64,000 bases of DNA from a virus (lineage: Duplodnaviria; Caudoviricetes): IMG/VR virus record IMGVR_UViG_3300032332_001507, positions 30,178 to 94,177 of that record; one strand, 5' to 3'. The notes below the pieces were generated by a model. That model did no database searches. It had not been told where the DNA came from and saw only the letters and a program-made list of their open reading frames with translations. Both the position numbers and the translations under genes were made by a program. Below, piece after piece: positions 1 to 64,000 of this stretch. How positions within the stretch are numbered: position 1 is the first letter of the stretch; each line of letters begins with the position of its first letter.

Positions 1-2
1 GA

Positions 3-329
3 AACTGGTTATATGCTGGTGATACTGCTAATGCTGTTATCACTTTAATTGAAAAAGGACAAATAGGTGAAATATACAATGTAGCAGGTGGATTTGAACA
101 GCAAAATATTGATACTATTTCTACAATAATTGAAACATATTATAGAGCACAATTGCCCTATGAAATTATAGAAGAACATATAGACTTCACCTACAACAGA
201 CCAGGAATGGATGTTAGATATGCTTTAGATGATTCTAAAATTAAAGCGCTAGGTTGGAAGCCTAAAGCAGATTTTAATTACGTTATTATAGAAATGGTTA
301 ATTATTATAAAAATAAATTTATATGGTAA
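3..329 (+). CDS. rfbB: dTDP-glucose 4,6-dehydratase-like, C-terminal part (truncated by window edge)
   Basis: Frame 3 reads NWLYAGDTA...GEIYNVAG...RPGMDVRYALDDSKIKALGWKP, typical RmlB C-terminus. Confidence 0.75.
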   Translation, partial: NWLYAGDTANAVITLIEKGQIGEIYNVAGGFEQQNIDTISTIIETYYRAQLPYEIIEEHIDFTYNRPGMDVRYALDDSKIKALGWKPKADFNYVIIEMVNYYKNKFIW

Positions 330-940
330 ATCTAAAAAAACGAATAGTTGAAATAGCTTATAAAAATAAATTAGGACATTTAGGAAGCTATCTCTCTAGT
401 GTAGATATTGTAGATGAAATTTATTCTAAAATGGATAAAGACGATATTTTTATCTTATCATCAGGACATGCTTCATTAGCAATGTATGTTTGTATAGAAA
501 AATATTTTGGTATTGACGCTGAAATGTTATTTCTAAAACATGGAGGCCACCCCCACCGTGATGAAGAAAATAAAATACACTGCTCTACAGGTAGTTTAGG
601 CTTAGGTTTACCTATAGCACTAGGTAGAGCCTTAGCTAATCCAAATAAAAAAGTGTGGGTATTAATTAGTGATGGTGAAGCAGCTGAAGGAAGTATTTGG
701 GAATCACTTAAAACCATTCAAGAATTAAATATTAATAATATTGAGGTTTTTGTTAATATAAATGGTTTATGCGCATACAAAGAAGTAGACATGGATTATA
801 TGACAACTAGACTTAAAGCATTTTTACCTCGAATTGAATTAAGATATACAACTGTAGAACAGTACCCATTTTTAAAAGGACTTAATGCCCACTACCATGT
901 AATGTCAGAAGAAAATTATAAACAAGCAATGGAATCATGA
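323..940 (+). CDS. Transketolase-like ThDP-binding (N-terminal) subunit
   Basis: GHLGS, LSSGH, STGSLGLG, SDGEAAEG...N ThDP-binding motifs. Confidence 0.85.
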   Translation: MVNLKKRIVEIAYKNKLGHLGSYLSSVDIVDEIYSKMDKDDIFILSSGHASLAMYVCIEKYFGIDAEMLFLKHGGHPHRDEENKIHCSTGSLGLGLPIALGRALANPNKKVWVLISDGEAAEGSIWESLKTIQELNINNIEVFVNINGLCAYKEVDMDYMTTRLKAFLPRIELRYTTVEQYPFLKGLNAHYHVMSEENYKQAMES

Positions 941-1413
941 GAAAACTATTTGCACAATTATTGCACTCTGAAATGCAGAATAACCCAGATGTATATTTAA
1001 TCACGGGTGATTTAGGATATGGATTATGGGATAAAATTCGTGATAATTTTCCAACCCGATTCTACAATGTAGGATCTTCTGAAATGGCTATGATGGGAGC
1101 GGGTATAGGTTTAGCTATGGAAGGGAAAATACCTTATGTTTATTCTATCACTCCATTTGCTATTTATAGACCATTTGAAATGATCCGTAACTATGTAGAT
1201 CATGAAAAATTACCAGTAAATATTATTGGTGGGGGTAGAGACAGAGAATACGGATATTTAGGTTTCTCTCATTGGTCAGATGATGATAAACGTATTATGG
1301 GAGTATTTGATAATATTAAAACATATCATCCCGAAACTGAAGAAGAACTACAAAACTTTTTTAAATATACTACTCAAAGGAATTATCCAATTTATTTAAA
1401 TCTAAAACGATGA
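937..1413 (+). CDS. Transketolase-like pyrimidine-binding subunit (no C-terminal domain)
   Basis: TGDLG, RFYNVGSSEMAM, RPFEMIR, GFSH motifs; overlaps previous gene by ATGA. Confidence 0.85.
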   Translation: MRKLFAQLLHSEMQNNPDVYLITGDLGYGLWDKIRDNFPTRFYNVGSSEMAMMGAGIGLAMEGKIPYVYSITPFAIYRPFEMIRNYVDHEKLPVNIIGGGRDREYGYLGFSHWSDDDKRIMGVFDNIKTYHPETEEELQNFFKYTTQRNYPIYLNLKR

Positions 1414-2180
1414 AAATATTAATTACCGGGGGTAACGGTTATATAGCTAAAAGTTTATATAACGCATTTAAGGATAAATATGAAGTAACATCTATCACAA
1501 GACAAGATTTTGATTTAATCAACCAATTTGAAACAGCAAAGTATTTTTCAGATAAATATTTTGATGTGGTTATTCACTGTGCTGTAAGTGGTGGGAGTAG
1601 ACTTAAACAAGAGACTTGGAAGGATATGGATAATAATCTTAAAATGTATTATAATCTATTAAATTGTAAAAATAAATTTGGAAAATTAATACACTTTGGA
1701 TCAGGAGCAGAAACAAATGCTCCTGAAACTCCATATGGTTTAAGTAAAAAAGTCATAGCAAATTCTATTTCTGAGATAGATAACTTTTATAATATTAAAA
1801 TATTTGGAGTATTTGATGAGAATGAATTAGATACTCGTTTTATTAAAGGAAATATTAAACGTTATATAAATAAAGAATCCATGATTATTCATCAGGATAA
1901 GTTTATGGACTTTTTCTATATGAAAGATTTGATTTCTTTAGTAGATTATTATATTACTAATAATATGCCTAAACAAATAGATTGCTCATATACAGGTTTA
2001 TATAAATTATCTGAAATAGCTAATATAATCAATGAATTAGATGATTATGAAGTAGACATTCAAATTAAAGAAGAAGGAATGTCTATGTCGTATTATGGAG
2101 TAGCTAATGTATTAATAGAATATATAGATTTAAAAGAGGGAATTAAAGAAGTTTATAATAAATTAAAAAATGAATATTAA
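1410..2180 (+). CDS. NAD-dependent epimerase/dehydratase (extended SDR)
   Basis: ITGGNGYIA Rossmann motif, YGLSK catalytic motif. Confidence 0.85.
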   Translation: MKILITGGNGYIAKSLYNAFKDKYEVTSITRQDFDLINQFETAKYFSDKYFDVVIHCAVSGGSRLKQETWKDMDNNLKMYYNLLNCKNKFGKLIHFGSGAETNAPETPYGLSKKVIANSISEIDNFYNIKIFGVFDENELDTRFIKGNIKRYINKESMIIHQDKFMDFFYMKDLISLVDYYITNNMPKQIDCSYTGLYKLSEIANIINELDDYEVDIQIKEEGMSMSYYGVANVLIEYIDLKEGIKEVYNKLKNEY

Positions 2181-3102
2181 GATTACTTATCATATAATGC
2201 CTTGGGAAATAGATTATGCATTACTCACATTCACTCAGCTAAAAAAATCTAAATATTATTTACCATCAGATGTAAACATCACTATAGATAGTGCTTTAAA
2301 CTTATCATCTTATTTAATCAATTGGGAAGAAAGTAAATTACCAAAAGAATATTTTATAGAAAAATATAAACAGTTATCTTTATTATTAAAAGATTATAAT
2401 CATAATCCTAAAATATATGATGGTAATGAATTATACGGTCATTTAGATTTACAAAGAGATTGCATCTCTCCCGAAATAGATTATTATATGGGCATATGCC
2501 CAGACATGTATTTTAGTGAGCATTTATTATCTTATTTAATGCAAGCTGCTCAATCAATACCTAATAAATATTTTATATTGACTACCCAAATCGGAAGATT
2601 ATGGGATGCGTCTTGGGATGTGTTAACACATGAAAAATTTAATGACTATAACTATGAAAATTGGGAAACCAGTTTAGATATATTTGATATAGATAATTAT
2701 TTACATACTACTCAAGAAAACATTAGTGTATCTCCAATTAATCAATTTAAATGGGCAGGGTGGTTTGATTTATATAATAAGGCATTTTTTGAAGAAATCG
2801 CCCCCGTTCCTCAAGATTGGAAAGGATATGGAGGTTGGGATTTATATTCCATGCATTCATCTTATTTTCTTAAAGAAAATTTAAATCAAGATGTCCAGCA
2901 GTATGTTTTAAATAATCAAATAGTATTTCCTTACGGAGTAGGTCCATTAAGAGTAGAAAATTTAGATGGGTTTATGGTAGATTATTATAGAAAGTTAATG
3001 GTAAAAAATGATTTAAAATACACTCAAAGTAAAGAATTCAACCAAAAAGTACCTTTATTTATCCAACAAAATATAGATAATTTAATTTCTAAATTCAAAT
3101 GA
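2170..3102 (+). CDS. Hypothetical protein, possible glycosyltransferase
   Basis: 310-aa ORF inside sugar cluster; CPD and GYGGWD segments resemble GT-A motifs. Confidence 0.4.
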   Translation: MNIKITYHIMPWEIDYALLTFTQLKKSKYYLPSDVNITIDSALNLSSYLINWEESKLPKEYFIEKYKQLSLLLKDYNHNPKIYDGNELYGHLDLQRDCISPEIDYYMGICPDMYFSEHLLSYLMQAAQSIPNKYFILTTQIGRLWDASWDVLTHEKFNDYNYENWETSLDIFDIDNYLHTTQENISVSPINQFKWAGWFDLYNKAFFEEIAPVPQDWKGYGGWDLYSMHSSYFLKENLNQDVQQYVLNNQIVFPYGVGPLRVENLDGFMVDYYRKLMVKNDLKYTQSKEFNQKVPLFIQQNIDNLISKFK

Positions 3103-4034
3103 AAATTTTATATTTAACAGACATAAACTATAATGGTGTGACGTCTGGTTTCCAAATGGGTCCTAGACCTCCTATGAGTTGGATATCAGGACTAAATTCA
3201 TATCATTGTAGTTATTCAAATATAGATAATATTCCATATGATAATTTTGACATAACAATATTGGGATGTCTTCATGAAAATGTAGACATACTAAATATAG
3301 ATATAATAAATAAAGTTAAAAAGATATCTAAAAAACTACTATTTCAGCATGATAGTGATCACAGATATTTTTATAAAAATAATAACATATTGCGTAGTTA
3401 TATGTTAAATTTTATTATTATAAATGTAGATGGAATATTAACTCACAATGATTTAGATAAAAAATATTACGAAAATTTATATAGAAAACCATGTTTTCAT
3501 CATAAGCAACTACTATTAGACATTTACAATCAGTTAGAACTACCTAATGTGAAAGAAGGTTTTGTATTGGGAGGGGTAGAAGATAGATATGGAACACTAG
3601 ATGGTTATATGTTACTTCAAGATTATCCACTAGAAAAAATATACCATTTTGGAAATACAAACACACAAATTCCTAATCTAAATGTAATTCCAAATGACTT
3701 TGACTATAAAAACTTCAGCCAATCTTTAACTAAATTTAAAATAGCCCTTAATCTAACTCCTTTAGCAATAGGAGGTTCATTCCCACTACAGTGTGCTATG
3801 GTAAAAACTCCATGCATTGGATGGGATAATTCAAATCCCCATAAAGAATGTTTTCCTGACTTAGTTGTTGAATATGGTAATTTTGAAGAATTAAGGTCAA
3901 TTCTAAACAAACTGACAAGTGATTCTGAGTTCTATAATCATGTAGTTGAAAACGCTCGTGATACATTTATCAAAAATTTCTCTTCAGTAGAAAAATATAA
4001 AGAAGATATGATTAAAATTTTTAACCAAATTTAA
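3099..4034 (+). CDS. Putative GT-B-fold glycosyltransferase
   Basis: MKILY start, KIALNL...PLQCAMVKTPCI C-terminal domain, cluster context. Confidence 0.55.
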   Translation: MKILYLTDINYNGVTSGFQMGPRPPMSWISGLNSYHCSYSNIDNIPYDNFDITILGCLHENVDILNIDIINKVKKISKKLLFQHDSDHRYFYKNNNILRSYMLNFIIINVDGILTHNDLDKKYYENLYRKPCFHHKQLLLDIYNQLELPNVKEGFVLGGVEDRYGTLDGYMLLQDYPLEKIYHFGNTNTQIPNLNVIPNDFDYKNFSQSLTKFKIALNLTPLAIGGSFPLQCAMVKTPCIGWDNSNPHKECFPDLVVEYGNFEELRSILNKLTSDSEFYNHVVENARDTFIKNFSSVEKYKEDMIKIFNQI

Positions 4035-4040
4035 AAACAA

Positions 4041-4859
4041 ATGGATGATATTTCAATATTTGGTGGAACAGGATTTGTAGGATCAGTATTTCATAAAAGA
4101 TACCCAAACTCAATTGTTATGGGTAGAGATGAAACAAATCCTATTACTAACAATGTTTTGTATTTAATAAGTACTGTTGACAACTACAATGTATTAACTA
4201 ATCCTCACATTGATATAGAAACCAATTTAGTCCACCTAATGAAGGTACTTGAGAACTGTAAAGATAGAGATATCACATTCACATTTGTCAGTTCATGGTT
4301 TGTGTATGGTAAAACAGAACTACCAGCAAACGAAAATTCAATATGTAATCCTAAAGGATTTTATTCTATAACTAAACATACCGCTGAACAACTGTTAGAA
4401 TCATATTGTAAAACATTTGGAATTAAGTACAAAATTATTAGATTAGGAAATGTAGTAGGAAAAAGTGATAATAAAGTATCTAAAAAGAAAAATGCACTTC
4501 AATTCTTATTAAATGAAATAAAAGAAAATAATAAAATAAATTTATATAATAAAGGTCAATTTTACAGAGATTATATAGACGTTGAAGATGTAGCAGATGG
4601 TATTAAATTCATTATAGATAATGGCAAAAACAACGAGATATATAACCTGGCATCTGGGTTACCAATACTATTTAAAGATATTATTGACTATGCTTATGCT
4701 CAATTAAACTCAACAAGTGAAGTAGGAGTAATGGAACCAACTGATTTTCATAAATTAGTTCAAGTTGAGTCTATGTATCTTGATACTACAAAATTAAATA
4801 ATTTAGGTTTTAAACCTTCTAAAAATATTTACCAAATAATAGATAATTTAATAAAATGA
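4041..4859 (+). CDS. NAD-dependent epimerase/dehydratase
   Basis: FGGTGFVG, SSWFVYG, YSITK, RDYIDVED. Confidence 0.85.
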   Translation: MDDISIFGGTGFVGSVFHKRYPNSIVMGRDETNPITNNVLYLISTVDNYNVLTNPHIDIETNLVHLMKVLENCKDRDITFTFVSSWFVYGKTELPANENSICNPKGFYSITKHTAEQLLESYCKTFGIKYKIIRLGNVVGKSDNKVSKKKNALQFLLNEIKENNKINLYNKGQFYRDYIDVEDVADGIKFIIDNGKNNEIYNLASGLPILFKDIIDYAYAQLNSTSEVGVMEPTDFHKLVQVESMYLDTTKLNNLGFKPSKNIYQIIDNLIK

Positions 4860-5770
4860 TATCATTAGTTATACCTACTATAAGTAGAACTCGAGAGTAT
4901 ACTGACGCTCTTATTAAAAATATTAGAGAAATTTATCCCAATGAAAGTGAAGTAGAGATTATTGTTGAAGAAAATGACAATGTAACTATGGGAGTAAATT
5001 ACAACAATGCTGTGGCTAAGGCTAATGGTGAAAAAATTATCCTACTCCATAACGATATGATTCTCAAACCAGGATTTATTGAAACTATGGATAAGCACAT
5101 TGTTAAAAATAGAATAGTAACTTATACCAGAGTTGAACCACCCATCTACACTGATACCTATCCAGGTAAAGTGTTACTCGATTGTGGTAGAGATTTAAAT
5201 TCTCTTGATAAAGAAAAATTTTATAATTTACCATTAGGAGAAGAATTACAAGATGGAGGTTCTCAATTATTTTTTGGATGTTACAAAGAAGACTACATTG
5301 GGATTGATGGATATACTTTTAAATTATTCTGTGAAGATGATGACTTTCATCTTAGATGTGATGTAGCTGGGTTAGAGAGAAAAGTAAGTCCGGCTCAAGT
5401 ATATCATTTTGTAAGTAAAACATCTCGTACTACTACTGATTACCAACAAATAGAACAACAGTCAAATGTAAATTTTGTTAAAAAATGGGGTTTTAGAAAT
5501 TCTATGTATAAGGTTGTTTATAAAAAATCTGTAGTGATACACAATTCAAATCCCCAACTAGAGCAAATTCTAGAACCATGGTTTAATGGAGGAAAAGACA
5601 TAATTATTGAAGTAAATGGAAATATGTTTACTCAAGATGATTTTAACATTATCCAACAACTAAATGATATTGTTAAACAGAATGGAGAAATAGGAACATT
5701 TGAATTAAATAATTTAAAAATCACTATTAATTCAATGGACGAATATCAAGATTCTCTTATTAAAATTTAA
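4856..5770 (+). CDS. Glycosyltransferase family 2
   Basis: ISLVIPT, LLHNDM, CEDDDF, VYHF motifs. Confidence 0.8.
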   Translation: MISLVIPTISRTREYTDALIKNIREIYPNESEVEIIVEENDNVTMGVNYNNAVAKANGEKIILLHNDMILKPGFIETMDKHIVKNRIVTYTRVEPPIYTDTYPGKVLLDCGRDLNSLDKEKFYNLPLGEELQDGGSQLFFGCYKEDYIGIDGYTFKLFCEDDDFHLRCDVAGLERKVSPAQVYHFVSKTSRTTTDYQQIEQQSNVNFVKKWGFRNSMYKVVYKKSVVIHNSNPQLEQILEPWFNGGKDIIIEVNGNMFTQDDFNIIQQLNDIVKQNGEIGTFELNNLKITINSMDEYQDSLIKI

Positions 5771-5771
5771 T

Positions 5772-5802
5772 TTGGTTTTTTAATTTTTTAACCGTATATT
5801 TA
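5772..5802 (+). promoter_or_regulatory. Early-type promoter
   Basis: TTGG-N17-CGTATATTTA. Confidence 0.75.
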
Positions 5803-5807
5803 CAAAC

Positions 5808-5981
5808 ATGGATTACGAATATAAAGACTATTATTTTTATGCCAACAACGACGCATTTAGAGAGCCAATTGGGACTTGTGCTGCGGGTACACTAGGTATA
5901 GCTGTAACTCACTTCGCTTCAATGAAAGCATTAAGTACAGAAGAATTTTTAAAAATTTATTCAGTAGGTATCAAAAAATGA
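5808..5981 (+). CDS. Hypothetical 57-aa protein (not in ORF track)
   Basis: MDYEYKDYYFYANN...VGIKK; directly after promoter, stop overlaps next ATG. Confidence 0.65.
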   Translation: MDYEYKDYYFYANNDAFREPIGTCAAGTLGIAVTHFASMKALSTEEFLKIYSVGIKK

Positions 5982-6361
5982 GTTTAAGTAATTTTGGTAA
6001 ACTAAAGATTAGTAAACGAAATCGATCTCAAGGTAAGGATACGTTTATTGAAACAGTAATCTTATTAGAACACTGTTGGTTAAGAACTAATTTTTTACAT
6101 GAGGAAGTAAAAATTGATTTATGGAATTATGAAGAAAGTTACTATAAAGTAATCGAGAATTTAATCTTTATGCACTATTCAGAAGAGGTAGCTAATCTAA
6201 TTCTATGGTATGTATATGATAGATTCGACGCAGATGGTAAAATCTTAGGGTTAGACATAACATTCCCAGGTAAAGAGTCAAAGCGTTTTATCCTTAAATC
6301 ACCAACTGACCTTTGGAATCTAGTAGAAAAAATAAATAAATCAAATAGTAAAGAAAAATGA
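5978..6361 (+). CDS. Hypothetical protein (start revised to ATG 5978)
   Basis: ATGA coupling with upstream ORF. Confidence 0.6.
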   Translation: MSLSNFGKLKISKRNRSQGKDTFIETVILLEHCWLRTNFLHEEVKIDLWNYEESYYKVIENLIFMHYSEEVANLILWYVYDRFDADGKILGLDITFPGKESKRFILKSPTDLWNLVEKINKSNSKEK

Positions 6362-6729
6362 GTAGACAATGTAAAACATGTGGGATTGATATTGACCCAA
6401 GAAGAATTGCGATTTTACCTCATACACAAACCTGTACCCAACATTCAGTAGCTGAAAAGAAAGTAGCTATGACTGTTCAAATGGGTGAAGGTGATCATAC
6501 GTGGATTGAAACATATGCTATAGATAGAGATGTGTATGATCAGATTCAGTCAATAGAGAAAAAATATAAAGAACCAATCACCCCAGAAGACAAACCTGAG
6601 GTAGTTCATATAGATGAAGATGATTTTACAGTATGGGATGAAACATTACTAGACGGACTAGACGAGGATGAATTCCCAGATGTAGAAGAATTGTTGAATA
6701 ACGATGATTACACAGAAGATGAAGACTAA
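6358..6729 (+). CDS. TraR/DksA-type zinc-finger protein with acidic tail
   Basis: CKTCGIDIDPRRIAILPHTQTCTQH matches CxxCGxxIxxxRxxxxPxxxxCxxC with last C replaced by H. Confidence 0.65.
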   Translation: MSRQCKTCGIDIDPRRIAILPHTQTCTQHSVAEKKVAMTVQMGEGDHTWIETYAIDRDVYDQIQSIEKKYKEPITPEDKPEVVHIDEDDFTVWDETLLDGLDEDEFPDVEELLNNDDYTEDED

Positions 6730-7370
6730 TGTCTAGAGCTAAATCAATAACTAAAGAAATGGTCCTCAGCGCAATGGATAAAACAAAATCCGTTCGCGCT
6801 GCGGCTCGTTACTTAAATTGCTCTTATCAACATCTTAAAAAGTACATGAAAATGTATAAAGATGAAAATGGAGTTTCGTTATTTGAGGTACATAAGAATC
6901 AATGTGGAAAAGGCATCCCTAAATTTTTATCTAATTCCCAATTTAGCAAAAACGACCCAGCTATACTTGATGTTATTGAAGGTAGAGTAGATGCATCTCA
7001 CTTTAACCCTCAGAAGTTAAAGTATAGGATGATAACAGATGGTTACTTAAAGGAAGAATGTGCTAATTGCGGCTTCCATGAAAGACGAGTTTCTGATTAT
7101 AAAACCCCACTAATAATGCACTTCAAAGACGGTAATAAACAACATTATGGTCTTAACAATATTGAAATGCTTTGTTATAATTGTTATTACTTAATGGTTG
7201 GGGACGTATTTGATAATAAACAACTCGATGGGTTGGAAGACCATAAACCAACATATAGTAGCCAAGTTGATTGGGAGTTAGATGATTATACCAAACAAAG
7301 ATTAATAGAATTAGGACTTGAAAAACCAAAACCAATAGAAGATGGATCTGAGTTTATTAGTAGACTTTAA
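6729..7370 (+). CDS. HTH + HNH-like zinc-binding protein
   Basis: N-terminal SVRAAARYLNCSY HTH; CANC...HFKDGNKQH..LNNIEMLCYNC HNH-like core. Confidence 0.65.
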   Translation: MSRAKSITKEMVLSAMDKTKSVRAAARYLNCSYQHLKKYMKMYKDENGVSLFEVHKNQCGKGIPKFLSNSQFSKNDPAILDVIEGRVDASHFNPQKLKYRMITDGYLKEECANCGFHERRVSDYKTPLIMHFKDGNKQHYGLNNIEMLCYNCYYLMVGDVFDNKQLDGLEDHKPTYSSQVDWELDDYTKQRLIELGLEKPKPIEDGSEFISRL

Positions 7371-7373
7371 TCA

Positions 7374-7381
7374 ATATTTAT
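7374..7381 (+). promoter_or_regulatory. Late-type promoter motif
   Basis: ATATTTAT upstream of ATG 7390. Confidence 0.55.
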
Positions 7382-7389
7382 AAATAAAA

Positions 7390-7548
7390 ATGAAGAGGAG
7401 TAAGAGACATCAAGACGTAGTGAATGATTACGATGTGATCAAATCAAAACATCTTGATAAGTTAGCTACAAAAATGTTAGCTAATGACGAGAAAATGAGT
7501 AAATTAAAGGAGAAAGAAATTGATCCTAAATTTTTAAATTTATTTTAA
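7390..7548 (+). CDS. Hypothetical 52-aa protein (not in ORF track)
   Basis: MKRSKRHQDVV...FLNLF; fills gap, TAATG coupling. Confidence 0.6.
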   Translation: MKRSKRHQDVVNDYDVIKSKHLDKLATKMLANDEKMSKLKEKEIDPKFLNLF

Positions 7549-7898
7549 TGATGGCAACAGAAATCAATTTAAATAGCAGTGAGGAATTTCAGGAAATGAT
7601 TGACCGAAAAGATTTCACAATTGCCAAAGCGGTTGTAGAATCAATTTTATCTAATTTAAATGGCCGTAAAAAACATGTTCATGTCCTATCAGTTAACTGT
7701 TTAGAAGAGGCATCAACATTTGATATTACTTTAGATAGAAAGTATTTCGCTGAAACACTACAAGAGAACCTTAAATACTATGTGGAACAAGAGTTATATG
7801 AAGATTGTTCTAAAATAGTAGAAGCTATAAACACACTAAAAGAAAAAGAAACACATGGCAGCAAAAGCAAAGACAAACACAACAAAAGCGTTTACTAA
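7548..7898 (+). CDS. Hypothetical protein with UVR-like motif
   Basis: YVEQELYEDCSKIVEAI resembles UvrB/UvrC coiled-coil motif. Confidence 0.5.
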   Translation: MMATEINLNSSEEFQEMIDRKDFTIAKAVVESILSNLNGRKKHVHVLSVNCLEEASTFDITLDRKYFAETLQENLKYYVEQELYEDCSKIVEAINTLKEKETHGSKSKDKHNKSVY

Positions 7899-7998
7899 AA
7901 AATCAAGAAAAAAAAGACCTGGAGTACATTCAAAATGTAAATACAGCAAATTAAAATCAAGTAAGTTATATAAAAAAATAAATCGAGGACAAGGTTAA
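7855..7998 (+). CDS. Small highly basic protein, 47 aa (not in ORF track)
   Basis: MAAKAKT...KKRPGVHSK...KINRGQG. Confidence 0.6.
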   Translation: MAAKAKTNTTKAFTKKSRKKRPGVHSKCKYSKLKSSKLYKKINRGQG

Positions 7999-8012
7999 TT
8001 AAATTAAAAGTT

Positions 8013-8174
8013 ATGAGTAAAAACAGTGTACAACAAAACTACAACAGCCTAAAAGATTATATTCTAGCAGCTGAAAACGGACGTAAAAGAAAACAACGCC
8101 CCGTTAAAAAAGAAAAATTCATCAAAACAGCAAACCACCCAGCTTTGCGTTATGAAGATGAAAACGAAGGATAA
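8013..8174 (+). CDS. Hypothetical 53-aa protein (not in ORF track)
   Basis: MSKNSVQQ...; AAAAGTTATG start context shared with other genes. Confidence 0.5.
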   Translation: MSKNSVQQNYNSLKDYILAAENGRKRKQRPVKKEKFIKTANHPALRYEDENEG

Positions 8175-8335
8175 TATATGGGAATATTTTGAGTCTATAC
8201 CCGATAAATACTTAGTTTTATTAGCTGAGTTAGATTGGGAAGGGTTAAAAACATTCTGTATGTTATTAACATTAGACAAACAAATACAAGCCGAAGCAGA
8301 GCAAAAAAGAGAGAGTCAAATTCCTAGTTAAGGAT

Positions 8336-8366
8336 TTGGCTCTTAATTTTTTTAGTCGTATATTTA
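8336..8366 (+). promoter_or_regulatory. Early-type promoter
   Basis: TTGG-N17-CGTATATTTA. Confidence 0.75.
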
Positions 8367-8374
8367 TCTCATAA

Positions 8375-8632
8375 ATGAAGGTTATGAGAAAAATAGGACA
8401 AATGACAAATGCTTGGAAAATAGCATTAGAATTAATTAAGCAAAACAAGACTGATGAAGCTGTAGAGGCTTTAGATAAATGCTTATTAATAGCCGCTATG
8501 GCTGACGAGCGAGGAGAAACTTACTTAGATGGAAAGTCCCTCGACTTATGGAAAATGAGAGTCTGGGTTAAAATCGAAGACTTAGGAGTACTACCAGAAG
8601 GAAATGAATGGTATGAGATCCAAGAAGCGTGA
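8375..8632 (+). CDS. Hypothetical protein
   Basis: ORF following promoter. Confidence 0.6.
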   Translation: MKVMRKIGQMTNAWKIALELIKQNKTDEAVEALDKCLLIAAMADERGETYLDGKSLDLWKMRVWVKIEDLGVLPEGNEWYEIQEA

Positions 8633-8825
8633 TTATGGGGTTGAGCTCCCTCCCCCATTTATAATAATGAATCAACAATGTCAAGTATGGACTGGTCTTC
8701 GAGATGGAGGAAAACGAGCAGTATTTTCAAATAATTTAGACGAAGCTAAACCCCTGCACTATGATATTCAATTTAATAAAGTGCAGGGGGTAGTATATGA
8801 AAATTTAGAAAAAATTTATTTATGA
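8604..8825 (+). CDS. Hypothetical protein
   Basis: Tiled ORF. Confidence 0.5.
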   Translation: MNGMRSKKRDYGVELPPPFIIMNQQCQVWTGLRDGGKRAVFSNNLDEAKPLHYDIQFNKVQGVVYENLEKIYL

Positions 8826-9160
8826 ATTTAATAATAGGAATGCTGCTCGGAATGACAGCTCAGTTTTTAACATTTATCCAATTACAAGGTAGATGGAAGT
8901 TTGATTGGATGAAAGAAAATCCATGGTGGATGGTTTTATTAGGATTACCTATCTCATATCTATTTATGGGCTCAGTAAAGCATATGGTTGAGTACTTTGA
9001 TGGACAATTATGGCCATCTAGATTAATAGGATTTGCAATTGGAACTATTGTGTTCACATTCATGTCAGTACTTTGGTTTAATGAACCAATTAATACTAAA
9101 ACAGGAGTTTGCATATGTTTAAGTATTTTAATTTTATTGATACAATTATTCTGGAAATAG
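8822..9160 (+). CDS. Small 4-TM membrane protein (DMT/SMR-like)
   Basis: Four hydrophobic segments in 112 aa; WFNEPI..K before last helix. Confidence 0.6.
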   Translation: MNLIIGMLLGMTAQFLTFIQLQGRWKFDWMKENPWWMVLLGLPISYLFMGSVKHMVEYFDGQLWPSRLIGFAIGTIVFTFMSVLWFNEPINTKTGVCICLSILILLIQLFWK

Positions 9161-9173
9161 GGTATGTATATAC

Positions 9174-9389
9174 ATGCAGGAGTTATTTCAAAGTCATATA
9201 TCCAAAATAAACAAGATTATTAATTCTTGCACCACAGTCGAACATATAGAGTCAGCTAAACAGGTTATAAAAAACTTTATTGATTATTGGAAAATAAAAA
9301 ACATAAGTGTTAAAACATTAAGACATTATTTACACCATTTTAATACATTAATATATTTTAAATTAAGAGTAATTAACTACAATGAGTAA
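9174..9389 (+). CDS. Hypothetical protein
   Basis: Tiled ORF. Confidence 0.5.
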   Translation: MQELFQSHISKINKIINSCTTVEHIESAKQVIKNFIDYWKIKNISVKTLRHYLHHFNTLIYFKLRVINYNE

Positions 9390-9572
9390 CGAAGAACGAA
9401 TAGAAGAAATACTTTATCAAGCTCACGCCGCAGGGGATGTAGAAGAATTTTATAATTTGGTAAATGAATATCAATCTAAAAATCAAGACCGATCAAAACG
9501 ACTAATTGATTTTTATGAAATGGCTCATTTTAGATTAAAATTTAATAGGTAATAAAATCTTCATTTAAATAG

Positions 9573-9603
9573 TTGGATTTCCATATTTTTAATCGTATAT
9601 TTA
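9573..9603 (+). promoter_or_regulatory. Early-type promoter
   Basis: TTGG-N17-CGTATATTTA. Confidence 0.75.
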
Positions 9604-9887
9604 TAGCATAATTAAAACACATGGAAAAGAAAACATTAAACGGATTAAGTGAGCGACACGTGGCCCAAATCATCAGACGAAAGATGATACAAAGATGCAA
9701 ACCATCAGCTAAAACTTATAAACGCGAAAAATACAAATATGGCGAAGAATAAAATGTTTTGGGTCCGTTTTCCAAATGAAAGTGAATATCAAGAAATTAA
9801 ACTTGATATAGATAAATTTGAAAGGAGAAGTGAGTGTGATAATGAGGTGTTTGGATGGTATGATGGAACTTATATTAATGTTAAAAA

Positions 9888-10130
9888 ATGAAACAGTTAT
9901 ATTTTTACAATGGTGAAGTATATGTTATATTAAGAGCACTTAATGCTAGCTATCTTTATAATAAAGCTGGGGAGTTTAGAAGAGACTTATTACATTTGTG
10001 GAAAGAGGGAGTAGGTGCAGATCATGTTTTAAAAACTGAGTCTCATTTTCTATTATGTGAAACAATTAAAGAACCCGAATGGGAGGAAATTCATGAACAA
10101 GAAGAGAGTATATCGGAATCTAGTTCTTAG
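9888..10130 (+). CDS. Hypothetical protein
   Basis: Tiled ORF. Confidence 0.55.
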   Translation: MKQLYFYNGEVYVILRALNASYLYNKAGEFRRDLLHLWKEGVGADHVLKTESHFLLCETIKEPEWEEIHEQEESISESSS

Positions 10131-10623
10131 TGGAGAGATAAGTGAAGAGTCAGCTCAAAATATCATTCAACATATAAGTGATATTAATGAAGATGATTTT
10201 GGAAAAGAAGAACGTTTACCCATCCAATTAAAAATTAACAGTATAGGTGGTTCAATGTATGATGGTTTTGCAATTATAGGAGCTATCGAATCATCAGAGA
10301 CTCCAGTTTATACCTACGGTTACGGCGCTATTATGTCAATGGCTCTACCAATTTTGGTATCAGGTGTTAAACGATTTGCTCACCCACTAACAACATTTAT
10401 GTACCATGAGTGTTTAGATACGTTTGGACATTATGAAAAGGTATCTGTATTAAAAGAGAATTTAGAGGAAACAGAACGTGTAATGGATATGTATGATGAT
10501 TATATTTTTAAAAAAACATCGCTCACTAAAAAACAATTAGATAAAGTTAAAAAAGGAAAGTATGATTGGTATTTTGATATTAATGATGCTCTTGAATATA
10601 AAGTAATAGATCAAGTAATATGA
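10093..10623 (+). CDS. clpP: ClpP-like serine protease (S14)
   Basis: INSIGGSMYDGFAI, AIMSMA (catalytic Ser), FMYHE (His), EALEYKVID. Confidence 0.85.
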   Translation: MNKKRVYRNLVLSGEISEESAQNIIQHISDINEDDFGKEERLPIQLKINSIGGSMYDGFAIIGAIESSETPVYTYGYGAIMSMALPILVSGVKRFAHPLTTFMYHECLDTFGHYEKVSVLKENLEETERVMDMYDDYIFKKTSLTKKQLDKVKKGKYDWYFDINDALEYKVIDQVI

Positions 10624-10747
10624 AAAAATCAGATGTAAGCCTACTATTATATATTGTAGGATTAGTAACAGCTTTAGTATTGATGAATGGATGTGTAGCT
10701 AAACATCCCAAATGCGCAGCTTACGATAAAATTAAAACAGTGAAGTA

Positions 10748-11098
10748 ATGAAAAAAATAATGGTTATGTTAATGTGTTTGTTAGCACTGTCTAGTCAAGC
10801 ACAAACAAGACAGCAACGTGGTGCTGCTTTTGATCGAATGAATTCATCTATGAGAGGCAATTATGTTTCAGATGCTGATGTCATGCGACAAGGAGGAATT
10901 GCAGCTGTAATAGCAGGAACAGCAATTATTATTGCTCATCAATTTGAGGGAAATGAGGCTTGGAAATACGCTAAACAGGGCCAATCAGGTTGGTTTTATA
11001 AACCTTACATGAAACAAGGTACTCGTCCATTTATGATTCCAATTGGAGTAACATTTATAATTGGTGGAACCACAACAATAATAAGAAATATAGAATAA
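10748..11098 (+). CDS. Secreted/membrane hypothetical protein
   Basis: Signal peptide ending SQA plus two hydrophobic segments. Confidence 0.55.
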   Translation: MKKIMVMLMCLLALSSQAQTRQQRGAAFDRMNSSMRGNYVSDADVMRQGGIAAVIAGTAIIIAHQFEGNEAWKYAKQGQSGWFYKPYMKQGTRPFMIPIGVTFIIGGTTTIIRNIE

Positions 11099-11101
11099 GT
11101 T

Positions 11102-11590
11102 ATGTATAGAATTAGAATATTTTTTAGACAGTGCCATAATGTGTTAAGATGGCTTCCTATTATTTGGAAAGACAGAGATTGGGATTCTCATTACTTTAAT
11201 GAGATTCTAATTAAGAAACTAGAACATAAACGTGATTTCTTCTTATCAGACAGAGTACATGTCTCTAGAGCTAAAGAAACAGCTGAACAAATTCAAACAG
11301 CAATTGATATGCTTCACAAAACTAAAGACTCTTGGGAATTTTATGAATGTGTACACATGAGAAAAATGGATGCTAAGTGGGGTGAGGGTGTTTTAAGATT
11401 TGTCCCAATTGAAGGAACAGACACTGAAGAAATGTTTATTGATCATGAGGGTGTTAAGACACCTGAAGATGAAAAACAATATCGCGAAGAGTTTAGAGCT
11501 GGAATGATTAAAGCTGAAAAACAATATAAAAAAGATAAACGAGAAGCTTATAAATACTTAGCTGATCATATTGATTATTGGTGGGATTAA
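11102..11590 (+). CDS. Hypothetical phage protein
   Basis: WLPIIWKDRDWD...WWD pattern; tiled ORF. Confidence 0.6.
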   Translation: MYRIRIFFRQCHNVLRWLPIIWKDRDWDSHYFNEILIKKLEHKRDFFLSDRVHVSRAKETAEQIQTAIDMLHKTKDSWEFYECVHMRKMDAKWGEGVLRFVPIEGTDTEEMFIDHEGVKTPEDEKQYREEFRAGMIKAEKQYKKDKREAYKYLADHIDYWWD

Positions 11591-11593
11591 ATT

Positions 11594-11866
11594 ATGGCAA
11601 CACTAGAAACACAATATAAAAACTTTCTTAAAAGTAACCCAACATCAACTCTTACATTTGAGGAGTGGAAAAAGAAATGGGCTGATGATATTAGACCTAT
11701 AATCGAGGAATTAAACAACCTACCTATTGAATGGAAACTATATGAACAATATGCTGAACATTTTGTTGGATATGAAGATATACCTGATTATGAGTGGTTT
11801 AAACATGAATTAAAAAATAATGAAGCATTTAGAGAACGTTATGGGAAAGATAATACTAGAATTTGA
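11594..11866 (+). CDS. Hypothetical protein
   Basis: Tiled ORF. Confidence 0.55.
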   Translation: MATLETQYKNFLKSNPTSTLTFEEWKKKWADDIRPIIEELNNLPIEWKLYEQYAEHFVGYEDIPDYEWFKHELKNNEAFRERYGKDNTRI

Positions 11867-12086
11867 TAGCTTTGAAGAAAAAGCAGATGCTATAGAAGCA
11901 TTGAATGGATGGAAGTACAAAGCACTACTTTGGGAACTTGATCAAAAGCTTCGTAGTGTACATAAATACGGAGGCTCTCTTGATAGTAATGGAGAAGCAA
12001 CTGAGGAAGAAAGAGATATATGTTATAGAGTAAGAGATGTTATCAGACAAATGTTACGAGAAAGTAATTTAGATATAGAATCATGA
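11820..12086 (+). CDS. Hypothetical protein (start may be ATG 11841)
   Basis: Tiled ORF. Confidence 0.55.
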   Translation: MKHLENVMGKIILEFDSFEEKADAIEALNGWKYKALLWELDQKLRSVHKYGGSLDSNGEATEEERDICYRVRDVIRQMLRESNLDIES

Positions 12087-13252
12087 ACAACCTAGATAAA
12101 TCATATCAAGCACTCCTTCAAGATATTCTTGACAATGGAGTAACTAAGAAAGATAGAACAGGAACTGGTACTAAGAGTCTTTTTGGTAGGCAGATTCGTC
12201 ATAATATGAAAGATGGATTTCCACTTCTCACAACCAAGAAAATGGCTTGGAAGCAGATTGTAACTGAGTTGCTATGGTTTCTAAGAGGTGATACCAATAT
12301 CAAATACCTTGTTGATAATGGATGTAATATATGGACAGGGGATGCTCATAAGAATTATTTAAAAGAAAAAGATAAGGTTGGATTAATTGGAATGGATATA
12401 AGAAATTTTCTTATTAACATTGCTAGAGATGATAAGTTTGCTAAGAAGTGGGGTGAGTTAGGTCCTGTGTATGGTAGACAGTGGAGAAACTGGAATGCTA
12501 TATTTGATGGTGGTGTAGACCAAATCGCAAACCTAATCCGTGACCTTAAAACAAACCCAGACTCAAGACGTTTGATGGTTAATGCCTGGAATGTAGGTGA
12601 GATAGACAAAATGGTTCTTCCACCTTGTCATTATGGATTTCAAGTTTATACAAGAGAGTTGGATATTTCTGAAAGATTAGACTTAGCATATAAAACATAC
12701 TCTGTATTTGAACCGAGTGATTTTATTGAGGTTACTCACCAAGAGATTGATAAGTTGTATCCTGTACCTAGTAGAGCAATCTCTTTAATGTGGAATCAAA
12801 GGTCGGTAGATACATTCTTAGGTTTACCATTCAACATTGCAAGTTATGGATTGTTACTTGAAATCATTGCTAAGGAAGTGAATATGATACCTGATGAATT
12901 AATTGGTAACTTAGGTGATGTTCATTTATATAACAACCACATTGAGCAAGCAAAAGAACAAATTGGTAGATTAACATTAGAAGAGAGAAGGGCGATGGTA
13001 ACTCAAGAACAGTTTGATAAGATTTACACAGCGGGAAGTCCTGATAGTTTATCTCATTCTGAAATTGATCAGTTTGGCGTTCCTAGAAGTACAAGAGAAC
13101 CATTTAAGTTACCTAAACTATACATCAATAGTGAGTTTTGGAATCATGAATATCAAACAATAGATGGATGGATTAAAAGTATGGAGATAGGAGATTTTAC
13201 TTTAGATGGATACCAATCACACCCAACAATTAAAGCACCTTTATCGAATTGA
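12083..13252 (+). CDS. thyA: Thymidylate synthase
   Basis: DRTGTGT, PLLTTK, LGPVYG.QW, LPPCH, QRSVD.FLGLPFN, GDVHLY.NH. Confidence 0.97.
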   Translation: MNNLDKSYQALLQDILDNGVTKKDRTGTGTKSLFGRQIRHNMKDGFPLLTTKKMAWKQIVTELLWFLRGDTNIKYLVDNGCNIWTGDAHKNYLKEKDKVGLIGMDIRNFLINIARDDKFAKKWGELGPVYGRQWRNWNAIFDGGVDQIANLIRDLKTNPDSRRLMVNAWNVGEIDKMVLPPCHYGFQVYTRELDISERLDLAYKTYSVFEPSDFIEVTHQEIDKLYPVPSRAISLMWNQRSVDTFLGLPFNIASYGLLLEIIAKEVNMIPDELIGNLGDVHLYNNHIEQAKEQIGRLTLEERRAMVTQEQFDKIYTAGSPDSLSHSEIDQFGVPRSTREPFKLPKLYINSEFWNHEYQTIDGWIKSMEIGDFTLDGYQSHPTIKAPLSN

Positions 13253-13270
13253 TCAATATTTATTAGTATG
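13219..13270 (+). repeat. 52-bp direct repeat copy 1 (thyA 3' end + late promoter + ATG)
   Basis: 49/52 identical to 14656-14707. Confidence 0.9.
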
Positions 13271-13975
13271 ATACATAAATTGGTTACAATAGTGATACCT
13301 TGTAAGAATGAAGAATTATACATTGGTGAAACTTTAAAATCTATATCCAATCAAATTGGAGTTAATAAATTAAGAGTTATTATAGCAGATGCTAAATCAA
13401 CTGATAACACTAGACAAGTAATTACTAAGTGTCAAAAACAATTATCAAATTTAAGAATTGAAATAATTGATGGAGGACCTGTAGCAGTTGGAAGAAATAG
13501 AGGAGCTGAATTAGTAACTACACCTTATGTTCTATTCATAGATGCAGACACTGAATTAATAGAACCAGATATATTATTATCAGCTGTTGATAAATTAGAT
13601 GATTACGAATTAGTGACTTGTAAAGTCACAAGTTCAGTTAATACCTTTAAATCAAAATTAATATTTAAGTCATTTAATATTATAAGAAAATACTTTATGA
13701 CTAAACCCTTTTGTACAGGAGTATTTTTCTTAACCAGCATAGAGTCATTTAAACGATTTGGAAGATTTGATGAGACTGTTACTACTAGTGAAGATTATTT
13801 ATTAAGTCGACAATATCCTTTAAAAGAGTTTTGCATATTACCTAAACATGCTACTCAAGATGATAGACGGTTCAAGTATATGGGGTATAGTAAGTTCTTA
13901 AAAATGATGTTCACAAATTATCTTAATAGAAACAATATTGAATATTTCCGTAGAGATATAAATTACTGGAAATGA
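13268..13975 (+). CDS. Glycosyltransferase family 2
   Basis: IVIPCKNEE, DAKSTDNT, GRNRGA, FIDAD, SED. Confidence 0.9.
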   Translation: MIHKLVTIVIPCKNEELYIGETLKSISNQIGVNKLRVIIADAKSTDNTRQVITKCQKQLSNLRIEIIDGGPVAVGRNRGAELVTTPYVLFIDADTELIEPDILLSAVDKLDDYELVTCKVTSSVNTFKSKLIFKSFNIIRKYFMTKPFCTGVFFLTSIESFKRFGRFDETVTTSEDYLLSRQYPLKEFCILPKHATQDDRRFKYMGYSKFLKMMFTNYLNRNNIEYFRRDINYWK

Positions 13976-14670
13976 AGAAAATTGAAGCTATATTCATATC
14001 TGATGTTCATCTAGGATCAAAAGGAAGCAATGCTGATGAATTATTGGAGGTATTAAAACAATATGAACCAAAATATCTTTTTATTGTTGGTGATTTTATT
14101 GATGGATGGTTATTAAAAAAACGACATTACTGGTCTCAAGACTTTACTAATGTAATTCGTAAAATTTTGTCTTATAGTAAAAATGGAACTAAAGTAGTTT
14201 ATGTGACTGGTAACCATGATGACTTCTTACGCCATTACACCCCAATGTCATTCTCAGAAAACATACAAATAGTTGATGAATATATTTGGAATGATTATTA
14301 TATAGTACATGGTGATCAATTTGATGGTATTGTAAAAATGAAATGGTTGGGTGTGTTAGGATCATGGGGATATGAAGCTGCTATTTGGATTGATAATTTA
14401 TTTAAACGTTTTGGATATAAAAAATCATTGAGTAAATTTCTAAAAAAGAATGTAAAAAACGCTATTAAGTTTATTACAGATTTTGAAAAACAAGCAGCGT
14501 ACCAAGCCAAAATACGTAATTGTCATGGTGTGATAGTAGGACATATCCATACACCTGTTGATATTCATATTAATGATATACATTATTTAAATTGTGGTGA
14601 TTGGATTGAAAATAATAGTTATATAATATATAAAAATAACAAGTTTAAAATAATTACACCCAACAATTAA
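13972..14670 (+). CDS. PlcP/LpxH2-like metallophosphoesterase (putative phospholipase C)
   Basis: FISDVHLG, VGDFIDGW, GNHD, HGDQFD, GHIH, NCGDWIEN. Confidence 0.8.
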   Translation: MKKIEAIFISDVHLGSKGSNADELLEVLKQYEPKYLFIVGDFIDGWLLKKRHYWSQDFTNVIRKILSYSKNGTKVVYVTGNHDDFLRHYTPMSFSENIQIVDEYIWNDYYIVHGDQFDGIVKMKWLGVLGSWGYEAAIWIDNLFKRFGYKKSLSKFLKKNVKNAIKFITDFEKQAAYQAKIRNCHGVIVGHIHTPVDIHINDIHYLNCGDWIENNSYIIYKNNKFKIITPNN

Positions 14671-14707
14671 AGCACCTTTATCTAATTGATCCATATTTAT
14701 TAATATG
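14656..14707 (+). repeat. 52-bp direct repeat copy 2
   Basis: 49/52 identical to 13219-13270; contains ATATTTAT at 14693. Confidence 0.9.
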
Positions 14708-14983
14708 GAAAATGAAACTAAAGTAAGTAGTTATGGTGAAACATTCTTAAGTAAACTTAAAGAACAGTCATTTACTATTATTATTTTAGTTGGTATAATG
14801 TACTATCAAAACACTCTGTTTAATAAGCAGATGGATGAATATAGACAAATGATTAAGGAAAAAGAGGAGTTAGTGCTAAAACTAACTGATGAGGAACGTA
14901 CTCGATTAGTTGAACGTGAGAAGTATTTAATTGGACAACGAGATATGTTTATAGAAGACCTTAAAGAAAGAGCAAACAAATAA
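14705..14983 (+). CDS. Single-TM coiled-coil protein, holin-like
   Basis: One TM segment followed by charged coiled coil; late-type promoter. Confidence 0.4.
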   Translation: MENETKVSSYGETFLSKLKEQSFTIIILVGIMYYQNTLFNKQMDEYRQMIKEKEELVLKLTDEERTRLVEREKYLIGQRDMFIEDLKERANK

Positions 14984-14994
14984 TATTTATTAGT

Positions 14995-15243
14995 ATGAAA
15001 AAATCTGAACTAAAACAATTAATTAAAGAGGCTATTGTTGAAATAGCTAGCCATGATATTGATATGGCTTTAAAATTCATCCAAAATGAATTACCTGGAC
15101 TCGGTGCTAAAAAAGAAGATAACTTTATTATTCTTAGATCCAAACCAGATATAGCTCAATTAAAAGTATTAGCTAAACTTATTAGTGGTAGAAAAATAGG
15201 ACCCCACCCAGAAAAACCAGGGGTAACTAGTATAAAATTTTAA
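14995..15243 (+). CDS. Hypothetical late protein with LKQLIKE N-terminal motif
   Basis: ATATTTAT at 14983; MKKSELKQLIKEAI. Confidence 0.6.
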   Translation: MKKSELKQLIKEAIVEIASHDIDMALKFIQNELPGLGAKKEDNFIILRSKPDIAQLKVLAKLISGRKIGPHPEKPGVTSIKF

Positions 15244-15248
15244 AATAG

Positions 15249-15280
15249 ATAGGTCTTAGGACCTATTTTTATTATATTAT
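15249..15280 (+). terminator. Terminator hairpin overlapping variant early promoter
   Basis: ATAGGTC-TTAG-GACCTAT-TTTT; TAGG-N19-TATATTAT, ATG 4 nt later. Confidence 0.6.
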
Positions 15281-15284
15281 AGTT

Positions 15285-15488
15285 ATGGCAATAGATGAGT
15301 ATTCATCAATATATAGAAACTTATTCAAATCAGTTATGAAAGGAAATTACCAAGTTAGAAACAAACAAACACATGAACTAATCTGTACATGTGAATCACT
15401 ACACAATGCTAACCTAATCAAGCATAGCCTTGAAGATCACCGACCATCCCTAGACTTAGAAATTGTTGATTGTACAATTAGTCTGTAA
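15285..15488 (+). CDS. Hypothetical protein
   Basis: Tiled ORF. Confidence 0.5.
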   Translation: MAIDEYSSIYRNLFKSVMKGNYQVRNKQTHELICTCESLHNANLIKHSLEDHRPSLDLEIVDCTISL

Positions 15489-15958
15489 TGGAATTAATCA
15501 CAACTTACATCTGTAAGAAAGGAGACATTGGTGTTCATGACAACATGTTTGGTGGTACCATTATGTCTTTGATTGATGACGCGGCTGCGGCTTATGTAGC
15601 TCAAATCTGTGACACACAACGAGTTGTAACTCTAAAAATTGATGAATTAGTTTTTAAAAAACCAGTCAAAGTAGGAGCTATTCTTAAAATATATGGTAGT
15701 GTAGTTGAGTTCGGAAATACCTCAGTTACAGTGGAGATAGACGTCAGAAAACATAATGTGTATACAGGCGCCCAAGAAACAGTTACCCACACTAAAATCG
15801 TCTTTGTTCGCATTGATGATGAAGGTAAACCATTACCAATACATCAATTTGTTAAAGAGAGGTATTGGGAGCGAATGAAAATACACGGTAAGGGACTACT
15901 CGATGCTAAGGAGAAAGGTACAGATATTTATAATAAAAAACAACTACTCAATGGCTAA
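15488..15958 (+). CDS. Acyl-CoA thioesterase (hotdog fold, YciA-like)
   Basis: NMFGG..MSLIDDAA, VVT..IDELVFKKPVKVG, GNTS, FVRIDDEGKP. Confidence 0.85.
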   Translation: MELITTYICKKGDIGVHDNMFGGTIMSLIDDAAAAYVAQICDTQRVVTLKIDELVFKKPVKVGAILKIYGSVVEFGNTSVTVEIDVRKHNVYTGAQETVTHTKIVFVRIDDEGKPLPIHQFVKERYWERMKIHGKGLLDAKEKGTDIYNKKQLLNG

Positions 15959-16628
15959 AGACTTTAATGTATATAAATGGCGTCGTAATTATTTAAACGA
16001 AAACGAAGACTTAGAATCACTTAAAAAACTTCCTTTTGACCAAGCTCTTAAAGCGTACTATGGTGAATCAGAACCAACCACAATGGAAAAAGGAATATTT
16101 TTTGATTTATACTACGGTGCTCCTGGTTTAAATGAAGATAGTAATCTTCCTGCTGGTGCTGAAGGTGATCCTAACATATTTGGGGGTAATGAGCCTAGAA
16201 TGCAGAAAGGTAAAGTAGCCTTAGGTAATGTAACTCCGGTTGTTCAACACAGTGGAGAATATTTACTTTTTGATGAAAGTACTAAACATTACATATACAC
16301 TTTAGATGATGCATTTAATAGTATACTTGATACTCTTGAAGATTATCTAGATGTAGCACAAGAAAGATATGAAGACGAAGACGGACCATATTCTTCAGCA
16401 TCTGAAGACTGGAGAGATTATATTAGTGGTGGAGATGTTTTAAAAGCATTAGCTAGCTACATTAATGATGATAAGGCTGATATAGCTTGGAATTTAGATG
16501 AATTTGAAAGTGGAGAGTATCCATTTTTGTTAATCACTAAAGAAAATATGGAAGAAGTAAAACCAGCTGTTCCTTCAAAATTCATTGAAGTAATCCAACG
16601 ACTAAATAATCTACAAGAAGGTAGATAA
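15951..16628 (+). CDS. Acidic hypothetical late protein (start revised to ATG 15951)
   Basis: ATATTTAT at 15924; LNE motifs. Confidence 0.6.
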   Translation: MAKDFNVYKWRRNYLNENEDLESLKKLPFDQALKAYYGESEPTTMEKGIFFDLYYGAPGLNEDSNLPAGAEGDPNIFGGNEPRMQKGKVALGNVTPVVQHSGEYLLFDESTKHYIYTLDDAFNSILDTLEDYLDVAQERYEDEDGPYSSASEDWRDYISGGDVLKALASYINDDKADIAWNLDEFESGEYPFLLITKENMEEVKPAVPSKFIEVIQRLNNLQEGR

Positions 16629-16631
16629 TAT

Positions 16632-16662
16632 TTGGCTTCTTAATTTCTTAGTCGTATCTTTA
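16632..16662 (+). promoter_or_regulatory. Early-type promoter, likely leaderless
   Basis: TTGG-N17-CGTATCTTTA, ATG 4 nt downstream. Confidence 0.75.
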
Positions 16663-16666
16663 CAGC

Positions 16667-17137
16667 ATGAATATTTTCTATATACATGCTGATCCAATTA
16701 TAGCTGCTCAACAGTTAGCTGATGATCACATTCGCAAAATGCAAATCGAATCAGCTCAAATGTGTTGCACAACACATTGGGAGACCGGCTCTGAAGCACC
16801 ATATAAGCGTGCTCACAAAAACCATCCATCAACAATTTGGACTAGACAATCAATCCAACATTATGATTGGTTAGTCGAACACGGTTTAGAAATTTGTCGT
16901 GAGTTTGAATTACGTTATGGTAAAACACATGCCACACAAAAAGTATTAGAGTGGTGTAGAGATAATAGACCAAATTTACCTGACAACGGCTTTACTACTC
17001 CACCAGAGTGTATGCCTGATGAATTCAAAGTAGGAGATACTATTGAATCGTATAAAAATTTTTATATTAATGATAAGGTCAAAATTAAAAAATTAGACTG
17101 GAAGAAAATACCAACCCGTAAACCTGATTGGATATGA
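16667..17137 (+). CDS. Pyrimidine-dimer DNA glycosylase-like family protein
   Basis: MNIFY...DDHIRKMQIESAQM...HKNHPSTIW. Confidence 0.7.
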   Translation: MNIFYIHADPIIAAQQLADDHIRKMQIESAQMCCTTHWETGSEAPYKRAHKNHPSTIWTRQSIQHYDWLVEHGLEICREFELRYGKTHATQKVLEWCRDNRPNLPDNGFTTPPECMPDEFKVGDTIESYKNFYINDKVKIKKLDWKKIPTRKPDWI

Positions 17138-17637
17138 AAAAATTATTAATTATAGCTGGTTGTTTAGTACTATTAAGTGGTACAGTATACAAATCAGTTG
17201 AAAAACCAAGTCACGCTCTTAGAATGTATAGAGCAATTATGTTATATTCGGGGATGTATCAAGTACCCAGACATGTAGCATTTAATATTGCTCATTTAGA
17301 AACAACATATCGAGGACCCCAAGATTCAACTTATAATCCATCTCGAGTATCAAAAATGGGAGCAATGGGCCCAATGCAAATTAGATATAAATATGCTTCT
17401 TATTTTGCAGAACGTAAGGTTACTAAAGATGAATTAAGGGATAGTATTGAGTTTAATGTTAATTTGAGTATGAAAATACTTGCTCAAAACTATAAACGAT
17501 ATAAAAGTTGGGCCAAAGCAGCAGGTGCTTACAATACTGGTAGGCCAATTATAAATCATTATGCTAAAGAAGCAGTTAAGAAAAACTATAAAAGAAATTG
17601 GTTATCTAAAGAAGAAATCGTATATTCACAAAAATAA
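17128..17637 (+). CDS. Lytic transglycosylase (SLT domain) with N-terminal signal/anchor
   Basis: HLET catalytic Glu, GAMGPMQI, AYNTG. Confidence 0.8.
   Translation: MDMKKLLIIAGCLVLLSGTVYKSVEKPSHALRMYRAIMLYSGMYQVPRHVAFNIAHLETTYRGPQDSTYNPSRVSKMGAMGPMQIRYKYASYFAERKVTKDELRDSIEFNVNLSMKILAQNYKRYKSWAKAAGAYNTGRPIINHYAKEAVKKNYKRNWLSKEEIVYSQK
17598..17628 (+). promoter_or_regulatory. Early-type promoter within SLT gene end
   Basis: TTGG-N17-CGTATATTCA. Confidence 0.6.
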
Positions 17638-17642
17638 AAGTT

Positions 17643-17840
17643 ATGAATGATTATTATCTAGAAAAAGCAAAAGACACAGTCTTAAAAAGTACCATCAGTG
17701 AAATTACTGAATTAATTGAGGATTTAGTAAGGGAAATTGAAAAATTAGAGTACGAAAATGAAAAATTCGAAAATCGAATTATTGAGCTTGAAGGAGAACT
17801 CATGGAAAAGGATGAAATGTTGGAAAATTTAAATAAATAA
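17643..17840 (+). CDS. Coiled-coil hypothetical protein
   Basis: Heptad E/L-rich ORF. Confidence 0.55.
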   Translation: MNDYYLEKAKDTVLKSTISEITELIEDLVREIEKLEYENEKFENRIIELEGELMEKDEMLENLNK

Positions 17841-17843
17841 ATT

Positions 17844-18095
17844 ATGGCAGATTTTAGTAAACAATGGGTCGAGTTAAATGACTCGGAAATGGGATGGGAT
17901 TTTGATATTGAAGCGATTGCCGCTGACATGAAACCCGGAACAATCAATCCTTATTACATTTGTGAAGGCTTCGGCTCAGTAGCAATTGGTAAGGATGAAA
18001 ATGGACAAGTACATTTAGCAATAGCAACAGGTGTATTTGGAGATGAGGGACATGAAGTAAATTGGAAAACATTAGAGGAGGTACTACATGGATGA
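17844..18095 (+). CDS. Hypothetical protein
   Basis: Tiled ORF. Confidence 0.55.
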   Translation: MADFSKQWVELNDSEMGWDFDIEAIAADMKPGTINPYYICEGFGSVAIGKDENGQVHLAIATGVFGDEGHEVNWKTLEEVLHG

Positions 18096-18303
18096 TACAT
18101 TAATGTCATTATATGATTACTTAGGTAAAGCAGCTGGATTAAAATTAGGTGAGGAAGTAAATAAAGCAGCTCAATTAAGAGATATACCTCCTTATTTACG
18201 TCAAGTAAGTAATCCAAAATATGAGGGTAAAGTAATGTTATATCCAAAATGGTTTTTAGATGAATTCTTTAAAAAAGAAGATGACGATGAATTACCATTC
18301 TAA
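18088..18303 (+). CDS. Hypothetical phage protein
   Basis: SLYDYLGKAAG...; ends DDELPF. Confidence 0.6.
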   Translation: MDDTLMSLYDYLGKAAGLKLGEEVNKAAQLRDIPPYLRQVSNPKYEGKVMLYPKWFLDEFFKKEDDDELPF

Positions 18304-18335
18304 TATTTATAGGTAAATTATCTATAGATTAAGAG

Positions 18336-18947
18336 ATGACAGATACAATTTGGGTTGCTGTAATAGGGGGTATAATTGGCCCTATTATAGTTCTAACAAG
18401 TAAGTGGTACCTAGACAATAAGTTAGGTAAGAAAAAGAGAGATATGGTTACTGATGCCTTAGAAGTAGGTGAGCAAGTAACAACTAAGTTAGACCAAATA
18501 AGAGAAGATTATGAGGCCGACCGTGTATGGATTAGTCAATTCCATAACGGCGGCCACTTTTATCCTACAGGAAAAAGTATAGCTAAGTTCTCTATATTCT
18601 ATGAAACAGTAACCCCAAGTGCTTCATCACTTCAGTTAACACTTAAAAATATTCCTGTAGCTTTGTTTTCAAAAAGCTTTAATGAATTATCAAGTGAAGG
18701 AGCAATTGCTATTTCTGATTTTGAAGACGAGACTATAGCAACATTTGGATTAAAATATTTTGCAGCCGAGTATGGAACTAAATCTCAATACTTATTTGCT
18801 ATTAAAAACTTTGAAGGTAAATTTATAGCTATTATGGGTGTTGATTACACAACTGAAAAGCATAGATTGAAAGCTAAAGAAATTGAAGACCTTGTTCACA
18901 CTTCCATCGCTCTAGGTGGAGTATTATCTAATCACTTAAAATCATAA
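18336..18947 (+). CDS. N-terminal TM + GAF-like domain protein (holin candidate)
   Basis: One TM; ADRVWISQFHNGG GAF-like segment; ATATTTAT at 18303; next to putative endolysin. Confidence 0.55.
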   Translation: MTDTIWVAVIGGIIGPIIVLTSKWYLDNKLGKKKRDMVTDALEVGEQVTTKLDQIREDYEADRVWISQFHNGGHFYPTGKSIAKFSIFYETVTPSASSLQLTLKNIPVALFSKSFNELSSEGAIAISDFEDETIATFGLKYFAAEYGTKSQYLFAIKNFEGKFIAIMGVDYTTEKHRLKAKEIEDLVHTSIALGGVLSNHLKS

Positions 18948-18952
18948 AACAC

Positions 18953-19543
18953 ATGAATTATTCAAAAGACAAAATTGAATCAGCAGTTAAAGCCAAAGGT
19001 TATGTTTGGTTTGAAGGCGCAAAAGACTTTGACGTTAACATCGTTGGAGTAAGAAACTCAGATACTGGTAATGCAGTTACAAATGTATTTGATGATCGCA
19101 TCACAGTATCGTATAAAGAAAATGGTAACTGGGTTTACAACGAGTGGATCATCACTACTGACCCAGGTAAAAAAGGTGTTATGGAATACCATAACGCAGC
19201 GGGTGTTGCTCGTTTAGTAGAAGGCCAATATCGTGGTTCACACATGTTAGGTTTACATCAAGGTAAATATGAAGCATTAAGACAAAAAGATAATGTTAAA
19301 GTTTATCGTGATGCAAATCGTGATATGAAATATGATGAAAACAAAATCCAAGAAGGTGTATTTGGAATTAACATCCACAAAGCAGGTGAAGATTCAACTT
19401 ATGTTGAAAACTGGTCTGAAGGATGTCAAGTGTTCAAACGTGCTAAAGATTTTAACGCGTTTATGGAAATCATGAGAAAAGCAGCTGCTGTTCATGGTAA
19501 CTCATTTACTTACACTTTGATTGAAAGTGCTGATATAAAATAA
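18953..19543 (+). CDS. Putative endolysin with L,D-transpeptidase-like catalytic motif
   Basis: GINIHKAG...WSEGCQV (H-x14-S-x-GC). Confidence 0.6.
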   Translation: MNYSKDKIESAVKAKGYVWFEGAKDFDVNIVGVRNSDTGNAVTNVFDDRITVSYKENGNWVYNEWIITTDPGKKGVMEYHNAAGVARLVEGQYRGSHMLGLHQGKYEALRQKDNVKVYRDANRDMKYDENKIQEGVFGINIHKAGEDSTYVENWSEGCQVFKRAKDFNAFMEIMRKAAAVHGNSFTYTLIESADIK

Positions 19544-19566
19544 ATTATTTTTAAATATTTTAGTAG

Positions 19567-19602
19567 AAAGTTGGGTCTTCGGACCCTTCTTTCGTATATT
19601 TA
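19567..19602 (+). terminator. Terminator hairpin embedded in early promoter
   Basis: AAAG-TT-GGGTC-TTCG-GACCC-TT-CTTT-CGTATATTTA. Confidence 0.7.
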
Positions 19603-19626
19603 CGGCATAATAATAAAATTAAAGTT

Positions 19627-19977
19627 ATGATTGAAAAATTGAAATTACACAACGAAACAGAGTTATGGCTTGAACCAGACGTTGCAACTCAAACTGTAGA
19701 TGTTTTTCTATATGATATATATAATGAAACTAAAACACGTTTAGTAACGTGGCAAGGCAATAAAGGTATCCCAGGTGGTGCTTGGACCAGTAATCATTTT
19801 GGTCATAAAAATACATTTTTTAACATTGTAAAAGAGTATAAAAATAAATTTACTCGTAGTTTTAACAAATGTAAAGAATTTAATAACACTAATGGTGAGA
19901 CTAAGGATGGACTATTATTACAATGGAATTGCTTGAAACGTAGAGTGAATATCAAAATTCATAAATTAACACGATGA
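19627..19977 (+). CDS. Hypothetical protein
   Basis: ORF after promoter. Confidence 0.55.
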   Translation: MIEKLKLHNETELWLEPDVATQTVDVFLYDIYNETKTRLVTWQGNKGIPGGAWTSNHFGHKNTFFNIVKEYKNKFTRSFNKCKEFNNTNGETKDGLLLQWNCLKRRVNIKIHKLTR

Positions 19978-20210
19978 AAAAATTAATATTATTATTAAGT
20001 TTATGTTCATTTACTTTAGCACAACCAAATGAACCTAGAACAGCTAAAGCAGTAGCAATGGTTCAAGTAGCACCTGATCAAGACCCATATGTTAAAGTAT
20101 ACTTTGCTTGGATTGATAGTTTAACAGATCCAAATGAACATTTAGATACATCAATAACATATCATCAAGATTCACTTCCTAAAATAGGAGATATAATTCA
20201 AATAAAATGA
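19974..20210 (+). CDS. Small secreted protein
   Basis: Signal peptide MKKLILLLSLCSFTLA. Confidence 0.55.
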   Translation: MKKLILLLSLCSFTLAQPNEPRTAKAVAMVQVAPDQDPYVKVYFAWIDSLTDPNEHLDTSITYHQDSLPKIGDIIQIK

Positions 20211-20587
20211 AAACATTAATATTATTAAGAGGATTACCTGGAGCAGGTAAGTCAACATTCGCTAAGACGTTGGGAGGTATCCATATCGAAGCTGACCATT
20301 ATTTTATGAAGGATGGTGAATATAAGTTTGATGCTTCTAAACTAAAACAAGCACATGAACACTGTAGAACCAGTACTGAAGGCTGGATGATGGAAGGATA
20401 TAATATAGTAGTATCCAACACATTTACTCAGGAATGGGAAATGGATGCTTATTATGAGTTGGCTAAAAAGTACGGATATCGAGTATATTCGATTATTGTA
20501 GAGAATAGACACGGTGGAGTGAATGAGCATGGTGTACCTGCAGATAAGTTAGAACAAATGAAAAATAGATTTGAAATAAAGTTGTAA
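20207..20587 (+). CDS. P-loop polynucleotide-kinase-like protein (AAA_33)
   Basis: RGLPGAGKST, EADHYF, VSNTF, HGVP. Confidence 0.85.
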   Translation: MKTLILLRGLPGAGKSTFAKTLGGIHIEADHYFMKDGEYKFDASKLKQAHEHCRTSTEGWMMEGYNIVVSNTFTQEWEMDAYYELAKKYGYRVYSIIVENRHGGVNEHGVPADKLEQMKNRFEIKL

Positions 20588-20588
20588 T

Positions 20589-21734
20589 ATGGAAAATAAT
20601 AACTCAGTGTGCTACGTAGCACGTATAAACGAAATTAAAGAAATACTAGGAGCAGATAATATCGAACAAGCTGTTGTCGGAGGATGGAATTGTATTATCC
20701 AAAAAGGACAATACGCTGAAGGAGGACTAGTTGTAATAGCAACTACAGATGCAGTCATACCACAAGACCTGTCAGATGCCATGAATGTGACTAATTACTT
20801 ACGTAAAGGCCAGCGTGTACGTACTGTTAAGTTGAGAGGAGTGTATTCTGAGTGTTTGATTATTCCACTCAACATAGCATCAAAGGTGACTGGGTATGCT
20901 AATACAAAATGGGATGAAGGAGAGGACATGATGGACGTGTTGAAGATCTTTAAATATGAACCACCTGCAGTACAAATACAATTATCTTCAGGTCGTAAGA
21001 TTAGATATCATCAAAATCCAAACTTCACAGTGTACCACAAGTTTCCTAACTTGAAGAACGTAGCTGGATTGTTTACTGAGGAAGACAACGTACAGATCAC
21101 TCGTAAGTTACATGGAACCAATGCTCGCTATGGTATTGTTAAGAAGTCAAAGCTGTCCTTATGGGATAAGGTTAGGAAGTTCTTTACTGGTGATCCATGG
21201 ATTGAATATGAGTACGTATATGGATCGCATAACGTAGAGAAAGGTTCAGACTCACAAGGTTTCTACTCAACAGACGTTTGGAGAGAAGTAGCTGATAAGT
21301 ATGATCTTAAAGAGAAGATGTGGCATTTGGCTAAGGTAGTGCACTCGATTGAGTACATAGGATCCGGTATCGTACTATATGGTGAGATATACGGTCCTGG
21401 TATCCAAAAGAACTACGACTACGGAATGAAGGAGTTGGAGTTTGCTGGATTTGATATTACCCTTGATGGTGAATACCAAAACGTATTCAGAACAAGGCAC
21501 CTTATTGAAAGCGCAACATTGCTATTACGTCATGTACCTGAGTTGTATGTTGGTCTATGGTCTCAAGAGATCCAAGACAAGTTTACATTCTACAACTTCA
21601 TTGAAGGAACCAAAGTACCACATGAAGGTATTGTAATCAAACACGTAAGTGGAAAGAGGGAGAAGGTAGCTAAAGTAATTAACCCGGATTATCTTATCTA
21701 CGGAGAGAAACATGATGTAGGGGATTCACACTAA
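20589..21734 (+). CDS. RNA ligase, DRB0094/Rnl5-like
   Basis: GADNIE N-terminal domain, KLRGVYSE, motif I KLHGTN, YGE, EGIV, AKVIN. Confidence 0.85.
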   Translation: MENNNSVCYVARINEIKEILGADNIEQAVVGGWNCIIQKGQYAEGGLVVIATTDAVIPQDLSDAMNVTNYLRKGQRVRTVKLRGVYSECLIIPLNIASKVTGYANTKWDEGEDMMDVLKIFKYEPPAVQIQLSSGRKIRYHQNPNFTVYHKFPNLKNVAGLFTEEDNVQITRKLHGTNARYGIVKKSKLSLWDKVRKFFTGDPWIEYEYVYGSHNVEKGSDSQGFYSTDVWREVADKYDLKEKMWHLAKVVHSIEYIGSGIVLYGEIYGPGIQKNYDYGMKELEFAGFDITLDGEYQNVFRTRHLIESATLLLRHVPELYVGLWSQEIQDKFTFYNFIEGTKVPHEGIVIKHVSGKREKVAKVINPDYLIYGEKHDVGDSH

Positions 21735-21745
21735 TATTTATTAGT

Positions 21746-22996
21746 ATGAAATTAGACAAACTAAAGCAACTAATAAAAGAGGAAATTGATAATACTTTCC
21801 TAAATGAAAAAGTAGGTGTTCCTGATAATATCACTACTGTAGCATCTCAGGTATTTCAAGGATATATGGATTTTCTCCAATCATATCCTGATGATATGGA
21901 TATTACCGATATAAATGGTGGTCCAACAATCGATAACTCAGGTAAAGGATTTGATATAGCAGATTTACATTTAAATAGCATTTACATTGGTACAGAACTT
22001 ATACCTCATAGTGAATTAGCATTTGGTGGGATGGCTGTTCCTAGTGTTCAAAAATTTGCTCCTAATTCTAATTTAAGAATGCTTCCTCCTAAAGACTTAA
22101 GCCAATTTGAAGATGTAAGCATTAGATTAATTATAGCTACTCCTCCTGTAGTTCCAATTGAAGAATTAATGCTTTTCTTATTATCCGAAAAACCAGAAAT
22201 TGTTAGCTCATTCGCTCATGAGTTAAAACATTGGTATGATGGATATAAAAATATAGGAGGTTCTAAAGCAAAAGATCGAGCCCAATACCATATGTCTACC
22301 CGTGCTAGTTTTGGAGAAATAACCCCAATAAATGATTTCTTCTTTGCTTTATACTTTATTTCAGGAATAGAATCATTAGTAAGACCATCTGAGTTAGCAA
22401 GTGAGATGGAAATTAAAGGAGTAACTAGAAAAGAATTTTACGATTTTTTAACTCAAAGTAAAGTATTTACTAAATTAAAAAGTATTAGAGATTGGACATA
22501 TGATGGATTTAGAGCTGAGCTTAAAAACTATATTCCTCAAATCAAAAGTATATTAAGATTTGCAAGTGTGCCTATAAGAGGAAAAAATGAAGATCAACTT
22601 ATAGATGACATTCTTACATTAGTATTAGTAAATGCTGTTAACTGGCACTCTAGTGAGTTAGCTCAAATAGTCTCTAATCCTCAAAGTCTCAGAGACATGT
22701 TAGATTCACTGCTTGGGAAGCCTACTGTGTCAGATGAAGATACAAAGGCATTTAATAAACAAATAGATAATATTCAAAGATTTGGGAAGGATTATGAAAA
22801 ATATTTTAAGTATAATGAAAAACTATTTCGTATGTTAGCTGATGATACTATAAAGAGAATATCTAAAACATATTCTTTAATTCCAAGTGATGAAGAATTA
22901 ACTGAGGTTAAAATAGCTAATCGTGAAGCATGGTATAAAGCGTATGGGTACAAGGGAAAGTTAGACACCAAGCTGAAACGCCCTAAATTAAAATAA
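21746..22996 (+). CDS. Late protein with LKQLIKEEI N-terminus and HEXXH zincin-like motif
   Basis: ATATTTAT at 21734; FAHELKHW. Confidence 0.55.
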   Translation: MKLDKLKQLIKEEIDNTFLNEKVGVPDNITTVASQVFQGYMDFLQSYPDDMDITDINGGPTIDNSGKGFDIADLHLNSIYIGTELIPHSELAFGGMAVPSVQKFAPNSNLRMLPPKDLSQFEDVSIRLIIATPPVVPIEELMLFLLSEKPEIVSSFAHELKHWYDGYKNIGGSKAKDRAQYHMSTRASFGEITPINDFFFALYFISGIESLVRPSELASEMEIKGVTRKEFYDFLTQSKVFTKLKSIRDWTYDGFRAELKNYIPQIKSILRFASVPIRGKNEDQLIDDILTLVLVNAVNWHSSELAQIVSNPQSLRDMLDSLLGKPTVSDEDTKAFNKQIDNIQRFGKDYEKYFKYNEKLFRMLADDTIKRISKTYSLIPSDEELTEVKIANREAWYKAYGYKGKLDTKLKRPKLK

Positions 22997-23003
22997 TTAA
23001 ACA

Positions 23004-23039
23004 AAGGCTTGGGAAACCAAGCCTTCTTTCATATGTTTA
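23004..23039 (+). terminator. Terminator hairpin overlapping early promoter
   Basis: AAGGCTTGG-GAAA-CCAAGCCTT-CTTT; TTGG-N17-CATATGTTTA. Confidence 0.7.
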
Positions 23040-23045
23040 CAGTAT

Positions 23046-23705
23046 ATGAAGATAGAATTAAATAAAGGTCAAAGGTTATGGTTTACAAGTGACACTCACT
23101 ACAACCACGCTAACATATGTAAAGCAACTACTAATTGGACTGGAGCTGATAATTTAACTCGTGACTTTAGTTCATTAGATAGAATGAATGATGAGTTAGT
23201 GTATTGGATAAATGGCTATGTTGGACAAGATGATATTTTGATTCACTTAGGTGACTGGTCATTTGGTGGATTTGAGAGTATTAAAGCATTTAGAGATAGA
23301 ATTGTATGTAAGAATGTACATTTGGTTTTAGGTAACCACGACCATCATATCCAACGAAACAAGGACAATGTGCAAAGCTTATTCAGCTCAGTACATGAGT
23401 ATTTATACTTGGAAGTTAAACGCCCCGGTAGGTCTAAGAAAGAGGCTATAGATCGATTTACTTTTGTTTGTATGCACTATCCAATTGCTAGTTGGATCAA
23501 TATGAACAATGGAGTCATTCACTTACATGGACACGTTCACTTACCTATTCACCTTAGGGTAGCCGATGGTAAAGCAATGGATGTAGGAGTGGATGGAAAT
23601 TGTATGGCACCTATTAGTATGGAAGACGTATTAAAAATAATGGACAAACAACCAATTGCTAAATTAACATTACCAAAAGATCATCACGAAAAAAGATTAA
23701 TATGA
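23046..23705 (+). CDS. Calcineurin-like metallophosphoesterase
   Basis: SDTHYNH, HLGD, GNHD, HYP, HGHVH, DVGVD. Confidence 0.9.
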   Translation: MKIELNKGQRLWFTSDTHYNHANICKATTNWTGADNLTRDFSSLDRMNDELVYWINGYVGQDDILIHLGDWSFGGFESIKAFRDRIVCKNVHLVLGNHDHHIQRNKDNVQSLFSSVHEYLYLEVKRPGRSKKEAIDRFTFVCMHYPIASWINMNNGVIHLHGHVHLPIHLRVADGKAMDVGVDGNCMAPISMEDVLKIMDKQPIAKLTLPKDHHEKRLI

Positions 23706-24421
23706 GAACAATATTTTTAGGCGACACACATGGTCGCGCAACATGGAAAGACATTATTACTAAAGAAAACCCAGACCGAGTTGTCTTTATAGGAGATTAT
23801 TTTGATAGCTTTGATATTGGACCAGCTGAACAGATGTTCAACTTTAAAGAGATCATTGAGTTTAAAAAGCAAGCTAAGGATATAGAAGTTATCTTATTAG
23901 TTGGTAATCACGATTTTCATTATTACCCCGGTGGTGAAACATACTCAGGTTACAAAGCTGGGTCAGCACCTGCTATTAGACAACTATTAGAGGAAAATAA
24001 AGATCATTTACAAATGTGTTATCAATTAGATAATATCCTATGTTCACATGCTGGTATAGGTCATAATTGGTTAGTTGAACAAGAAAAATATGATCGAGAA
24101 ACAGATCCAGGTACAATAGCTGATTATGTAAATGCTATTTGGAATCACCAACCTAATCACTTTATGTTTTATGGTTGGGATCCATATGGTGATTCAAAAA
24201 CACAAACACCAATTTGGATTCGTCCTATGAGTTTAATGGCAGGTAATAAAGAAACATTCCTTAAAAAGGATTATATTCAAATTGTAGGCCATACTGGAGT
24301 TAAAATGATTGATATTAAAGGTAAAGCAACTGGTGGTAGATATTATCTTATCGATGCTATTGATCAACAACAGTATTTAATTTATGAGGGTGGAAAATTT
24401 GAACTAGGGCAATTACATTAA
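23702..24421 (+). CDS. Calcineurin-like metallophosphoesterase
   Basis: GDTHG, GDYFD, GNHD, HAG, VGHT. Confidence 0.9.
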   Translation: MRTIFLGDTHGRATWKDIITKENPDRVVFIGDYFDSFDIGPAEQMFNFKEIIEFKKQAKDIEVILLVGNHDFHYYPGGETYSGYKAGSAPAIRQLLEENKDHLQMCYQLDNILCSHAGIGHNWLVEQEKYDRETDPGTIADYVNAIWNHQPNHFMFYGWDPYGDSKTQTPIWIRPMSLMAGNKETFLKKDYIQIVGHTGVKMIDIKGKATGGRYYLIDAIDQQQYLIYEGGKFELGQLH

Positions 24422-24442
24422 TATTTATAACAAAACAAATAT

Positions 24443-24667
24443 ATGATTAATTTATTTTTAATATTATTTTTATTAGGATTAGGATTAGCATTTTGGATTT
24501 TACTTAAACGTGATTCAAAAATTGAGACACCAACAATAACAGTTGAAGACACTCCAAAAACAGAAATCTATTATGAGAGAATGAATCGTAAATTAGATGA
24601 AGTAGAATTAGTGGCTAAAATGTCTCCAGCTAAAAAACCAAGAAAACCTAAGCAGAATAAAAAATAA
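24443..24667 (+). CDS. Small membrane protein
   Basis: N-terminal TM, basic tail; ATATTTAT at 24421. Confidence 0.55.
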   Translation: MINLFLILFLLGLGLAFWILLKRDSKIETPTITVEDTPKTEIYYERMNRKLDEVELVAKMSPAKKPRKPKQNKK

Positions 24668-25704
24668 TGATTTCGAATCATCCAGGTCCTTGGCAGCAAT
24701 ATCATTTTCGTTCTGATAATAAAGGTTTGTCAATTATGGAATTGAAATCAAAATACCTTCATGAACAATATTTGTTTGAAGCTGAGTTATTTAATTTACA
24801 ACAACAACATCAACAAAATGTGTTTATGAATGGAGGTGGGGGTGGACCTACATCTTCCTCTTCTACACCTACTTACACAACAGCATTACAATTATCATTT
24901 AATAACGATTTACAAACTATAGAAAGTGATTTTGGATTTGATCCTAGGAATGTATCTAATTGGAATAGTAGATTTGTAAATGGAGGATTTGAAACATTAA
25001 CTATTGATACAACAAATACATATGCTCCTATCATTACCCTTAAAGGGAATGATACTAATATAGAAATTGATGCAGATGCATTTCAAGCAAAAACAACTCT
25101 ACTTTCACTTATAGATTTATATGATAATTGTATCAATGAAATAGGACCTAATTGTTTTGAAAATAACAGTATTATACAAAATGTTACATTAAATAATGTT
25201 ACAATTGTAGGAGTGACCACATTTGCAGGATGTGGTAGTTTAACATCAGTACGTTTTGATTCATTAACAACTATACCTAATGCGGGTGATTTTAATAGTG
25301 GTGTATTTGCTAATTGTGATTTAAGTGGAGATAATCTAGGAACAATGTTTCCAGCTTTAGTAACAATTGGAAATTTTGCTTTTTATAGAACTAATATTCC
25401 TACAATTAGTTCATCTACTATCACTACTATTGGTTTTAGAGCATTTGATAATTCAACATCATTAACATCAATTAATTTAACAAATTCTGTAACATTTGGG
25501 AATGCTAATGGTGGTAGATCATTTGCTTCTTGTAGTGGATTGAATAGTATAACATTACCTAGTATATGTACATTCTTTGGTAATAATAATAATACTTTTA
25601 TTGATGTTGCAAATGGAGGAACGGCAGTTGTTAATAATGCAAATATAAATAATGCTAGTATACTTTATATAAAGAATACTTTAGGTTGGTCTGTTAATCC
25701 TTAA
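24667..25704 (+). CDS. BspA-type leucine-rich-repeat protein
   Basis: Repeats IGPNCF, VGVTTFAGCGSLTSV, IGNFAF, IGFRAF..TSLTSINL. Confidence 0.75.
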   Translation: MISNHPGPWQQYHFRSDNKGLSIMELKSKYLHEQYLFEAELFNLQQQHQQNVFMNGGGGGPTSSSSTPTYTTALQLSFNNDLQTIESDFGFDPRNVSNWNSRFVNGGFETLTIDTTNTYAPIITLKGNDTNIEIDADAFQAKTTLLSLIDLYDNCINEIGPNCFENNSIIQNVTLNNVTIVGVTTFAGCGSLTSVRFDSLTTIPNAGDFNSGVFANCDLSGDNLGTMFPALVTIGNFAFYRTNIPTISSSTITTIGFRAFDNSTSLTSINLTNSVTFGNANGGRSFASCSGLNSITLPSICTFFGNNNNTFIDVANGGTAVVNNANINNASILYIKNTLGWSVNP

Positions 25705-25724
25705 TCTCATAAAAAATATAATTA

Positions 25725-25760
25725 AAAGTTGGGCTCTCGAGCCCTTCTTTCGTATATTTA
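25725..25760 (+). terminator. Terminator hairpin embedded in early promoter
   Basis: AAAG-TT-GGGCT-CTCG-AGCCC-TT-CTTT-CGTATATTTA. Confidence 0.7.
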
Positions 25761-25764
25761 AAGC

Positions 25765-26865
25765 ATGAAATTAAACACATTATTCAAACGCGCTGTAAAC
25801 GGCAAAGTAAATGAATGGACCGTTGAAGTAGAAAACAATTGTTTTAGAACAATATCTGGTTATACAGATGGAGTTAAAACAACTTCTGAATGGACCTGCT
25901 GCTCAGGTAAAAATGTAGGTAAGAAAAACGAAACCACACCTGAACAACAAGCATTAGCTGAAGCCCAAGCGATGTGGACTAAGAAAGTGGAATTAGGTAG
26001 TTATGAATCAATAGATGATATTGACACACCTAAGTTCTTCAATCCAATGTTAGCTCATAAATTTGAAGACTATAAAGATAAAATCGAGTACCCAGTTTAC
26101 AGCCAACCTAAACTAGATGGTATCAGATGTATTGTTAGAGCAGATGGTATGTGGAGTCGAAATGGTAAGAAAATCATCTCAGCACCTCACATTTATAAAG
26201 CATTAAAACCATTATTTGAAACCAACCCAGATTTGATTTTTGATGGTGAGTTGTATGCTGATAAGTTCGCAAATGACTTCAATGCTATTTGTTCATTGGT
26301 TAAGAAAACCAAACCAACAAGTGATGATTTAGATAAAAGTAAAGAATCAATTCAATATCACATTTATGATTTACCTAGTCATGATGATGTGTTTAGTGAG
26401 CGATATAGTACTTTAAATAAAATGTCTTTACCTGAGTGTTGTGTATTGGTAAGAACAAGTCATGTCCACGATGCTGAGTGGGTTGATAAGTGGTATGCTG
26501 ACTATGTTAGTGAGGGATATGAGGGTTTGATGGTTCGTTTAAATAAAAAATATGAATCAAAACGCTCTAAGTCATTGCTCAAATACAAATCATTCATTGA
26601 TGAAGAGTACACTATTTTAGATGTAGTTGAGGGTGAGGGTAATAAAACAGGAATGGTAGGCTCGTTTGTATTTGAAAATAAAGATGGAAAACGATTTAAT
26701 GCCTCACCTAAATTCAATTGGGAGGAGTGTACTGCGATGTGGATTGACAGAGTTAATTTGATTGGTAAATCAGCAACAGTTAAGTACTTTAACCTAACAC
26801 CAGGCGATTCACCAGTACCTAGATTTCCATATGTAATCAAAATAGATCGAGAGTCTTACGAGTAA
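25765..26865 (+). CDS. lig: ATP-dependent DNA ligase
   Basis: PMLA, QPKLDGIR, DGELY, YEGLM, LLKYK. Confidence 0.93.
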   Translation: MKLNTLFKRAVNGKVNEWTVEVENNCFRTISGYTDGVKTTSEWTCCSGKNVGKKNETTPEQQALAEAQAMWTKKVELGSYESIDDIDTPKFFNPMLAHKFEDYKDKIEYPVYSQPKLDGIRCIVRADGMWSRNGKKIISAPHIYKALKPLFETNPDLIFDGELYADKFANDFNAICSLVKKTKPTSDDLDKSKESIQYHIYDLPSHDDVFSERYSTLNKMSLPECCVLVRTSHVHDAEWVDKWYADYVSEGYEGLMVRLNKKYESKRSKSLLKYKSFIDEEYTILDVVEGEGNKTGMVGSFVFENKDGKRFNASPKFNWEECTAMWIDRVNLIGKSATVKYFNLTPGDSPVPRFPYVIKIDRESYE

Positions 26866-26867
26866 GC

Positions 26868-26898
26868 GTGCTTCCTGGGAAGTACGTTCGTATATTTA
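26868..26898 (+). promoter_or_regulatory. Early-type promoter
   Basis: GTGC-N17-CGTATATTTA. Confidence 0.7.
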
Positions 26899-26927
26899 CA
26901 ACATAATAATAATAAAAAATAAAGATT

Positions 26928-27734
26928 ATGCCACTAGATTTAAGCAACACAACATTTCTCGGTAGAGCTGAGATTAAAGAAAGAGCAAGTTCAGTTTACA
27001 CAACTACAGGTGCTCCAGACACAAGTGAAAAGTATTCACATATTCCAACAGACCGAATTATCCAGGACATGGAAGCGTTAGGTTGGGGTGTAGTTGATGC
27101 TAAACAGGTACGCGCTCGCAAAGGTGAGGGTTTCCAAAAACACTTAGTAGTGTTCCGTAACAATGATTTGTTCATTGAGGGTGAAGATGGTGATGATGTG
27201 TTCCCACAAATCTTATTAACAAACAGTCACGATGGTAAGAATTCATTTACATTTACAGCTGGTTTGTTTAGAATGGTTTGTGAGAATGGGTTAGTGATTT
27301 CAACTCAAGAGTTTGAAAACATGAAAATCCGTCACTTTGGTTACGATTTTGGAAAATTACAACAGGTAATCACAGGTATGGTTGAAGCATTGCCGTTAAC
27401 TGTTGCCTCAATGAATCGTTTCAAACAAACTCAATTAGGTCAGGAACAAATGCTTGATTTTGCTCAGAAAGCATTAGAGGTTCGTTTTGGAGCTGAGCAG
27501 ACTCAAAACATTACAATTGATTTGAGAGAGTTGATTACACCAACACGTGATGAAGATAGAGGTAGTGATTTGTGGAGTGTATTCAATGTAGTTCAAGAGA
27601 AATTGATGCATGGGATGTTCAATTATCAAACTGGAACTAAAATGAGAAAAGCTCGTAAAATCAAGAACTTTAAGCAAGATATCGAGTTGAATGCTAAGTT
27701 GTTTGAGTTGGCTAATGAGTATGCAGTAAATTAA
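26928..27734 (+). CDS. DUF932/DUF945-family protein
   Basis: LTNSHDG, GLFRMVCENGL, DLWSVFNVVQE. Confidence 0.85.
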   Translation: MPLDLSNTTFLGRAEIKERASSVYTTTGAPDTSEKYSHIPTDRIIQDMEALGWGVVDAKQVRARKGEGFQKHLVVFRNNDLFIEGEDGDDVFPQILLTNSHDGKNSFTFTAGLFRMVCENGLVISTQEFENMKIRHFGYDFGKLQQVITGMVEALPLTVASMNRFKQTQLGQEQMLDFAQKALEVRFGAEQTQNITIDLRELITPTRDEDRGSDLWSVFNVVQEKLMHGMFNYQTGTKMRKARKIKNFKQDIELNAKLFELANEYAVN

Positions 27735-27760
27735 CACGCCACCCAGATAAATAGAGGATT

Positions 27761-27785
27761 GAGCCGACGTTAGTCGGCTCTTTCT
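27761..27785 (+). terminator. Intrinsic terminator
   Basis: GAGCCGAC-GTTA-GTCGGCTC-TTTCT. Confidence 0.7.
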
Positions 27786-27818
27786 ATATTTATAACAAAC
27801 CAATTAAAACACACAATT

Positions 27819-28076
27819 ATGATGAATTTCAAACAATGGGTTATTGATTTATTTAAGGACGAGCGTGGTTCAATATCAGTTAAGCCAGTTATCGCTTTAT
27901 TAGGCGCCTTATTCTTAAGTGTTACTATGACTATCAACTCATTCTCTCACTCGGACTTTGCTCCGGCTGATAATTTAGTTGATGCTGTTTTAATTATTAC
28001 TGCAATTGGTATGGGTGCAGATACTTTAGATAAATTCTCTCATAAGAAGAAGTCTGAAGACACACCTGCTGAATAA
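27819..28076 (+). CDS. Two-TM membrane protein, holin-like
   Basis: Two TM segments, charged tail; ATATTTAT at 27786. Confidence 0.5.
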   Translation: MMNFKQWVIDLFKDERGSISVKPVIALLGALFLSVTMTINSFSHSDFAPADNLVDAVLIITAIGMGADTLDKFSHKKKSEDTPAE

Positions 28077-28101
28077 AAGTAATTTAGGGATTTATTAAAA
28101 G

Positions 28102-28146
28102 AGCCAAGCAAATGCTTGGCTTTTTGCTTCCTCGTTCGTATCTTTA
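28102..28146 (+). terminator. Terminator whose 3' arm supplies the -33 box of an early promoter
   Basis: AGCCAAGC-AAAT-GCTTGGCT-TTTT; TTGG-N17-CGTATCTTTA. Confidence 0.7.
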
Positions 28147-28150
28147 CGGT

Positions 28151-28393
28151 ATGATTGAAACAACACAACCTAAAAAACGCGGCCGTAAGCCAGCAATTAA
28201 ACTTGAAGTTGCACCTCAAATAGTTGAAATTGAAGGTGAAATTGAAGGTACAACAATTGAAAAATTGAAAATGTTAGGTAAACAACTCCAGTTTATGGAT
28301 ATAAAATTGAATGAAGAACCATATCGAATGGAGTTGAGAGTAAAACGAGGTGAAATGTTAAATCGAGTTTATCATTTAATAAGCGAATTATGA
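28151..28393 (+). CDS. Hypothetical protein with AT-hook-like KKRGRKP (start revised to ATG 28151)
   Basis: ATG 4 nt after promoter. Confidence 0.6.
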   Translation: MIETTQPKKRGRKPAIKLEVAPQIVEIEGEIEGTTIEKLKMLGKQLQFMDIKLNEEPYRMELRVKRGEMLNRVYHLISEL

Positions 28394-29355
28394 GTAAAAT
28401 AGATATATTAAAATACCAAAACCAACAATTGGATATGTCTTTGATTGATGTAATCGATTTGTTAATGCCTAAAAGTAAATATACTGAAATGGTAGTTAAT
28501 CTTACTAAATATAACCCAAAAAACGCTATGTCAAATGGAGAGTATGAGGATACCATCAAGTATATCAATAATATGTTTGGGACCCCATTAGATAAACTAA
28601 GACAGTTGTCTAACCATAAGGTATGGGTTATTCAAAACTTAATAGGTATGGTACCTTATAGTTTGAGAGAGAATAATAATTTAAGAAAATTCATTGAGTA
28701 TAATGAACGAGGTTTGATTGATAATAAAGATTTAACTTCATATAAACGTATAGAAGACATTGTAAGACAGATATCAATCGCTGAGGTTAGATTGTTAAAT
28801 AAGGAGTTAATCAAGCAAGTCCATAAAATGTATGAAGATGATGAATGGTTGGTATTACGTCCATTAACTAGGGAGTCATCTGTTAAGTATGGAGCAGGAA
28901 CTAAGTGGTGTACCGCTAGTACTAATGAGGAATATCAATTCTACAGATACACAAGACGAGGTATTTTAATTTACACTATCAATAAAAAAACAGGTCAAAA
29001 GGTAGCAGCGTTTAAAAATACGGATCCATATAATGAGCCTGAATTATCATTTTGGAATGAAATTGATACTCGAATTGATTCATATGAGGCGGAGTTGCCT
29101 GAGTTTATTATGAAGTTGATTTTCAATGAATTTAAAACAACATCCTCTAATTATGATATTACACCTGAGCAGTGGCAAGTAAAAGAAGAGTTAAGTAAAA
29201 GTATTAGTTTAGAAGAGCCAATGGATATGATAGTGGAAGAGCCCACAGTTACGACTTATACAGCGACATTAGAAGCTACTTTACAACAAGCAGTATTAGA
29301 TTATAATAGTTTTACAAACAGTCTTATAAACCCAGCACAAAATGAGCAACATTAA
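28390..29355 (+). CDS. Conserved-looking phage protein (YGxGTKWCT motif)
   Basis: WLVLRPLT...YGAGTKWCTAS. Confidence 0.6.
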   Translation: MSKIDILKYQNQQLDMSLIDVIDLLMPKSKYTEMVVNLTKYNPKNAMSNGEYEDTIKYINNMFGTPLDKLRQLSNHKVWVIQNLIGMVPYSLRENNNLRKFIEYNERGLIDNKDLTSYKRIEDIVRQISIAEVRLLNKELIKQVHKMYEDDEWLVLRPLTRESSVKYGAGTKWCTASTNEEYQFYRYTRRGILIYTINKKTGQKVAAFKNTDPYNEPELSFWNEIDTRIDSYEAELPEFIMKLIFNEFKTTSSNYDITPEQWQVKEELSKSISLEEPMDMIVEEPTVTTYTATLEATLQQAVLDYNSFTNSLINPAQNEQH

Positions 29356-29539
29356 ATTTTATACCAACAGACAAGTAGCCTTACAGATGGCTATTGAAGC
29401 AAGAAAAGCAAAATACCCAGGTGCATTACTTGAAGTAGCAGATGAGTTTTATGATTGGCTTCAAGACGCACCCATGAAAGATGAGGACAATCAATTTTGG
29501 TTAGACGGATCAACTAAAACAAAACCAAAAGATAAATAA
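29342..29539 (+). CDS. Hypothetical protein
   Basis: Tiled ORF. Confidence 0.5.
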   Translation: MSNIKFYTNRQVALQMAIEARKAKYPGALLEVADEFYDWLQDAPMKDEDNQFWLDGSTKTKPKDK

Positions 29540-29541
29540 CT

Positions 29542-29922
29542 ATGGAAGATAGAATACAAATAAATGGTGTTTGGTATAAACGAGAAAAACCAGAAACACC
29601 TAAATATGAAATCAGTGATATTAATGTAACTAGTAGTAAATCATATACTTATGAATCTACAGATTTTTGTTTTGAAGCTATTAAGTTAAGTAAAGATGAA
29701 GGTGAAACGTTTTTTGATTCAGTTGATATTGAGTTCACTGACAAACGAGTTAAACCATGGAAAACAGAGCTTTGGGACAATCCAAATTGGTTTAAAGGTA
29801 TATTAGATAATGACCCTGAAGCGTTAGATGATGATGAGGGAACAATAGAAAGTATAGGTCCAAATGGATTAGGACAATTAAAAGCATTTTTAACTTATTT
29901 AAAAGATAAAAATTGGTTATGA
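29542..29922 (+). CDS. Hypothetical protein
   Basis: Tiled ORF. Confidence 0.55.
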   Translation: MEDRIQINGVWYKREKPETPKYEISDINVTSSKSYTYESTDFCFEAIKLSKDEGETFFDSVDIEFTDKRVKPWKTELWDNPNWFKGILDNDPEALDDDEGTIESIGPNGLGQLKAFLTYLKDKNWL

Positions 29923-30539
29923 AAAGATCATATATAAGAGTAACATATGTAGCACTATCACACTATGGAAAGCCAATAGTAACCGCTCATACATTTGATG
30001 ATTTAAAATTAGGTATAGATGAGTATTTTGGTGCTGGTAAAGATCAACTTGAATGGATACCCTATGAAAGTAAATACCCAGATGATTATGAAGGTTATTT
30101 TAAATACGAAGCAGATGATTTCAATGGAGGTACAGAGTTAGAAGAAATTAAAGTATATTGTGTAGACTTTTATCCAACAACAAAATATGAAGTGGAAAAT
30201 GATCGTAATGATACAATCACAGTATCCAAGGAATTACAAAAACAGCTCATAATTGAAATGATGGGCCAGGATGAAAAATTAGGTTTATACAAAACAAGAA
30301 ATTTACATATGATGGACGAACAAGAAATAAAACAATACGAATACGCTTCTGAATTAAGTAAATATGATAATAAAGAAGAACGCCAACAAATGATTGAACG
30401 GATAGAAGTATTGATAAGGTATAGAGGAGCTATGGCTCAACAAATACTAATTCATAAAGGTGATGATGGGGTGTTAAAAGCAATGAAACACTTGTATACA
30501 CATTATGATAATCTAATTAAAGAAAATTTAGGATTATGA
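29913..30539 (+). CDS. Hypothetical protein
   Basis: Tiled ORF. Confidence 0.55.
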   Translation: MVMKRSYIRVTYVALSHYGKPIVTAHTFDDLKLGIDEYFGAGKDQLEWIPYESKYPDDYEGYFKYEADDFNGGTELEEIKVYCVDFYPTTKYEVENDRNDTITVSKELQKQLIIEMMGQDEKLGLYKTRNLHMMDEQEIKQYEYASELSKYDNKEERQQMIERIEVLIRYRGAMAQQILIHKGDDGVLKAMKHLYTHYDNLIKENLGL

Positions 30540-30707
30540 ATGAAATAATTGAAAAATACGAAGCAAAATTAGACTACTTAAACAAAGCAGTTGAACAATC
30601 AAAACATTTAATGGATAAAGATACATTAGATACGATGAATCATATGAAAATTTTGCTTACCGAAGTAGTAACAGATTTTAAAGCTATACGTGCGTTGGGA
30701 GGTAACA

Positions 30708-30959
30708 ATGAGTAAACAAACAGCATTACAATGGTATATTCAACAATGTGAAAACATTAAATATAACCCATTAGAAAAAAATGGATACACGATTGCTAAA
30801 GAAAAAATTATTAAGCAAGCACTTGAAATGGAACGTGAGCAGATGATCGAATTTTCACAAGAGGTTTTTGTAAATCGTTATAATCAAGTTTATGAGACAT
30901 TAAGTAGTGTATCAAATGAGACTTACAAACAAACATACGGAGGTAACAATGACAATTAA
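30708..30959 (+). CDS. Hypothetical protein (start revised to ATG 30708)
   Basis: MSKQTALQW...QALEMEREQ. Confidence 0.55.
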   Translation: MSKQTALQWYIQQCENIKYNPLEKNGYTIAKEKIIKQALEMEREQMIEFSQEVFVNRYNQVYETLSSVSNETYKQTYGGNNDN

Positions 30960-31197
30960 ACAATGGTTACAAAATGTTCATTACGATGACTATGGACAAT
31001 ACTTATGGGCTAATCATGATGATGGAAACCAATTGATTGGTGAAGTTAGAGGTTGGGGTGCATTACAACAAGAGTTTAAAACTGAAGCGGAAGCAGGAGT
31101 ATTTCAAGATGAAGTAGGTAAATTCATTGCCGATGCTATCAATGAAAAAGTAAAACGTGATTTTGGAAGTGAAGATGAATGGGGAGACTATAAATAA
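30949..31197 (+). CDS. Hypothetical protein (start revised)
   Basis: MTIKQWL...EVRGWG. Confidence 0.5.
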   Translation: MTIKQWLQNVHYDDYGQYLWANHDDGNQLIGEVRGWGALQQEFKTEAEAGVFQDEVGKFIADAINEKVKRDFGSEDEWGDYK

Positions 31198-31248
31198 AAT
31201 TCCAGTAACGACGACGATAACAAAAACAACAACGTGGAAGAAAAAAAT

Positions 31249-31273
31249 AAAGGCGAGAATAAAATCTCGCCTT
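31249..31273. terminator. Likely bidirectional terminator between convergent genes
   Basis: AAGGCGAGA-ATAAAA-TCTCGCCTT. Confidence 0.65.
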
Positions 31274-31310
31274 CTCGTTTATCTAAATAGATAAATAGAT
31301 AAAAATAGAA

Positions 31311-31625
31311 TTAAGCAGTCGGTGTAACGCTTCTCCATCCACTAACGTTAGAAGTTGAACCTGCTGCTCCAAATCCATAAACGAACATCTTAAGGTTAGC
31401 TGCGCTACCTGACATAGCGACTGAACCTGTTACAACGCCCGTTGGAAGTGGATCCATTGGAGTTAAAGTAATTACTGAGCCAAAGTTAGCTACGTTTGAT
31501 TGGTAAATAGAGCTTGAAGCTAAATAGATACCGATTTCGTTTACACGATCTGCTGTTTCGCCTAAACGATCAAGACCGTCTACGAAAAAATAAGGAGTTG
31601 CTGCTGCATTGTTTGGAATTGCCAT
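31311..31625 (-). CDS. Small late (probably virion) protein; only credible minus-strand gene
   Basis: ATATTTAT on minus strand at 31652-31659, AAAACAAAACACA leader, Ser/Gly/Thr-rich. Confidence 0.7.
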   Translation of the reverse strand: MAIPNNAAATPYFFVDGLDRLGETADRVNEIGIYLASSSIYQSNVANFGSVITLTPMDPLPTGVVTGSVAMSGSAANLKMFVYGFGAAGSTSNVSGWRSVTPTA

Positions 31626-31875
31626 TGTGTTTTGTTTTAAGGGTTATACCTATAAATATGGGTGTAGGAGGAACAGGTAGAGGGAGCAGAAAGAACAAGC
31701 AAAGAGAGCAGATAGAGAGAACAGAAAGGTTAGCTAAAGAGAACAAGCAGGGTCATACGCAAGTGTGACCCGCTTTATTTACGTATGTGGTCTAGAGAGA
31801 ACGGCTAGACGGGACAGAATAGTGTATGTGACAGGGTGTGAGATGTGGGTGTAATGGAGTGGTGGGACAGGGTAA

Positions 31876-31899
31876 CCCCATGCCCCGCCCCTTCCCCCC
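31876..31899 (-). other. Potential G-quadruplex (G6-AA-G4-C-G4-CAT-G4)
   Basis: + strand CCCC-ATG-CCCC-G-CCCC-TT-CCCCCC. Confidence 0.6.
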
Positions 31900-31906
31900 T
31901 CTCTCG

Positions 31907-31924
31907 TCGACAAAGTATATACGT
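31907..31924 (+). repeat. 18-bp direct repeat copy 1 TCGACAAAGTATATACGT
   Basis: Exact match to 38022-38039. Confidence 0.9.
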
Positions 31925-32067
31925 TACGAACACCACATATTTTCACAAAGGTATGCAAAAGTGCGTGCCTTTTTGTGTTTTTGTTTGTATATTAAATAAA
32001 AAATTAGGTCTTTTGGGCCCGGGGAGGGGCATTTTTAAAAAAACAGGCAAAAAGAACAAAAATTTAT

Positions 32068-32098
32068 TTGGAAAATTAAAATTTTATTCGTATCGTTA
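32068..32098 (+). promoter_or_regulatory. Early-type promoter
   Basis: TTGG-N17-CGTATCGTTA. Confidence 0.6.
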
Positions 32099-32116
32099 CC
32101 GCATAAATTAAAACAT

Positions 32117-32593
32117 ATGAGCACAAAAGAAATCAAAAAAGAAGTAGCAGAGTTAATGGCTACAACAGCCCACAACTGGAAGGCTGTCTATGGAAAAGAA
32201 GCAGAAGCAACTCAGGAAGAAAGAGAAGAATATGCTAATTTCCGGGAGTATGCGGACAAGAGGATCCAAGAATTGATCCCAGACAGCGAAAAACTATCAA
32301 TCTGTTTATCTGGATGTGCTAAAGGTGATTTGTCCCATTACGACATGGAAGACACACTTAAGATGTTTTTTAAGCCAGGTGAAGGAGTACAGTACGACAG
32401 TGAAAGCGGACAGTTTTGGATGTATGTTAAACCAGAACTAGTACACCCAGTGTTAAGAGCTATCGACCACAACTTCCCAGGTCAAATAAAATTGACAGTA
32501 GATATAAACCGCTATGCAGACAACCCTTGGTTTCAGAATTGGACTCAAGCCGAGAGATATTTAGCTCAGATAAGTGCGGAAACAGGAGAGTAA
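32117..32593 (+). CDS. Hypothetical early protein
   Basis: ORF with own promoter and terminator. Confidence 0.7.
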   Translation: MSTKEIKKEVAELMATTAHNWKAVYGKEAEATQEEREEYANFREYADKRIQELIPDSEKLSICLSGCAKGDLSHYDMEDTLKMFFKPGEGVQYDSESGQFWMYVKPELVHPVLRAIDHNFPGQIKLTVDINRYADNPWFQNWTQAERYLAQISAETGE

Positions 32594-32617
32594 AACGAGC
32601 TCATAATCAAAGTCGAC

Positions 32618-32672
32618 AACCCACCTGCTTAAAGAGAGCGGGTGGGTTTACTCAGAGGAGTTCGTATATTTA
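32618..32672 (+). terminator. Terminator hairpin + early promoter
   Basis: AACCCACCTGCT...AGCGGGTGGGTT; GTGG-N17-CGTATATTTA. Confidence 0.7.
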
Positions 32673-32691
32673 CCTCATAATAATTAAACAC

Positions 32692-32880
32692 ATGAAAAAA
32701 TTTATCGTTACAGAAACAATACCAGCAACCATAGAGTATACCTACTATGTTGAGGCTGAGAATGAAGAACAAGCACTAGAAATAGTGATGGATGGTGATG
32801 CAGAGGAAACGGCTACAATGAGATGGGTTGAAGAAGGTGACGGTGAGTGGGAAGTAGAAGAAGAAAAAGAAGAAAAGTGA
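32692..32880 (+). CDS. Small acidic early protein (start revised to ATG 32692)
   Basis: MKKFIVTET...VEAENEEQALE; E-rich. Confidence 0.7.
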   Translation: MKKFIVTETIPATIEYTYYVEAENEEQALEIVMDGDAEETATMRWVEEGDGEWEVEEEKEEK

Positions 32881-32888
32881 GAAAAAAC

Positions 32889-32919
32889 GTGCCTCTAGGA
32901 AAAACAGGTCGTATATTTA
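32889..32919 (+). promoter_or_regulatory. Early-type promoter
   Basis: GTGC-N17-CGTATATTTA. Confidence 0.7.
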
Positions 32920-32955
32920 AAGCATAATAATTAATAACAAATAAAAATAAAGGTT

Positions 32956-33126
32956 ATGAGCACAGAAAACAAAACAAAAGGACGCCCAGTAGTGGCAGGT
33001 AGCGCACGTCAAGCACGTTTAGCAGCACAAGCAGCTCGAAAAGAAGCAAATGGTGGAGTAGTTAAGCGTGGACGCCCAGCGAAACCAAAAACAGAAACCG
33101 TAGAAGATAGTGTAGTGGAAGCCTAA
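32956..33126 (+). CDS. 56-aa basic protein with two AT-hook-like GRP motifs (not in ORF track)
   Basis: MSTENKTKGRPV...VVKRGRPAKPK; follows promoter. Confidence 0.75.
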   Translation: MSTENKTKGRPVVAGSARQARLAAQAARKEANGGVVKRGRPAKPKTETVEDSVVEA

Positions 33127-33176
33127 CCGGTAAGGTAACCCAGGGGTGGGTGCGACGGCACTCACCCTTTTAAAAA

Positions 33177-33262
33177 GCCGAAGTGGTGGAACTGGTAGAC
33201 ACGCAGGACTTAAAATCCTGTTGCTAGAAACAGCAGTGCGGGTTCGATTCCCGCCTTCGGTA
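33177..33262 (+). tRNA. tRNA-Leu(TAA)
   Basis: GCCGAAG/CTTCGGT acceptor, CAGGA-CTTAAAA-TCCTG anticodon arm, long variable arm, GCGGG-TTCGATT-CCCGC T arm; no encoded CCA. Confidence 0.93.
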
Positions 33263-33266
33263 CAAA

Positions 33267-33334
33267 TGATTAGAGCAGTTAAGGTCATGCCTTAAAGGAA
33301 TGCAGACAGTGGAGATGAGCGTCCCACCTAATCA
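33267..33334 (+). ncRNA. Putative small structured RNA
   Basis: TGATTAG/CTAATCA closing stem enclosing TTAAGG/CCTTAA and GTGG/CCAC hairpins. Confidence 0.35.
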
Positions 33335-33444
33335 AATATAATGAGGGAGGCCCTTAGGCAAGGCTCTATCTGCCGGAACGTATGCCGGTTAGACTAAATA
33401 AAAACTCACTCACGGGATTCAAGCGATGCAAAGCACCCATTAAC

Positions 33445-33517
33445 TAGACCCAGACCTGATCAGTCTGGGTTTTATTTGAAAAATAAGTTGGCCTTTAAAA
33501 TAGGTTTATTATATTGG
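33445..33517 (+). terminator. Terminator followed by variant early promoter
   Basis: AGACCCAGAC-CTGATCA-GTCTGGGTTT; TTGG(33488)-N18-TATATTG. Confidence 0.6.
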
Positions 33518-33547
33518 ATATAATTAATAATTAAATAAATAAAAGTT

Positions 33548-33751
33548 ATGCGTTTAAATCGTACAGCAAAAATGGCATTTTGGAATGCCCGTAAGCAAAG
33601 TGGTGACACCAACCGTATTGCAGAGATGACAGGCTACTCAGTGAGCCACGTGTCAAACATGACAAACGGACGTCGCACCGTAACAGAAGATGTAGCTAAC
33701 GCTATGTATTCAATCTCTAGCAAGCGCAAGAAGCTTAGCAAAATGGCCTAA
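33548..33751 (+). CDS. Small HTH DNA-binding protein
   Basis: RIAEMTGYSVSHVSNMTNGRR XRE-like HTH. Confidence 0.75.
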   Translation: MRLNRTAKMAFWNARKQSGDTNRIAEMTGYSVSHVSNMTNGRRTVTEDVANAMYSISSKRKKLSKMA

Positions 33752-33777
33752 ATGTAGGTCGAGACCATGTGTGTTTT

Positions 33778-33837
33778 AAGAGCGATTCGAAAGAGTCGCT
33801 CTTTTTTTGGCGTTAGCAGAATTCGTTCGTATATTTA
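33778..33837 (+). terminator. Terminator + early promoter
   Basis: AAGAGCGATTC-GAAA-GAGTCGCTCTT-TTTT; TTGG-N17-CGTATATTTA. Confidence 0.75.
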
Positions 33838-33861
33838 CAAAATAATAAAAACACAAAACAC

Positions 33862-34698
33862 ATGAGTAATTTAGTAATTAAAAGAAGAGGCAGACCAGCC
33901 AGTGCAAACAAGCAAACAGCACCAGCTGCAGTAAGCACATTTGATCCAACAGCAATGAGAATTGTAACAGGAGCAGAATTGACGTTTGATGAATCGATCT
34001 TCCGTCCAATGAGAACGGATACGATCATAGACGATATCTTGAGCACCAACCGAGGCTTGATGCCAGCAACCAACATGATCATTTGCGGTGGACCCGGATC
34101 AGGAAAAACAACAATAGTATTGGACATGATGTCCAAGTGGACTAGACAAGGTTATAAGACGTTGTTTGTGTCAGGAGAAATGGACGAGATCGGTTACTAC
34201 AAGTACTGTCGTCGCATGCCTAATATTGCAAACGTGCCTACCTTGTTTTTAAAGAACTATGCTACGAGTGTCAAAGAAGCACTTGAGCATGCGTTTCAAG
34301 AAGGATACGAGATCATTGCAATTGACTCAGTAGCAGAAGTGGTTGACATGTACAAAGACGCTTACCGCACAACAGAGAGTGCAGCTGAATTGTGGTTTCT
34401 AGACTTGCAGACCAGACACAAGAAAGGAGGCAACGACGAGAACATGTACACTGCATTCATCAACATTCAGCAAGTAACTAAATCAGGTGATTTCAGTGGA
34501 TCAAACAGATTAAAACACATGACTGATGCAATGTGCTCGATCAAGAAAGAGAAAGACGGAGATACCAGAACATTAGCATTCAGCAAGAACAGAGATTGTG
34601 ATACGAGCAATTCGATTCAATTCAGAATCGGCTTGAATCAAGTAGAATACAGCTATTCAGAAGCAAATGAAGCTGACTTCGAAGGTGAGCCAGAATAA
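33862..34698 (+). CDS. RecA-superfamily (RadA/Sms-like) ATPase with N-terminal AT-hook-like motif
   Basis: GGPGSGKTT, FVSGEM, IAIDS, QVTKSGDFSGSNRLKHMTD, KNR; KRRGRP. Confidence 0.8.
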   Translation: MSNLVIKRRGRPASANKQTAPAAVSTFDPTAMRIVTGAELTFDESIFRPMRTDTIIDDILSTNRGLMPATNMIICGGPGSGKTTIVLDMMSKWTRQGYKTLFVSGEMDEIGYYKYCRRMPNIANVPTLFLKNYATSVKEALEHAFQEGYEIIAIDSVAEVVDMYKDAYRTTESAAELWFLDLQTRHKKGGNDENMYTAFINIQQVTKSGDFSGSNRLKHMTDAMCSIKKEKDGDTRTLAFSKNRDCDTSNSIQFRIGLNQVEYSYSEANEADFEGEPE

Positions 34699-34720
34699 TG
34701 TGTGTGTTTTAATTATGAAG

Positions 34721-34781
34721 AGGTGGAAGCGAAAGCTTCCACCTTTTTCTTTGGCAGTTGAAAAATTCAGTCGTATATTTA
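34721..34781 (+). terminator. Terminator + early promoter
   Basis: AGGTGGAAGC-GAAA-GCTTCCACCT-TTTT; TTGG-N17-CGTATATTTA. Confidence 0.75.
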
Positions 34782-34810
34782 CAGCATAATAATTAAAAAA
34801 ATTAAATAAC

Positions 34811-35254
34811 ATGAAAACAGTAATGGAACAGTTGATGGAAATCCAAGACAAATTAGATGTTTTAAAAGCACAAGCGCAGCCAGAAGTAGAATGTGATGGT
34901 GTATGTGGGTGTGGATGTGATGAACCAGAAACAGAAACGCCCCAAAAGGTTACACTTACAAATCGAACAGTAGTTAAACTTACATTCACTGAAGAGCAGG
35001 TGATTGCGATCGCTACAGAGCTGGTAAGGCGAACAGTAGATGTATGTAAGGAGGCAGTTACAAATACTAATTTAGAGGACGGTGATTTTATTAGTTTAGA
35101 GTTGAATTACAACAACCAGATCGAAACCACCTTGAATAGTGATGATATTGTTGAATGCATGATCAGTGAAATCGATGATTATGTGAATGTGGATTCTGAT
35201 TCAGTAGCAGATGAAATAGGCAGTATTATAGGGTATTTGAATATTGAGTGTTAA
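34811..35254 (+). CDS. Acidic hypothetical early protein with Cys cluster
   Basis: CDGVCGCGC; D/E-rich. Confidence 0.65.
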   Translation: MKTVMEQLMEIQDKLDVLKAQAQPEVECDGVCGCGCDEPETETPQKVTLTNRTVVKLTFTEEQVIAIATELVRRTVDVCKEAVTNTNLEDGDFISLELNYNNQIETTLNSDDIVECMISEIDDYVNVDSDSVADEIGSIIGYLNIEC

Positions 35255-35285
35255 TTTTCATGTGTGTTTTAATTATAGAGAGATC

Positions 35286-35340
35286 GGGAGCAAATGCTCC
35301 CACTCTTGTTTGGAGTCCAGAATGTTTGAGCGTATATTTA
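35286..35340 (+). terminator. Terminator-like hairpin + early promoter
   Basis: GGGAGC-AAAT-GCTCCC; TTGG-N17-CGTATATTTA. Confidence 0.7.
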
Positions 35341-35365
35341 CCCCATAATTAAAAACCATAAACAC

Positions 35366-35623
35366 ATGAAAGTTGAATTTGAAAACATTGAAACATTATT
35401 TACCTACCAATTGCAAGCGATATTGGATCAGACGGAAGCCGAGATTGCTGAGGTGAAGAACCAGATAAAGCTGATGGGTGAGGAATTAGAGGTACTGGGT
35501 AAAGAACCAGGCGAAGACGATATGATCATGGTGAATATGGCAGCTCAATTTGTGGCGCTAGCCAATAAGATCAAGTATACGGTTAAAGCAGAATTATTAG
35601 ACAGACAACACGAATTAAATTAA
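35366..35623 (+). CDS. Hypothetical early protein
   Basis: ORF after promoter. Confidence 0.65.
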   Translation: MKVEFENIETLFTYQLQAILDQTEAEIAEVKNQIKLMGEELEVLGKEPGEDDMIMVNMAAQFVALANKIKYTVKAELLDRQHELN

Positions 35624-35631
35624 ATAAATAT

Positions 35632-35835
35632 ATGGCAAACGAAAGCAGATCAAACGGAATAGGGATCGGGATGATCTTATTCATTGTATTCCTAGTTTTA
35701 AAATTAACAGGCACCATCGACTGGAGCTGGTGGTGGGTAACAAGTCCACTATGGATCCCATTCGCAGCAGCAATGGTGATATTAGGAATAGTGGGTGTAA
35801 TAGCAATGGTGATCGAATACATCAACAACAAATGA
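35632..35835 (+). CDS. Small two-TM membrane protein (LKL...IDWSWWWV..PLW family)
   Basis: Motif common in phage membrane proteins. Confidence 0.7.
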   Translation: MANESRSNGIGIGMILFIVFLVLKLTGTIDWSWWWVTSPLWIPFAAAMVILGIVGVIAMVIEYINNK

Positions 35836-36380
35836 AGACGCTTGTAGTACACCCAGACGATCGATCAACCGATTTCCTCAGACCGATCTATCAGAACATA
35901 CCTGGGGCTACGGTGATCACTAAGAACATCACCGATGAAACACTGATGAGTGTGATCAGAGCAAATGATCGAATAATAATGCTTGGGCATGGGTCACCGT
36001 CTGGCTTATTTAATGTGTCTGGGATCGGGGTGGGGTTGTTTGCAATTGGATCCCAACACGTTGATGTGCTAACGACCAAGGAATGTATTTACATCTGGTG
36101 TAACGCCGATCAGTTTATTGATAAGCACAATCTGAACGGTCTGTACTCAGGTATGTTTGTGAGTGAGGTAGCGGAAGCCAGATATTGCGGGTTACCGTCT
36201 GCAACCCAAGAGCAGGTGGATCAATCAAATGATGAGTTCGCTAGGATGCTCGGCTTAACTCTGACAGCAACCCCGGATCTGGGGCAGGTGCACTCGACAG
36301 TGGGATCAGAATATCAGTTATTAGCTGAGAGTAATGAGGTAGCAAAATACAACGTTGAAAGATGGTATTATAAAAATTAA
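35832..36380 (+). CDS. Putative clan CD (caspase/gingipain-like) cysteine peptidase (start revised to ATG 35832)
   Basis: IIMLGHG and IYIWC strand-end His/Cys motifs. Confidence 0.5.
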   Translation: MKTLVVHPDDRSTDFLRPIYQNIPGATVITKNITDETLMSVIRANDRIIMLGHGSPSGLFNVSGIGVGLFAIGSQHVDVLTTKECIYIWCNADQFIDKHNLNGLYSGMFVSEVAEARYCGLPSATQEQVDQSNDEFARMLGLTLTATPDLGQVHSTVGSEYQLLAESNEVAKYNVERWYYKN

Positions 36381-36388
36381 TGTTTTGT

Positions 36389-36419
36389 TTGGTTGTTTGA
36401 GATTGTGGTTGTATATTTA
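36389..36419 (+). promoter_or_regulatory. Early-type promoter
   Basis: TTGG-N17-TGTATATTTA. Confidence 0.7.
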
Positions 36420-36444
36420 CAGCAATAATTAAAACACAAATAAA

Positions 36445-36687
36445 ATGGTAAAATTAAAAAATGAAGTTACTGGATTTGTTTATGATTCAGTTTACGGTTA
36501 TGTTAAAACAATTTTTGATCAACCTTTAACTGAAAATGAAATTAAGTTAATTGAGAGAGTATTAAATGAAGATGATGTATTATTTACTGATAATGAAGGT
36601 TTAAATGATATGTTTACATTTGATTGTAAAGAGGATTTAGAGAATAATGAAGAAGGTTTTAATGAGATTTTAGAGTGGGTTAAATAA
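36445..36687 (+). CDS. Small acidic early protein, C-poor gene
   Basis: Own promoter; about 10 C in 243 nt. Confidence 0.7.
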   Translation: MVKLKNEVTGFVYDSVYGYVKTIFDQPLTENEIKLIERVLNEDDVLFTDNEGLNDMFTFDCKEDLENNEEGFNEILEWVK

Positions 36688-36706
36688 ACCTACTTTAATA
36701 TTTTAT

Positions 36707-36737
36707 TTGGTTATTTAAAACAGTATTCGTATATTTA
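36707..36737 (+). promoter_or_regulatory. Early-type promoter
   Basis: TTGG-N17-CGTATATTTA. Confidence 0.75.
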
Positions 36738-36762
36738 AAACATAATTAAAAAAATAAAACAT

Positions 36763-36957
36763 ATGAAAAATTTTGTTGTGATTAGTAAAGAAGACAGTAG
36801 TGATTATTTTATTGTAAGTGACTTAAATGAGTTGATCAATGAAATGTTTGAGGTTGATTTGTTGAATGGTGATTCATTTGAAACTGTTAGAGGTTATTTA
36901 TTTAATAATTTTATTGTGTTTGAGTCTGAAAGTAAAATAGATGAAGTTTGGTATTAA
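36763..36957 (+). CDS. Small acidic early protein, C-poor gene
   Basis: Own promoter; about 6 C in 195 nt. Confidence 0.7.
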   Translation: MKNFVVISKEDSSDYFIVSDLNELINEMFEVDLLNGDSFETVRGYLFNNFIVFESESKIDEVWY

Positions 36958-36993
36958 AGTGATCAGATTTAAGGGGTTAAAAATGATCAGATT

Positions 36994-37021
36994 AAAGGGT
37001 GACTTAGGTTACCCTTTATTT
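36994..37021 (+). terminator. Intrinsic terminator
   Basis: AAAGGGTGAC-TTAG-GTTACCCTTT-ATTT. Confidence 0.65.
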
Positions 37022-37059
37022 GTTTAAAAAATATTATCTAAAAAAATATATTATTTTAT

Positions 37060-37090
37060 TTGTTTAATTAAAAATTAAATTGTATATTTA
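37060..37090 (+). promoter_or_regulatory. Early-type promoter, C-less variant
   Basis: TTGT-N17-TGTATATTTA. Confidence 0.65.
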
Positions 37091-37113
37091 CAGAAATAAT
37101 TAAAATAAATAAT

Positions 37114-37392
37114 ATGAAAAAAGTAATTGAATTTAAGAAGTTTTTAGATGAGAATGTTAATGAGATAAAAGATTTATTAGTTGATGTTTTTGAGTGTGAT
37201 GAGGATGATGTAGATAAAGTTGTTAGTTTTGAGGATGATAAGTTTGGAGGTTTTATTGGTTGTAATGAAAAAGGTGAAGGTGTAGTGTTTGGTTGTAATT
37301 TGTATGAGTATGAAGTTGATGATGAAGATGTAAGTGTAGGAATGGAAGTAATTGAAGGTAAGAAAGTATATTTTATGTGTTATGATTTTTAG
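37114..37392 (+). CDS. Highly acidic 92-aa early protein encoded by a cytosine-free gene (DNA-mimic/anti-defence candidate)
   Basis: Own promoter and terminator; about 26 D/E; no C in coding strand. Confidence 0.75.
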   Translation: MKKVIEFKKFLDENVNEIKDLLVDVFECDEDDVDKVVSFEDDKFGGFIGCNEKGEGVVFGCNLYEYEVDDEDVSVGMEVIEGKKVYFMCYDF

Positions 37393-37417
37393 TTAGTTGA
37401 AGTGTAGTTGTTAAATT

Positions 37418-37452
37418 AAAGGATATATTTTAATTAATGTATCCTTTTTTTA
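37418..37452 (+). terminator. Intrinsic terminator
   Basis: AAAGGATATATT...AATGTATCCTTT-TTTT. Confidence 0.6.
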
Positions 37453-37460
37453 TTTTATAT

Positions 37461-37491
37461 TTGGTTAGTTAAAAATTAAATTATATATTTA
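37461..37491 (+). promoter_or_regulatory. Early-type promoter variant
   Basis: TTGG-N17-TATATATTTA. Confidence 0.65.
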
Positions 37492-37519
37492 CAGCATAAC
37501 AATTAAAACCTTAAAACAC

Positions 37520-37630
37520 ATGAAAACAAAAACCAGTATTTTAGATCACATTAAGTTTGTAGTTACAACAATTAGTTTGCTTAGTGCTTGGTGTTTAGCA
37601 ATGCTTTGGTTACTAACGGTAAATCGTTAA
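37520..37630 (+). CDS. 36-aa single-TM peptide (not in ORF track)
   Basis: MKTKTSILDHIKFVVTTISLLSAWCLAMLWLLTVNR; TAAAACACATG leader. Confidence 0.6.
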   Translation: MKTKTSILDHIKFVVTTISLLSAWCLAMLWLLTVNR

Positions 37631-37726
37631 ATAAACGCGTTTAACCCAATGTCTATGTTAAATCGCATGGGGTTGTGGAAAACATGTTTAATGCGAGTAA
37701 ATGCGCGCTTACGTTAATATTTTAAA

Positions 37727-37760
37727 CACCCACCACATTTTACGGTGGGTGTCTTTTTTT
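37727..37760 (+). terminator. Intrinsic terminator
   Basis: ACACCCACC...GGTGGGTGT-C-TTTTTTT. Confidence 0.7.
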
Positions 37761-38015
37761 AGGGGAGTATGCGTATATATATGCCGTACGTATGCCGTAC
37801 ATATATAGTAATACGGCAGTGTATCTCCCGTACGCGTTACTGTCCATGTACGTGTATCCGTATCCTTTGATGGTACTACCCGCACCTTCAACTCGTAAAC
37901 GTATAACGCCGGCCGAGCGTATATACGTATATCCCAACAACGCAACATGGAATTTCGAATTACCCCTTTTGGCAAAAAAATATGAAAATTAAAGTTTCTC
38001 TTCTTGCAAAAAAGT

Positions 38016-38046
38016 TTGGCATCGACAAAGTATATACGTATATTTA
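38016..38046 (+). promoter_or_regulatory. Early-type promoter whose spacer is the 18-bp repeat copy 2 (38022-38039)
   Basis: TTGG-CA-TCGACAAAGTATATA-CGTATATTTA. Confidence 0.8.
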
Positions 38047-38064
38047 CCGCATAAAATAAAGGTT

Positions 38065-38292
38065 ATGACACCAAAAGAAAAAGCAAATGAATTATTTAGT
38101 AGATACTATGTTATGTTGCTAAAAACAGATTCTGATATTTCGGAAGAAATTACAATATCCTTGTTATCAAAACAATGTGCATTGATAGCAGTAAATGAGA
38201 TATTGTCTATGGGTATAATGTCTGATAGTGGTGATTGGAGAATGGCTAAATCTTATTGGGAAGAAGTTAAAAAAGAAATAGAAAAGATATGA
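38065..38292 (+). CDS. Hypothetical phage protein
   Basis: MTPKEKA...ALIAVNEI...YWEEVKKEI. Confidence 0.65.
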   Translation: MTPKEKANELFSRYYVMLLKTDSDISEEITISLLSKQCALIAVNEILSMGIMSDSGDWRMAKSYWEEVKKEIEKI

Positions 38293-38495
38293 GTACAACA
38301 TTCGGGGTAAGAATCCCATCAACAGATGAAGTAGTTGAGATAGCAAGAAGGGTAGGAGTAGGAAATGGAAATGTAGATGTATATTTTACAAACCAGATTG
38401 CCGAGCTGCTTCCGTTAGAGCTTGAGGTGATCCCAATGGATAATACAGCTCAAGGAGTAAAAACAATTGAAGATTTAATAAAACTAATAAAATAA
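38289..38495 (+). CDS. Hypothetical protein
   Basis: Tiled ORF. Confidence 0.55.
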   Translation: MSTTFGVRIPSTDEVVEIARRVGVGNGNVDVYFTNQIAELLPLELEVIPMDNTAQGVKTIEDLIKLIK

Positions 38496-38497
38496 CT

Positions 38498-38830
38498 ATG
38501 GAAAAAGTAATTAGAGACGGTCACGTAGCAGTGATAATTTCAAACGGTTATGGAGCCGGTTGGTCAACATGGCATTGGGGAGACAATAGAGAAATATTGA
38601 TTTTTCACCCTAAACTAATAGAATTAGTTGAAAGTAAACAACACAATCGAGAAAACGTAGCCGCAATATTAAATGAACTGCTTGATAAAGAAGAAGCAGA
38701 ACATATATATTTAGGTGGAGTTGAAAATTTAAAAGTCCAATGGTTACCCGAAGGTACTAAATTTAGAATTGAAGAATATGATGGTGCAGAATATGTTATT
38801 TCAGAATATAGTTTAGATATGATAGCATAA
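38498..38830 (+). CDS. Conserved-looking phage protein
   Basis: SNGYGAGWSTW...FRIEEYDGAE. Confidence 0.65.
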   Translation: MEKVIRDGHVAVIISNGYGAGWSTWHWGDNREILIFHPKLIELVESKQHNRENVAAILNELLDKEEAEHIYLGGVENLKVQWLPEGTKFRIEEYDGAEYVISEYSLDMIA

Positions 38831-39022
38831 GCCCCGCTCGCGAGGGGATCGTAAAACACAGTAAGCCTCTGATTCAAGCTCAAATCACTGTTCTCATCGT
38901 ATAGGAGATAGAGTTAGCCTTCTCGACGTCGTTCAAAAAGGCAAAATGTACCACGCAAAAAACCGTAAGAACTTCTGCGTTCAGTAATGATAAAGTTAGC
39001 CTTCTTTAGGTCTAAAAAGGCA
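38831..39022 (+). ncRNA. Putative structured RNA with duplicated hairpin motif
   Basis: GATARAGTTAGCCTTCT-N-AAAAAGGCA at 38907 and 38989. Confidence 0.4.
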
Positions 39023-39025
39023 CAT

Positions 39026-39095
39026 AGTCAGGTGGCGTAATTGGTAACGCCTTATATTGGTATAGGAGATATAGGTTCGAATCCTGTCCTGACTA
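39026..39095 (+). tRNA. tRNA-like RNA with shortened non-canonical anticodon arm
   Basis: AGTCAGG/CCTGACT acceptor, GCGT/ACGC D arm, ATAGG-TTCGAAT-CCTGT T arm; TTATA-TTGG-TATAG anticodon arm. Confidence 0.65.
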
Positions 39096-39110
39096 CTAAA
39101 AAATAAAAAT

Positions 39111-39737
39111 ATGTCAAAATTAAACGAAAACATTGAATTATTTAAATGCTATGTGAGAGCATCACATTTTACTAAAAATGAAAAAGATTATAATACATAC
39201 CATAAAGCATATGCTTTTGCTGTGCAATCACTAGCAGGTAAAATATTAACATTCCACGTAATGACCGATTACGGTATGCTCCGTTCAAGAGTTCCTATCT
39301 CGGAAATATTTATGGAAATACCAAAAAATGATATCCCATTTGATTTTAAACAATTATGGGATTGTTTCTCTGAAAATGTATCAGTTATTACATACGATTA
39401 TTTGTATGAGAAACGATGCCAAGTCGCTTTAAAAGACGGTTCAAAAATATGGGCAACATATTTAATGACTGTTGATTGGTATAAAAATCCATACTCAGAC
39501 GAACCATCAGATTATAAATGTGGTCATATATTAATCGCAGACGATGGTTATTTATTGTGCCAACCAAACAATAGAATTTATTGGAAAGACTCAAATTGGG
39601 TAACAAAACCATTTCCAATGGAACCATCAACTTTAAAAGTTGATACTCACATAGAATCTGTTGAAGCACAATCGGATAAATGGGTTTCCGAGGATTCAAA
39701 CAATTATTATTACGAAATAAAAAGCACTAAAAAATAA
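39111..39737 (+). CDS. Conserved-looking phage hypothetical protein
   Basis: QLWDCFS, YLMTVDW, QPNNRI motifs. Confidence 0.65.
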   Translation: MSKLNENIELFKCYVRASHFTKNEKDYNTYHKAYAFAVQSLAGKILTFHVMTDYGMLRSRVPISEIFMEIPKNDIPFDFKQLWDCFSENVSVITYDYLYEKRCQVALKDGSKIWATYLMTVDWYKNPYSDEPSDYKCGHILIADDGYLLCQPNNRIYWKDSNWVTKPFPMEPSTLKVDTHIESVEAQSDKWVSEDSNNYYYEIKSTKK

Positions 39738-39830
39738 AAGTTATGGTATTAGTTAGTCCAACGGGTGAACCCGTAGAAAATCCACTAGTTATAGGCATTG
39801 GTATTGCTTATGTAGTATTTTTAGTAGCTT

Positions 39831-40082
39831 ATGTTTGGTGGAATAATCGCAAAGAGAAGTAGATACGTATATATGTATGAAAGTATGTGCCGAGACAAAG
39901 AAGAATTAAAACAACTTTTAATTAAAGAGTTAAAGTTAGAACAGTTAGATAAAAAAGCCTTGGATGAAATGTGGAATGTAGTAAATTCACCTGCAAACCA
40001 AGGATATGAAGTTACTAAAGAACATTTAGTTAATTACTATTTAACTTGTGTAAGGTTTGAACAATTAAAAGATAATATATAG
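39831..40082 (+). CDS. Hypothetical protein (start uncertain)
   Basis: Tiled ORF. Confidence 0.4.
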   Translation: MFGGIIAKRSRYVYMYESMCRDKEELKQLLIKELKLEQLDKKALDEMWNVVNSPANQGYEVTKEHLVNYYLTCVRFEQLKDNI

Positions 40083-40154
40083 CGGGGTGGTAGCAGTTGG
40101 TAGCTCGTCAGTCTCATAAGCTGAAGGTCGCAAGTTCGAGTCTTGCCCCCGCTA
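40081..40154 (+). tRNA. tRNA-Met(CAT), initiator-like body
   Basis: AGCGGGG/CCCCGCT acceptor, TCAGT-CTCATAA-GCTGA, GCAAG-TTCGAGT-CTTGC. Confidence 0.88.
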
Positions 40155-40159
40155 CAATA

Positions 40160-40368
40160 AGTAAGGGATACTTAGCAGTCTTTGGTCCAAGACTCATTTA
40201 ACAATGGACTCGCTCGAGCCGGACAGCGGAATGCCGACTCTTAGGGTAAAAGGTAGTAATCACGCTCCTCCTTCGTAGTGTGACTTTTTTCATAGGGGAT
40301 GCCCAGCAGGTTTTTATCAATAGGAAAAAAACCGATATAACTACTCATCTATAATCTCAAGATGGGGA
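40160..40368 (+). ncRNA. Putative multi-hairpin RNA
   Basis: Non-coding, GC-elevated, at least four hairpins. Confidence 0.35.
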
Positions 40369-40372
40369 ATAT

Positions 40373-40471
40373 ACTCAAGTGGCGAAAGTGAGGTTACCAT
40401 GGTAAACCCGATAGAAGACGCTAAGGAAACGAGTTCGAAAGAACATATTGGTGCAAGTCCAATCTTGAGTA
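40373..40471 (+). ncRNA. tRNA-like RNA with intact acceptor and T arms but remodelled core
   Basis: ACTCAAG/CTTGAGT-A; ATTGG-TGCAAGT-CCAAT; no canonical anticodon arm. Confidence 0.55.
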
Positions 40472-40497
40472 CAAATAGCGCTTGTGGCTAAATGTTT

Positions 40498-40524
40498 AGA
40501 GCGACTTGTCGCTCTTTCTTTTTT
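40498..40524 (+). terminator. Intrinsic terminator
   Basis: AGAGCGA-CTTG-TCGCTCT-TTCTTTTTT. Confidence 0.7.
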
Positions 40525-40538
40525 ATATATATTTATAT

Positions 40539-40967
40539 ATGATGAATTTAAATAAATTATTTAGTCTATTTCAATCTGATGAGGATCCTACTCCCGAGGA
40601 AAGAAATATAGCTAATAATGCTGAATTAGTAGATCACCCATATATCTATATGGGGTTATTTAAGAAATTAATTATAAACTACAGCACATTTAGCGAGCAA
40701 TTATTTCAGTTCATGCGTTCTTCTGGCGTGAATTTAGATGTTGAGAAAATGGAGAAAGCCGGCGTTCATATGGTTTATTGGCGAGCATATGATCATCTGG
40801 CGAAAATTGATTTAACCAACAGTTTTCACGTAGAAATCATACAGACTTACGCGGATGATAAATTTATTCAAGCACTAAATATGTGTCTTCATTATTATGA
40901 AGATATGGAGGAATATGAAAAATGTGCATTCCTTAAAAAAATTCTAGACACAGTCTCCTTTTCTTAA
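40539..40967 (+). CDS. Hypothetical protein with C-terminal UVR-like motif (start revised)
   Basis: YEDMEEYEKCAFLKKI; ATATTTAT at 40529. Confidence 0.6.
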   Translation: MMNLNKLFSLFQSDEDPTPEERNIANNAELVDHPYIYMGLFKKLIINYSTFSEQLFQFMRSSGVNLDVEKMEKAGVHMVYWRAYDHLAKIDLTNSFHVEIIQTYADDKFIQALNMCLHYYEDMEEYEKCAFLKKILDTVSFS

Positions 40968-40974
40968 AAGTAAT

Positions 40975-41005
40975 TTGGACTTTAACTCTTTCATGTGTAT
41001 AGTAT
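40975..41005 (+). promoter_or_regulatory. Variant early/middle promoter
   Basis: TTGG-N19-TATAGTAT. Confidence 0.4.
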
Positions 41006-41060
41006 GATTACGGGTTATGAGAAAAGATGGTAACCTATGTAACCAATTAATAAATAAAAT

Positions 41061-41243
41061 ATGAAAAACAAGAACAACGTAATGCATCAATTAGATAAAA
41101 TTGATGGGATTGCAAATCAACTTAACTTTACTGTTAAACAGCAACAACCAATTGAAGATTATATTAAACTTTTAGAAACACTAAGAGAAGTAGTAGATCA
41201 AACTCGTGGATTTATTGAAGCCGAACCAACAGAATATAACTAA
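41061..41243 (+). CDS. Hypothetical protein
   Basis: Tiled ORF. Confidence 0.55.
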   Translation: MKNKNNVMHQLDKIDGIANQLNFTVKQQQPIEDYIKLLETLREVVDQTRGFIEAEPTEYN

Positions 41244-41244
41244 T

Positions 41245-42015
41245 ATGAAATTAACAGCAGAACAAATCCAACAAAACTGGATAGATTTTGAGGAAACAAT
41301 TCACTCATATATAAGTGATCCACGTCGTTCACAATTATTAGAATTTTATTCTGAATACTCAGAACGTATTATGTTGATGCCTGCTGCTCATAAAAAGGAA
41401 TATCATAATGCTTTCCCAGGTGGTTATGTAGATCATGTATTACGAGTAGTAGATTGTGCTCTTAAATTAAATGATGTTTGGGTAGCAATGGGAGTAGATG
41501 ATTCTACTTACACTAAAGAAGAATTAGTATTTGCAGCTTTAAATCATGATCTAGGTAAAATGGGGAATGAACAACATGAAGCATACATCCCTCAGGACGA
41601 TCAATGGAGACGAGATAAATTAGGCGAAGATTATAAATTTAACGATCGCTTAGAATTTATGCCAGTACCAGATCGCAGTTTACATTTATTATCTTCTCAC
41701 GGTATCCCAGTGTCTAAAAACGAGTGGTTAGCTATTAAATTACATGATGGTTTATATGATGACTCTAATAAGCCTTATTTAATGTCTTGGTCACCAGAAA
41801 CTAAACCTCGTACCTCATTAATTTACATCATCCACCAGGCTGATTTAATGGCTGCTCGTATTGAGTTTGAACGTGAATGGAATCCTAAATTTAAAGGTGA
41901 AGCTAAAAAGAAAACAGATAATTTTAAAGTAACTGAAAAGAAACCAACAATTAAAACTAAAGCATTAGGTTCAGTTAAAAGTGAAGGCCTGATGAATTTA
42001 CTAGATAATTTATGA
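41245..42015 (+). CDS. HD-domain phosphohydrolase (start revised)
   Basis: YHNAFPGGYVDH, HDLGK, HDG, HQAD. Confidence 0.85.
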   Translation: MKLTAEQIQQNWIDFEETIHSYISDPRRSQLLEFYSEYSERIMLMPAAHKKEYHNAFPGGYVDHVLRVVDCALKLNDVWVAMGVDDSTYTKEELVFAALNHDLGKMGNEQHEAYIPQDDQWRRDKLGEDYKFNDRLEFMPVPDRSLHLLSSHGIPVSKNEWLAIKLHDGLYDDSNKPYLMSWSPETKPRTSLIYIIHQADLMAARIEFEREWNPKFKGEAKKKTDNFKVTEKKPTIKTKALGSVKSEGLMNLLDNL

Positions 42016-42308
42016 TGACATTAGTAATAATATTAGGTTTAATGGTCGTGATCTTAGGATACACGACCTTTAATCTTCTTAGGAAACTCGAAAAACAAGA
42101 GGATGCTATGAATAATCAAGCTACAATTCTAGCTTCTTATTTATCATACTTGAACAAGATCTCAGATATAATTGAATTCTCAGATAAGAAATTAAAGGAA
42201 GTAGATCATAAGGGTTCATTTAAAACAGACGATGAAGTAGGTTTTTTCTTTGAAGAAATTAAACAAATACAAAGTACTTTAAATCAATTTAAAGTTAAAA
42301 ATTTATGA
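42012..42308 (+). CDS. Single-TM coiled-coil protein
   Basis: N-terminal TM; F..DDEVG.FF. Confidence 0.6.
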   Translation: MMTLVIILGLMVVILGYTTFNLLRKLEKQEDAMNNQATILASYLSYLNKISDIIEFSDKKLKEVDHKGSFKTDDEVGFFFEEIKQIQSTLNQFKVKNL

Positions 42309-43006
42309 TTGAGGTGAAAGAAAAAAAGAATACTCAATATTTTACTCAAGATACTGAGGATGCAATTGTATTATATAATGGCCTTACAGATCAAACAGAA
42401 CGAGATATTCTATATAGAACTCGTATCCATTATGCTTTTTTTAAGTTAACAGAAAATATTATCCATACTTTTAAATTTTATTATACTGAAGTAGATAATA
42501 TTGAAGATTTACAACATGAGGTAATTACATTCTTACTCACTAAATTACATTTATTTGACCCAAGTAAAGGTGCTAAAGCATATTCTTACTTTGGAACAAT
42601 TGCTAAACGTTATTTAATTAATAGTAATAATAAAAATTATAAAAAACGAGTTGAAAAAGCACCTGTTAGTGAGATTGAATCTAATGAATCATTTTCATAT
42701 CGGATAGATGAGGGTTCTGAAAATGATAAATTAATTCATTTTATAGATCAATATGTAATTTATTGTACAGATAATATTAATGAATTATTCCCTAAAAAGA
42801 CAGATGCTCAAATAGCAGATGCTATTCTAGAGTTATTCCGTAAACGTGAGAGTATAGACGTCTTTAATAAGAAGGCATTGTATATATATATTCGTGAAAT
42901 TATTGATGCTAAAACTCCTAAAATCACTAAGATAGCCGATAGACTATATGATATATTTAAACAACATTATTTCTATTATCTAGAAAATGGACATACAGAT
43001 TTCTAA
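42305..43006 (+). CDS. Phage RNA polymerase sigma factor (gp55-like)
   Basis: EDLQHE...LHLFDPSKGAKAYSYFGTIAKRYL, sigma region-2-like. Confidence 0.7.
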   Translation: MIEVKEKKNTQYFTQDTEDAIVLYNGLTDQTERDILYRTRIHYAFFKLTENIIHTFKFYYTEVDNIEDLQHEVITFLLTKLHLFDPSKGAKAYSYFGTIAKRYLINSNNKNYKKRVEKAPVSEIESNESFSYRIDEGSENDKLIHFIDQYVIYCTDNINELFPKKTDAQIADAILELFRKRESIDVFNKKALYIYIREIIDAKTPKITKIADRLYDIFKQHYFYYLENGHTDF

Positions 43007-43011
43007 TGTCC

Positions 43012-43019
43012 ATATTTAT
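43012..43019 (+). promoter_or_regulatory. Late-type promoter at start of structural block
   Basis: ATATTTAT; further copies at 45881, 48519, 56195, 61155, 63127, 63523. Confidence 0.65.
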
Positions 43020-43033
43020 AAAAAATAAATATT

Positions 43034-43375
43034 ATGGAAGGCTTAGATAATGTAGTATTTGGTGGTAAAAAATTTTCTGATATTTTAGAGGAAATATATA
43101 ACAACCAAAAGAAAAAAGATAAACAAATATCTGCTTTAATAGCAGAATTAAAACCTCTTGTCCATGAGATAGGTGATGCTACTTTAATTGTTCCTCTAAT
43201 TAAAGAATACTTAGAAATAAGTGTTAAAAATGATGAACAACTAATTAAAATGGCTACTATTGTCCAACGTATGGTTAATAATGCCTCATCTAATGGTGAT
43301 GGTGGATTTGGTATCTCTGAAGAAGAAAAAACACAACTATTAGCTGAATTAGATAAATTTAAAGGAGGAGAATAA
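43034..43375 (+). CDS. Helical hypothetical late protein
   Basis: ORF after late motif. Confidence 0.6.
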   Translation: MEGLDNVVFGGKKFSDILEEIYNNQKKKDKQISALIAELKPLVHEIGDATLIVPLIKEYLEISVKNDEQLIKMATIVQRMVNNASSNGDGGFGISEEEKTQLLAELDKFKGGE

Positions 43376-44677
43376 ATGCCTGATTTTAAATTTGGGGCTC
43401 AAGGTATTAATGAGACCTACTCCTCAGTATCCAATTATAGTTCTTTAAATTCTTCAACTAATGCTCCTTTAATAAATGTAGCTCGAGTTAAGAAAATTAT
43501 ATTAGATGATTCTGATCAAGAGATATTTAGACAATTTGGAGAGTGGAATAGTATAGGTACTATATTTTGGTCTCCAATAGGTAAAAAATTAGATAAAGAT
43601 GGAGTCACAGAATATAATCCATCAACATATGCTTTACCATTATTTCCTAATATAAAACATTATCCATTAATAAATGAGATTGTTTATATTGTACAATTAC
43701 CAACAAATGATATTCTAACTGGGAGACCTACTAATAATGGTTGGTATTATTTCCCACCATTAAATATTTGGAATAGTCAATTCCATAACGCGTTACCTGA
43801 AGAAGATAATACTGCTAATGACTCTAATCAAATTGGTGATTATGCTTCATCATTTGCTGGACAAGTTAGACGTCCTGAAGATAATAGTACTGAAATAAAT
43901 TTAGGTTCTACTTTTGATGAACAAACTGGTATAAATAATCACCCATTACTACCATATGAAGGAGATGTTATTTATGAGGGTAGATGGGGTAATTCTATTA
44001 GATTTGGTTCTACAGTTAAAAATGCTGTTATAAGTAATGAGTGGTCAAGTGTAGGAACAAATGGAGATCCTATTACTATTATTAGAAATGGACAAGCAAG
44101 TTATACTAGTGATTCTTGGGTTCCTGAAACTGAAGATATTAATAAAGACGCATCTGATATTTGGTTAACAACAACTCAAAAATTACCTATCACACCTAGT
44201 AGTAATTTAACTGATTCTTACGCTAAATCTAAAGCACCTGAAGATTCTAGAGAATACTCTAAAAATCAAATAGTTTTAAATTCAGGACGTTTAACATTTA
44301 ATGCTAAGAATGACGCTATAATTTTAGGAGCTAATAAAACAATACATTTAACAGCTAATGATTCAGTTAATGCTGATGCTAGTAAATATATAGCTTTAAC
44401 CGCCCCAAAAGTATATTTAGGTTCATCACAAGGTGTTGAAGGTACTAATATACAATCAGCAGTATTAGGAGAGGATCTAAACTCATTATTAGGAGAAATA
44501 TCTCAATATTTATCTACCCTAAATACAGCATTCTCTAGTGCTACAGATAGTTTAGCTGTACCTATAGTATCATTACTTAGTGTAGCTGCTCCTGCATCTT
44601 TAGCTTTAAGTCAAAGACTCCAAGCAGTAGTTAATGGAAAAAATTTATTATCAAATAAAGTAAAAATATCCAAATGA
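43376..44677 (+). CDS. Baseplate hub/central spike (gp5/Vgr-like)
   Basis: YPLINEIV OB-fold-like segment, EGDVIYEGRWGNSIRFGS, beta-helix-like C-terminus, AVLGEDL. Confidence 0.6.
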   Translation: MPDFKFGAQGINETYSSVSNYSSLNSSTNAPLINVARVKKIILDDSDQEIFRQFGEWNSIGTIFWSPIGKKLDKDGVTEYNPSTYALPLFPNIKHYPLINEIVYIVQLPTNDILTGRPTNNGWYYFPPLNIWNSQFHNALPEEDNTANDSNQIGDYASSFAGQVRRPEDNSTEINLGSTFDEQTGINNHPLLPYEGDVIYEGRWGNSIRFGSTVKNAVISNEWSSVGTNGDPITIIRNGQASYTSDSWVPETEDINKDASDIWLTTTQKLPITPSSNLTDSYAKSKAPEDSREYSKNQIVLNSGRLTFNAKNDAIILGANKTIHLTANDSVNADASKYIALTAPKVYLGSSQGVEGTNIQSAVLGEDLNSLLGEISQYLSTLNTAFSSATDSLAVPIVSLLSVAAPASLALSQRLQAVVNGKNLLSNKVKISK

Positions 44678-45876
44678 GTGAAATAGAACAATACGCGATA
44701 ATAAAAGGTAAAGTTGTAGACTCAAACGGAGAACCCTTACGTAAAGTAACTGTAACTATAACTGTATCTCCTAGAAACTCTAAAAATGATAGAACTAATA
44801 AAGACGGGGAATACTCATTTAAATTCCCAGCTACAGATATAAAAGATATACAATTAAATTACTCTTTAGAAAAATACACAACTAAATCAGTCACATCAGT
44901 ATATCAAACATCTGAAACTAAGACTGAGCAAATATATGATGTTCCAAGGATAACATTAACACCTATCCCTAACCCAATCCAACAATTAACTTCTCAAATT
45001 AATCAGGATTTAACTAAGCAAGAAAATCAAATAGCTGGAAAACAAGTAAAAATTCCATTTGACGCTAAAATAGCTAACTCATTAAATAATAAAAAAGAAA
45101 CTATTAAAGCTACTCTAATTCCATTTGTTATAGGACTATTACTAGAATTTGGAACTACAGCAGCTCAAAATGTTATTAATAGAAAAACTACACTTACAGA
45201 CAGTTGTCCTTCTTCTTCTAAAATAAATGAGATAATAAAAAAACGAAATAAATTAGTAAAACAATTAAATAATTTATATTCCTCTATAACTATCTTAACT
45301 AAATTATTAAAATTAGGAGAGTTACAAGTTAAAGCTTTAAATATTGGTATAAATACTATATTTTTACTTCCTATACCCGCTGGAGGAATTCAATTACTTG
45401 GAATCCCATCATTAACTGTAGGACAAATAGAACTTATTGGAGATTTAACTGATTTATTAAAATCTCAACTTAAAAAAAATAATGTTGGAGTTGATATATT
45501 AACTATCACATTAGCAAATATTGGTTTATTACTTGGTGTAATAATTAATTATTTAAATGGATTGGACACTCTATTAGCACAATGTGCTGTAGATCAAAAT
45601 ATGGATTTAGAACAGTTAAATAATGAAATTAATGCTTTATCAAATGCTACTGTGACAGCAACTCAAAGTAAAAATAATACTTATAAAGGATTTACTCTTG
45701 AAGTAAAAATAAATGAAAAAAATCAAAGTAAATTTATACAACGTTTTGCTCAAGCATTAAATAAGCAAGGTGTTCCTGTTTTAAAAACAGAACCTTCATT
45801 TGCCTCTGACCCAAGTGTATTAATTTCTCAATTAAAATTTATAATAGATTCAAATCCTAATTTAACAGCTGAATAA
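44674..45876 (+). CDS. Structural/hypothetical protein with carboxypeptidase-regulatory-like N-domain
   Basis: IKGKVVDSNGEPL...TNKDGEYSF. Confidence 0.5.
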   Translation: MSEIEQYAIIKGKVVDSNGEPLRKVTVTITVSPRNSKNDRTNKDGEYSFKFPATDIKDIQLNYSLEKYTTKSVTSVYQTSETKTEQIYDVPRITLTPIPNPIQQLTSQINQDLTKQENQIAGKQVKIPFDAKIANSLNNKKETIKATLIPFVIGLLLEFGTTAAQNVINRKTTLTDSCPSSSKINEIIKKRNKLVKQLNNLYSSITILTKLLKLGELQVKALNIGINTIFLLPIPAGGIQLLGIPSLTVGQIELIGDLTDLLKSQLKKNNVGVDILTITLANIGLLLGVIINYLNGLDTLLAQCAVDQNMDLEQLNNEINALSNATVTATQSKNNTYKGFTLEVKINEKNQSKFIQRFAQALNKQGVPVLKTEPSFASDPSVLISQLKFIIDSNPNLTAE

Positions 45877-45894
45877 TCAAATATTTATAATCAT

Positions 45895-46263
45895 ATGAAA
45901 ATCGATATTTTAAAAAAATTAATCAAAGAAGCAGTACGTGAAGCAATTCAAGAAGAATTAAAAGACATTCTACTTGAAGCAGTTAAATCACCTAAAACAG
46001 TAGTACAGGAAACTTACACTGGCACCCCATTCTTAAACCAACCAGTAATGGCTGCTAATCCAACAACATCAACCGTAAATCATGATCTTAGACGCAATTT
46101 AAGAAATATGATTGGAGGTGAATTTGACACTGTTGTCACTGCTAACTCATCACATGCCCAACCAGCATACACTCCACCCCCAGTAAATACAGCGGGTGAA
46201 GGATCAAGTTTACCAGGAGGTGAAGTAGGTTTAGACCAAATAATGGGACTAATGAATAGATAA
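45895..46263 (+). CDS. Late protein with LKKLIKEAV N-terminal motif
   Basis: ATATTTAT at 45881. Confidence 0.6.
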   Translation: MKIDILKKLIKEAVREAIQEELKDILLEAVKSPKTVVQETYTGTPFLNQPVMAANPTTSTVNHDLRRNLRNMIGGEFDTVVTANSSHAQPAYTPPPVNTAGEGSSLPGGEVGLDQIMGLMNR

Positions 46264-46664
46264 TGGCTTATAGAATACCAAATAAAAATCCTATTGATGT
46301 TGGCTCAAGAGTAGCTATTGGGGTATCTTTACCTTTTAATACTCCTCAAGTGTTCACTCAAACTTATACTACTCAAGAACAAATTAAATCTAATATCATT
46401 AATTATATTTTAACTGACAGAGGAGAAAGAGTATTCAACCCCACATTTGGAAGTAATATTAGAGCATCAATATTTGAAAACATAACCCCAAATTTATTAC
46501 AAAATCTTCAAATCACATTACAGGATGATTTGAAAATAAATTTCCCAAGTATAAATTTTTCTAAAATAGAAATAACACCAGATTATGATATGAATACAAT
46601 TAATATAGCAATATATTACAGTGTTTATAATAATCCTATCACTGAAATTAATATAACATTATAA
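46263..46664 (+). CDS. Baseplate wedge protein, gp25-like
   Basis: QIKSNI...LTDRGERVFNPTFGS...FE. Confidence 0.85.
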   Translation: MAYRIPNKNPIDVGSRVAIGVSLPFNTPQVFTQTYTTQEQIKSNIINYILTDRGERVFNPTFGSNIRASIFENITPNLLQNLQITLQDDLKINFPSINFSKIEITPDYDMNTINIAIYYSVYNNPITEINITL

Positions 46665-46665
46665 T

Positions 46666-48513
46666 ATGGCCGACGAAAAGAAAAATATAAATTATATAAA
46701 TAAGGATTTTAATCAATTTAAAACATCATTAGTAGATTATGCTAAAACATATTTTTCTACTGTATATAACGATTTCACACCATCTTCACCAGGAATGATG
46801 TTCATGGAAATGTCTGCGTATATAGGTGATGTTTTATCATTTTATTTAGATAATCAAATTCAAGAGACATTTTTACAATTTACTCGCCAACAAAATAATT
46901 TATATAATTTGGCTTACACAATGGGTTACAAACCTAAAGTAACTTCAGTTTCCACAGTGAATATAGATGTATATCAACAAGTACCTTCAAACGCTGGTTC
47001 ACCAGATTATAATTACTCATTACAAGTTAAACCAAATACTGTAATAAAACCATCAGTTGGAGATTCTTTCTTCTTAATTCAAGATCCAATAGATTTTAGT
47101 TTCTCTAGTTCATCAGACCCAACAGAAACTACTTTATATAGTACATCTCCTGATTATTATCTTTTAAAGAAAACAAGAAAAGCAATTTCAGCTGAAATAA
47201 AAACAACTACTTTTACTTTTGGTCCTCCTCAGAAATTTTTGACTGTTGAATTAAGTAATTCTAATATAATTGGAATCTTAGATATAGTAGATAGTGATGG
47301 GAACACTTGGTATGAAGTACCATATCTAGCTCAAGAAACTATTTATGATACTATAAAAAATACTAATGTAAATAATCCTACATTATTTTCAGACAGTAGT
47401 AATACTCCATATCTACTTCAACTTAAAAAAGTTCAACGACGTTTTGTAACTCGTTTTATAAATGAAACAACATTACAAATTCAATTTGGAGCAGGTACCA
47501 ACACCTCAAATACAGATGAAGAGATTATTCCTAATCCAGATAATGTAGGTTTAGGTTTACCTTATAAACAATCAAAACTAAATACAGCATTTTCACCTGC
47601 TAACTTTTTATATACTGATACTTATGGTATCTCTCCTAATAATACTACATTAACAGTTAGATATTTAGTTGGAGGTGGATTACAAGCCAATGTAGCAGCA
47701 GGAACATTATCAGTTATTCCTAATAAAAATACAGATTTTGTTTTTAACAATACTGGATTATCAGCAGTTACCGCTCAATATGTTTTTAATAATATAGTAA
47801 CAAATAATCCATCAGCAGCTAGTGGAGGAGGCCCAGGAGATTCAGATGAAGATATTCGTCTAAAATCATTAGGTACATTTATTACTCAACAAAGAACAAT
47901 AACCCAAGATGATTATTTAATTAGAGCTTTATCTTTACCCTCAGATTATGGAAACATAGCTAAAGTATATGTCGAACCAGAAAAAATATCAAGTTTATTA
48001 CCTGGTGAAACACCATCAGTTCTTAATATGTTTATTTTAGCTTATAATGCTGATAAAAAATTAATAACTTCTTCTCCATCATTAAAACAAAATTTATCAA
48101 CTTATATTTCACAATATAGAGTAATAAACGACTCAATTAAAATTAAAGACGCCTTTATCATTAACATAGGTGTAGATTTTGAAATAATTGTTTTACCCCA
48201 ATATAATAATAATTTAGTATTAACTAACTGTATAACAGCCTTACAAGATTATTTTAATATTGATAAATGGCAAATCAATGAACCTATAATTTTAAAAGAT
48301 TTATTTATTCTTTTAGATAAAATTGAAGGAGTTCAAACTGTCAAAGCAGTTAATATAACTAACAATTCAGGAATATCTTTAGGATACTCAGCTTTTTCAT
48401 ATGATATACCTGGAGCTATCCAAAATAATATTATATATCCAAGTTTAGATCCTATGATATTTGAAGTAAAATACCCTAATAAAGATATTAAAGGTAAAGT
48501 TGTATCTTTTTAA
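46666..48513 (+). CDS. Baseplate wedge protein, gp6/J-like
   Basis: KDFNQFK, AYIGDVLSFYLD, LAYTMGY, GGG...DSDEDIR, QRTITQDDY. Confidence 0.85.
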   Translation: MADEKKNINYINKDFNQFKTSLVDYAKTYFSTVYNDFTPSSPGMMFMEMSAYIGDVLSFYLDNQIQETFLQFTRQQNNLYNLAYTMGYKPKVTSVSTVNIDVYQQVPSNAGSPDYNYSLQVKPNTVIKPSVGDSFFLIQDPIDFSFSSSSDPTETTLYSTSPDYYLLKKTRKAISAEIKTTTFTFGPPQKFLTVELSNSNIIGILDIVDSDGNTWYEVPYLAQETIYDTIKNTNVNNPTLFSDSSNTPYLLQLKKVQRRFVTRFINETTLQIQFGAGTNTSNTDEEIIPNPDNVGLGLPYKQSKLNTAFSPANFLYTDTYGISPNNTTLTVRYLVGGGLQANVAAGTLSVIPNKNTDFVFNNTGLSAVTAQYVFNNIVTNNPSAASGGGPGDSDEDIRLKSLGTFITQQRTITQDDYLIRALSLPSDYGNIAKVYVEPEKISSLLPGETPSVLNMFILAYNADKKLITSSPSLKQNLSTYISQYRVINDSIKIKDAFIINIGVDFEIIVLPQYNNNLVLTNCITALQDYFNIDKWQINEPIILKDLFILLDKIEGVQTVKAVNITNNSGISLGYSAFSYDIPGAIQNNIIYPSLDPMIFEVKYPNKDIKGKVVSF

Positions 48514-48532
48514 TTTTTATATTTATTAACAT

Positions 48533-49657
48533 ATGGCTATATATAAATTATTCCCCACCAAAGATGCAACTATATATTCTAGATATCCTGCTAAAAATAC
48601 AGGTTTAGATGAAATATTAGATGTAAGTATTGAAGATGCTCAAACTAGTGGTAATCCTCAAGCTAGTCGATACCTAATACAATTCTCATCTACAGAAATA
48701 ACAGATGTATTAACTAATAAAGTTAGTGGTTCATCATGGAGTGCTTCTTTAACTAATTATTTAGCTTATGGAGATGGTTTAAATATAGATACTACTTTAG
48801 ATTTTTACCCAATATCTGGATCATGGGTAATGGGAACAGGAAAATTTGCTTATTCTCCTGAATATACAAATGGTGTAAGTTGGACATATAGAGGAGTATC
48901 AGGTAGTAACGCCTGGACTACATCTAGTTTTTCTCCTTATGTAACAGCATCTTATGGTTCAACTAAGGGTGGGGGTACTTGGTATACTGCGTCGTCTAAT
49001 CCATCTATAGTACCATATGTGACTTCATCAATAACGTTTACTTACTTCGATGATTTTGATATTAATACTAATGTTACTAATATAGTTAAAGCATGGACTA
49101 GTAGTTTAATTGAAAACAATGGAATCATTGTTAAACAGAGAACAGAATTCATTAATGACCCTAATTATAATATTACTTTAAGATATTTTTCAAGAGATAC
49201 CCATACTATATATCCTCCAAGTTTAGATATTAAATGGAGAGATTATATTTTTAATACAGGATCATCTACAACAACCATTTTAAATGAACTACCAGCTACT
49301 GTAGCATTAAATGAAAACCCAGGAATATTTTATCCTGAAAGTATAAATAGATTTAGAGTAAATAGTAGACCTGAATATCCATATAGAGTATGGCAGACGT
49401 CTTCTTATTATACTGTAAATTATTATTTACCAACAGCTTCATATTATGCTATAAAAGACTTGGATACTAATGAATATGTTGTTAACTTTGATGATCAATT
49501 CACTCAGTTAAGTGCTGATAATCAAAGTAGTTATTTTGATTTATATATGAATGGTTTACAACCTGAAAGATATTACTCAATTTTAATTAAAACTACTATT
49601 AATGGTAGTACTTTAATATTTGATAATGATTATAATTTTAAAATAATAAATGGCTAA
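48533..49657 (+). CDS. Virion structural protein (DNRLRE-like beta-sandwich)
   Basis: PTKDATIYS, SRYLIQF, NVTNIVKAW, NNGII. Confidence 0.55.
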   Translation: MAIYKLFPTKDATIYSRYPAKNTGLDEILDVSIEDAQTSGNPQASRYLIQFSSTEITDVLTNKVSGSSWSASLTNYLAYGDGLNIDTTLDFYPISGSWVMGTGKFAYSPEYTNGVSWTYRGVSGSNAWTTSSFSPYVTASYGSTKGGGTWYTASSNPSIVPYVTSSITFTYFDDFDINTNVTNIVKAWTSSLIENNGIIVKQRTEFINDPNYNITLRYFSRDTHTIYPPSLDIKWRDYIFNTGSSTTTILNELPATVALNENPGIFYPESINRFRVNSRPEYPYRVWQTSSYYTVNYYLPTASYYAIKDLDTNEYVVNFDDQFTQLSADNQSSYFDLYMNGLQPERYYSILIKTTINGSTLIFDNDYNFKIING

Positions 49658-49994
49658 TTATCAATTAAACAAAACATTATATCCTAGAAGTATATATGAA
49701 AATGTAATTGATACTACATTTACACAAAATACTCCCCCACCACCTATAGAAGACACTATAACTGTGGAGCAATTTTTTACATTTTATGATAAATTATTTT
49801 ATGATATTCCGGTGGCTGGTGATATAAATTCACATGCTTACATTGTAAAACGTAGTGGAGAATATATTAACTTTGATAATACAAATGAAGATATCCAAGT
49901 ATTATTAGATGAAATAACCTCTTTACAACAAGAATTATTAGCAGCTAACCAAACAATACTAAATCTCCAAATCTCAGGATCAACAACTATATAA
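49650..49994 (+). CDS. Structural-region hypothetical protein
   Basis: Tiled ORF with C-terminal coiled coil. Confidence 0.55.
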   Translation: MANYQLNKTLYPRSIYENVIDTTFTQNTPPPPIEDTITVEQFFTFYDKLFYDIPVAGDINSHAYIVKRSGEYINFDNTNEDIQVLLDEITSLQQELLAANQTILNLQISGSTTI

Positions 49995-49995
49995 G

Positions 49996-52900
49996 ATGGC
50001 TACAATTGTTACTCAAATATTTTCCCCAACATCATACAATCCTTCAGATGAAGTATTATTAAATCCATCTATAACACAATCTATTTTTGATCCTTCTCAA
50101 AACTATATAGAGTATACTATACAAACTTTAGACGAGTCATTCACTACAACAGATTATAGTTATAATAGATATTCTTTTCCTAAAAGTGGAGTCACATCAA
50201 ATGATATTGGGGATATTATAATTAGTCCTGAAAATGATATAGCTAATTATGGATTTACTAGTGGAGAATATAATGTTTATTATAATTTTTTAAAAAACGA
50301 GTTAAACACCTCTTTTAGTAATAGATCATTTTACATTAAAGAAATATCAGCTGATAGAACAGAAGTAATATTAGGATACACTACAGATCAAGTCACTACT
50401 ATAACAGATGTTAATAATTTTAAAACTCAATTAAATTCCAATCCTAACTATTTCCAAGATTTTTATTTAAATTTTGGTGAAAATAATTTAGTTATTGCTA
50501 ATAACATAGCAGTTAATAATGAAACATTTGATGTTTTAATTAATCTATATGAAGCTTTACCTTTAAATATTAACACTAAAGATACATTATGGGTTGTTAC
50601 TCAAATTGCAAATGAATTAACATTTAATATAACCTTTACACCAGAAGTTATTGTTCCAACAATAACAACATTTCCTTTAAATAGTCCTAATTTTAACTTA
50701 GATGTTAAAGATCAAACTAATAATTCAACAGGATATGTAACATATGAATCATTAATTACTAGTTCTTTATTATCAACTTCATATTCTCAATTAAATAATT
50801 TAATATCATCATCTGGTATTGAAATTGGAATTGATTATACTGATTTTTCAAATTTTATACATTTTTCATCTGCTGTAACTAGAATTAATAATTTTTATTA
50901 TAAAAAACAATTAATTGACCAATACCAGCAAGAAATTAATGTTCTTAATGGAATAACATCATTAGTCACATCTAGTAATATATCTATCCTAACAAATAAA
51001 ATCAATAACATAATTGAAAATTTTGACGGATATGAATATTTTTTATATTATGATACTGGATCTTATTCCTATCCTAAATCTGGCTCTACAGTTCCTTATA
51101 CTCTATATCCAGCTGGGGCTCCACAAGTAAGATCTTGGCTAGGAGATGCTGATAATTTAACAGGAATATTAGGAAGTGCTTCTATATATGATCAATCTAA
51201 TTTAGATTATTTATATAATACAATCCCTAACTTTATTCAAGAAGATCCACAAAACGATCCATATAAATTATTTGTAGAGATGGTCGCTCAATCTTATGAT
51301 AATATTTGGATTTACTATAAAGACGTAACTAATAGATACAATGCTGATAATAGATTAGATTCTGGTATTTCTAAAGATTTAGTAGCTAATGCTCTTAGAT
51401 CATTTGGAGTTAAATTATATCAAAATAATTTCTCAACTAATGATCTATACTCAGCGTTTTTAGGATACGGAGCTATAAATCCTGAAACTACAGGATCAAC
51501 TCCAGTAACAGCGGGATCAGGTCAAGAATATATAAAAAATTATATTACAGCATCTTATGATGCTTCAGTAATGCCTTTAGATGATGTAAATAAAGAAACA
51601 TATAAACGTTTATATCATAACTTACCATATTTAGCTAAAACTAAAGGTACTATACCTGGTTTAAGAGCATTAATAAATTGTTTTGGTATTCCTGATACTA
51701 TTTTAAGAATTAGTGAGTTTGGAGGTAGAGATAAAGATACTTCTACTTATGACTATTTTGACCAAAAATATAATTATGAGTATTTAGCTAATGGGACTAA
51801 TTATGTTACTTCTAGTTTTGTTCTTAATTCTAATTGGGGAGCAGATAATAGTCGTCCTGAATGTATTCAATTTAGAATAAAACCTGGGGAATTACCAACA
51901 ACTAGTATACCGTATTCTCAAAGTATTTTAATCCTAAACACAGCATCTTCTGATATTTCTGCTTTAATACTTAGATATACAGGATCTGGATACGCAACTG
52001 CATCATATTCTGGCTCCACTTACTCAGCCTCATATCAATATGCTAATTTAGAATTTATCCCTAGAATAGGATCCCCAACTACATCAGCTAGTATATATTT
52101 ACCTTTTTATGACGAAGGATGGTGGTCTATAATGATTAATAGAACATCAACTACTGATTATACATTATATGCCGGAAATAAACTATATTATGATGGATAT
52201 GATGGAAACCAAATGGGCTTCATATCATCAGCATCTGTCACAGCGAACAGTGTTAATAATGGAGGATACAGTGGTAACAGCGCTAGCTTTGCTTCGGGTA
52301 GTATAACTATAGGAAGCAGTACTTATCAAAAATTTTCTGGGTCAATTCAAGAAATTAGATTTTGGTCTAAAACAGGCAGTGTAGAAGCTTTTAAGGACTT
52401 TACAATGAATCCTAGTTCAATAGATTATACAAGTTTAGAAAATGAATACTCAAACTATTTAGCTTTTAGATTACCACTAGGTAACGAATTATACACCGGA
52501 TCTACATCTGTTCATCCAAAAATATCTGGATCGTGGGTTACTACATCTTCGTTTGTTGGAACTTCCACAGCTTACATAAGTAATACTTCCTCATTTCAAT
52601 CTAATATAGAATCGTTTTTTTATGACCAACCTATAGCAGGTATTAAAAATAGAGTAACAGATAAAATACAAATTGTATCTTCAAGTTACCCAACAGGAAG
52701 TGTATTGTCACAATATCGTTCTTTAGAACAAACATATCCTACTTTAGGTAGTGAAACTCCCGATATTAATTTATTAGAAGTAGCATTTTCACCTCAAAAT
52801 GAAATTAATAATGATATTATTAGTTCTTTAGGATATTTTAATATAGGTGAATACATTGGTGACCCAAGACAAGTATCATCTTCTGCTACTACTTATCCTG

Positions 52901-54597
52901 ATTTAGTTAATTTAAGTAATGGTTTCTTCCAAAAATATTTTGCTACATATGATTTATTTGATTATATAAGATTAATTAAATATTTTGACAATTCATTATT
53001 TAAAATGATTCAAGATTTTGTCCCTGCTAGAACAAGTCTTATATCTGGTGTAGTTATTAAACAACATTTATTAGAAAGAAATAAATATCCTCAACCACAA
53101 GTTGAATGGGAATTTGAAGACTATAGTGGATCAATTTATTCACAACAAATATGGGATGAGAGAGTTACAGGTTCATATATTGAGACTTCAATCATAGAAA
53201 AAACATTTGGAGGCACAGGTGGAACATTTGATTCTTACAACTTTACAGGATCAATTCTTCCTCCTACATTCATTAATAATACTCAATCATGGGGAGAAGA
53301 AGTTAAAACACCAGCAGGATTATTAACTATTAGCCATTCAGCACAAGATGAGTTCTATAATGGTGAATTACCTGGATTAGAATTACTAATAACTAGTGGA
53401 GAATTAAATGAAGCTAATACTATTAAATACCCTTCAGATTATGCTATATTTTATAATCCTACATTATATACTAGTGATATAACCCCAGAATCTGATTTTA
53501 CAAACTTAAATACTTCTCCTAACCCGGGTGAGATATTCTTATGGTGGGATAGTGGTAGTTTAACCAACCCAGGTAATACTAGAATTATATATGTAAAGGG
53601 CGCTACAAATTATTTTAATGCTAATAAAACAAATGGTGTTAAATATATTAAACTAAATAGAATTGATTCAGGAGGATTAGATCAATATACATATTTAAAC
53701 CAACTACAAACATTAACATTAACATATCCTGACAGATCAAATGTTACTTATAATATAGCTGGAGTCCAAAATTTTGGAGATTACTATCTATATAGTATAG
53801 GCCCATACGCTCCAGGAGGTATGAATAATTTTAATACTTCCTCAGCTGGAGATATTAATGATTATAGTTTTTTAGCCACATCTGCTAGCTCATTTTCAAC
53901 AAGTTATTTACCATTAGGAAATCCTGGAGAATTTTATAATAATAGAGTATTATCATACGGAACAATTTCAGGTAATACTTTAGGTTTTATGAATACCTCA
54001 ACTGGAATATATACACCAGGTCAAACCCCAAATAAATACATTCAAGTTAGAATTAGTGGAAGTGCTACTTCCTCACCATCAGGATTATTCGCCATATTTG
54101 TAGCTAATCCCAATGGAGCAGTTGTTAATGATGGAGGAGTTTTAACTAAACTAATAAATATTAATTTTTCTAGTGGAGATTTTGATACTACATTTTATTT
54201 AACTTCATCAATGCGTTTGGTAGAAAATACTAATATAGGTTTTGGAGCAGTTACAGGTGGTAATACTGTTACAATAAGTAAATTCCATGTTAGTATGTCA
54301 TTATATGATGCTACTCCATTTAATGGTTCATCATCATTAACATTATTTGACCCATATGTAGTTAATTTTGATTATAATGAATACAATGCTTTACTAGATA
54401 ACGCTGAGATACCCCAAGAATCAGTTTTCTTTATGGATGTAGATTATTCACAGAATCCCTTGATCCCAGTAAATCAATCTATTATATTAAATGGAGACGC
54501 TGATAGAGCATATGTTCAAGACTCTAATTACAATTCAAAATCATGGAGTAATATTAGATATAATGGAAGCAAATATAACTCAGTAAAATTTAATTAA
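49996..54597 (+). CDS. Large baseplate/tail structural protein with LamG-like segment
   Basis: 1533 aa; KTKGT..GLRALI..FG gp7/tail-I-like motif; FSGSIQEIRFW. Confidence 0.65.
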   Translation: MATIVTQIFSPTSYNPSDEVLLNPSITQSIFDPSQNYIEYTIQTLDESFTTTDYSYNRYSFPKSGVTSNDIGDIIISPENDIANYGFTSGEYNVYYNFLKNELNTSFSNRSFYIKEISADRTEVILGYTTDQVTTITDVNNFKTQLNSNPNYFQDFYLNFGENNLVIANNIAVNNETFDVLINLYEALPLNINTKDTLWVVTQIANELTFNITFTPEVIVPTITTFPLNSPNFNLDVKDQTNNSTGYVTYESLITSSLLSTSYSQLNNLISSSGIEIGIDYTDFSNFIHFSSAVTRINNFYYKKQLIDQYQQEINVLNGITSLVTSSNISILTNKINNIIENFDGYEYFLYYDTGSYSYPKSGSTVPYTLYPAGAPQVRSWLGDADNLTGILGSASIYDQSNLDYLYNTIPNFIQEDPQNDPYKLFVEMVAQSYDNIWIYYKDVTNRYNADNRLDSGISKDLVANALRSFGVKLYQNNFSTNDLYSAFLGYGAINPETTGSTPVTAGSGQEYIKNYITASYDASVMPLDDVNKETYKRLYHNLPYLAKTKGTIPGLRALINCFGIPDTILRISEFGGRDKDTSTYDYFDQKYNYEYLANGTNYVTSSFVLNSNWGADNSRPECIQFRIKPGELPTTSIPYSQSILILNTASSDISALILRYTGSGYATASYSGSTYSASYQYANLEFIPRIGSPTTSASIYLPFYDEGWWSIMINRTSTTDYTLYAGNKLYYDGYDGNQMGFISSASVTANSVNNGGYSGNSASFASGSITIGSSTYQKFSGSIQEIRFWSKTGSVEAFKDFTMNPSSIDYTSLENEYSNYLAFRLPLGNELYTGSTSVHPKISGSWVTTSSFVGTSTAYISNTSSFQSNIESFFYDQPIAGIKNRVTDKIQIVSSSYPTGSVLSQYRSLEQTYPTLGSETPDINLLEVAFSPQNEINNDIISSLGYFNIGEYIGDPRQVSSSATTYPDLVNLSNGFFQKYFATYDLFDYIRLIKYFDNSLFKMIQDFVPARTSLISGVVIKQHLLERNKYPQPQVEWEFEDYSGSIYSQQIWDERVTGSYIETSIIEKTFGGTGGTFDSYNFTGSILPPTFINNTQSWGEEVKTPAGLLTISHSAQDEFYNGELPGLELLITSGELNEANTIKYPSDYAIFYNPTLYTSDITPESDFTNLNTSPNPGEIFLWWDSGSLTNPGNTRIIYVKGATNYFNANKTNGVKYIKLNRIDSGGLDQYTYLNQLQTLTLTYPDRSNVTYNIAGVQNFGDYYLYSIGPYAPGGMNNFNTSSAGDINDYSFLATSASSFSTSYLPLGNPGEFYNNRVLSYGTISGNTLGFMNTSTGIYTPGQTPNKYIQVRISGSATSSPSGLFAIFVANPNGAVVNDGGVLTKLININFSSGDFDTTFYLTSSMRLVENTNIGFGAVTGGNTVTISKFHVSMSLYDATPFNGSSSLTLFDPYVVNFDYNEYNALLDNAEIPQESVFFMDVDYSQNPLIPVNQSIILNGDADRAYVQDSNYNSKSWSNIRYNGSKYNSVKFN

Positions 54598-54598
54598 T

Positions 54599-56179
54599 AT
54601 GACTTCGTTTTCTCGACGACCTAGAACAGTTCAAAATATAAATGATCCTAATTGGTTTTTAAGTACTAATGCTCAAGGAGATTTTAATACTATATCCGCC
54701 GATCAAAGTGGATACGGAATTTTATCCGCGGCTGAAAAAAATAGTACTTATATAGCTTATTTTGATGGAATAGGAGGAACTACACCTGAATTAATTAATC
54801 AAACAGGATTTTTTATAAAATACTTAATAGATGAACAAGGTAATGTTTCTCAACCTACCCCAGATAGTATTGCTTTATTAAATCTAAATACTATATTCCA
54901 AGGCAACTCAGCTATAGTTGAGTCTCAAGATGCAACTCAAACTCTATCTAATTTAATAGGAGAACATAGTGTAACAGACATAGGTACTATTCAACCATTA
55001 TTAATTACAGAAACTGGTTCTAATCCTAATAACTATATACCTACAATGAGTTTTGCTCAATATGGTGCTTTAGTATTAACAGGAACACAACCACCTAATT
55101 ATACTTTTTTAATTAAAAAACCTACTAGTGGTCAGTTTGAAGTAGCATTTCAAGATTATTACATAGGATCAGGCTCATCAGCATTTTCATTCACATCAGT
55201 AATAAATTCTAACCCTAGATGGAATGGTTATGCGGGTGCTGAAGGTTCCCGTCAATATGGAGCTTATACTTTTACTGAAAATACTGGAGATTTCAATGTT
55301 GAAGTTAGTTTCCAATTTAAAATAGCAGCTGTAAGATACACAGATTCTCAAGCAGCATCATCATTCTATATGCGTATAGAATATTTACCTAATGGAAGTT
55401 CAACATGGGAAAGATTACCAAGTACTAATATATCTACTACTAATGGAGTAACCCCAGTAGCAATTTACGGGCAAATAATTCCAAATGCTGAGTTACAAAC
55501 ATCAGTTACTTATACTAATGTTACAAGATATATGGGGATGCAATCTATCCCAAAACAATTTTACAATGGTGATAAAGTTAGATTTTTTGTATGGACACAA
55601 GCAGCATCAAGTGGGTATCCTAATGTTTATATATATGGGTTAGACCAATCCCAATGGTCCTCAATTGCAGCCACAACCAACTATTCTGGAGAACTCCAAA
55701 CTACATCCTCATATTGGGCTGGAGCTACTTTTCCTACAGATGGAAAAACTCCCCAATATTTAACAGCATCAATAGGGTTATCTGGATTTATAAATAATGA
55801 TATGGTCCAAATTACTCCTACAGCATCTTTAAGTATGAGTTTTAGTCCAATAATATCCCCAGCCAATATTCAACCTGGTGATAATATTAGATTTGAATAT
55901 GATCTTTCTAAAGTATCTAAAATATATGATATATCATCTTTAGATGATGGTCGTACAACTTTTAAGATATACCCTGCTATACCTACTGGATCAAAATTAG
56001 ACCATTTTGTGATATATAGAGTAGTTAATGATGGTAATTATGTTATATTAAATGCTAAAAAAGAATCAGGTGGGACTATGACAGGATTTTTAAAACCAAA
56101 ATATATATCTAAAACATTACAAGATAACCTACCTACTATAATTAATAATCTTAAAAGAGATGGAGTAATACCATCATAA
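54599..56179 (+). CDS. Structural protein (tail/baseplate region)
   Basis: S/T/G/aromatic-rich ORF in structural block. Confidence 0.55.
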   Translation: MTSFSRRPRTVQNINDPNWFLSTNAQGDFNTISADQSGYGILSAAEKNSTYIAYFDGIGGTTPELINQTGFFIKYLIDEQGNVSQPTPDSIALLNLNTIFQGNSAIVESQDATQTLSNLIGEHSVTDIGTIQPLLITETGSNPNNYIPTMSFAQYGALVLTGTQPPNYTFLIKKPTSGQFEVAFQDYYIGSGSSAFSFTSVINSNPRWNGYAGAEGSRQYGAYTFTENTGDFNVEVSFQFKIAAVRYTDSQAASSFYMRIEYLPNGSSTWERLPSTNISTTNGVTPVAIYGQIIPNAELQTSVTYTNVTRYMGMQSIPKQFYNGDKVRFFVWTQAASSGYPNVYIYGLDQSQWSSIAATTNYSGELQTTSSYWAGATFPTDGKTPQYLTASIGLSGFINNDMVQITPTASLSMSFSPIISPANIQPGDNIRFEYDLSKVSKIYDISSLDDGRTTFKIYPAIPTGSKLDHFVIYRVVNDGNYVILNAKKESGGTMTGFLKPKYISKTLQDNLPTIINNLKRDGVIPS

Positions 56180-56223
56180 AAAACGCAATTTAATATATTT
56201 ATAAAAGACAATAATAAAAAAAT

Positions 56224-56880
56224 ATGGGATATTTAAATAACCAAATAGTAACAGTTGATGCTATCTTAACAAAAAAAGGTAGAGAATTATTAGCTAAAAA
56301 CGACGGATCATTCCGAATCACACAATTTGCATTTTCTGATGACGAAATTGATTATACACTTTACAATCCAAATAATGCATCCGGATCAGCATACTATGGA
56401 CAAGCTATTGAAAACATGCCTTTATTAGAAGCGTTTCCTGATGAAACACAAATAATGAAGTATTTACTCACTACATTACCTCGTGGAACATCTAAAATGC
56501 CTATTCTTAATATTGGTTATACTAATATAGTATTAAAACAAGGAGCTTCATTATCAATCACTCCTCAAACATTAAATTATTTAGGTGGAGGAAATACATT
56601 CGAATCATCAGGTTATAACTTCACTATTGGTGATGTTAGAACAATGAGTGTATTTAATGGTGTTGGTATCAATACAGATCAAGCTACATCTTTAAACTCA
56701 ACAACTACTCTTGGAACTAACGTTTCTAAAACAGTGATTGGTACTACATTAAACATGACTGGTACTACAATCAATACATTATTTGGATCAGCTACAACTT
56801 TACAAACAGTATTAATTGTACAAGGTAGAGATAGTGGAGCTAGAATTACTGTCCCAATCACTATAACAAAAGTTAGCTAA
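56224..56880 (+). CDS. Structural protein, tail-collar/baseplate-like
   Basis: ILTKKGRELLA...ITQFAFSDDEIDY. Confidence 0.6.
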   Translation: MGYLNNQIVTVDAILTKKGRELLAKNDGSFRITQFAFSDDEIDYTLYNPNNASGSAYYGQAIENMPLLEAFPDETQIMKYLLTTLPRGTSKMPILNIGYTNIVLKQGASLSITPQTLNYLGGGNTFESSGYNFTIGDVRTMSVFNGVGINTDQATSLNSTTTLGTNVSKTVIGTTLNMTGTTINTLFGSATTLQTVLIVQGRDSGARITVPITITKVS

Positions 56881-56899
56881 TAAAATATTATAAAAAAAT

Positions 56900-57946
56900 A
56901 TGTCATTTAAAACATTAGAATCCCAAGATTTTTTAGTAAGTGCAGATAGTATAACAGCACCAGCTTGGACAGGATATACTCCTTCATTAACAGCAATGTA
57001 TACTTCCTCAACACAAATTGCAGGAACATCTGGAAATTATTACATAAACATATATAATACCGATCCTTCATCAGACTCTACAGCTGAAGTACAATTCAAC
57101 ATAGCTTATGGGAACAAATACGGATCAGGATCAGTAGCGTATAATTCTTCATATACAAATTTATCCCCAACTAGAACAGTTTATGGTCAATGGAGAAATT
57201 TAATATATGGAGATGAAAACACTGATTTTACATTTGGTAGTGTAATTCCCAACCAACAAGATTTTTATGTTATAGCAATTGACAGAGCTAGATATAAACA
57301 ATCATTATTTCCTGGATCATTAAATTTAACATTATATAGTGGTTCTCAAACTAGAGTTTTAACAGATAATAGTGCTGTAACAACAACTGTATCATATTGT
57401 GACGCTGGTAGAGTATACCAAATAGTCTCAGGCAGCTCTGGAACCCCATACAGTGGAACAGGATACACTACTAATTCAGGATCATACGGCTTATTCTTAC
57501 CAGATGTAGGAACAATTATATTAAACGCCTCAGCTTTAGATTTATCATTTGCTAGTGGTGGTATTGCTTTAAATACAAGACGAAACTCAAATGCAGCTGA
57601 TAATAATCCAAGTCGACTATACTCAACAGGATCAGGTAAGATTGGTATAGCTACAGGTTCATATACAAGTTCATTTTCATTAAACTCACAAGAAACTATA
57701 ACATCAGATTTTGTATTCTGTAGAGCTAGAAATGCTGAATTTAACTATACTGAAAATCCAAGCTTTATCTCAGGTAGTACTGGGGCTGTATTATATGATT
57801 TATTTGTAAATAATCCAACAACATATATTACAACAGTTGGAATGTATAATGATCAAAATGAATTACTAGCAGTAGCTAAACTATCAAAACCACTTAAAAA
57901 AGACTTTACTAAAGAAGCCTTAATACGTGTTAAATTAGATTTTTAA
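56900..57946 (+). CDS. Structural protein
   Basis: C-terminal YITTVGMYNDQNELLAVAKLSKP; paralogous to next gene. Confidence 0.65.
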   Translation: MSFKTLESQDFLVSADSITAPAWTGYTPSLTAMYTSSTQIAGTSGNYYINIYNTDPSSDSTAEVQFNIAYGNKYGSGSVAYNSSYTNLSPTRTVYGQWRNLIYGDENTDFTFGSVIPNQQDFYVIAIDRARYKQSLFPGSLNLTLYSGSQTRVLTDNSAVTTTVSYCDAGRVYQIVSGSSGTPYSGTGYTTNSGSYGLFLPDVGTIILNASALDLSFASGGIALNTRRNSNAADNNPSRLYSTGSGKIGIATGSYTSSFSLNSQETITSDFVFCRARNAEFNYTENPSFISGSTGAVLYDLFVNNPTTYITTVGMYNDQNELLAVAKLSKPLKKDFTKEALIRVKLDF

Positions 57947-57949
57947 TGA

Positions 57950-58957
57950 ATGGGTGCATTCAAACAATTTTTAAGTACAGATGTAACTGTAGTTCCGTTT
58001 GTTGTTAACAAAAGTTTTTACTTTGAGGGAACAGCATCTATGGATAATGTTAATATTAGGAGATTCCTAGGACAAAATACATCTTATTTATCATCCTTAG
58101 ATTCTCAATCTAATTCTTACCAATCCCAATCCTCAGCATTATTATATAATTCTATAAAACAACTATATTATACAAACTATATACCTACACCATCACAATC
58201 TCAAGCTCCTGCTCCAGTTTATGATTATAATGGTAATTTAATTAGTGATTTTACTTCTTCTGCTACAAATGCTAGATTTTATAATTATGAACAAACAACA
58301 TTATTTCAAACTGGATCTGATAGTTATTCTTCACAATATGGATATAGTAGATATTTCCCAACTCAATCATCAGCAGAGATAAGTATATTATCTATACCTA
58401 AAAATTTATTTGGAGATTATATTAACCCTAATTCATTTTATTTAAAATATTACTCAATAGATGATGGATATTATATCATAGTTACAGATAATGGAAATGG
58501 AATACTATCATTTAACAATAATTCTTCTCCAACATATGGTATTATCACTTATCAACATGGGTTAGTATCATTTAATCAAGGATGGGATGATGAGATTGCT
58601 AATTGGATATTAGGTTCAGGAACATTTATAACTTGTAGTTTTCAAAGCTCAAGAACAATATTTGAAACCCAATACAAATGTACTATTAGACCTGACGAAT
58701 TTAATTATTCATCTAATCCTAGTCTCCAACCCACTGGATCAGCAGTATTCTTTTCAGGTTCAATTTGGACAAATTATACCTCTTCAAATACTGGAACTCT
58801 TAGAGATTTTGCAACTGGATCATATTTTGCTCCATATGTTACAACCATAGGATTATACAATGAAGCCCAAGAACTATTAGCAGTAGCTAAACTAGCTCAA
58901 CCCCTTCCAACAAGTAGAACAACTGACACCACAATAGTTATTAATATAGATAGATAG
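57950..58957 (+). CDS. Structural protein (paralog of 56900)
   Basis: C-terminal YVTTIGLYNEAQELLAVAKLAQP. Confidence 0.65.
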   Translation: MGAFKQFLSTDVTVVPFVVNKSFYFEGTASMDNVNIRRFLGQNTSYLSSLDSQSNSYQSQSSALLYNSIKQLYYTNYIPTPSQSQAPAPVYDYNGNLISDFTSSATNARFYNYEQTTLFQTGSDSYSSQYGYSRYFPTQSSAEISILSIPKNLFGDYINPNSFYLKYYSIDDGYYIIVTDNGNGILSFNNNSSPTYGIITYQHGLVSFNQGWDDEIANWILGSGTFITCSFQSSRTIFETQYKCTIRPDEFNYSSNPSLQPTGSAVFFSGSIWTNYTSSNTGTLRDFATGSYFAPYVTTIGLYNEAQELLAVAKLAQPLPTSRTTDTTIVINIDR

Positions 58958-58964
58958 ATAAGTT

Positions 58965-59432
58965 ATGAGTAAATGGTTATATAAAGGTAAAGAAATAAAT
59001 GATATAGAAGATTTTGGAGACCAAACTCCATTTGGGTTTGTTTATATAATAAAAAATATCACTACCGATAAAATATATATAGGTAAAAAATTTCTGCAAC
59101 ATAAGAAAACTAAAAAACTAGGTAAAAAAGCCATAGCTGAACAAACTGGCCCTGGTCGTAAGAAAACCAAAGAAGTCACTTACGCTGAATCAGATTGGAA
59201 AACATATTGGGGTAGCTGTAAACCACTTCATAATGATATAACTTTATTTGGTGAGGATAAATTTTATAAAGAAATCCTAGAACTAGCATGGACATCAAAA
59301 CACTTATCATATCTTGAAGCTAAATATCAATTTACATTAAATTGTCTAGAAGAAGATAATTACAACGATAACATACAAGGACGATATTTCAAAAAAGATT
59401 TGGCATCACCACATCTTGTTGATATATTGTAA
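58965..59432 (+). CDS. GIY-YIG nuclease (T4 endonuclease II/Seg-like)
   Basis: GFVY...YIGKK...ESDWKTYWGS...YNDNI. Confidence 0.8.
   Translation: MSKWLYKGKEINDIEDFGDQTPFGFVYIIKNITTDKIYIGKKFLQHKKTKKLGKKAIAEQTGPGRKKTKEVTYAESDWKTYWGSCKPLHNDITLFGEDKFYKEILELAWTSKHLSYLEAKYQFTLNCLEEDNYNDNIQGRYFKKDLASPHLVDIL
59400..59430 (+). promoter_or_regulatory. Variant early/middle promoter, likely leaderless
   Basis: TTGG-N19-TATATTGT, ATG 4 nt later. Confidence 0.55.
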
Positions 59433-59434
59433 GT

Positions 59435-60367
59435 ATGGTAAATCAAGCTTTAGTAGCTACATTGAATTCGGTATTAGGTAATGGTAAGAAAACCTCTAAA
59501 GGTAATTTCGCTTACCATTGTCCATTCTGCAATCACCATAAACCAAAACTAGAAGTTAATTTAACTGAAAGTGAAAAAGGTGAACACCCATGGCACTGTT
59601 GGGTATGTGATAAAAGAGGTAAAAGTTTAGTTAAACTATTTAAATTAATAGAAGCTCCTAATGATAAAATAACAGAAATAAAATCACTAGTTAAATACAC
59701 ATCAGGTAATTTTGAAATAACATTAACTGAGAAGAAAGTAGAATTACCTAAAGAATTTAAATCTCTCGCTGTAGAGGGTAATAGCATTGAATATAAGCAT
59801 GCTATTAGCTATTTAAAACGCAGGAATATCACCCTTAACGACATTATAAAATATAACATAGGCTATTGTGAATCTGGTATTTACGCTAACTGTATTGTAA
59901 TACCCTCATATGATGAAAGTGGAAGCTTAAATTATTTTACAGCTAGAAACTTTAGTAAATCATCATCTATAAAATATAAAAATCCCGATGTATCTAGAGA
60001 TATCATACCATTTGAATTATTTATAAACTGGAATTTACCAATTGTTATATGTGAAGGACCATTTGATGCGTTAGCTATTAAACGCAATGTTATCCCGTTA
60101 TTAGGTAAAAATATTCAAAAAAGTTTAAGAAAAAAATTAGTAACATCTAAGGTACAAAAAATATATATAGCGTTAGATAAAGACGCTATTAAACAAGCTC
60201 TTTCATTCTGTGAAGAGCTAATCAATGAAGGTAAAGAAGTATATTTAGTAGATATGGAGGATAAAGACCCAAGTGAAATGGGATTTGAAAATTTTACAAA
60301 TCTCATCCAACATACTATTCCACTAACATTCTCAGACTTATTTGAGAAAAAATTACAATTAATATGA
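59435..60367 (+). CDS. DNA primase (zinc finger + TOPRIM)
   Basis: CPFC...HCWVC, EGPFDAL, LDKDA, KDPSE. Confidence 0.88.
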   Translation: MVNQALVATLNSVLGNGKKTSKGNFAYHCPFCNHHKPKLEVNLTESEKGEHPWHCWVCDKRGKSLVKLFKLIEAPNDKITEIKSLVKYTSGNFEITLTEKKVELPKEFKSLAVEGNSIEYKHAISYLKRRNITLNDIIKYNIGYCESGIYANCIVIPSYDESGSLNYFTARNFSKSSSIKYKNPDVSRDIIPFELFINWNLPIVICEGPFDALAIKRNVIPLLGKNIQKSLRKKLVTSKVQKIYIALDKDAIKQALSFCEELINEGKEVYLVDMEDKDPSEMGFENFTNLIQHTIPLTFSDLFEKKLQLI

Positions 60368-61155
60368 TTGAAAGGAATTCAAACATTTATAAAAAATCAT
60401 TAAGTAGGATACTAGAAATTGATCCTAACTCAAAACGAGTACAAATTTTAGATCAAAGATTTTATACTAGACATGATAAACATTATCCATCTGTTACTAG
60501 TATTTTACAATTTATGCCTAAAGGTAAATTTTTTGAAACCTGGCTTAAAGATGTAGGTCATAACGCGGATATTATTGCCCGTAAAGCAGCTGATGAAGGT
60601 ACTCAAGTTCACGAAATGATTGAAAAATATCTAGAAGGTGAAAAAATTGAATGGTTAGACGAACGCGGTCAAACAACTTGTTCTTTAGAAGCATGGAAAA
60701 TGCTTTTAAAATTTGTTGAATTTTGGAGCACATATAAACCAGAATTACTAGGCAGTGAAATACACTTATTCTCAGATGAACACGAATACGCAGGCACAGG
60801 TGACTTAACTGTTAAAATTGAAGACGAAATTTGGCTATTAGATATCAAAACATCAAACTCACTCCACACTAGCTACGATCTACAGTTAGCAGCATATGCT
60901 AAAGCGTGGAATGAAACATTTGAAGAAAAAGTTACACGTACTGGTATATTGTGGTTAAAGTCATCTAAACGTGGTGAGGATAAAAAAGGAAAAACCATAC
61001 AAGGTAAAGGATGGGAAGTATATGAATCATCTCGTACTATAAATGAAAATATGGAATTGTTTTTAAAAATATATGATTTATATAAATTGGAAAACCCTAA
61101 CGATAAACCATCTACTAATAACTTTCCAACATCTGTACAACTTGGGGATGTTTAA
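60364..61155 (+). CDS. PD-(D/E)xK exonuclease (Cas4/RecB-like phage family)
   Basis: YPSVTSIL, GTQVH, AGTGD...DIKTS, QLAAY. Confidence 0.85.
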   Translation: MIERNSNIYKKSLSRILEIDPNSKRVQILDQRFYTRHDKHYPSVTSILQFMPKGKFFETWLKDVGHNADIIARKAADEGTQVHEMIEKYLEGEKIEWLDERGQTTCSLEAWKMLLKFVEFWSTYKPELLGSEIHLFSDEHEYAGTGDLTVKIEDEIWLLDIKTSNSLHTSYDLQLAAYAKAWNETFEEKVTRTGILWLKSSKRGEDKKGKTIQGKGWEVYESSRTINENMELFLKIYDLYKLENPNDKPSTNNFPTSVQLGDV

Positions 61156-61178
61156 TATTTATAGTAAACTGACTATTA

Positions 61179-62006
61179 ATGTTTACAAAAGAAAATTTAA
61201 TACCTAAATTAACAGAAGGGTTAGTTAAACCTTTTATTTCTGATTTTAAAGCCAAACCCCAAATAGTAGAAAATATAATATTACCTTTAAATGAAAGTAA
61301 AAAAGTAGTATCTGAAAAGATTCAAGGTGATAGTATAGTTTGTGATAGTTGTGGTTGGACATGGGAAATAAAAGATGGTGGGAGTGATTTATATAACTGC
61401 CATAAATGTGGCCATGATAATACTCCTACCCCTAAAAAAACAAACAATTTTTTTGAACCAATACAACACAAAAATCTAGATCTTAATATATCATCAGAAC
61501 TCAGCAGAGTCGACTATTATAAAGACCATATACAGAATGTTATCCCATCTGATTTTAAAGTAGAAAAAAACAAAGATAAAATTGTTGTGTCAAATATTAA
61601 ACCAAAAACAGGATTAGAGAATAATTTAGAATTTAAAGAATTACTAGTATCTTTAACAATGTATATGATGGATCAAATTAACATTGAACCATTACCTGAT
61701 TTAGTATTTGTTGAAGATGATACTAAGAATGCTAAAAATATGTTAGGTAGAACAGCTCATTATAACCACAATGATAAATGTATAACATTGTACACTTATG
61801 GACGTCATCCAAAAGATATATTACGTTCATATGCTCATGAGATGATTCATCATAAGCAAAATTTAGAAGGCAGATTACAAAATCAAATTAACACCCAAAA
61901 TATAAACGAAGACGATTATCTAAAGGAAATTGAAGAAGAAGCATATCGATTAGGCAACGGATTACTATTTAGAGGATGGGAAAATTCAATAAAAGAAAAT
62001 GAGTAA
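61179..62006 (+). CDS. Zn-ribbon + HEXXH zincin-like late protein
   Basis: CDSC...CHKC; RSYAHEMIHHKQ...EEEAY; ATATTTAT at 61155. Confidence 0.65.
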   Translation: MFTKENLIPKLTEGLVKPFISDFKAKPQIVENIILPLNESKKVVSEKIQGDSIVCDSCGWTWEIKDGGSDLYNCHKCGHDNTPTPKKTNNFFEPIQHKNLDLNISSELSRVDYYKDHIQNVIPSDFKVEKNKDKIVVSNIKPKTGLENNLEFKELLVSLTMYMMDQINIEPLPDLVFVEDDTKNAKNMLGRTAHYNHNDKCITLYTYGRHPKDILRSYAHEMIHHKQNLEGRLQNQINTQNINEDDYLKEIEEEAYRLGNGLLFRGWENSIKENE

Positions 62007-62550
62007 ATATAGTTTAGTAAAATTAATGGAGAATGAAGAGGATGGAGCAACCGGTAGAGTAGCATTATCTCAAGATATAGTATTGTATCCAAAAGGAGAA
62101 ACAACTATTACTCAAATAGAAAATGCTCTTAAAGATAAAGCAAATTATAAAAAAGTATTTACTGAGCTTTCTACTGATAAATTAGAAGGGCGCTTTGGTC
62201 CTCAACTACCTAATGTTAAAAAATCAATGCAAGAAAAATTTAAGACAGAAACAAAAGAAAACTGGATGAATATTTTTGCAAAGTATAAAGGTCTTGAAGA
62301 AAAATACCAGACATTAGAAAATAATAATGGAAACTTTTACCTTAGAACCCCAGCTAATATAGAACAGTTTAAACAAGAGTTAAAAAATCTTGGAGAATTT
62401 GTCTATACTTTAGATGGAGATTCTTTAAGATTTTCTCAATCCGAAAATAGTAAAAAGGGAATTATATTAAGTCAATTAGAAAGTAGTTTAAATAAAATCC
62501 TTAATAGTGCTGGATTACAATACAAATTACGTTACGAATATTCAAAATAA
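61999..62550 (+). CDS. Hypothetical protein
   Basis: Tiled ORF. Confidence 0.6.
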   Translation: MSKYSLVKLMENEEDGATGRVALSQDIVLYPKGETTITQIENALKDKANYKKVFTELSTDKLEGRFGPQLPNVKKSMQEKFKTETKENWMNIFAKYKGLEEKYQTLENNNGNFYLRTPANIEQFKQELKNLGEFVYTLDGDSLRFSQSENSKKGIILSQLESSLNKILNSAGLQYKLRYEYSK

Positions 62551-62555
62551 CAGTT

Positions 62556-63125
62556 ATGTCAGGAAATGTTTTAAAAAAAGAATTTAAAGAGAAAGATGTA
62601 CAACGCCTCCGCAACCTAATCCAGGGTAAGCATGGTGAAAAAGCCACTATAGGTACGGGTTATACTAAAAAACAAGAATTTCATGAAGAAGGAGATGTAT
62701 GGGAAGAAGATGGACGTTCTTGGACTATTAAAGATGGTATTAAACAGAATATTACTCGTTTAGATAAAGCAAAAGAGTCATTACATTTGCCATTATTCTG
62801 CCCATGTTGTAATAACGTGATGAAACCTCACCTAGATAAACGCTTCTACATCCAGTACCATAGATGTTTTAATTGCCAGGTAGACTTTGAAGCAGATCTT
62901 AGAAAAAGAGGCTTATTAGAAGAATATGAAAAATTTATAACCAATTCAGACATTGATGGTGTAATTCATGAATTCAATATATGGATAGATGAAGAAATAA
63001 ACGCATCTAATCAATCCTGGATTACAGAAGCAGGTGATATTGAAAAATGGAATGGATCTTCTAAAGACAAATTATTACAAAATAAAGAAGAAACCATTAA
63101 GTACCTCGAGAGTTTAAAAAAATAA
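62556..63125 (+). CDS. Zinc-binding hypothetical protein
   Basis: CPCC...CFNC. Confidence 0.6.
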   Translation: MSGNVLKKEFKEKDVQRLRNLIQGKHGEKATIGTGYTKKQEFHEEGDVWEEDGRSWTIKDGIKQNITRLDKAKESLHLPLFCPCCNNVMKPHLDKRFYIQYHRCFNCQVDFEADLRKRGLLEEYEKFITNSDIDGVIHEFNIWIDEEINASNQSWITEAGDIEKWNGSSKDKLLQNKEETIKYLESLKK

Positions 63126-63148
63126 CATATTTATAATAAAATTTAAAC

Positions 63149-63511
63149 ATGGACTTTGTAAAATTAATCTCGTACTTATTTCACTCTCGTACCCAAACTC
63201 ATATCTTCCATTTACAAACACAGTCATTTGCTGAGCATATGGCTTTAAATACTTATTATGATGAAATAGTAGGATTAATTGATGGGTTAGTAGAAGCATA
63301 TCAAGGTAAATATGGTATTGTAAAAGGTTATACTAATTTTAACTTAATGGAGTATAACAATGTTCAACAAGTAATTGAATATTTAGAAGCACTTTGCAAC
63401 GCTGTTTATTCTACTTATGAAAAAGTAGATGATACTTATATCCAAAACTTATTAGACGGTATAACTGAGTTAATCAAATCAACTATCTACAAATTACAGA
63501 ATTTAAGGTAA
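63149..63511 (+). CDS. Ferritin/Dps-like four-helix-bundle protein
   Basis: HIFHLQT...H.AL..YYD...DGLVEAYQG...YKL. Confidence 0.7.
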   Translation: MDFVKLISYLFHSRTQTHIFHLQTQSFAEHMALNTYYDEIVGLIDGLVEAYQGKYGIVKGYTNFNLMEYNNVQQVIEYLEALCNAVYSTYEKVDDTYIQNLLDGITELIKSTIYKLQNLR

Positions 63512-63544
63512 TTAAATATAACATATTTATTATAAAATACAACA

Positions 63545-63916
63545 ATGGAAGATAAATTTAGAAAAGTAATATCTCAATTAGTTCGTGAAGAGCTTTCTTT
63601 AATGGAAAAGAAAAAAAAGAAAGAAGAACCAATAGATTTAGACTTAGACATAGATACACCTACAGGTGACGAAGACATAAATATAGATGATACCGCAGCC
63701 CCAGCTGATGATACTATGGATTTAGGAATCGATAGCGGTATGGATATGGGTGGAGGAACAGGTGATGGAAAAGAAATAGGTAATCACCTACAAGCCGCTT
63801 TAGAAGCAGCTAAAAATATGCCTGACAGCGAAACTAAAAGTAAACTAATCAGACAAATCGGAAATACAGCCTTATTCTTCTTAAAGACTCAAATCCCAAC
63901 AGGAGATCAAGGATAA
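63545..63916 (+). CDS. Acidic late protein, possibly head-associated
   Basis: ATATTTAT at 63523; QLVREELSLME; D/G-rich linker. Confidence 0.55.
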   Translation: MEDKFRKVISQLVREELSLMEKKKKKEEPIDLDLDIDTPTGDEDINIDDTAAPADDTMDLGIDSGMDMGGGTGDGKEIGNHLQAALEAAKNMPDSETKSKLIRQIGNTALFFLKTQIPTGDQG

Positions 63917-64000
63917 TATAAACCAAATAAATAAATCAAATCTATGAACACTCAAGAGTTATTAGAAAAGTTGCATGAATTATTTGAAACACTAACAGCA

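Follow-up and report, generated by a model that had tools for sequence, protein, structure and literature searches.

In phage T5, the pre-early genes on the first-step-transfer DNA lie in a long terminal repeat, and both the repeat and the two-step entry have been shown experimentally. The host-takeover genes of SPO1, about two dozen small early genes within a few kb, with strong host-polymerase promoters and several acidic products, are arranged in operons, and experiments have placed them in a 13-kb terminal repeat (as cited in PMC6873191). In the hyperplastic regions of the T4-type phages RB49/phi1, T4/PST and KVP40/nt-1, promoter-early stem-loop (PeSL) cassettes are repeated, in which a terminator stem-loop is joined to a strong host-type early promoter (PMC2839356, PMC4122927). 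Finally, 7-deazaguanine DNA is known from Flavobacterium phage immuto and other DpdA3 phages (PMC10516641).

The window studied here comprises 64,000 nucleotides of a 94-kb IMG/VR record, a 55%-complete fragment that carries no information on genome ends. It is rather likely that the phage is an uncultured T4-superfamily myovirus from fresh water whose host belongs to the Flavobacteriia (Bacteroidota), that it is kin of immuto, and that the region is an early-gene hyperplastic region made of PeSL-like cassettes. The record holds T4-superfamily-type genes for PolB, a clamp loader, an RNA ligase, a gp6-like wedge protein and a sigma-r2-like protein, and the last but one of these, the wedge protein, shares 47.5% identity with its counterpart in immuto, the closest cultured relative. 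The large terminase TerL, taken from the syntenic relative G002 and not from the phage under study, is gp17-like; it shares 62% identity with that of immuto and 30% with the T4-like cyanophage enzymes, and it matches T5-like terminases distantly, at 27% identity. With the 7-deazaguanine cluster of immuto and the DpdA3 phages our phage shares FolE, the phosphoribosyltransferase-domain gene preceding it and the hydrolase; in contrast, DpdA3, DpdN and QueF are absent from the 55% fragment, also at the two sites that hold DpdA3 in relatives.

The module consists of about 14 small genes and a tRNA-Leu in self-contained cassettes (Table 1), and appears to fit best as a hyperplastic early region of PeSL-like cassettes whose genes would be expressed early. 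As in the PeSL regions, terminator stem-loops and strong host-type promoters, here predicted from the sequence, are repeated and clustered before small ORFans, in a variable region that has conserved core genes on either side; stem-loops with G-tracts and C-tracts, membership in the T4 superfamily, and indels or replacements at the cassettes between relatives are likewise common to both. Unlike PeSL, the module has promoters of the TTTG/TAnnTTTG-like and not the sigma-70-like type, because the host belongs to the Bacteroidota, and its leaders have no Shine-Dalgarno sequence. Moreover, a conserved non-coding block lies at each of its borders, with the same 17-nt box in both, and some of its units have an extreme, selected composition (no C; GATC excess). 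With SPO1 it has the dense array of small early genes in common; however, the units here are mostly single genes with terminators rather than operons, and there is zero sequence similarity. The likeness to T5 lies in an early module that adjoins repeat-rich non-coding DNA and in the distant terminase matches, whereas the closest TerL kin are immuto and the T4-like cyanophages. The terminal location is experimental in SPO1, as are repeat and two-step entry in T5, whereas our module is at most a candidate for either.

Table 1. Features of the module and its borders (positions in the window).
Feature	Position	Strand	Remarks
Two-way terminator hairpin	31250..31273	.	closes upstream + strand operon
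104-aa ORF	31311..31625	-	no family; region's only minus-strand ORF; absent here in L002
Block A	31626..32067	+	conserved non-coding element
17/18-nt box, copy 1	31907..31924	+	TCGACAAAGTATATACG(T); no -7 box behind
Promoter copy 1	32068..32106	+	TTTGG-N17-TCGTATCGTTAC, variant -7
158-aa gene	32117..32593	+	no family; homolog in L002; terminator 32619-32650
Promoter copy 2	32642..32680	+	-7 core exact, -33 TTTG missing
62-aa gene	32692..32880	+	very acidic
Promoter copy 3	32889..32927	+	-7 core only (exact), -33 TTTG missing
56-aa gene	32956..33126	+	basic
tRNA-Leu(UAA)	33177..33263	+	
Non-coding stretch 3' of tRNA-Leu	33264..33475	+	terminator at its end
Promoter copy 4	33488..33526	+	weak
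Helix-turn-helix regulator	33548..33751	+	67 aa
Promoter copy 5	33807..33845	+	
RadA/KaiC-like P-loop ATPase	33862..34698	+	278 aa
Promoter copy 6	34751..34789	+	
147-aa gene	34811..35254	+	no family
Promoter copy 7	35310..35348	+	
Three-gene unit	35366..36380	+	85-aa coiled-coil-like, 67-aa membrane protein (phrog_1374), 182-aa viral ORFan; GATC-dense core
Promoter copy 8	36389..36427	+	
80-aa gene	36445..36687	+	C-poor, acidic; 10 C in 243 nt; homolog in L001
Promoter copy 9	36707..36745	+	
64-aa gene	36763..36957	+	C-poor, acidic; 6 C in 195 nt; downstream tandem TGATCA-bearing repeat (36956-36999), then terminator
Promoter copy 10	37060..37098	+	consensus C's replaced; sole C left is that of TTTAC
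C-free transcription unit	37092..37442	+	leader, 92-aa gene 37114-37392, 3' UTR, terminator 5' arm and loop
Promoter copy 11	37461..37499	+	
36-aa hydrophobic gene	37520..37630	+	normal C content
Block B	37631..38015	+	conserved non-coding DNA element, CGTA-dense
Promoter copy 12	38016..38054	+	spacer is 17/18-nt box copy 2 (38022-38039)

An earlier note on this DNA, made from its letters, had described twelve promoters, a C-free stretch, a GATC-dense stretch and two non-coding blocks, and these observations were confirmed. The promoter motif is present at 12 of the 12 positions, although only nine copies are complete and three (32642, 32889, 33488) are partial. The complete copies (n=9) read TTTG(G), 20 nt, TATATTTAc, then gCATAATAATTAAA. 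The 12 copies lie in the 6 kb of the module, with a mean spacing of 541 bp; a search matrix built from the complete nine found only six further ones in the other 88 kb, all on the + strand, and gave no match in five shuffles. Terminator-like hairpins are similarly enriched, with 12 in the module and 4.2 +/- 2.3 in shuffles. The promoter agrees, with the right spacing, with the Bacteroidota consensus TTTG / TAnnTTTG (PMC6847099). At position -5, which is almost always G in host promoters, the copies have A (12/12), and they also bear an extended conserved tCG and a conserved stretch downstream; therefore, a phage factor may take part in promoter use. Each cassette begins with a predicted intrinsic terminator, the T-run of which passes directly into the -33 TTTG that follows; next come the promoter, of the primary-sigma type of Bacteroidota, and an A-rich leader. 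We infer that the host RNA polymerase fires all cassettes simultaneously just after infection, and that the terminators insulate the units from one another and from adjacent operons. The idea that small genes are packed densely here behind host-type promoters, similar to known host-takeover regions, is supported. Contigs from an RNA library match at high identity over 33.4-35.2 kb and 36.8-37.0 kb, with hardly any on the flanks compared and one on 31441-31591 within the minus-strand ORF; their placement is a weak hint at transcription of the module. For the non-coding stretch behind the tRNA, which is partly strain-variable (contig joint 33255 to 33340), no Rfam family was found.

Comparison shows that the repeated cassettes are also the sites at which genes have been inserted, exchanged or put in another order among the relatives. 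In L049, an extra gene with its own promoter is inserted ahead of the TM gene, and the two promoters that flank g36445 enclose another gene in its place; L056 lacks g38065. Neither content nor order is fixed, as the ATPase gene of L001 lies outside the box-bracketed segment and the C-free gene of L083 has other neighbours: it is upstream of the ATPase gene, flanked by genes with a normal C content.

Relatives have kept both flanking blocks; the architecture of block A recurs in L001, L002, L039 (G003) and L047. This block contains purine-rich iterons of about 13 nt (AGGAGGAACAG-like, 31655-31750), terminators at 31750-31771 and 31947-31972, a G-rich tract (31834-31872) and a C-rich tract (31876-31906). 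The earlier description of a purine-rich/G4 block holds in so far as 31640-31875 is 70% purine; however, the record has a stretch richer in purines than this one, and the sole canonical G4 motif is on the minus strand (C-tracts 31876-31899). Block B contains a terminator (37727-37760), GTATATAC(G)TATAT boxes and GCGYTRNTGTCCAT and TTTCGAATTACCCC boxes; no RNA structure signal was found in it. With their terminators, the G-run/C-run hairpin and the shared box, the blocks would bound and insulate the module, and a further role could include the marking of a terminal repeat. Three phages have exactly two copies of the 17-nt box, which form a direct repeat with a distance of 5.9-6.6 kb. In the source run, contig depths were 19.1 (20.0-29.4 kb), 29.1 (29.35-33.2), 36.7 (33.2-38.17), 21.9 (38.14-39.1) and 21.2 (39.1-45.9). 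The cassette model leaves both the conserved box pair and the 1.75x depth over 33.2-38.17 kb unexplained.

The earlier note proposed a terminal repeat at the first-entering end. The roughly 6.1-kb box-to-box segment would then be a long direct terminal repeat, with genes expressed before the rest is exposed, as in T5 or SPO1, and with the 17-nt box as the recognition or cutting site of the terminase at both borders. We consider this possible but unlikely. In addition to the box pair, the raised depth fits it, as the blended value of 29.1 would place the left border near 31.3-31.9 kb and a second sample of the same study gave about 2x, albeit noisily; the content resembles the SPO1 host-takeover module that is sited in a terminal redundancy (PMC6873191), and T5-like terminases are among the matches of TerL. 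However, the depths are those of assembled contigs, one figure per contig that sums k-mers shared with many related strains in the sample. The drop in depth falls on a contig break (38138-38167) that a branch to another strain explains directly, and a third sample had no excess. The closest TerL kin of the relative, the ATPase gene of L001 outside the segment, the relocated C-free gene of L083 and the many block B contigs without a second box within 8 kb upstream also argue against a terminal repeat. Co-occurring strains that share the module explain the 1.75x depth equally well; the hint is weak.

Even less probable is a mobile or captured block of cassettes as the origin of the 6-kb segment between the boxes, integrated at a promoter by Campbell-type recombination in the manner of the PeSL mini-circles, of which packaged forms have been described (PMC2839356). 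The boxes would then be duplicated homology, copy 2 in a complete predicted promoter and copy 1 a promoter-less remnant behind the G-run/C-run hairpin, and circular copies would raise the depth. But comparison of the module proteins with families revealed no integrase or other recombinase in the segment, the contigs listed include no deleted or circularised form, and the 17 nt, 100% kept in three phages despite diverged flanks, look more like a site in use than like a scar.

The C-free run at 37092-37442 is 351 nt long, the longest in the 94-kb record (the next has 88 nt); at the C content of the record, the expected number of such runs is 4e-19. The three lowest-C ORFs among 148 are 37114-37392, 36445-36687 and 36763-36957. 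The claim of C-depleted followed by C-free genes thus stands for the depletion but not for the plural: only 37114-37392 is C-free, and the other two are C-poor. When the homologous genes were read as DNA, four of four had 0 C (our phage, L080/L049, L082 and L083; 64-100% protein identity), and their C-free runs measure 317-418 nt. All of these begin just past the -7 box and stop within the 3' arm of the terminator, also in units with other promoter and terminator sequences. Between our phage and L049, 63 of 405 positions differ, with 29 A/G changes and 0 C/T changes, whereas C is involved in 38 of 81 differences in neighbouring genes. Residues that require C in the codon make up 3 of 1568 in the cluster representatives found for the C-free protein as compared to 21% in the other proteins of the window; in this family 26 columns are invariant, and its fold is modelled with confidence. 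Selection keeps the unit without C from start site to terminator. A mutational origin, in which a deaminase, or deamination of the non-template strand linked to transcription, caused strand-specific C-to-T hypermutation, would account for the shift relative to neighbouring genes (C down about 0.14, T up about 0.15, A unchanged) and for proteins rich in V, F, Y and C, but it is extremely improbable and already close to refuted, as the C-free state persists with zero T-to-C changes in lineages whose DNA has diverged by 16% and whose protein identity is as low as 64%, its borders are start site and terminator in four contexts, reading frames are intact in a family so well conserved, the L083 gene is flanked by normal-C genes, and the C content is 12.6% in the gene that follows 80 nt further along the same strand.

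Synthetic G-less and C-less cassettes are man-made tools for in vitro transcription; the unit found here could likewise be transcribed with one nucleotide omitted, but it is a natural protein-coding gene family whose state is held by selection. We found no publication describing C-free early cassettes. A template strand without G would evade anything directed at modified G. The suggestion that sequence composition itself carries function is borne out in that composition is under selection, at least in the C-free unit; the proposed site-free anti-defence genes next to decoy DNA are not, as no module protein could be assigned to anti-defence and block B is a conserved DNA element.

The GATC-dense stretch (35255-36380) contains 21 sites, or 18.7 per kb versus 2.7 in the record, and CGTA occurs 11 times in 37631-38064 (25 per kb versus 1.6). 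The ATPase gene, the TM gene and g35832 have more GATC than synonymous-codon shuffles; for the ATPase gene, the numbers are 9 and 2.5. The ordered zoning asserted by the earlier note is retained in L049/L080 and weakly in L001, the closest relatives, but in no others, and L002 has both blocks but not the C-poor zone. Since the order is kept only there and the C-free gene of L083 is relocated, the dialects travel with the genes, as traits of single transcription units rather than of positions.

The module is built from one composite unit that is repeated before small genes and clustered in one variable region: a stop codon is followed by a stem-loop, a host-type promoter, a leader and a start codon. 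The motif that the earlier note had taken for an early promoter is indeed present at 12 of the 12 positions proposed for it. Nine copies are complete and consist of TTTG(G), 20 nt, TATATTTAc and then gCATAATAATTAAA, with the ATG 10-25 nt beyond; of the remaining three, two have the exact -7 core only and one is weak. A matrix derived from the nine complete copies detected 6 further copies in the other 88 kb, all on the plus strand, and 0 in shuffled sequence, and the promoter density is about 2 per kb in the module as compared to 0.07 per kb elsewhere. Moreover, the module contains 12 terminator-like hairpins (4.2 +/- 2.3 in shuffles), 8 of them on the plus strand; many of these plus strand hairpins abut the -33 element, and several T-runs lead without a gap into the TTTGG that follows. 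The consensus of the Bacteroidota primary sigma factor comprises TTTG at -33, a spacer of 19-21 nt and TAnnTTTG at -7 with a nearly invariant G at -5 (PMC6847099). Compared to this consensus, TTTG is found in 9/12 copies, the spacer has 20 nt, and T-12, A-11, T-8, T-7 and T-6 are kept, with an A at -5 in 12/12 copies. The module promoter is a putative match to the consensus, with one systematic departure, A for G at -5. The leaders are A-rich and devoid of a Shine-Dalgarno sequence, as expected for Bacteroidota. The metatranscriptome data on the module are contigs only.

Similar cassettes have been described as promoter-early stem-loops (PeSLs), which occupy the hyperplastic regions of T4-type phages, where they mediate modular shuffling (PMC2839356, PMC4122927). 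The module resembles them in four ways: (i) It has the repeated composite of a stem-loop terminator and a promoter of the host primary-sigma type. (ii) The motifs are clustered before small uncharacterised genes in a variable region between conserved genes. (iii) The borders of insertions, deletions and replacements between relatives fall at the motifs, as seen in the alignment with L049 and in the gene order of L001, L002, L056 and L083 (L numbers denote loci of related phage contigs, G numbers related genomes). In L049 (78-89% DNA identity), an additional gene that brings its own promoter has been inserted ahead of the membrane-protein gene, and another gene replaces the C-poor g36445 between the same two promoters; g38065 is missing in L056, and L001 carries homologs of the module genes in a different order. 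(iv) The G-run/C-run stem-loop of block A, the non-coding left flank, is of the type noted for PeSLs. The difference from known PeSLs is the Bacteroidota promoter grammar. We conclude that the module is a putative PeSL-type hyperplastic region with Bacteroidota grammar, in which promoter and terminator activity as well as early timing are predicted. This extends the picture of mobile promoter-terminator cassettes driving gene shuffling, so far known from coliphage- and vibriophage-type T4 relatives, to Bacteroidota phages with another promoter grammar, and makes the region a compact natural set of putative strong Flavobacteriia promoters, terminators and leaders without Shine-Dalgarno sequences. 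Two features go beyond what is described for PeSLs: transcription units that are nucleotide lipograms, and a conserved pair of bounding boxes.

The C-free transcription unit is the most unusual content of the region. The earlier note had spoken of C-free genes; one gene, encoding 92 amino acids, has zero C, whereas the other two, g36445 and g36763, are merely C-poor. The three are the lowest in C among 148 ORFs, and the C-free run is four times as long as the next longest in the record. Homologous genes read as DNA have 0 C in 4/4 cases (64-100% protein identity) within C-free runs of 317-418 nt, and all four runs start immediately behind the final C of the -7 box and stop in the 3' arm of the terminator; this is also the case in L083, whose promoter and terminator sequences differ. 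Between the window and L049, 63/405 aligned positions of the C-free unit differ, with 29 A/G and 0 C/T differences; in the neighbouring genes, 38/81 differences involve C. In the representatives of the protein clusters that the family search retrieved (listed at about 58-91% identity), residues that require C account for 3/1568, as compared to 21% in other window proteins. In the family alignment 26 columns are invariant, and AlphaFold gave a moderately confident alpha/beta model of the protein (pLDDT 73.5), for which Foldseek found no match in the PDB.

Selection at the level of the transcription unit is the economical reading of these data. A local mutational bias would have to halt at the terminator and to follow the gene to another locus, which is very unlikely, and a single past hypermutation event cannot account for the data. 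What matters may be either the lack of C in the RNA or the lack of G in the template strand; both ideas fit the finding that the sole C's belong to the base-paired 3' terminus of the message. It is tempting to speculate, although we regard this as plausible rather than probable, that selection keeps whole "lipogram" transcription units free of one nucleotide so that early genes stay expressible when that letter is attacked. The few C's of such a message would be confined to the 3' side of the terminator stem, and the template strand would likewise be almost devoid of G. The attack could come from a chain-terminating CTP analogue or CTP shortage, from a C-directed ribonuclease, or from enzymatic damage to (modified) G of the template strand. 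In the neighbours with graded C depletion and in the units rich in GATC, the composition might likewise be shaped in favour of or against some activity of the host or the phage. That selection has kept an entire message devoid of one nucleotide across widely diverged lineages points to a pressure specific for that nucleotide early in infection, which the literature searched does not describe: a full-text search for cytosine-free or cytosine-lacking natural phage genes returned nothing, and a search on viperin/ddhCTP gave no link to C-free genes.

The other compositional peculiarities that had been noticed, GATC-dense genes and a CGTA-dense block, lie where they had been placed, with record-wide values of 2.7 GATC and 1.6 CGTA per kb (see table). 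As compared to synonymous-codon shuffles, GATC is in excess in the ATPase gene (9 vs 2.5), the membrane-protein gene (5 vs 2.7) and g35832, which encodes a viral ORFan of 182 amino acids (12 vs 5.3). Several large genes outside the module show the opposite: GATC is below the shuffles, for example 1 vs 4.5 in thyA. The G+C content of the ATPase gene is about 41% here and in L002, 36% in L001 and 27-32% in about 30 other relatives (set L001-L036). The rise in G+C is lineage-specific, and the GATC excess reflects it only in part. Pfam models of Dam-type methylases gave nothing on this 55% fragment. Between the C-poor gene g36763 and its terminator lies a tandem repeat of 20-24 nt with TGATCA in each copy (AAAGTGATCAGATTTAAGGG / AAAATGATCAGATTAAAGGG), which contains 2 of the few C's remaining in the zone. 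The order of the GATC-rich, C-poor and CGTA zones is kept in L049 and L080 and weakly in L001, but not in L002 and L083: L002 has both blocks and no C-poor zone, and in L083 the C-free gene precedes the ATPase gene and has neighbours of 11-12% C. The "dialects" are a property of mobile gene units and not of zones. What stands of the earlier reading is a module resembling early host-takeover regions with composition under selection in it; the zoning has to be given up in favour of a trait of the mobile units.

Block A has a build common to the window phage, L001, L002, G003 and L047: a tract rich in G and poor in C precedes one rich in C and poor in G, after which comes the box TCGAYAAAGTATATACG of 17 nt, with purine iterons of about 13 nt upstream and two plus strand terminators. 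The G4 that had been suggested for this block exists as a canonical motif only on the minus strand; on the plus strand there is none with loops of up to 12 nt. The iterons are Shine-Dalgarno-like (AGGAGGAACAG, AGAGGGAGCAG, AGAAGGATTRGGT), and each array ends at a plus strand terminator; L002 has two arrays with a run of 18 G between them. The iterons could be binding sites for a protein or a short purine-rich RNA. Block B, the non-coding right flank, shows conservation across about 300 nt in no fewer than 12 IMG/VR contigs from several lineages, has repeated GTATATAC(G)TATAT boxes and ends in a promoter with the 17-nt box as its spacer; it had no match in the cultured-phage records. RNAalifold of 12 copies gave -7 kcal/mol over 358 columns with one covarying pair, and a structured RNA was rejected. 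Because there is no RNA-structure signal, block B presumably acts as DNA. In Rfam, at gathering and permissive thresholds, only tRNAs were found, and nothing for block A, block B or the stretch behind tRNA-Leu. There are exactly two copies of the box, both in direct orientation, at a distance of 6115 nt in the window phage, 5893 nt in L001 and 6606 nt in L002, and the box is identical in all three although the flanks have diverged. The two copies may delimit a terminal repeat, act as paired operators or mark a recombination joint that selection has maintained; all are possible. The pair provides a defined candidate site for packaging, regulation or recombination in this phage group.

Features of the module, its surroundings and relatives (window positions unless a record, locus or genome is named; contig depth is one value per assembled contig of the source run)
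Feature	Position	Value
104-aa ORF, minus strand	31311-31625	
Block A	31626-32067	
Purine iteron arrays	31655-31750; L002 6380-6480 and 6890-7010; L001 2640-2720	
17-nt box, copy 1	31907-31924	
Stretch of raised G+C	32.1-36.4 kb	39-45% G+C within 31% genome
Stretch behind tRNA-Leu	33264-33475	~210 nt
RadA/KaiC-like P-loop ATPase gene	33862-34698	
GATC-dense stretch	35255-36380	18.7 GATC per kb
Three lowest-C ORFs	36445-37392	
Tandem repeat	36956-36999	
C-free run	37092-37442	351 nt
C-free gene	37114-37392	0 C
Block B	37631-38015	25 CGTA per kb
17-nt box, copy 2	38022-38039	
tRNA gene behind block B	39026-39096	Rfam 50 bits
Candidate sigma factor gene	42305-43006	233 aa
Large genes low in GATC	12083-13252; 25765-26865; 28390-29355; 46666-48513	
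DpdA3-type genes of relatives (L086, L087)	G004:C1:111961-112734; G003:C1:4248-5024	
FolE gene cluster (L037), before the window	record 47-3496	
Contig	20.0-29.4 kb	depth 19.1
Contig	29.35-33.2 kb	depth 29.1
Contig	33.2-38.17 kb	depth 36.7
Contig	38.14-39.1 kb	depth 21.9
Contig	39.1-45.9 kb	depth 21.2

The record, a single IMG/VR virus entry of 94,177 bp of which the window covers bases 30178-94177, is classed as linear by IMG/VR and as 55% complete by CheckV. Its source is freshwater metagenomes, and many other freshwater runs, belonging to ten studies, contain parts of the region. Nearly all genes of the record are on the plus strand. It encodes a family-B DNA polymerase (PolB), a clamp loader, GroEL, an exonuclease, GTP cyclohydrolase I (FolE), thymidylate synthase, an RNA ligase, a DNA ligase and a gp6-like baseplate wedge. 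Terminase, major capsid and portal genes are absent from this 55% fragment, and a gp17-like TerL was found in relatives only. TerL of G002, the closest syntenic relative, matches T4 gp17 (E 4e-37) and is, in pairwise scores, 62% identical to the protein of Flavobacterium phage immuto, the closest cultured relative, whose host is Flavobacterium sp. LMO8, about 30% to those of T4-like cyanophages and about 27% to those of both T4-like coliphages and T5-like phages. Because of the gene content and these terminase matches, with TerL read from the relative, we tentatively assign the phage on sequence grounds to the wider T4 superfamily, as an uncultured Flavobacteriia myovirus. The true genome size is probably near 160 kb. 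One protein with a weak match to Sigma70 region 2 (E 1e-4) is a candidate phage sigma factor for late transcription.

The module segment might also be a long terminal repeat of the virion DNA of the SPO1/T5 type and, as the earlier note proposed, the genome end that would enter the cell first, a reading that is compatible with, and not opposed to, that of mobile cassettes. We consider it unlikely. The one hint is the contig depth of 1.75x over the module in the source run, with reads present as contigs only and each value summing k-mers common to strains; the blended depth of the middle contig would fit a left border near 31.3-31.9 kb, and a second sample of the same study gave a noisy value of about 2x. 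A third sample, however, had no depth excess, and there are many related strains in the source sample, so that strain sharing may raise the depth. Moreover, the depth falls just at a contig break (38138-38167), for which a branch to another strain is a direct explanation, and packaged mini-circles or replication intermediates could also raise the depth. The terminase kinship leans towards T4, though T5-like phages score about equal to T4-like coliphages in these pairwise comparisons. The linear record has no end repeats, the records of the relatives are likewise linear, and the immuto record begins at a gene without a repeat. The many contig ends of relatives less than 10 kb from the ATPase gene were rejected as genome ends, their number being the chance expectation for short contigs. 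The contig joints that run from promoter to promoter extend only a short way on their sides and may derive from other strains.

Phage immuto replaces all G by formyl-preQ1 via DpdA3 (PMC10516641). Its 7-deazaguanine cluster has a partial counterpart in the record, which contains FolE, a gene with a phosphoribosyltransferase domain before FolE, and the cluster hydrolase. At the beginning of the record, genes for a phosphoribosyltransferase, FolE, a GIY-YIG/HNH homing endonuclease, an ORFan and a MazG-like hydrolase are in the order of the immuto cluster, with DpdA3, DpdN, Tmk and QueF missing before the DNA polymerase, and the contig starts just where QueD and QueE are expected. DpdA3, DpdN, QueF, QueD and QueE were not found on the 55% fragment, and the TGT/DpdA Pfam models gave nothing either. 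The record differs in this from immuto, where DpdA3, DpdN and QueF lie between the hydrolase and the polymerase, and from G003 and G004, where DpdA3 lies behind the ATPase gene. DpdA3 is present in the relatives G003, G004 and G005. In G004 and G003, the DpdA3-type DNA guanine transglycosylase is 34-35% identical to that of immuto and is encoded about 560 nt downstream of the ATPase gene; the window has an unrelated 147-aa gene at this position. The ATPase may be a working partner of a DpdA3-type transglycosylase.

The module proteins include an HTH regulator, the RadA/KaiC-like ATPase, a small membrane protein and several very acidic ORFans. For 10 of the 14 module genes there was no Pfam or PHROG match below E 0.001; the matches among all module proteins were restricted to the HTH, the P-loop ATPase and phrog_1374, and none of the proteins could be tied to a known anti-defence family. 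In the ESM Atlas, g35832 matched unnamed viral clusters only. The whole region matched the cultured-phage records only at a tRNA and one piece of 108 nt. The sole minus-strand ORF of this stretch is wedged in where the upstream operon has ended and block A has yet to begin, and belongs to no family; L002 has no gene there. The stretch behind tRNA-Leu contains no ORF and has a strong terminator at its end; 84 nt of it are replaced or skipped in other strains (joint from 33255 to 33340), and a contig from an RNA library begins at 33423. About 1 kb behind block B lies a tRNA gene to which ARAGORN assigned an abnormal two-base anticodon, 'tg', and no amino acid; this tRNA may have an odd anticodon loop.

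Follow-up and report, generated by a model that had tools for sequence, protein, structure and literature searches.

Transcription units that can be copied without one of the four nucleotides are familiar from the laboratory, where synthetic C-less or G-less cassettes, which encode no protein, serve in vitro transcription. Our searches of the full-text literature returned no published description of a natural nucleotide-free gene; they turned up neither a natural C-less gene nor an anti-viperin phage gene. The phage gene analyzed here resembles the synthetic cassettes in belonging to a unit that can be transcribed without one nucleotide, but it is natural, codes for a protein and is kept free of C by selection.

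In its layout the gene recalls the PeSL cassettes of the T4-type phages RB49 and phi1, in which small non-essential ORFs each lie between a strong host-type early promoter and a stem-loop terminator; these cassettes are grouped in a variable region, and recombination at recurrent regulatory elements shuffles them between phages (Arbiol et al. 2010, PMC2839356). The unit described below likewise appears to have a host-type promoter directly upstream of a small ORF, a stem-loop terminator closes it and two units upstream, and its presence is variable and its phylogeny incongruent. It differs in that nucleotide exclusion is not reported for PeSL cassettes and that its promoters are of the Bacteroidota type. 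A second comparison concerns phages that replace G. For the DpdA3 subfamily, complete replacement is described in immuto (fdPreQ1), phiST and CP220, the 7-deazaguanine nucleoside has been shown in the virion DNA of all three, and a fully G-replaced genome resists most enzymes with G-containing sites (Hutinet et al. 2023, PMC10516641). That literature covers modification and protection against restriction, and not template strands that avoid the modified base.

The window analyzed is a 64-kb stretch of a virus record of 94,177 bp, rated 55% complete. A base count of the window finds no C on the + strand from 37092 to 37442 (351 nt), and a single C, at 37091, between 37039 and 37442, in agreement with the preliminary description of this DNA. 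The 351-nt run is the longest C-free run of both the window and the whole record. The second longest in the record measures 88 nt, so that similar runs are not common and this one is unique in the genome; about 64 nt would be expected for the longest from base composition, and throughout the record runs without G, A or T stay at or below 68 nt. The probability of such a run is 6e-7 at 4% C, close to the earlier rough figure of 1e-6, and about 3e-23 per start at the genome-wide 13.8% C. The 4% had been attributed to neighboring genes, which is accurate for the two units immediately upstream (4.1% and 3.1%) and not for the remaining early units with the same promoter type, which contain 9 to 25% C. 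The run sits in a C-poor zone (36300-37500, 3 to 7% C per 100 nt) that is the only one of its kind in the record. A chance origin can be rejected on the basis of the run probability and of the C-free homologs presented below. An assembly artefact, which had been named as a possible refutation, is also excluded, since assemblies made independently from many samples also contain C-free homologs.

Directly upstream of the C-poor zone lies a region dense in GATC (35282-36307), with 21 GATC in about 1 kb compared with 2.9 per kb window-wide; it spans three early ORFs.

The features of the C-free unit and of its neighbors are given in Table 1. The promoters of the phage are of the Bacteroidota (Flavobacteriia) type: upstream of the C-free gene, TTTG (37059-37062) is separated by a 20-nt spacer from TATATTTA, and we take TTTG with TAnnTTTA-like elements to be the -33/-7 promoter type of Bacteroidota. 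About 25 copies of a promoter-plus-leader consensus are present, all on the + strand of the record, in the order TTGG, spacer, (C)GTATATTTACAG, CATAATAATTAAA, followed after about 20 nt by an ATG. Their density peaks at 32600-38100, usually with one copy per small gene. Two Cs of this consensus are replaced in the promoter of the C-free unit: CGTATA has become TGTATA, as already noted in the preliminary description, and the C preceding the predicted start has become A (ACAGC to ACAGA). The sole C left in this promoter, 37091, is about 4 nt 5' of the transcription start, which is predicted near 37095 from the spacing of the elements. The predicted leader consists of A and T only, with neither a Shine-Dalgarno sequence nor the 'ACAC' of the consensus leader. 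At the other end, the first Cs after the run (37443-37444) sit in the 3' arm of the terminator, whose fold has an energy of -15.7 kcal/mol (z = -4.2); the units of P0002 and P0003 end in similar hairpins. The structure of the message body is weak, yet like that of shuffled versions (z = -0.65), so that nothing here argues independently for selection toward an unstructured mRNA.

Table 1. Positions of the C-free unit and adjacent elements in the window
Feature	Position	Strand	Remarks
Upstream monocistronic unit P0003	36445..36687	+	80 aa, acidic, 4.1% C
Upstream monocistronic unit P0002	36763..36957	+	64 aa, acidic, 3.1% C
Promoter of the C-free unit	37054..37093	+	covered by repeat family D1; TATATTTA at 37083-37090
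C-free run	37092..37442	+	351 nt
Predicted 5' leader	37095..37113	+	start position predicted
ORF P0001	37114..37392	+	92 codons
Intrinsic terminator	37418..37454	+	12-bp hairpin at 37418-37447, then U run
Next promoter	37455..37494	+	90% identity to the promoter of the C-free cassette

The two promoters of Table 1 are direct repeats that bracket the C-free cassette. The second serves a 36-codon hydrophobic ORF (37520-37630) with a normal C content (12%). A tandem pair of 20-nt repeats, 90% identical and each containing TGATCA, is found at 36956-36999, between the stop codon of the 64-aa ORF and its terminator, and forms a hairpin of its own.

The C-free unit is an accessory early-gene cassette of an uncultured myovirus, probably of Flavobacterium-type hosts, and it is exchanged horizontally. 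The tree of the cassette gene conflicts with that of the neighboring ATPase gene: between the window and locus L012 the gene is 85% identical and the ATPase 65%, while between the window and L009 the values are 82% and 92%. In L012, moreover, the C-free gene lies on the opposite side of the ATPase gene. The P0001 family is absent from five relatives whose FolE is 81 to 96% identical, four of which are rated at least 92% complete. Three complete relatives (G001, G002 and G003) were screened for C-free tracts. G002 and G003 have no C-free gene, whereas G001 contains a 365-nt C-free tract with an acidic gene of 117 aa, unrelated to P0001, and, in addition, a nearly C-free gene for a 76-aa protein. 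Several protein families are thus represented among the C-free genes, which form accessory, exchangeable cassettes.

The product, P0001 (92 aa), contains no Ala, Pro, Thr, Gln or His, the residues that require C, as had been pointed out, and it also lacks Arg; its amino-acid set is reduced to 13 letters. The count of 26 D/E against 10 K is borne out as well. By our own estimate, random codons made of A, G and T would give more K+R than D+E, and the acidity is therefore a property of the protein rather than a by-product of the C-free code. On its alignment, AlphaFold2 predicts a confident fold (mean pLDDT 85.6), with two to three helices on a five-stranded sheet. P0001, P0002 and P0003 have no family match in Pfam, PHROGs or NCBIfam, and tblastn and megablast searches of GenBank phages gave no match to the gene or its region. 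For the P0001 model, Foldseek found nothing below E = 0.2 in PDB and BFVD, and VIA-align wide, the atlas fold search and the protein atlas returned no convincing fold. The best VIA-align match, at Z = 5.4, is to kinase N-lobes; weak matches of this kind recur (Z 3 to 5.4), but they are within background.

Anti-restriction factors are known among small acidic early proteins, Ocr being one example, and Ugi of PBS2 protects uracil-DNA from the host uracil glycosylase. P0001 may be compared with T7 Ocr and PBS2 Ugi in size, strong negative charge, early expression and patchy distribution, and with the DNA mimics Ocr and ArdA in being small and strongly acidic; sequence and fold searches found no similarity to Ocr or Ugi, and the likeness is one of analogy and not of membership. 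The small acidic early product that had been described is indeed distributed in the patchy manner typical of counter-defence genes.

Two gene calls join a middle or C-terminal part of the P0001 family to unrelated sequence (P0026, at 100-591 of L107, and P0025); in the L107 fusion the N-terminus is DUF4494-like. They are either recombinant cassettes or over-extended ORF calls.

The exclusion of C is a property of the family. In metagenomes, P0001 has 18 protein homologs at 58 to 91% identity, from which Ala, Pro, Thr, Gln and His are almost entirely absent; a scan of viral contigs gave no match with the single P0001 sequence and two loci with the alignment. DNA from 15 homologous loci was reduced to ten distinct genes, with 77 to 92% nucleotide identity to the window gene. 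Six of the ten contain no C and the other four contain 2 or 3, with C-free runs of 298 to 418 nt in the former and 190 to 255 nt in the latter. Exclusion of C thus persists despite divergence, and the possibility raised earlier that homologs would have a normal C content is refuted. The exclusion is not strict, however, as many leaders keep two Cs and four genes keep a few: the cost is incurred per C.

Substitutions point the same way. Among 123 variable alignment columns, 58 are A/G, 25 A/T, 15 G/T and 20 A/G/T, and only 5 involve C, compared with 207 of 385 in the neighboring ATPase gene (Fisher p = 1.3e-26). For the four phages used in this comparison, C takes part in 2 of 73 variable columns of the C-free gene versus 207 of 385 of the ATPase. 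At conserved codons ending in T or C, 2 of 15 columns vary, as against 28 of 38 in the control (p = 1e-4). Most pairs have a dN/dS of 0.1 to 0.6 at a dS of 0.2 to 0.6 (0.8 to 1.0 in two pairs, both including L009), and indels within the family are in frame; this is therefore a real coding gene that evolves inside a C-free alphabet. The residual Cs of the nearly C-free genes fall in 22 of 30 cases at codon positions 1 or 2, for which the encoded amino acid calls; they share no sequence context, and ACA is among them (L108, L117). This indicates that a cost per C is traded against the function of protein and leader, with neither an absolute ban nor avoidance of a motif. On the coding strand, selection removes C between approximately the start of transcription and the terminator's 3' arm, and the evolution of P0001 has therefore been confined to residues whose codons can do without C. 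Taken alone, this part of the account (cassette, mobility, protein and selection against C) is one that we hold with very high confidence.

The question arises as to what makes C costly, and the limits of the C-free runs bear on it. In the homologs, the runs end at the first C of the terminator 3' arm, with one exception (L118). At the 5' side, the leader is also C-free in the window gene, L009, L012 and L014; in L009 the entire promoter is C-free as well, and the run also covers the spacer. In the group L111-L117, ORF and 3' UTR are C-free and the 5' leader retains two Cs. Whether the limits follow the transcript had been proposed as a discriminating question: they do in the window gene, L009, L012 and L014, and not in the many homologs whose leaders keep two Cs.

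Exclusion bounded in this way could be directed at C in the RNA. Under this alternative, every C of a growing or completed message would be costly because of ddhCTP, the chain-terminating CTP analogue made by viperins, a shortage of CTP, or an RNase or modifying enzyme that acts on C, and genes needed under that condition would do without C. The cost per C, the match of the limits to the transcript in the four loci just named and the sharing of the trait by unrelated protein families are in line with it, and the accessory distribution fits a defence that is present in some hosts only. The Cs retained in many leaders speak against it. The individual agents also fare poorly. As far as we know, prokaryotic viperins do no harm to transcription by the host itself, and since the units use host-type promoters, ddhCTP should spare them; this candidate of the preliminary description is therefore not favored. 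An RNase of the MazF type that recognizes ACA, another of its candidates, is disfavored because the avoidance of C does not depend on context and the few tolerated Cs, which have no common motif, include ACA. We know of no CTP-depleting defence and of no C-specific RNase. Altogether, a target in the RNA seems to us unlikely.

A mutational origin was also considered, in which the non-template strand of an R-loop-prone, heavily transcribed unit would be deaminated (C to U to T), the G-rich, C-free state then sustaining itself and traveling with the cassette. The gene is indeed rich in T (38% versus 30% genome-wide), G is raised as well, and the C-bearing homologs are intermediate, with 5 to 6% C. 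Against this origin, neighbors under the same promoter type are normal in C, the tract has sharp limits, and the C-free run of L009 includes an untranscribed promoter and spacer. Spontaneous deamination of single-stranded DNA proceeds at about 1e-10 per second at 37 C. At this rate, to our knowledge, deamination adds at most roughly tenfold per infection, whereas the depletion exceeds 50-fold. Finally, silent T-to-C changes are missing while silent A/G changes are common. We consider a mutational explanation improbable.

Base composition along the genome brings in another candidate, avoidance of Rho, which loads on C-rich, G-poor, unstructured RNA; a C-free message would escape early termination. 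In Bacillus, avoidance of Rho is the force behind a purine bias of sense strands (Dierksheide et al. 2026, PMC13323073), and in this phage early and middle genes have more G than C (0.19 versus 0.135), whereas the late block does not (0.144 versus 0.155). The excess of G over C on the coding strand is what the C-free gene has in common with such biases and with purine loading of the Szybalski type. These are, however, graded, genome-wide and of a few percent, while here exclusion is total, confined to single accessory genes and accompanied by enrichment in T and a reduced amino-acid alphabet. Rho requires long stretches with C above G, so that a threshold would leave a few percent of C; instead, C stays at about 0.3%, and five amino acids are given up for it. 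Moreover, T-richness favors Rho (PMC13323073), the C-free gene is T-rich, and the transcripts are short (about 350 nt) and translated. Rho avoidance accordingly appears to us quite improbable as the cause.

All genes at positions 1-59000 of the window lie on the + strand. ORFs of at least 100 codons before 43 kb have a mean G of 0.191 and a mean C of 0.135, and the tail/baseplate block (43000-59000) has 0.144 and 0.155, respectively; the excess of G over C follows the genome region, which probably reflects expression class, and not gene orientation. A 233-aa protein encoded at 42305-43006 has a weak match to sigma-70 region 2 and is a candidate late-gene sigma factor of the phage.

Avoidance of restriction sites had also been proposed: a C-free strand excludes palindromes containing G or C, and the cassette would remain whole and open to transcription when other parts of the genome are cleaved. 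By construction, no such site is possible in the 351 bp. Palindromes made of A and T only are not clearly depleted, however (20 4-mers for 27.7 +/- 4.7 expected, and 4 6-mers for 7.7 +/- 2.9), the equally essential promoter keeps G and C in many homologs, and total removal of C far exceeds what avoidance of sites needs. A genome in which all G is replaced is, besides, already resistant to most enzymes with G-containing sites (PMC10516641). This explanation is weak, and we judge it very improbable.

There are indeed strong indications that the lineage replaces its guanines. The record begins inside a phosphoribosyltransferase gene, followed by FolE, and relatives with 92 to 96% identical FolE, syntenic with the record, carry a 7-deazaguanine cluster in the order DUF6610-like (DpdA3-like), QueC, QueD, QueE, HGPRT-like, FolE, MazG-like and family-B DNA polymerase. 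The DpdA3 site of these relatives lies about 4 kb upstream of the point where the record begins. The DpdA3-like gene is present in G001 and, adjoining QueC, in relative L021; QueC was found in all five relatives searched, and L021, itself a locus of G001, contains QueD and QueE as well. The Pfam TGT model detected no DpdA in the record or its relatives, as expected for the distant DpdA3 subfamily, and the gene surfaced only as a weak DUF6610 match and through tblastn with immuto and CP220. Aligned over 96% of its length, its product shares 36% identity with the protein annotated as DNA guanine transglycosylase in immuto_2-6A; with gp056 of the Campylobacter phage CP220, the identity is 34% (tblastn). 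The neighborhood is that of DpdA3 phages, with QueC, QueD, QueE and FolE next to the DpdA3 homolog, and the accompanying phosphoribosyltransferase and NTP pyrophosphohydrolase are the same as in immuto. By comparison with the relatives, the phage of the window probably has a DpdA3 of its own, and from this cluster the lineage very probably replaces its guanines. If G is replaced, a C-free message corresponds to a template strand without modified G.

This correspondence underlies the explanation that we favor, in which the cassette was selected to be C-free because the lineage modifies G, and its product counters the host. In incoming phage DNA, host RNA polymerase could copy a G-free template whatever modified G causes, be it that the polymerase reads more slowly or that a host defence directed at the modified base excises it or cuts the DNA. 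P0001 would then be a counter-defence or host-takeover factor, needed in some hosts only. In the variant that we prefer, accessory genes would be expressed while modified G is attacked or troublesome, and their products would counter just that, with a logic resembling that of the acidic uracil-glycosylase inhibitor of uracil-DNA phages. The G-free template had figured among the candidates of the preliminary description, and the DpdA3 cluster of the lineage now gives it circumstantial support. Its broader proposal, of an anti-defence gene written in a three-letter alphabet, is sustained as regards the exclusion of C, its uniqueness, the small acidic early product and the patchy distribution, while the anti-defence role and the pressure behind it are proposals.

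The distribution of the trait supports a role of the template G in part. The P0001 family is nearly C-free here, and its members with 5 to 6% C belong to another lineage, in which a record 62% complete shows neither QueC nor DpdA3. In the cultured Flavobacterium phage immuto, an acidic gene of 357 nt (68330-68686) is nearly C-free, with 5 C, and sits behind the same type of promoter and leader. On the other hand, G002 and G003 possess the deazaguanine cluster yet no C-free gene, P0001 has no recognized fold, no C-free gene is present in the genome of CP220 (DpdA3, 100% dADG), and phage iggy, where G is modified only in GA motifs, has no clear GA-free or TC-free tract. The C content of the other early units with the same promoter also means that modified template G is no hard block. 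Among base modifications of the template, bulky groups at position 7 of 7-deazaG inhibit bacterial RNA polymerase most strongly in vitro (PMC4838386). In that study, initiation rather than elongation seemed to be affected, which counts against this explanation. Considering the normal C content of other early genes, G002 and G003, CP220, iggy and the initiation effect together, slowing of the polymerase is therefore not the whole story.

As for attack on the modified base, we know of no host activity against 7-deazaguanine DNA. We place the whole chain, from G modification through selection of a C-free cassette to a product that counters the host, somewhat below an even chance. A wider version, in which G-replacing phages would keep a pool of exchangeable early cassettes with a G-free template, transcribable under attack and encoding acidic inhibitors of the attackers, is more tentative still and rather doubtful. 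If true, it would represent a new way to guarantee expression, written in the alphabet of the gene itself, and it would suggest that host defences against 7-deazaguanine DNA await discovery.

Whatever the cause, a natural protein-coding gene that selection restricts to three nucleotides and about 15 amino acids implies that individual bases on one strand of a single transcription unit are read by some agent in the infected cell, and no known mechanism is documented to act in this way. Identifying this reader would bring to light one of two things: a price of hypermodified DNA that phages must circumvent, or a host defence not yet described, along with its inhibitors. New in our analysis are a protein family that holds zero C across diverged members, the link with DpdA3 in its lineage together with the negative cases of G002, G003 and CP220, the C-bearing homologs in a lineage without detectable modification genes, and a cultured model, immuto. 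As the G of this phage is fully replaced and one of its genes is almost without C, the question lends itself to direct experiment. The C-free trait also provides a simple signature for candidate counter-defence genes in metagenomes.

Modification of cytosine, in turn, is not indicated; the 389-aa ThyA-like protein of the phage scores as a true thymidylate synthase. In this protein (12083-13252), an insertion of about 100 aa splits the Pfam match. Within the deazaguanine cluster of the record to which the window belongs (L015), upstream of the window, a GIY-YIG/NUMOD homing-endonuclease gene (1180-1821, record positions) lies between FolE and the next conserved gene and has no counterpart in G001 in the synteny map, which suggests a recent mobile insertion. 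The HGPRT-like phosphoribosyltransferase gene (L021 9467-9976; a cut ORF in L015, 2-430) adjoins FolE in the lineage and in immuto, and the enzyme may recycle guanine released by DpdA3 to GTP for the pathway.
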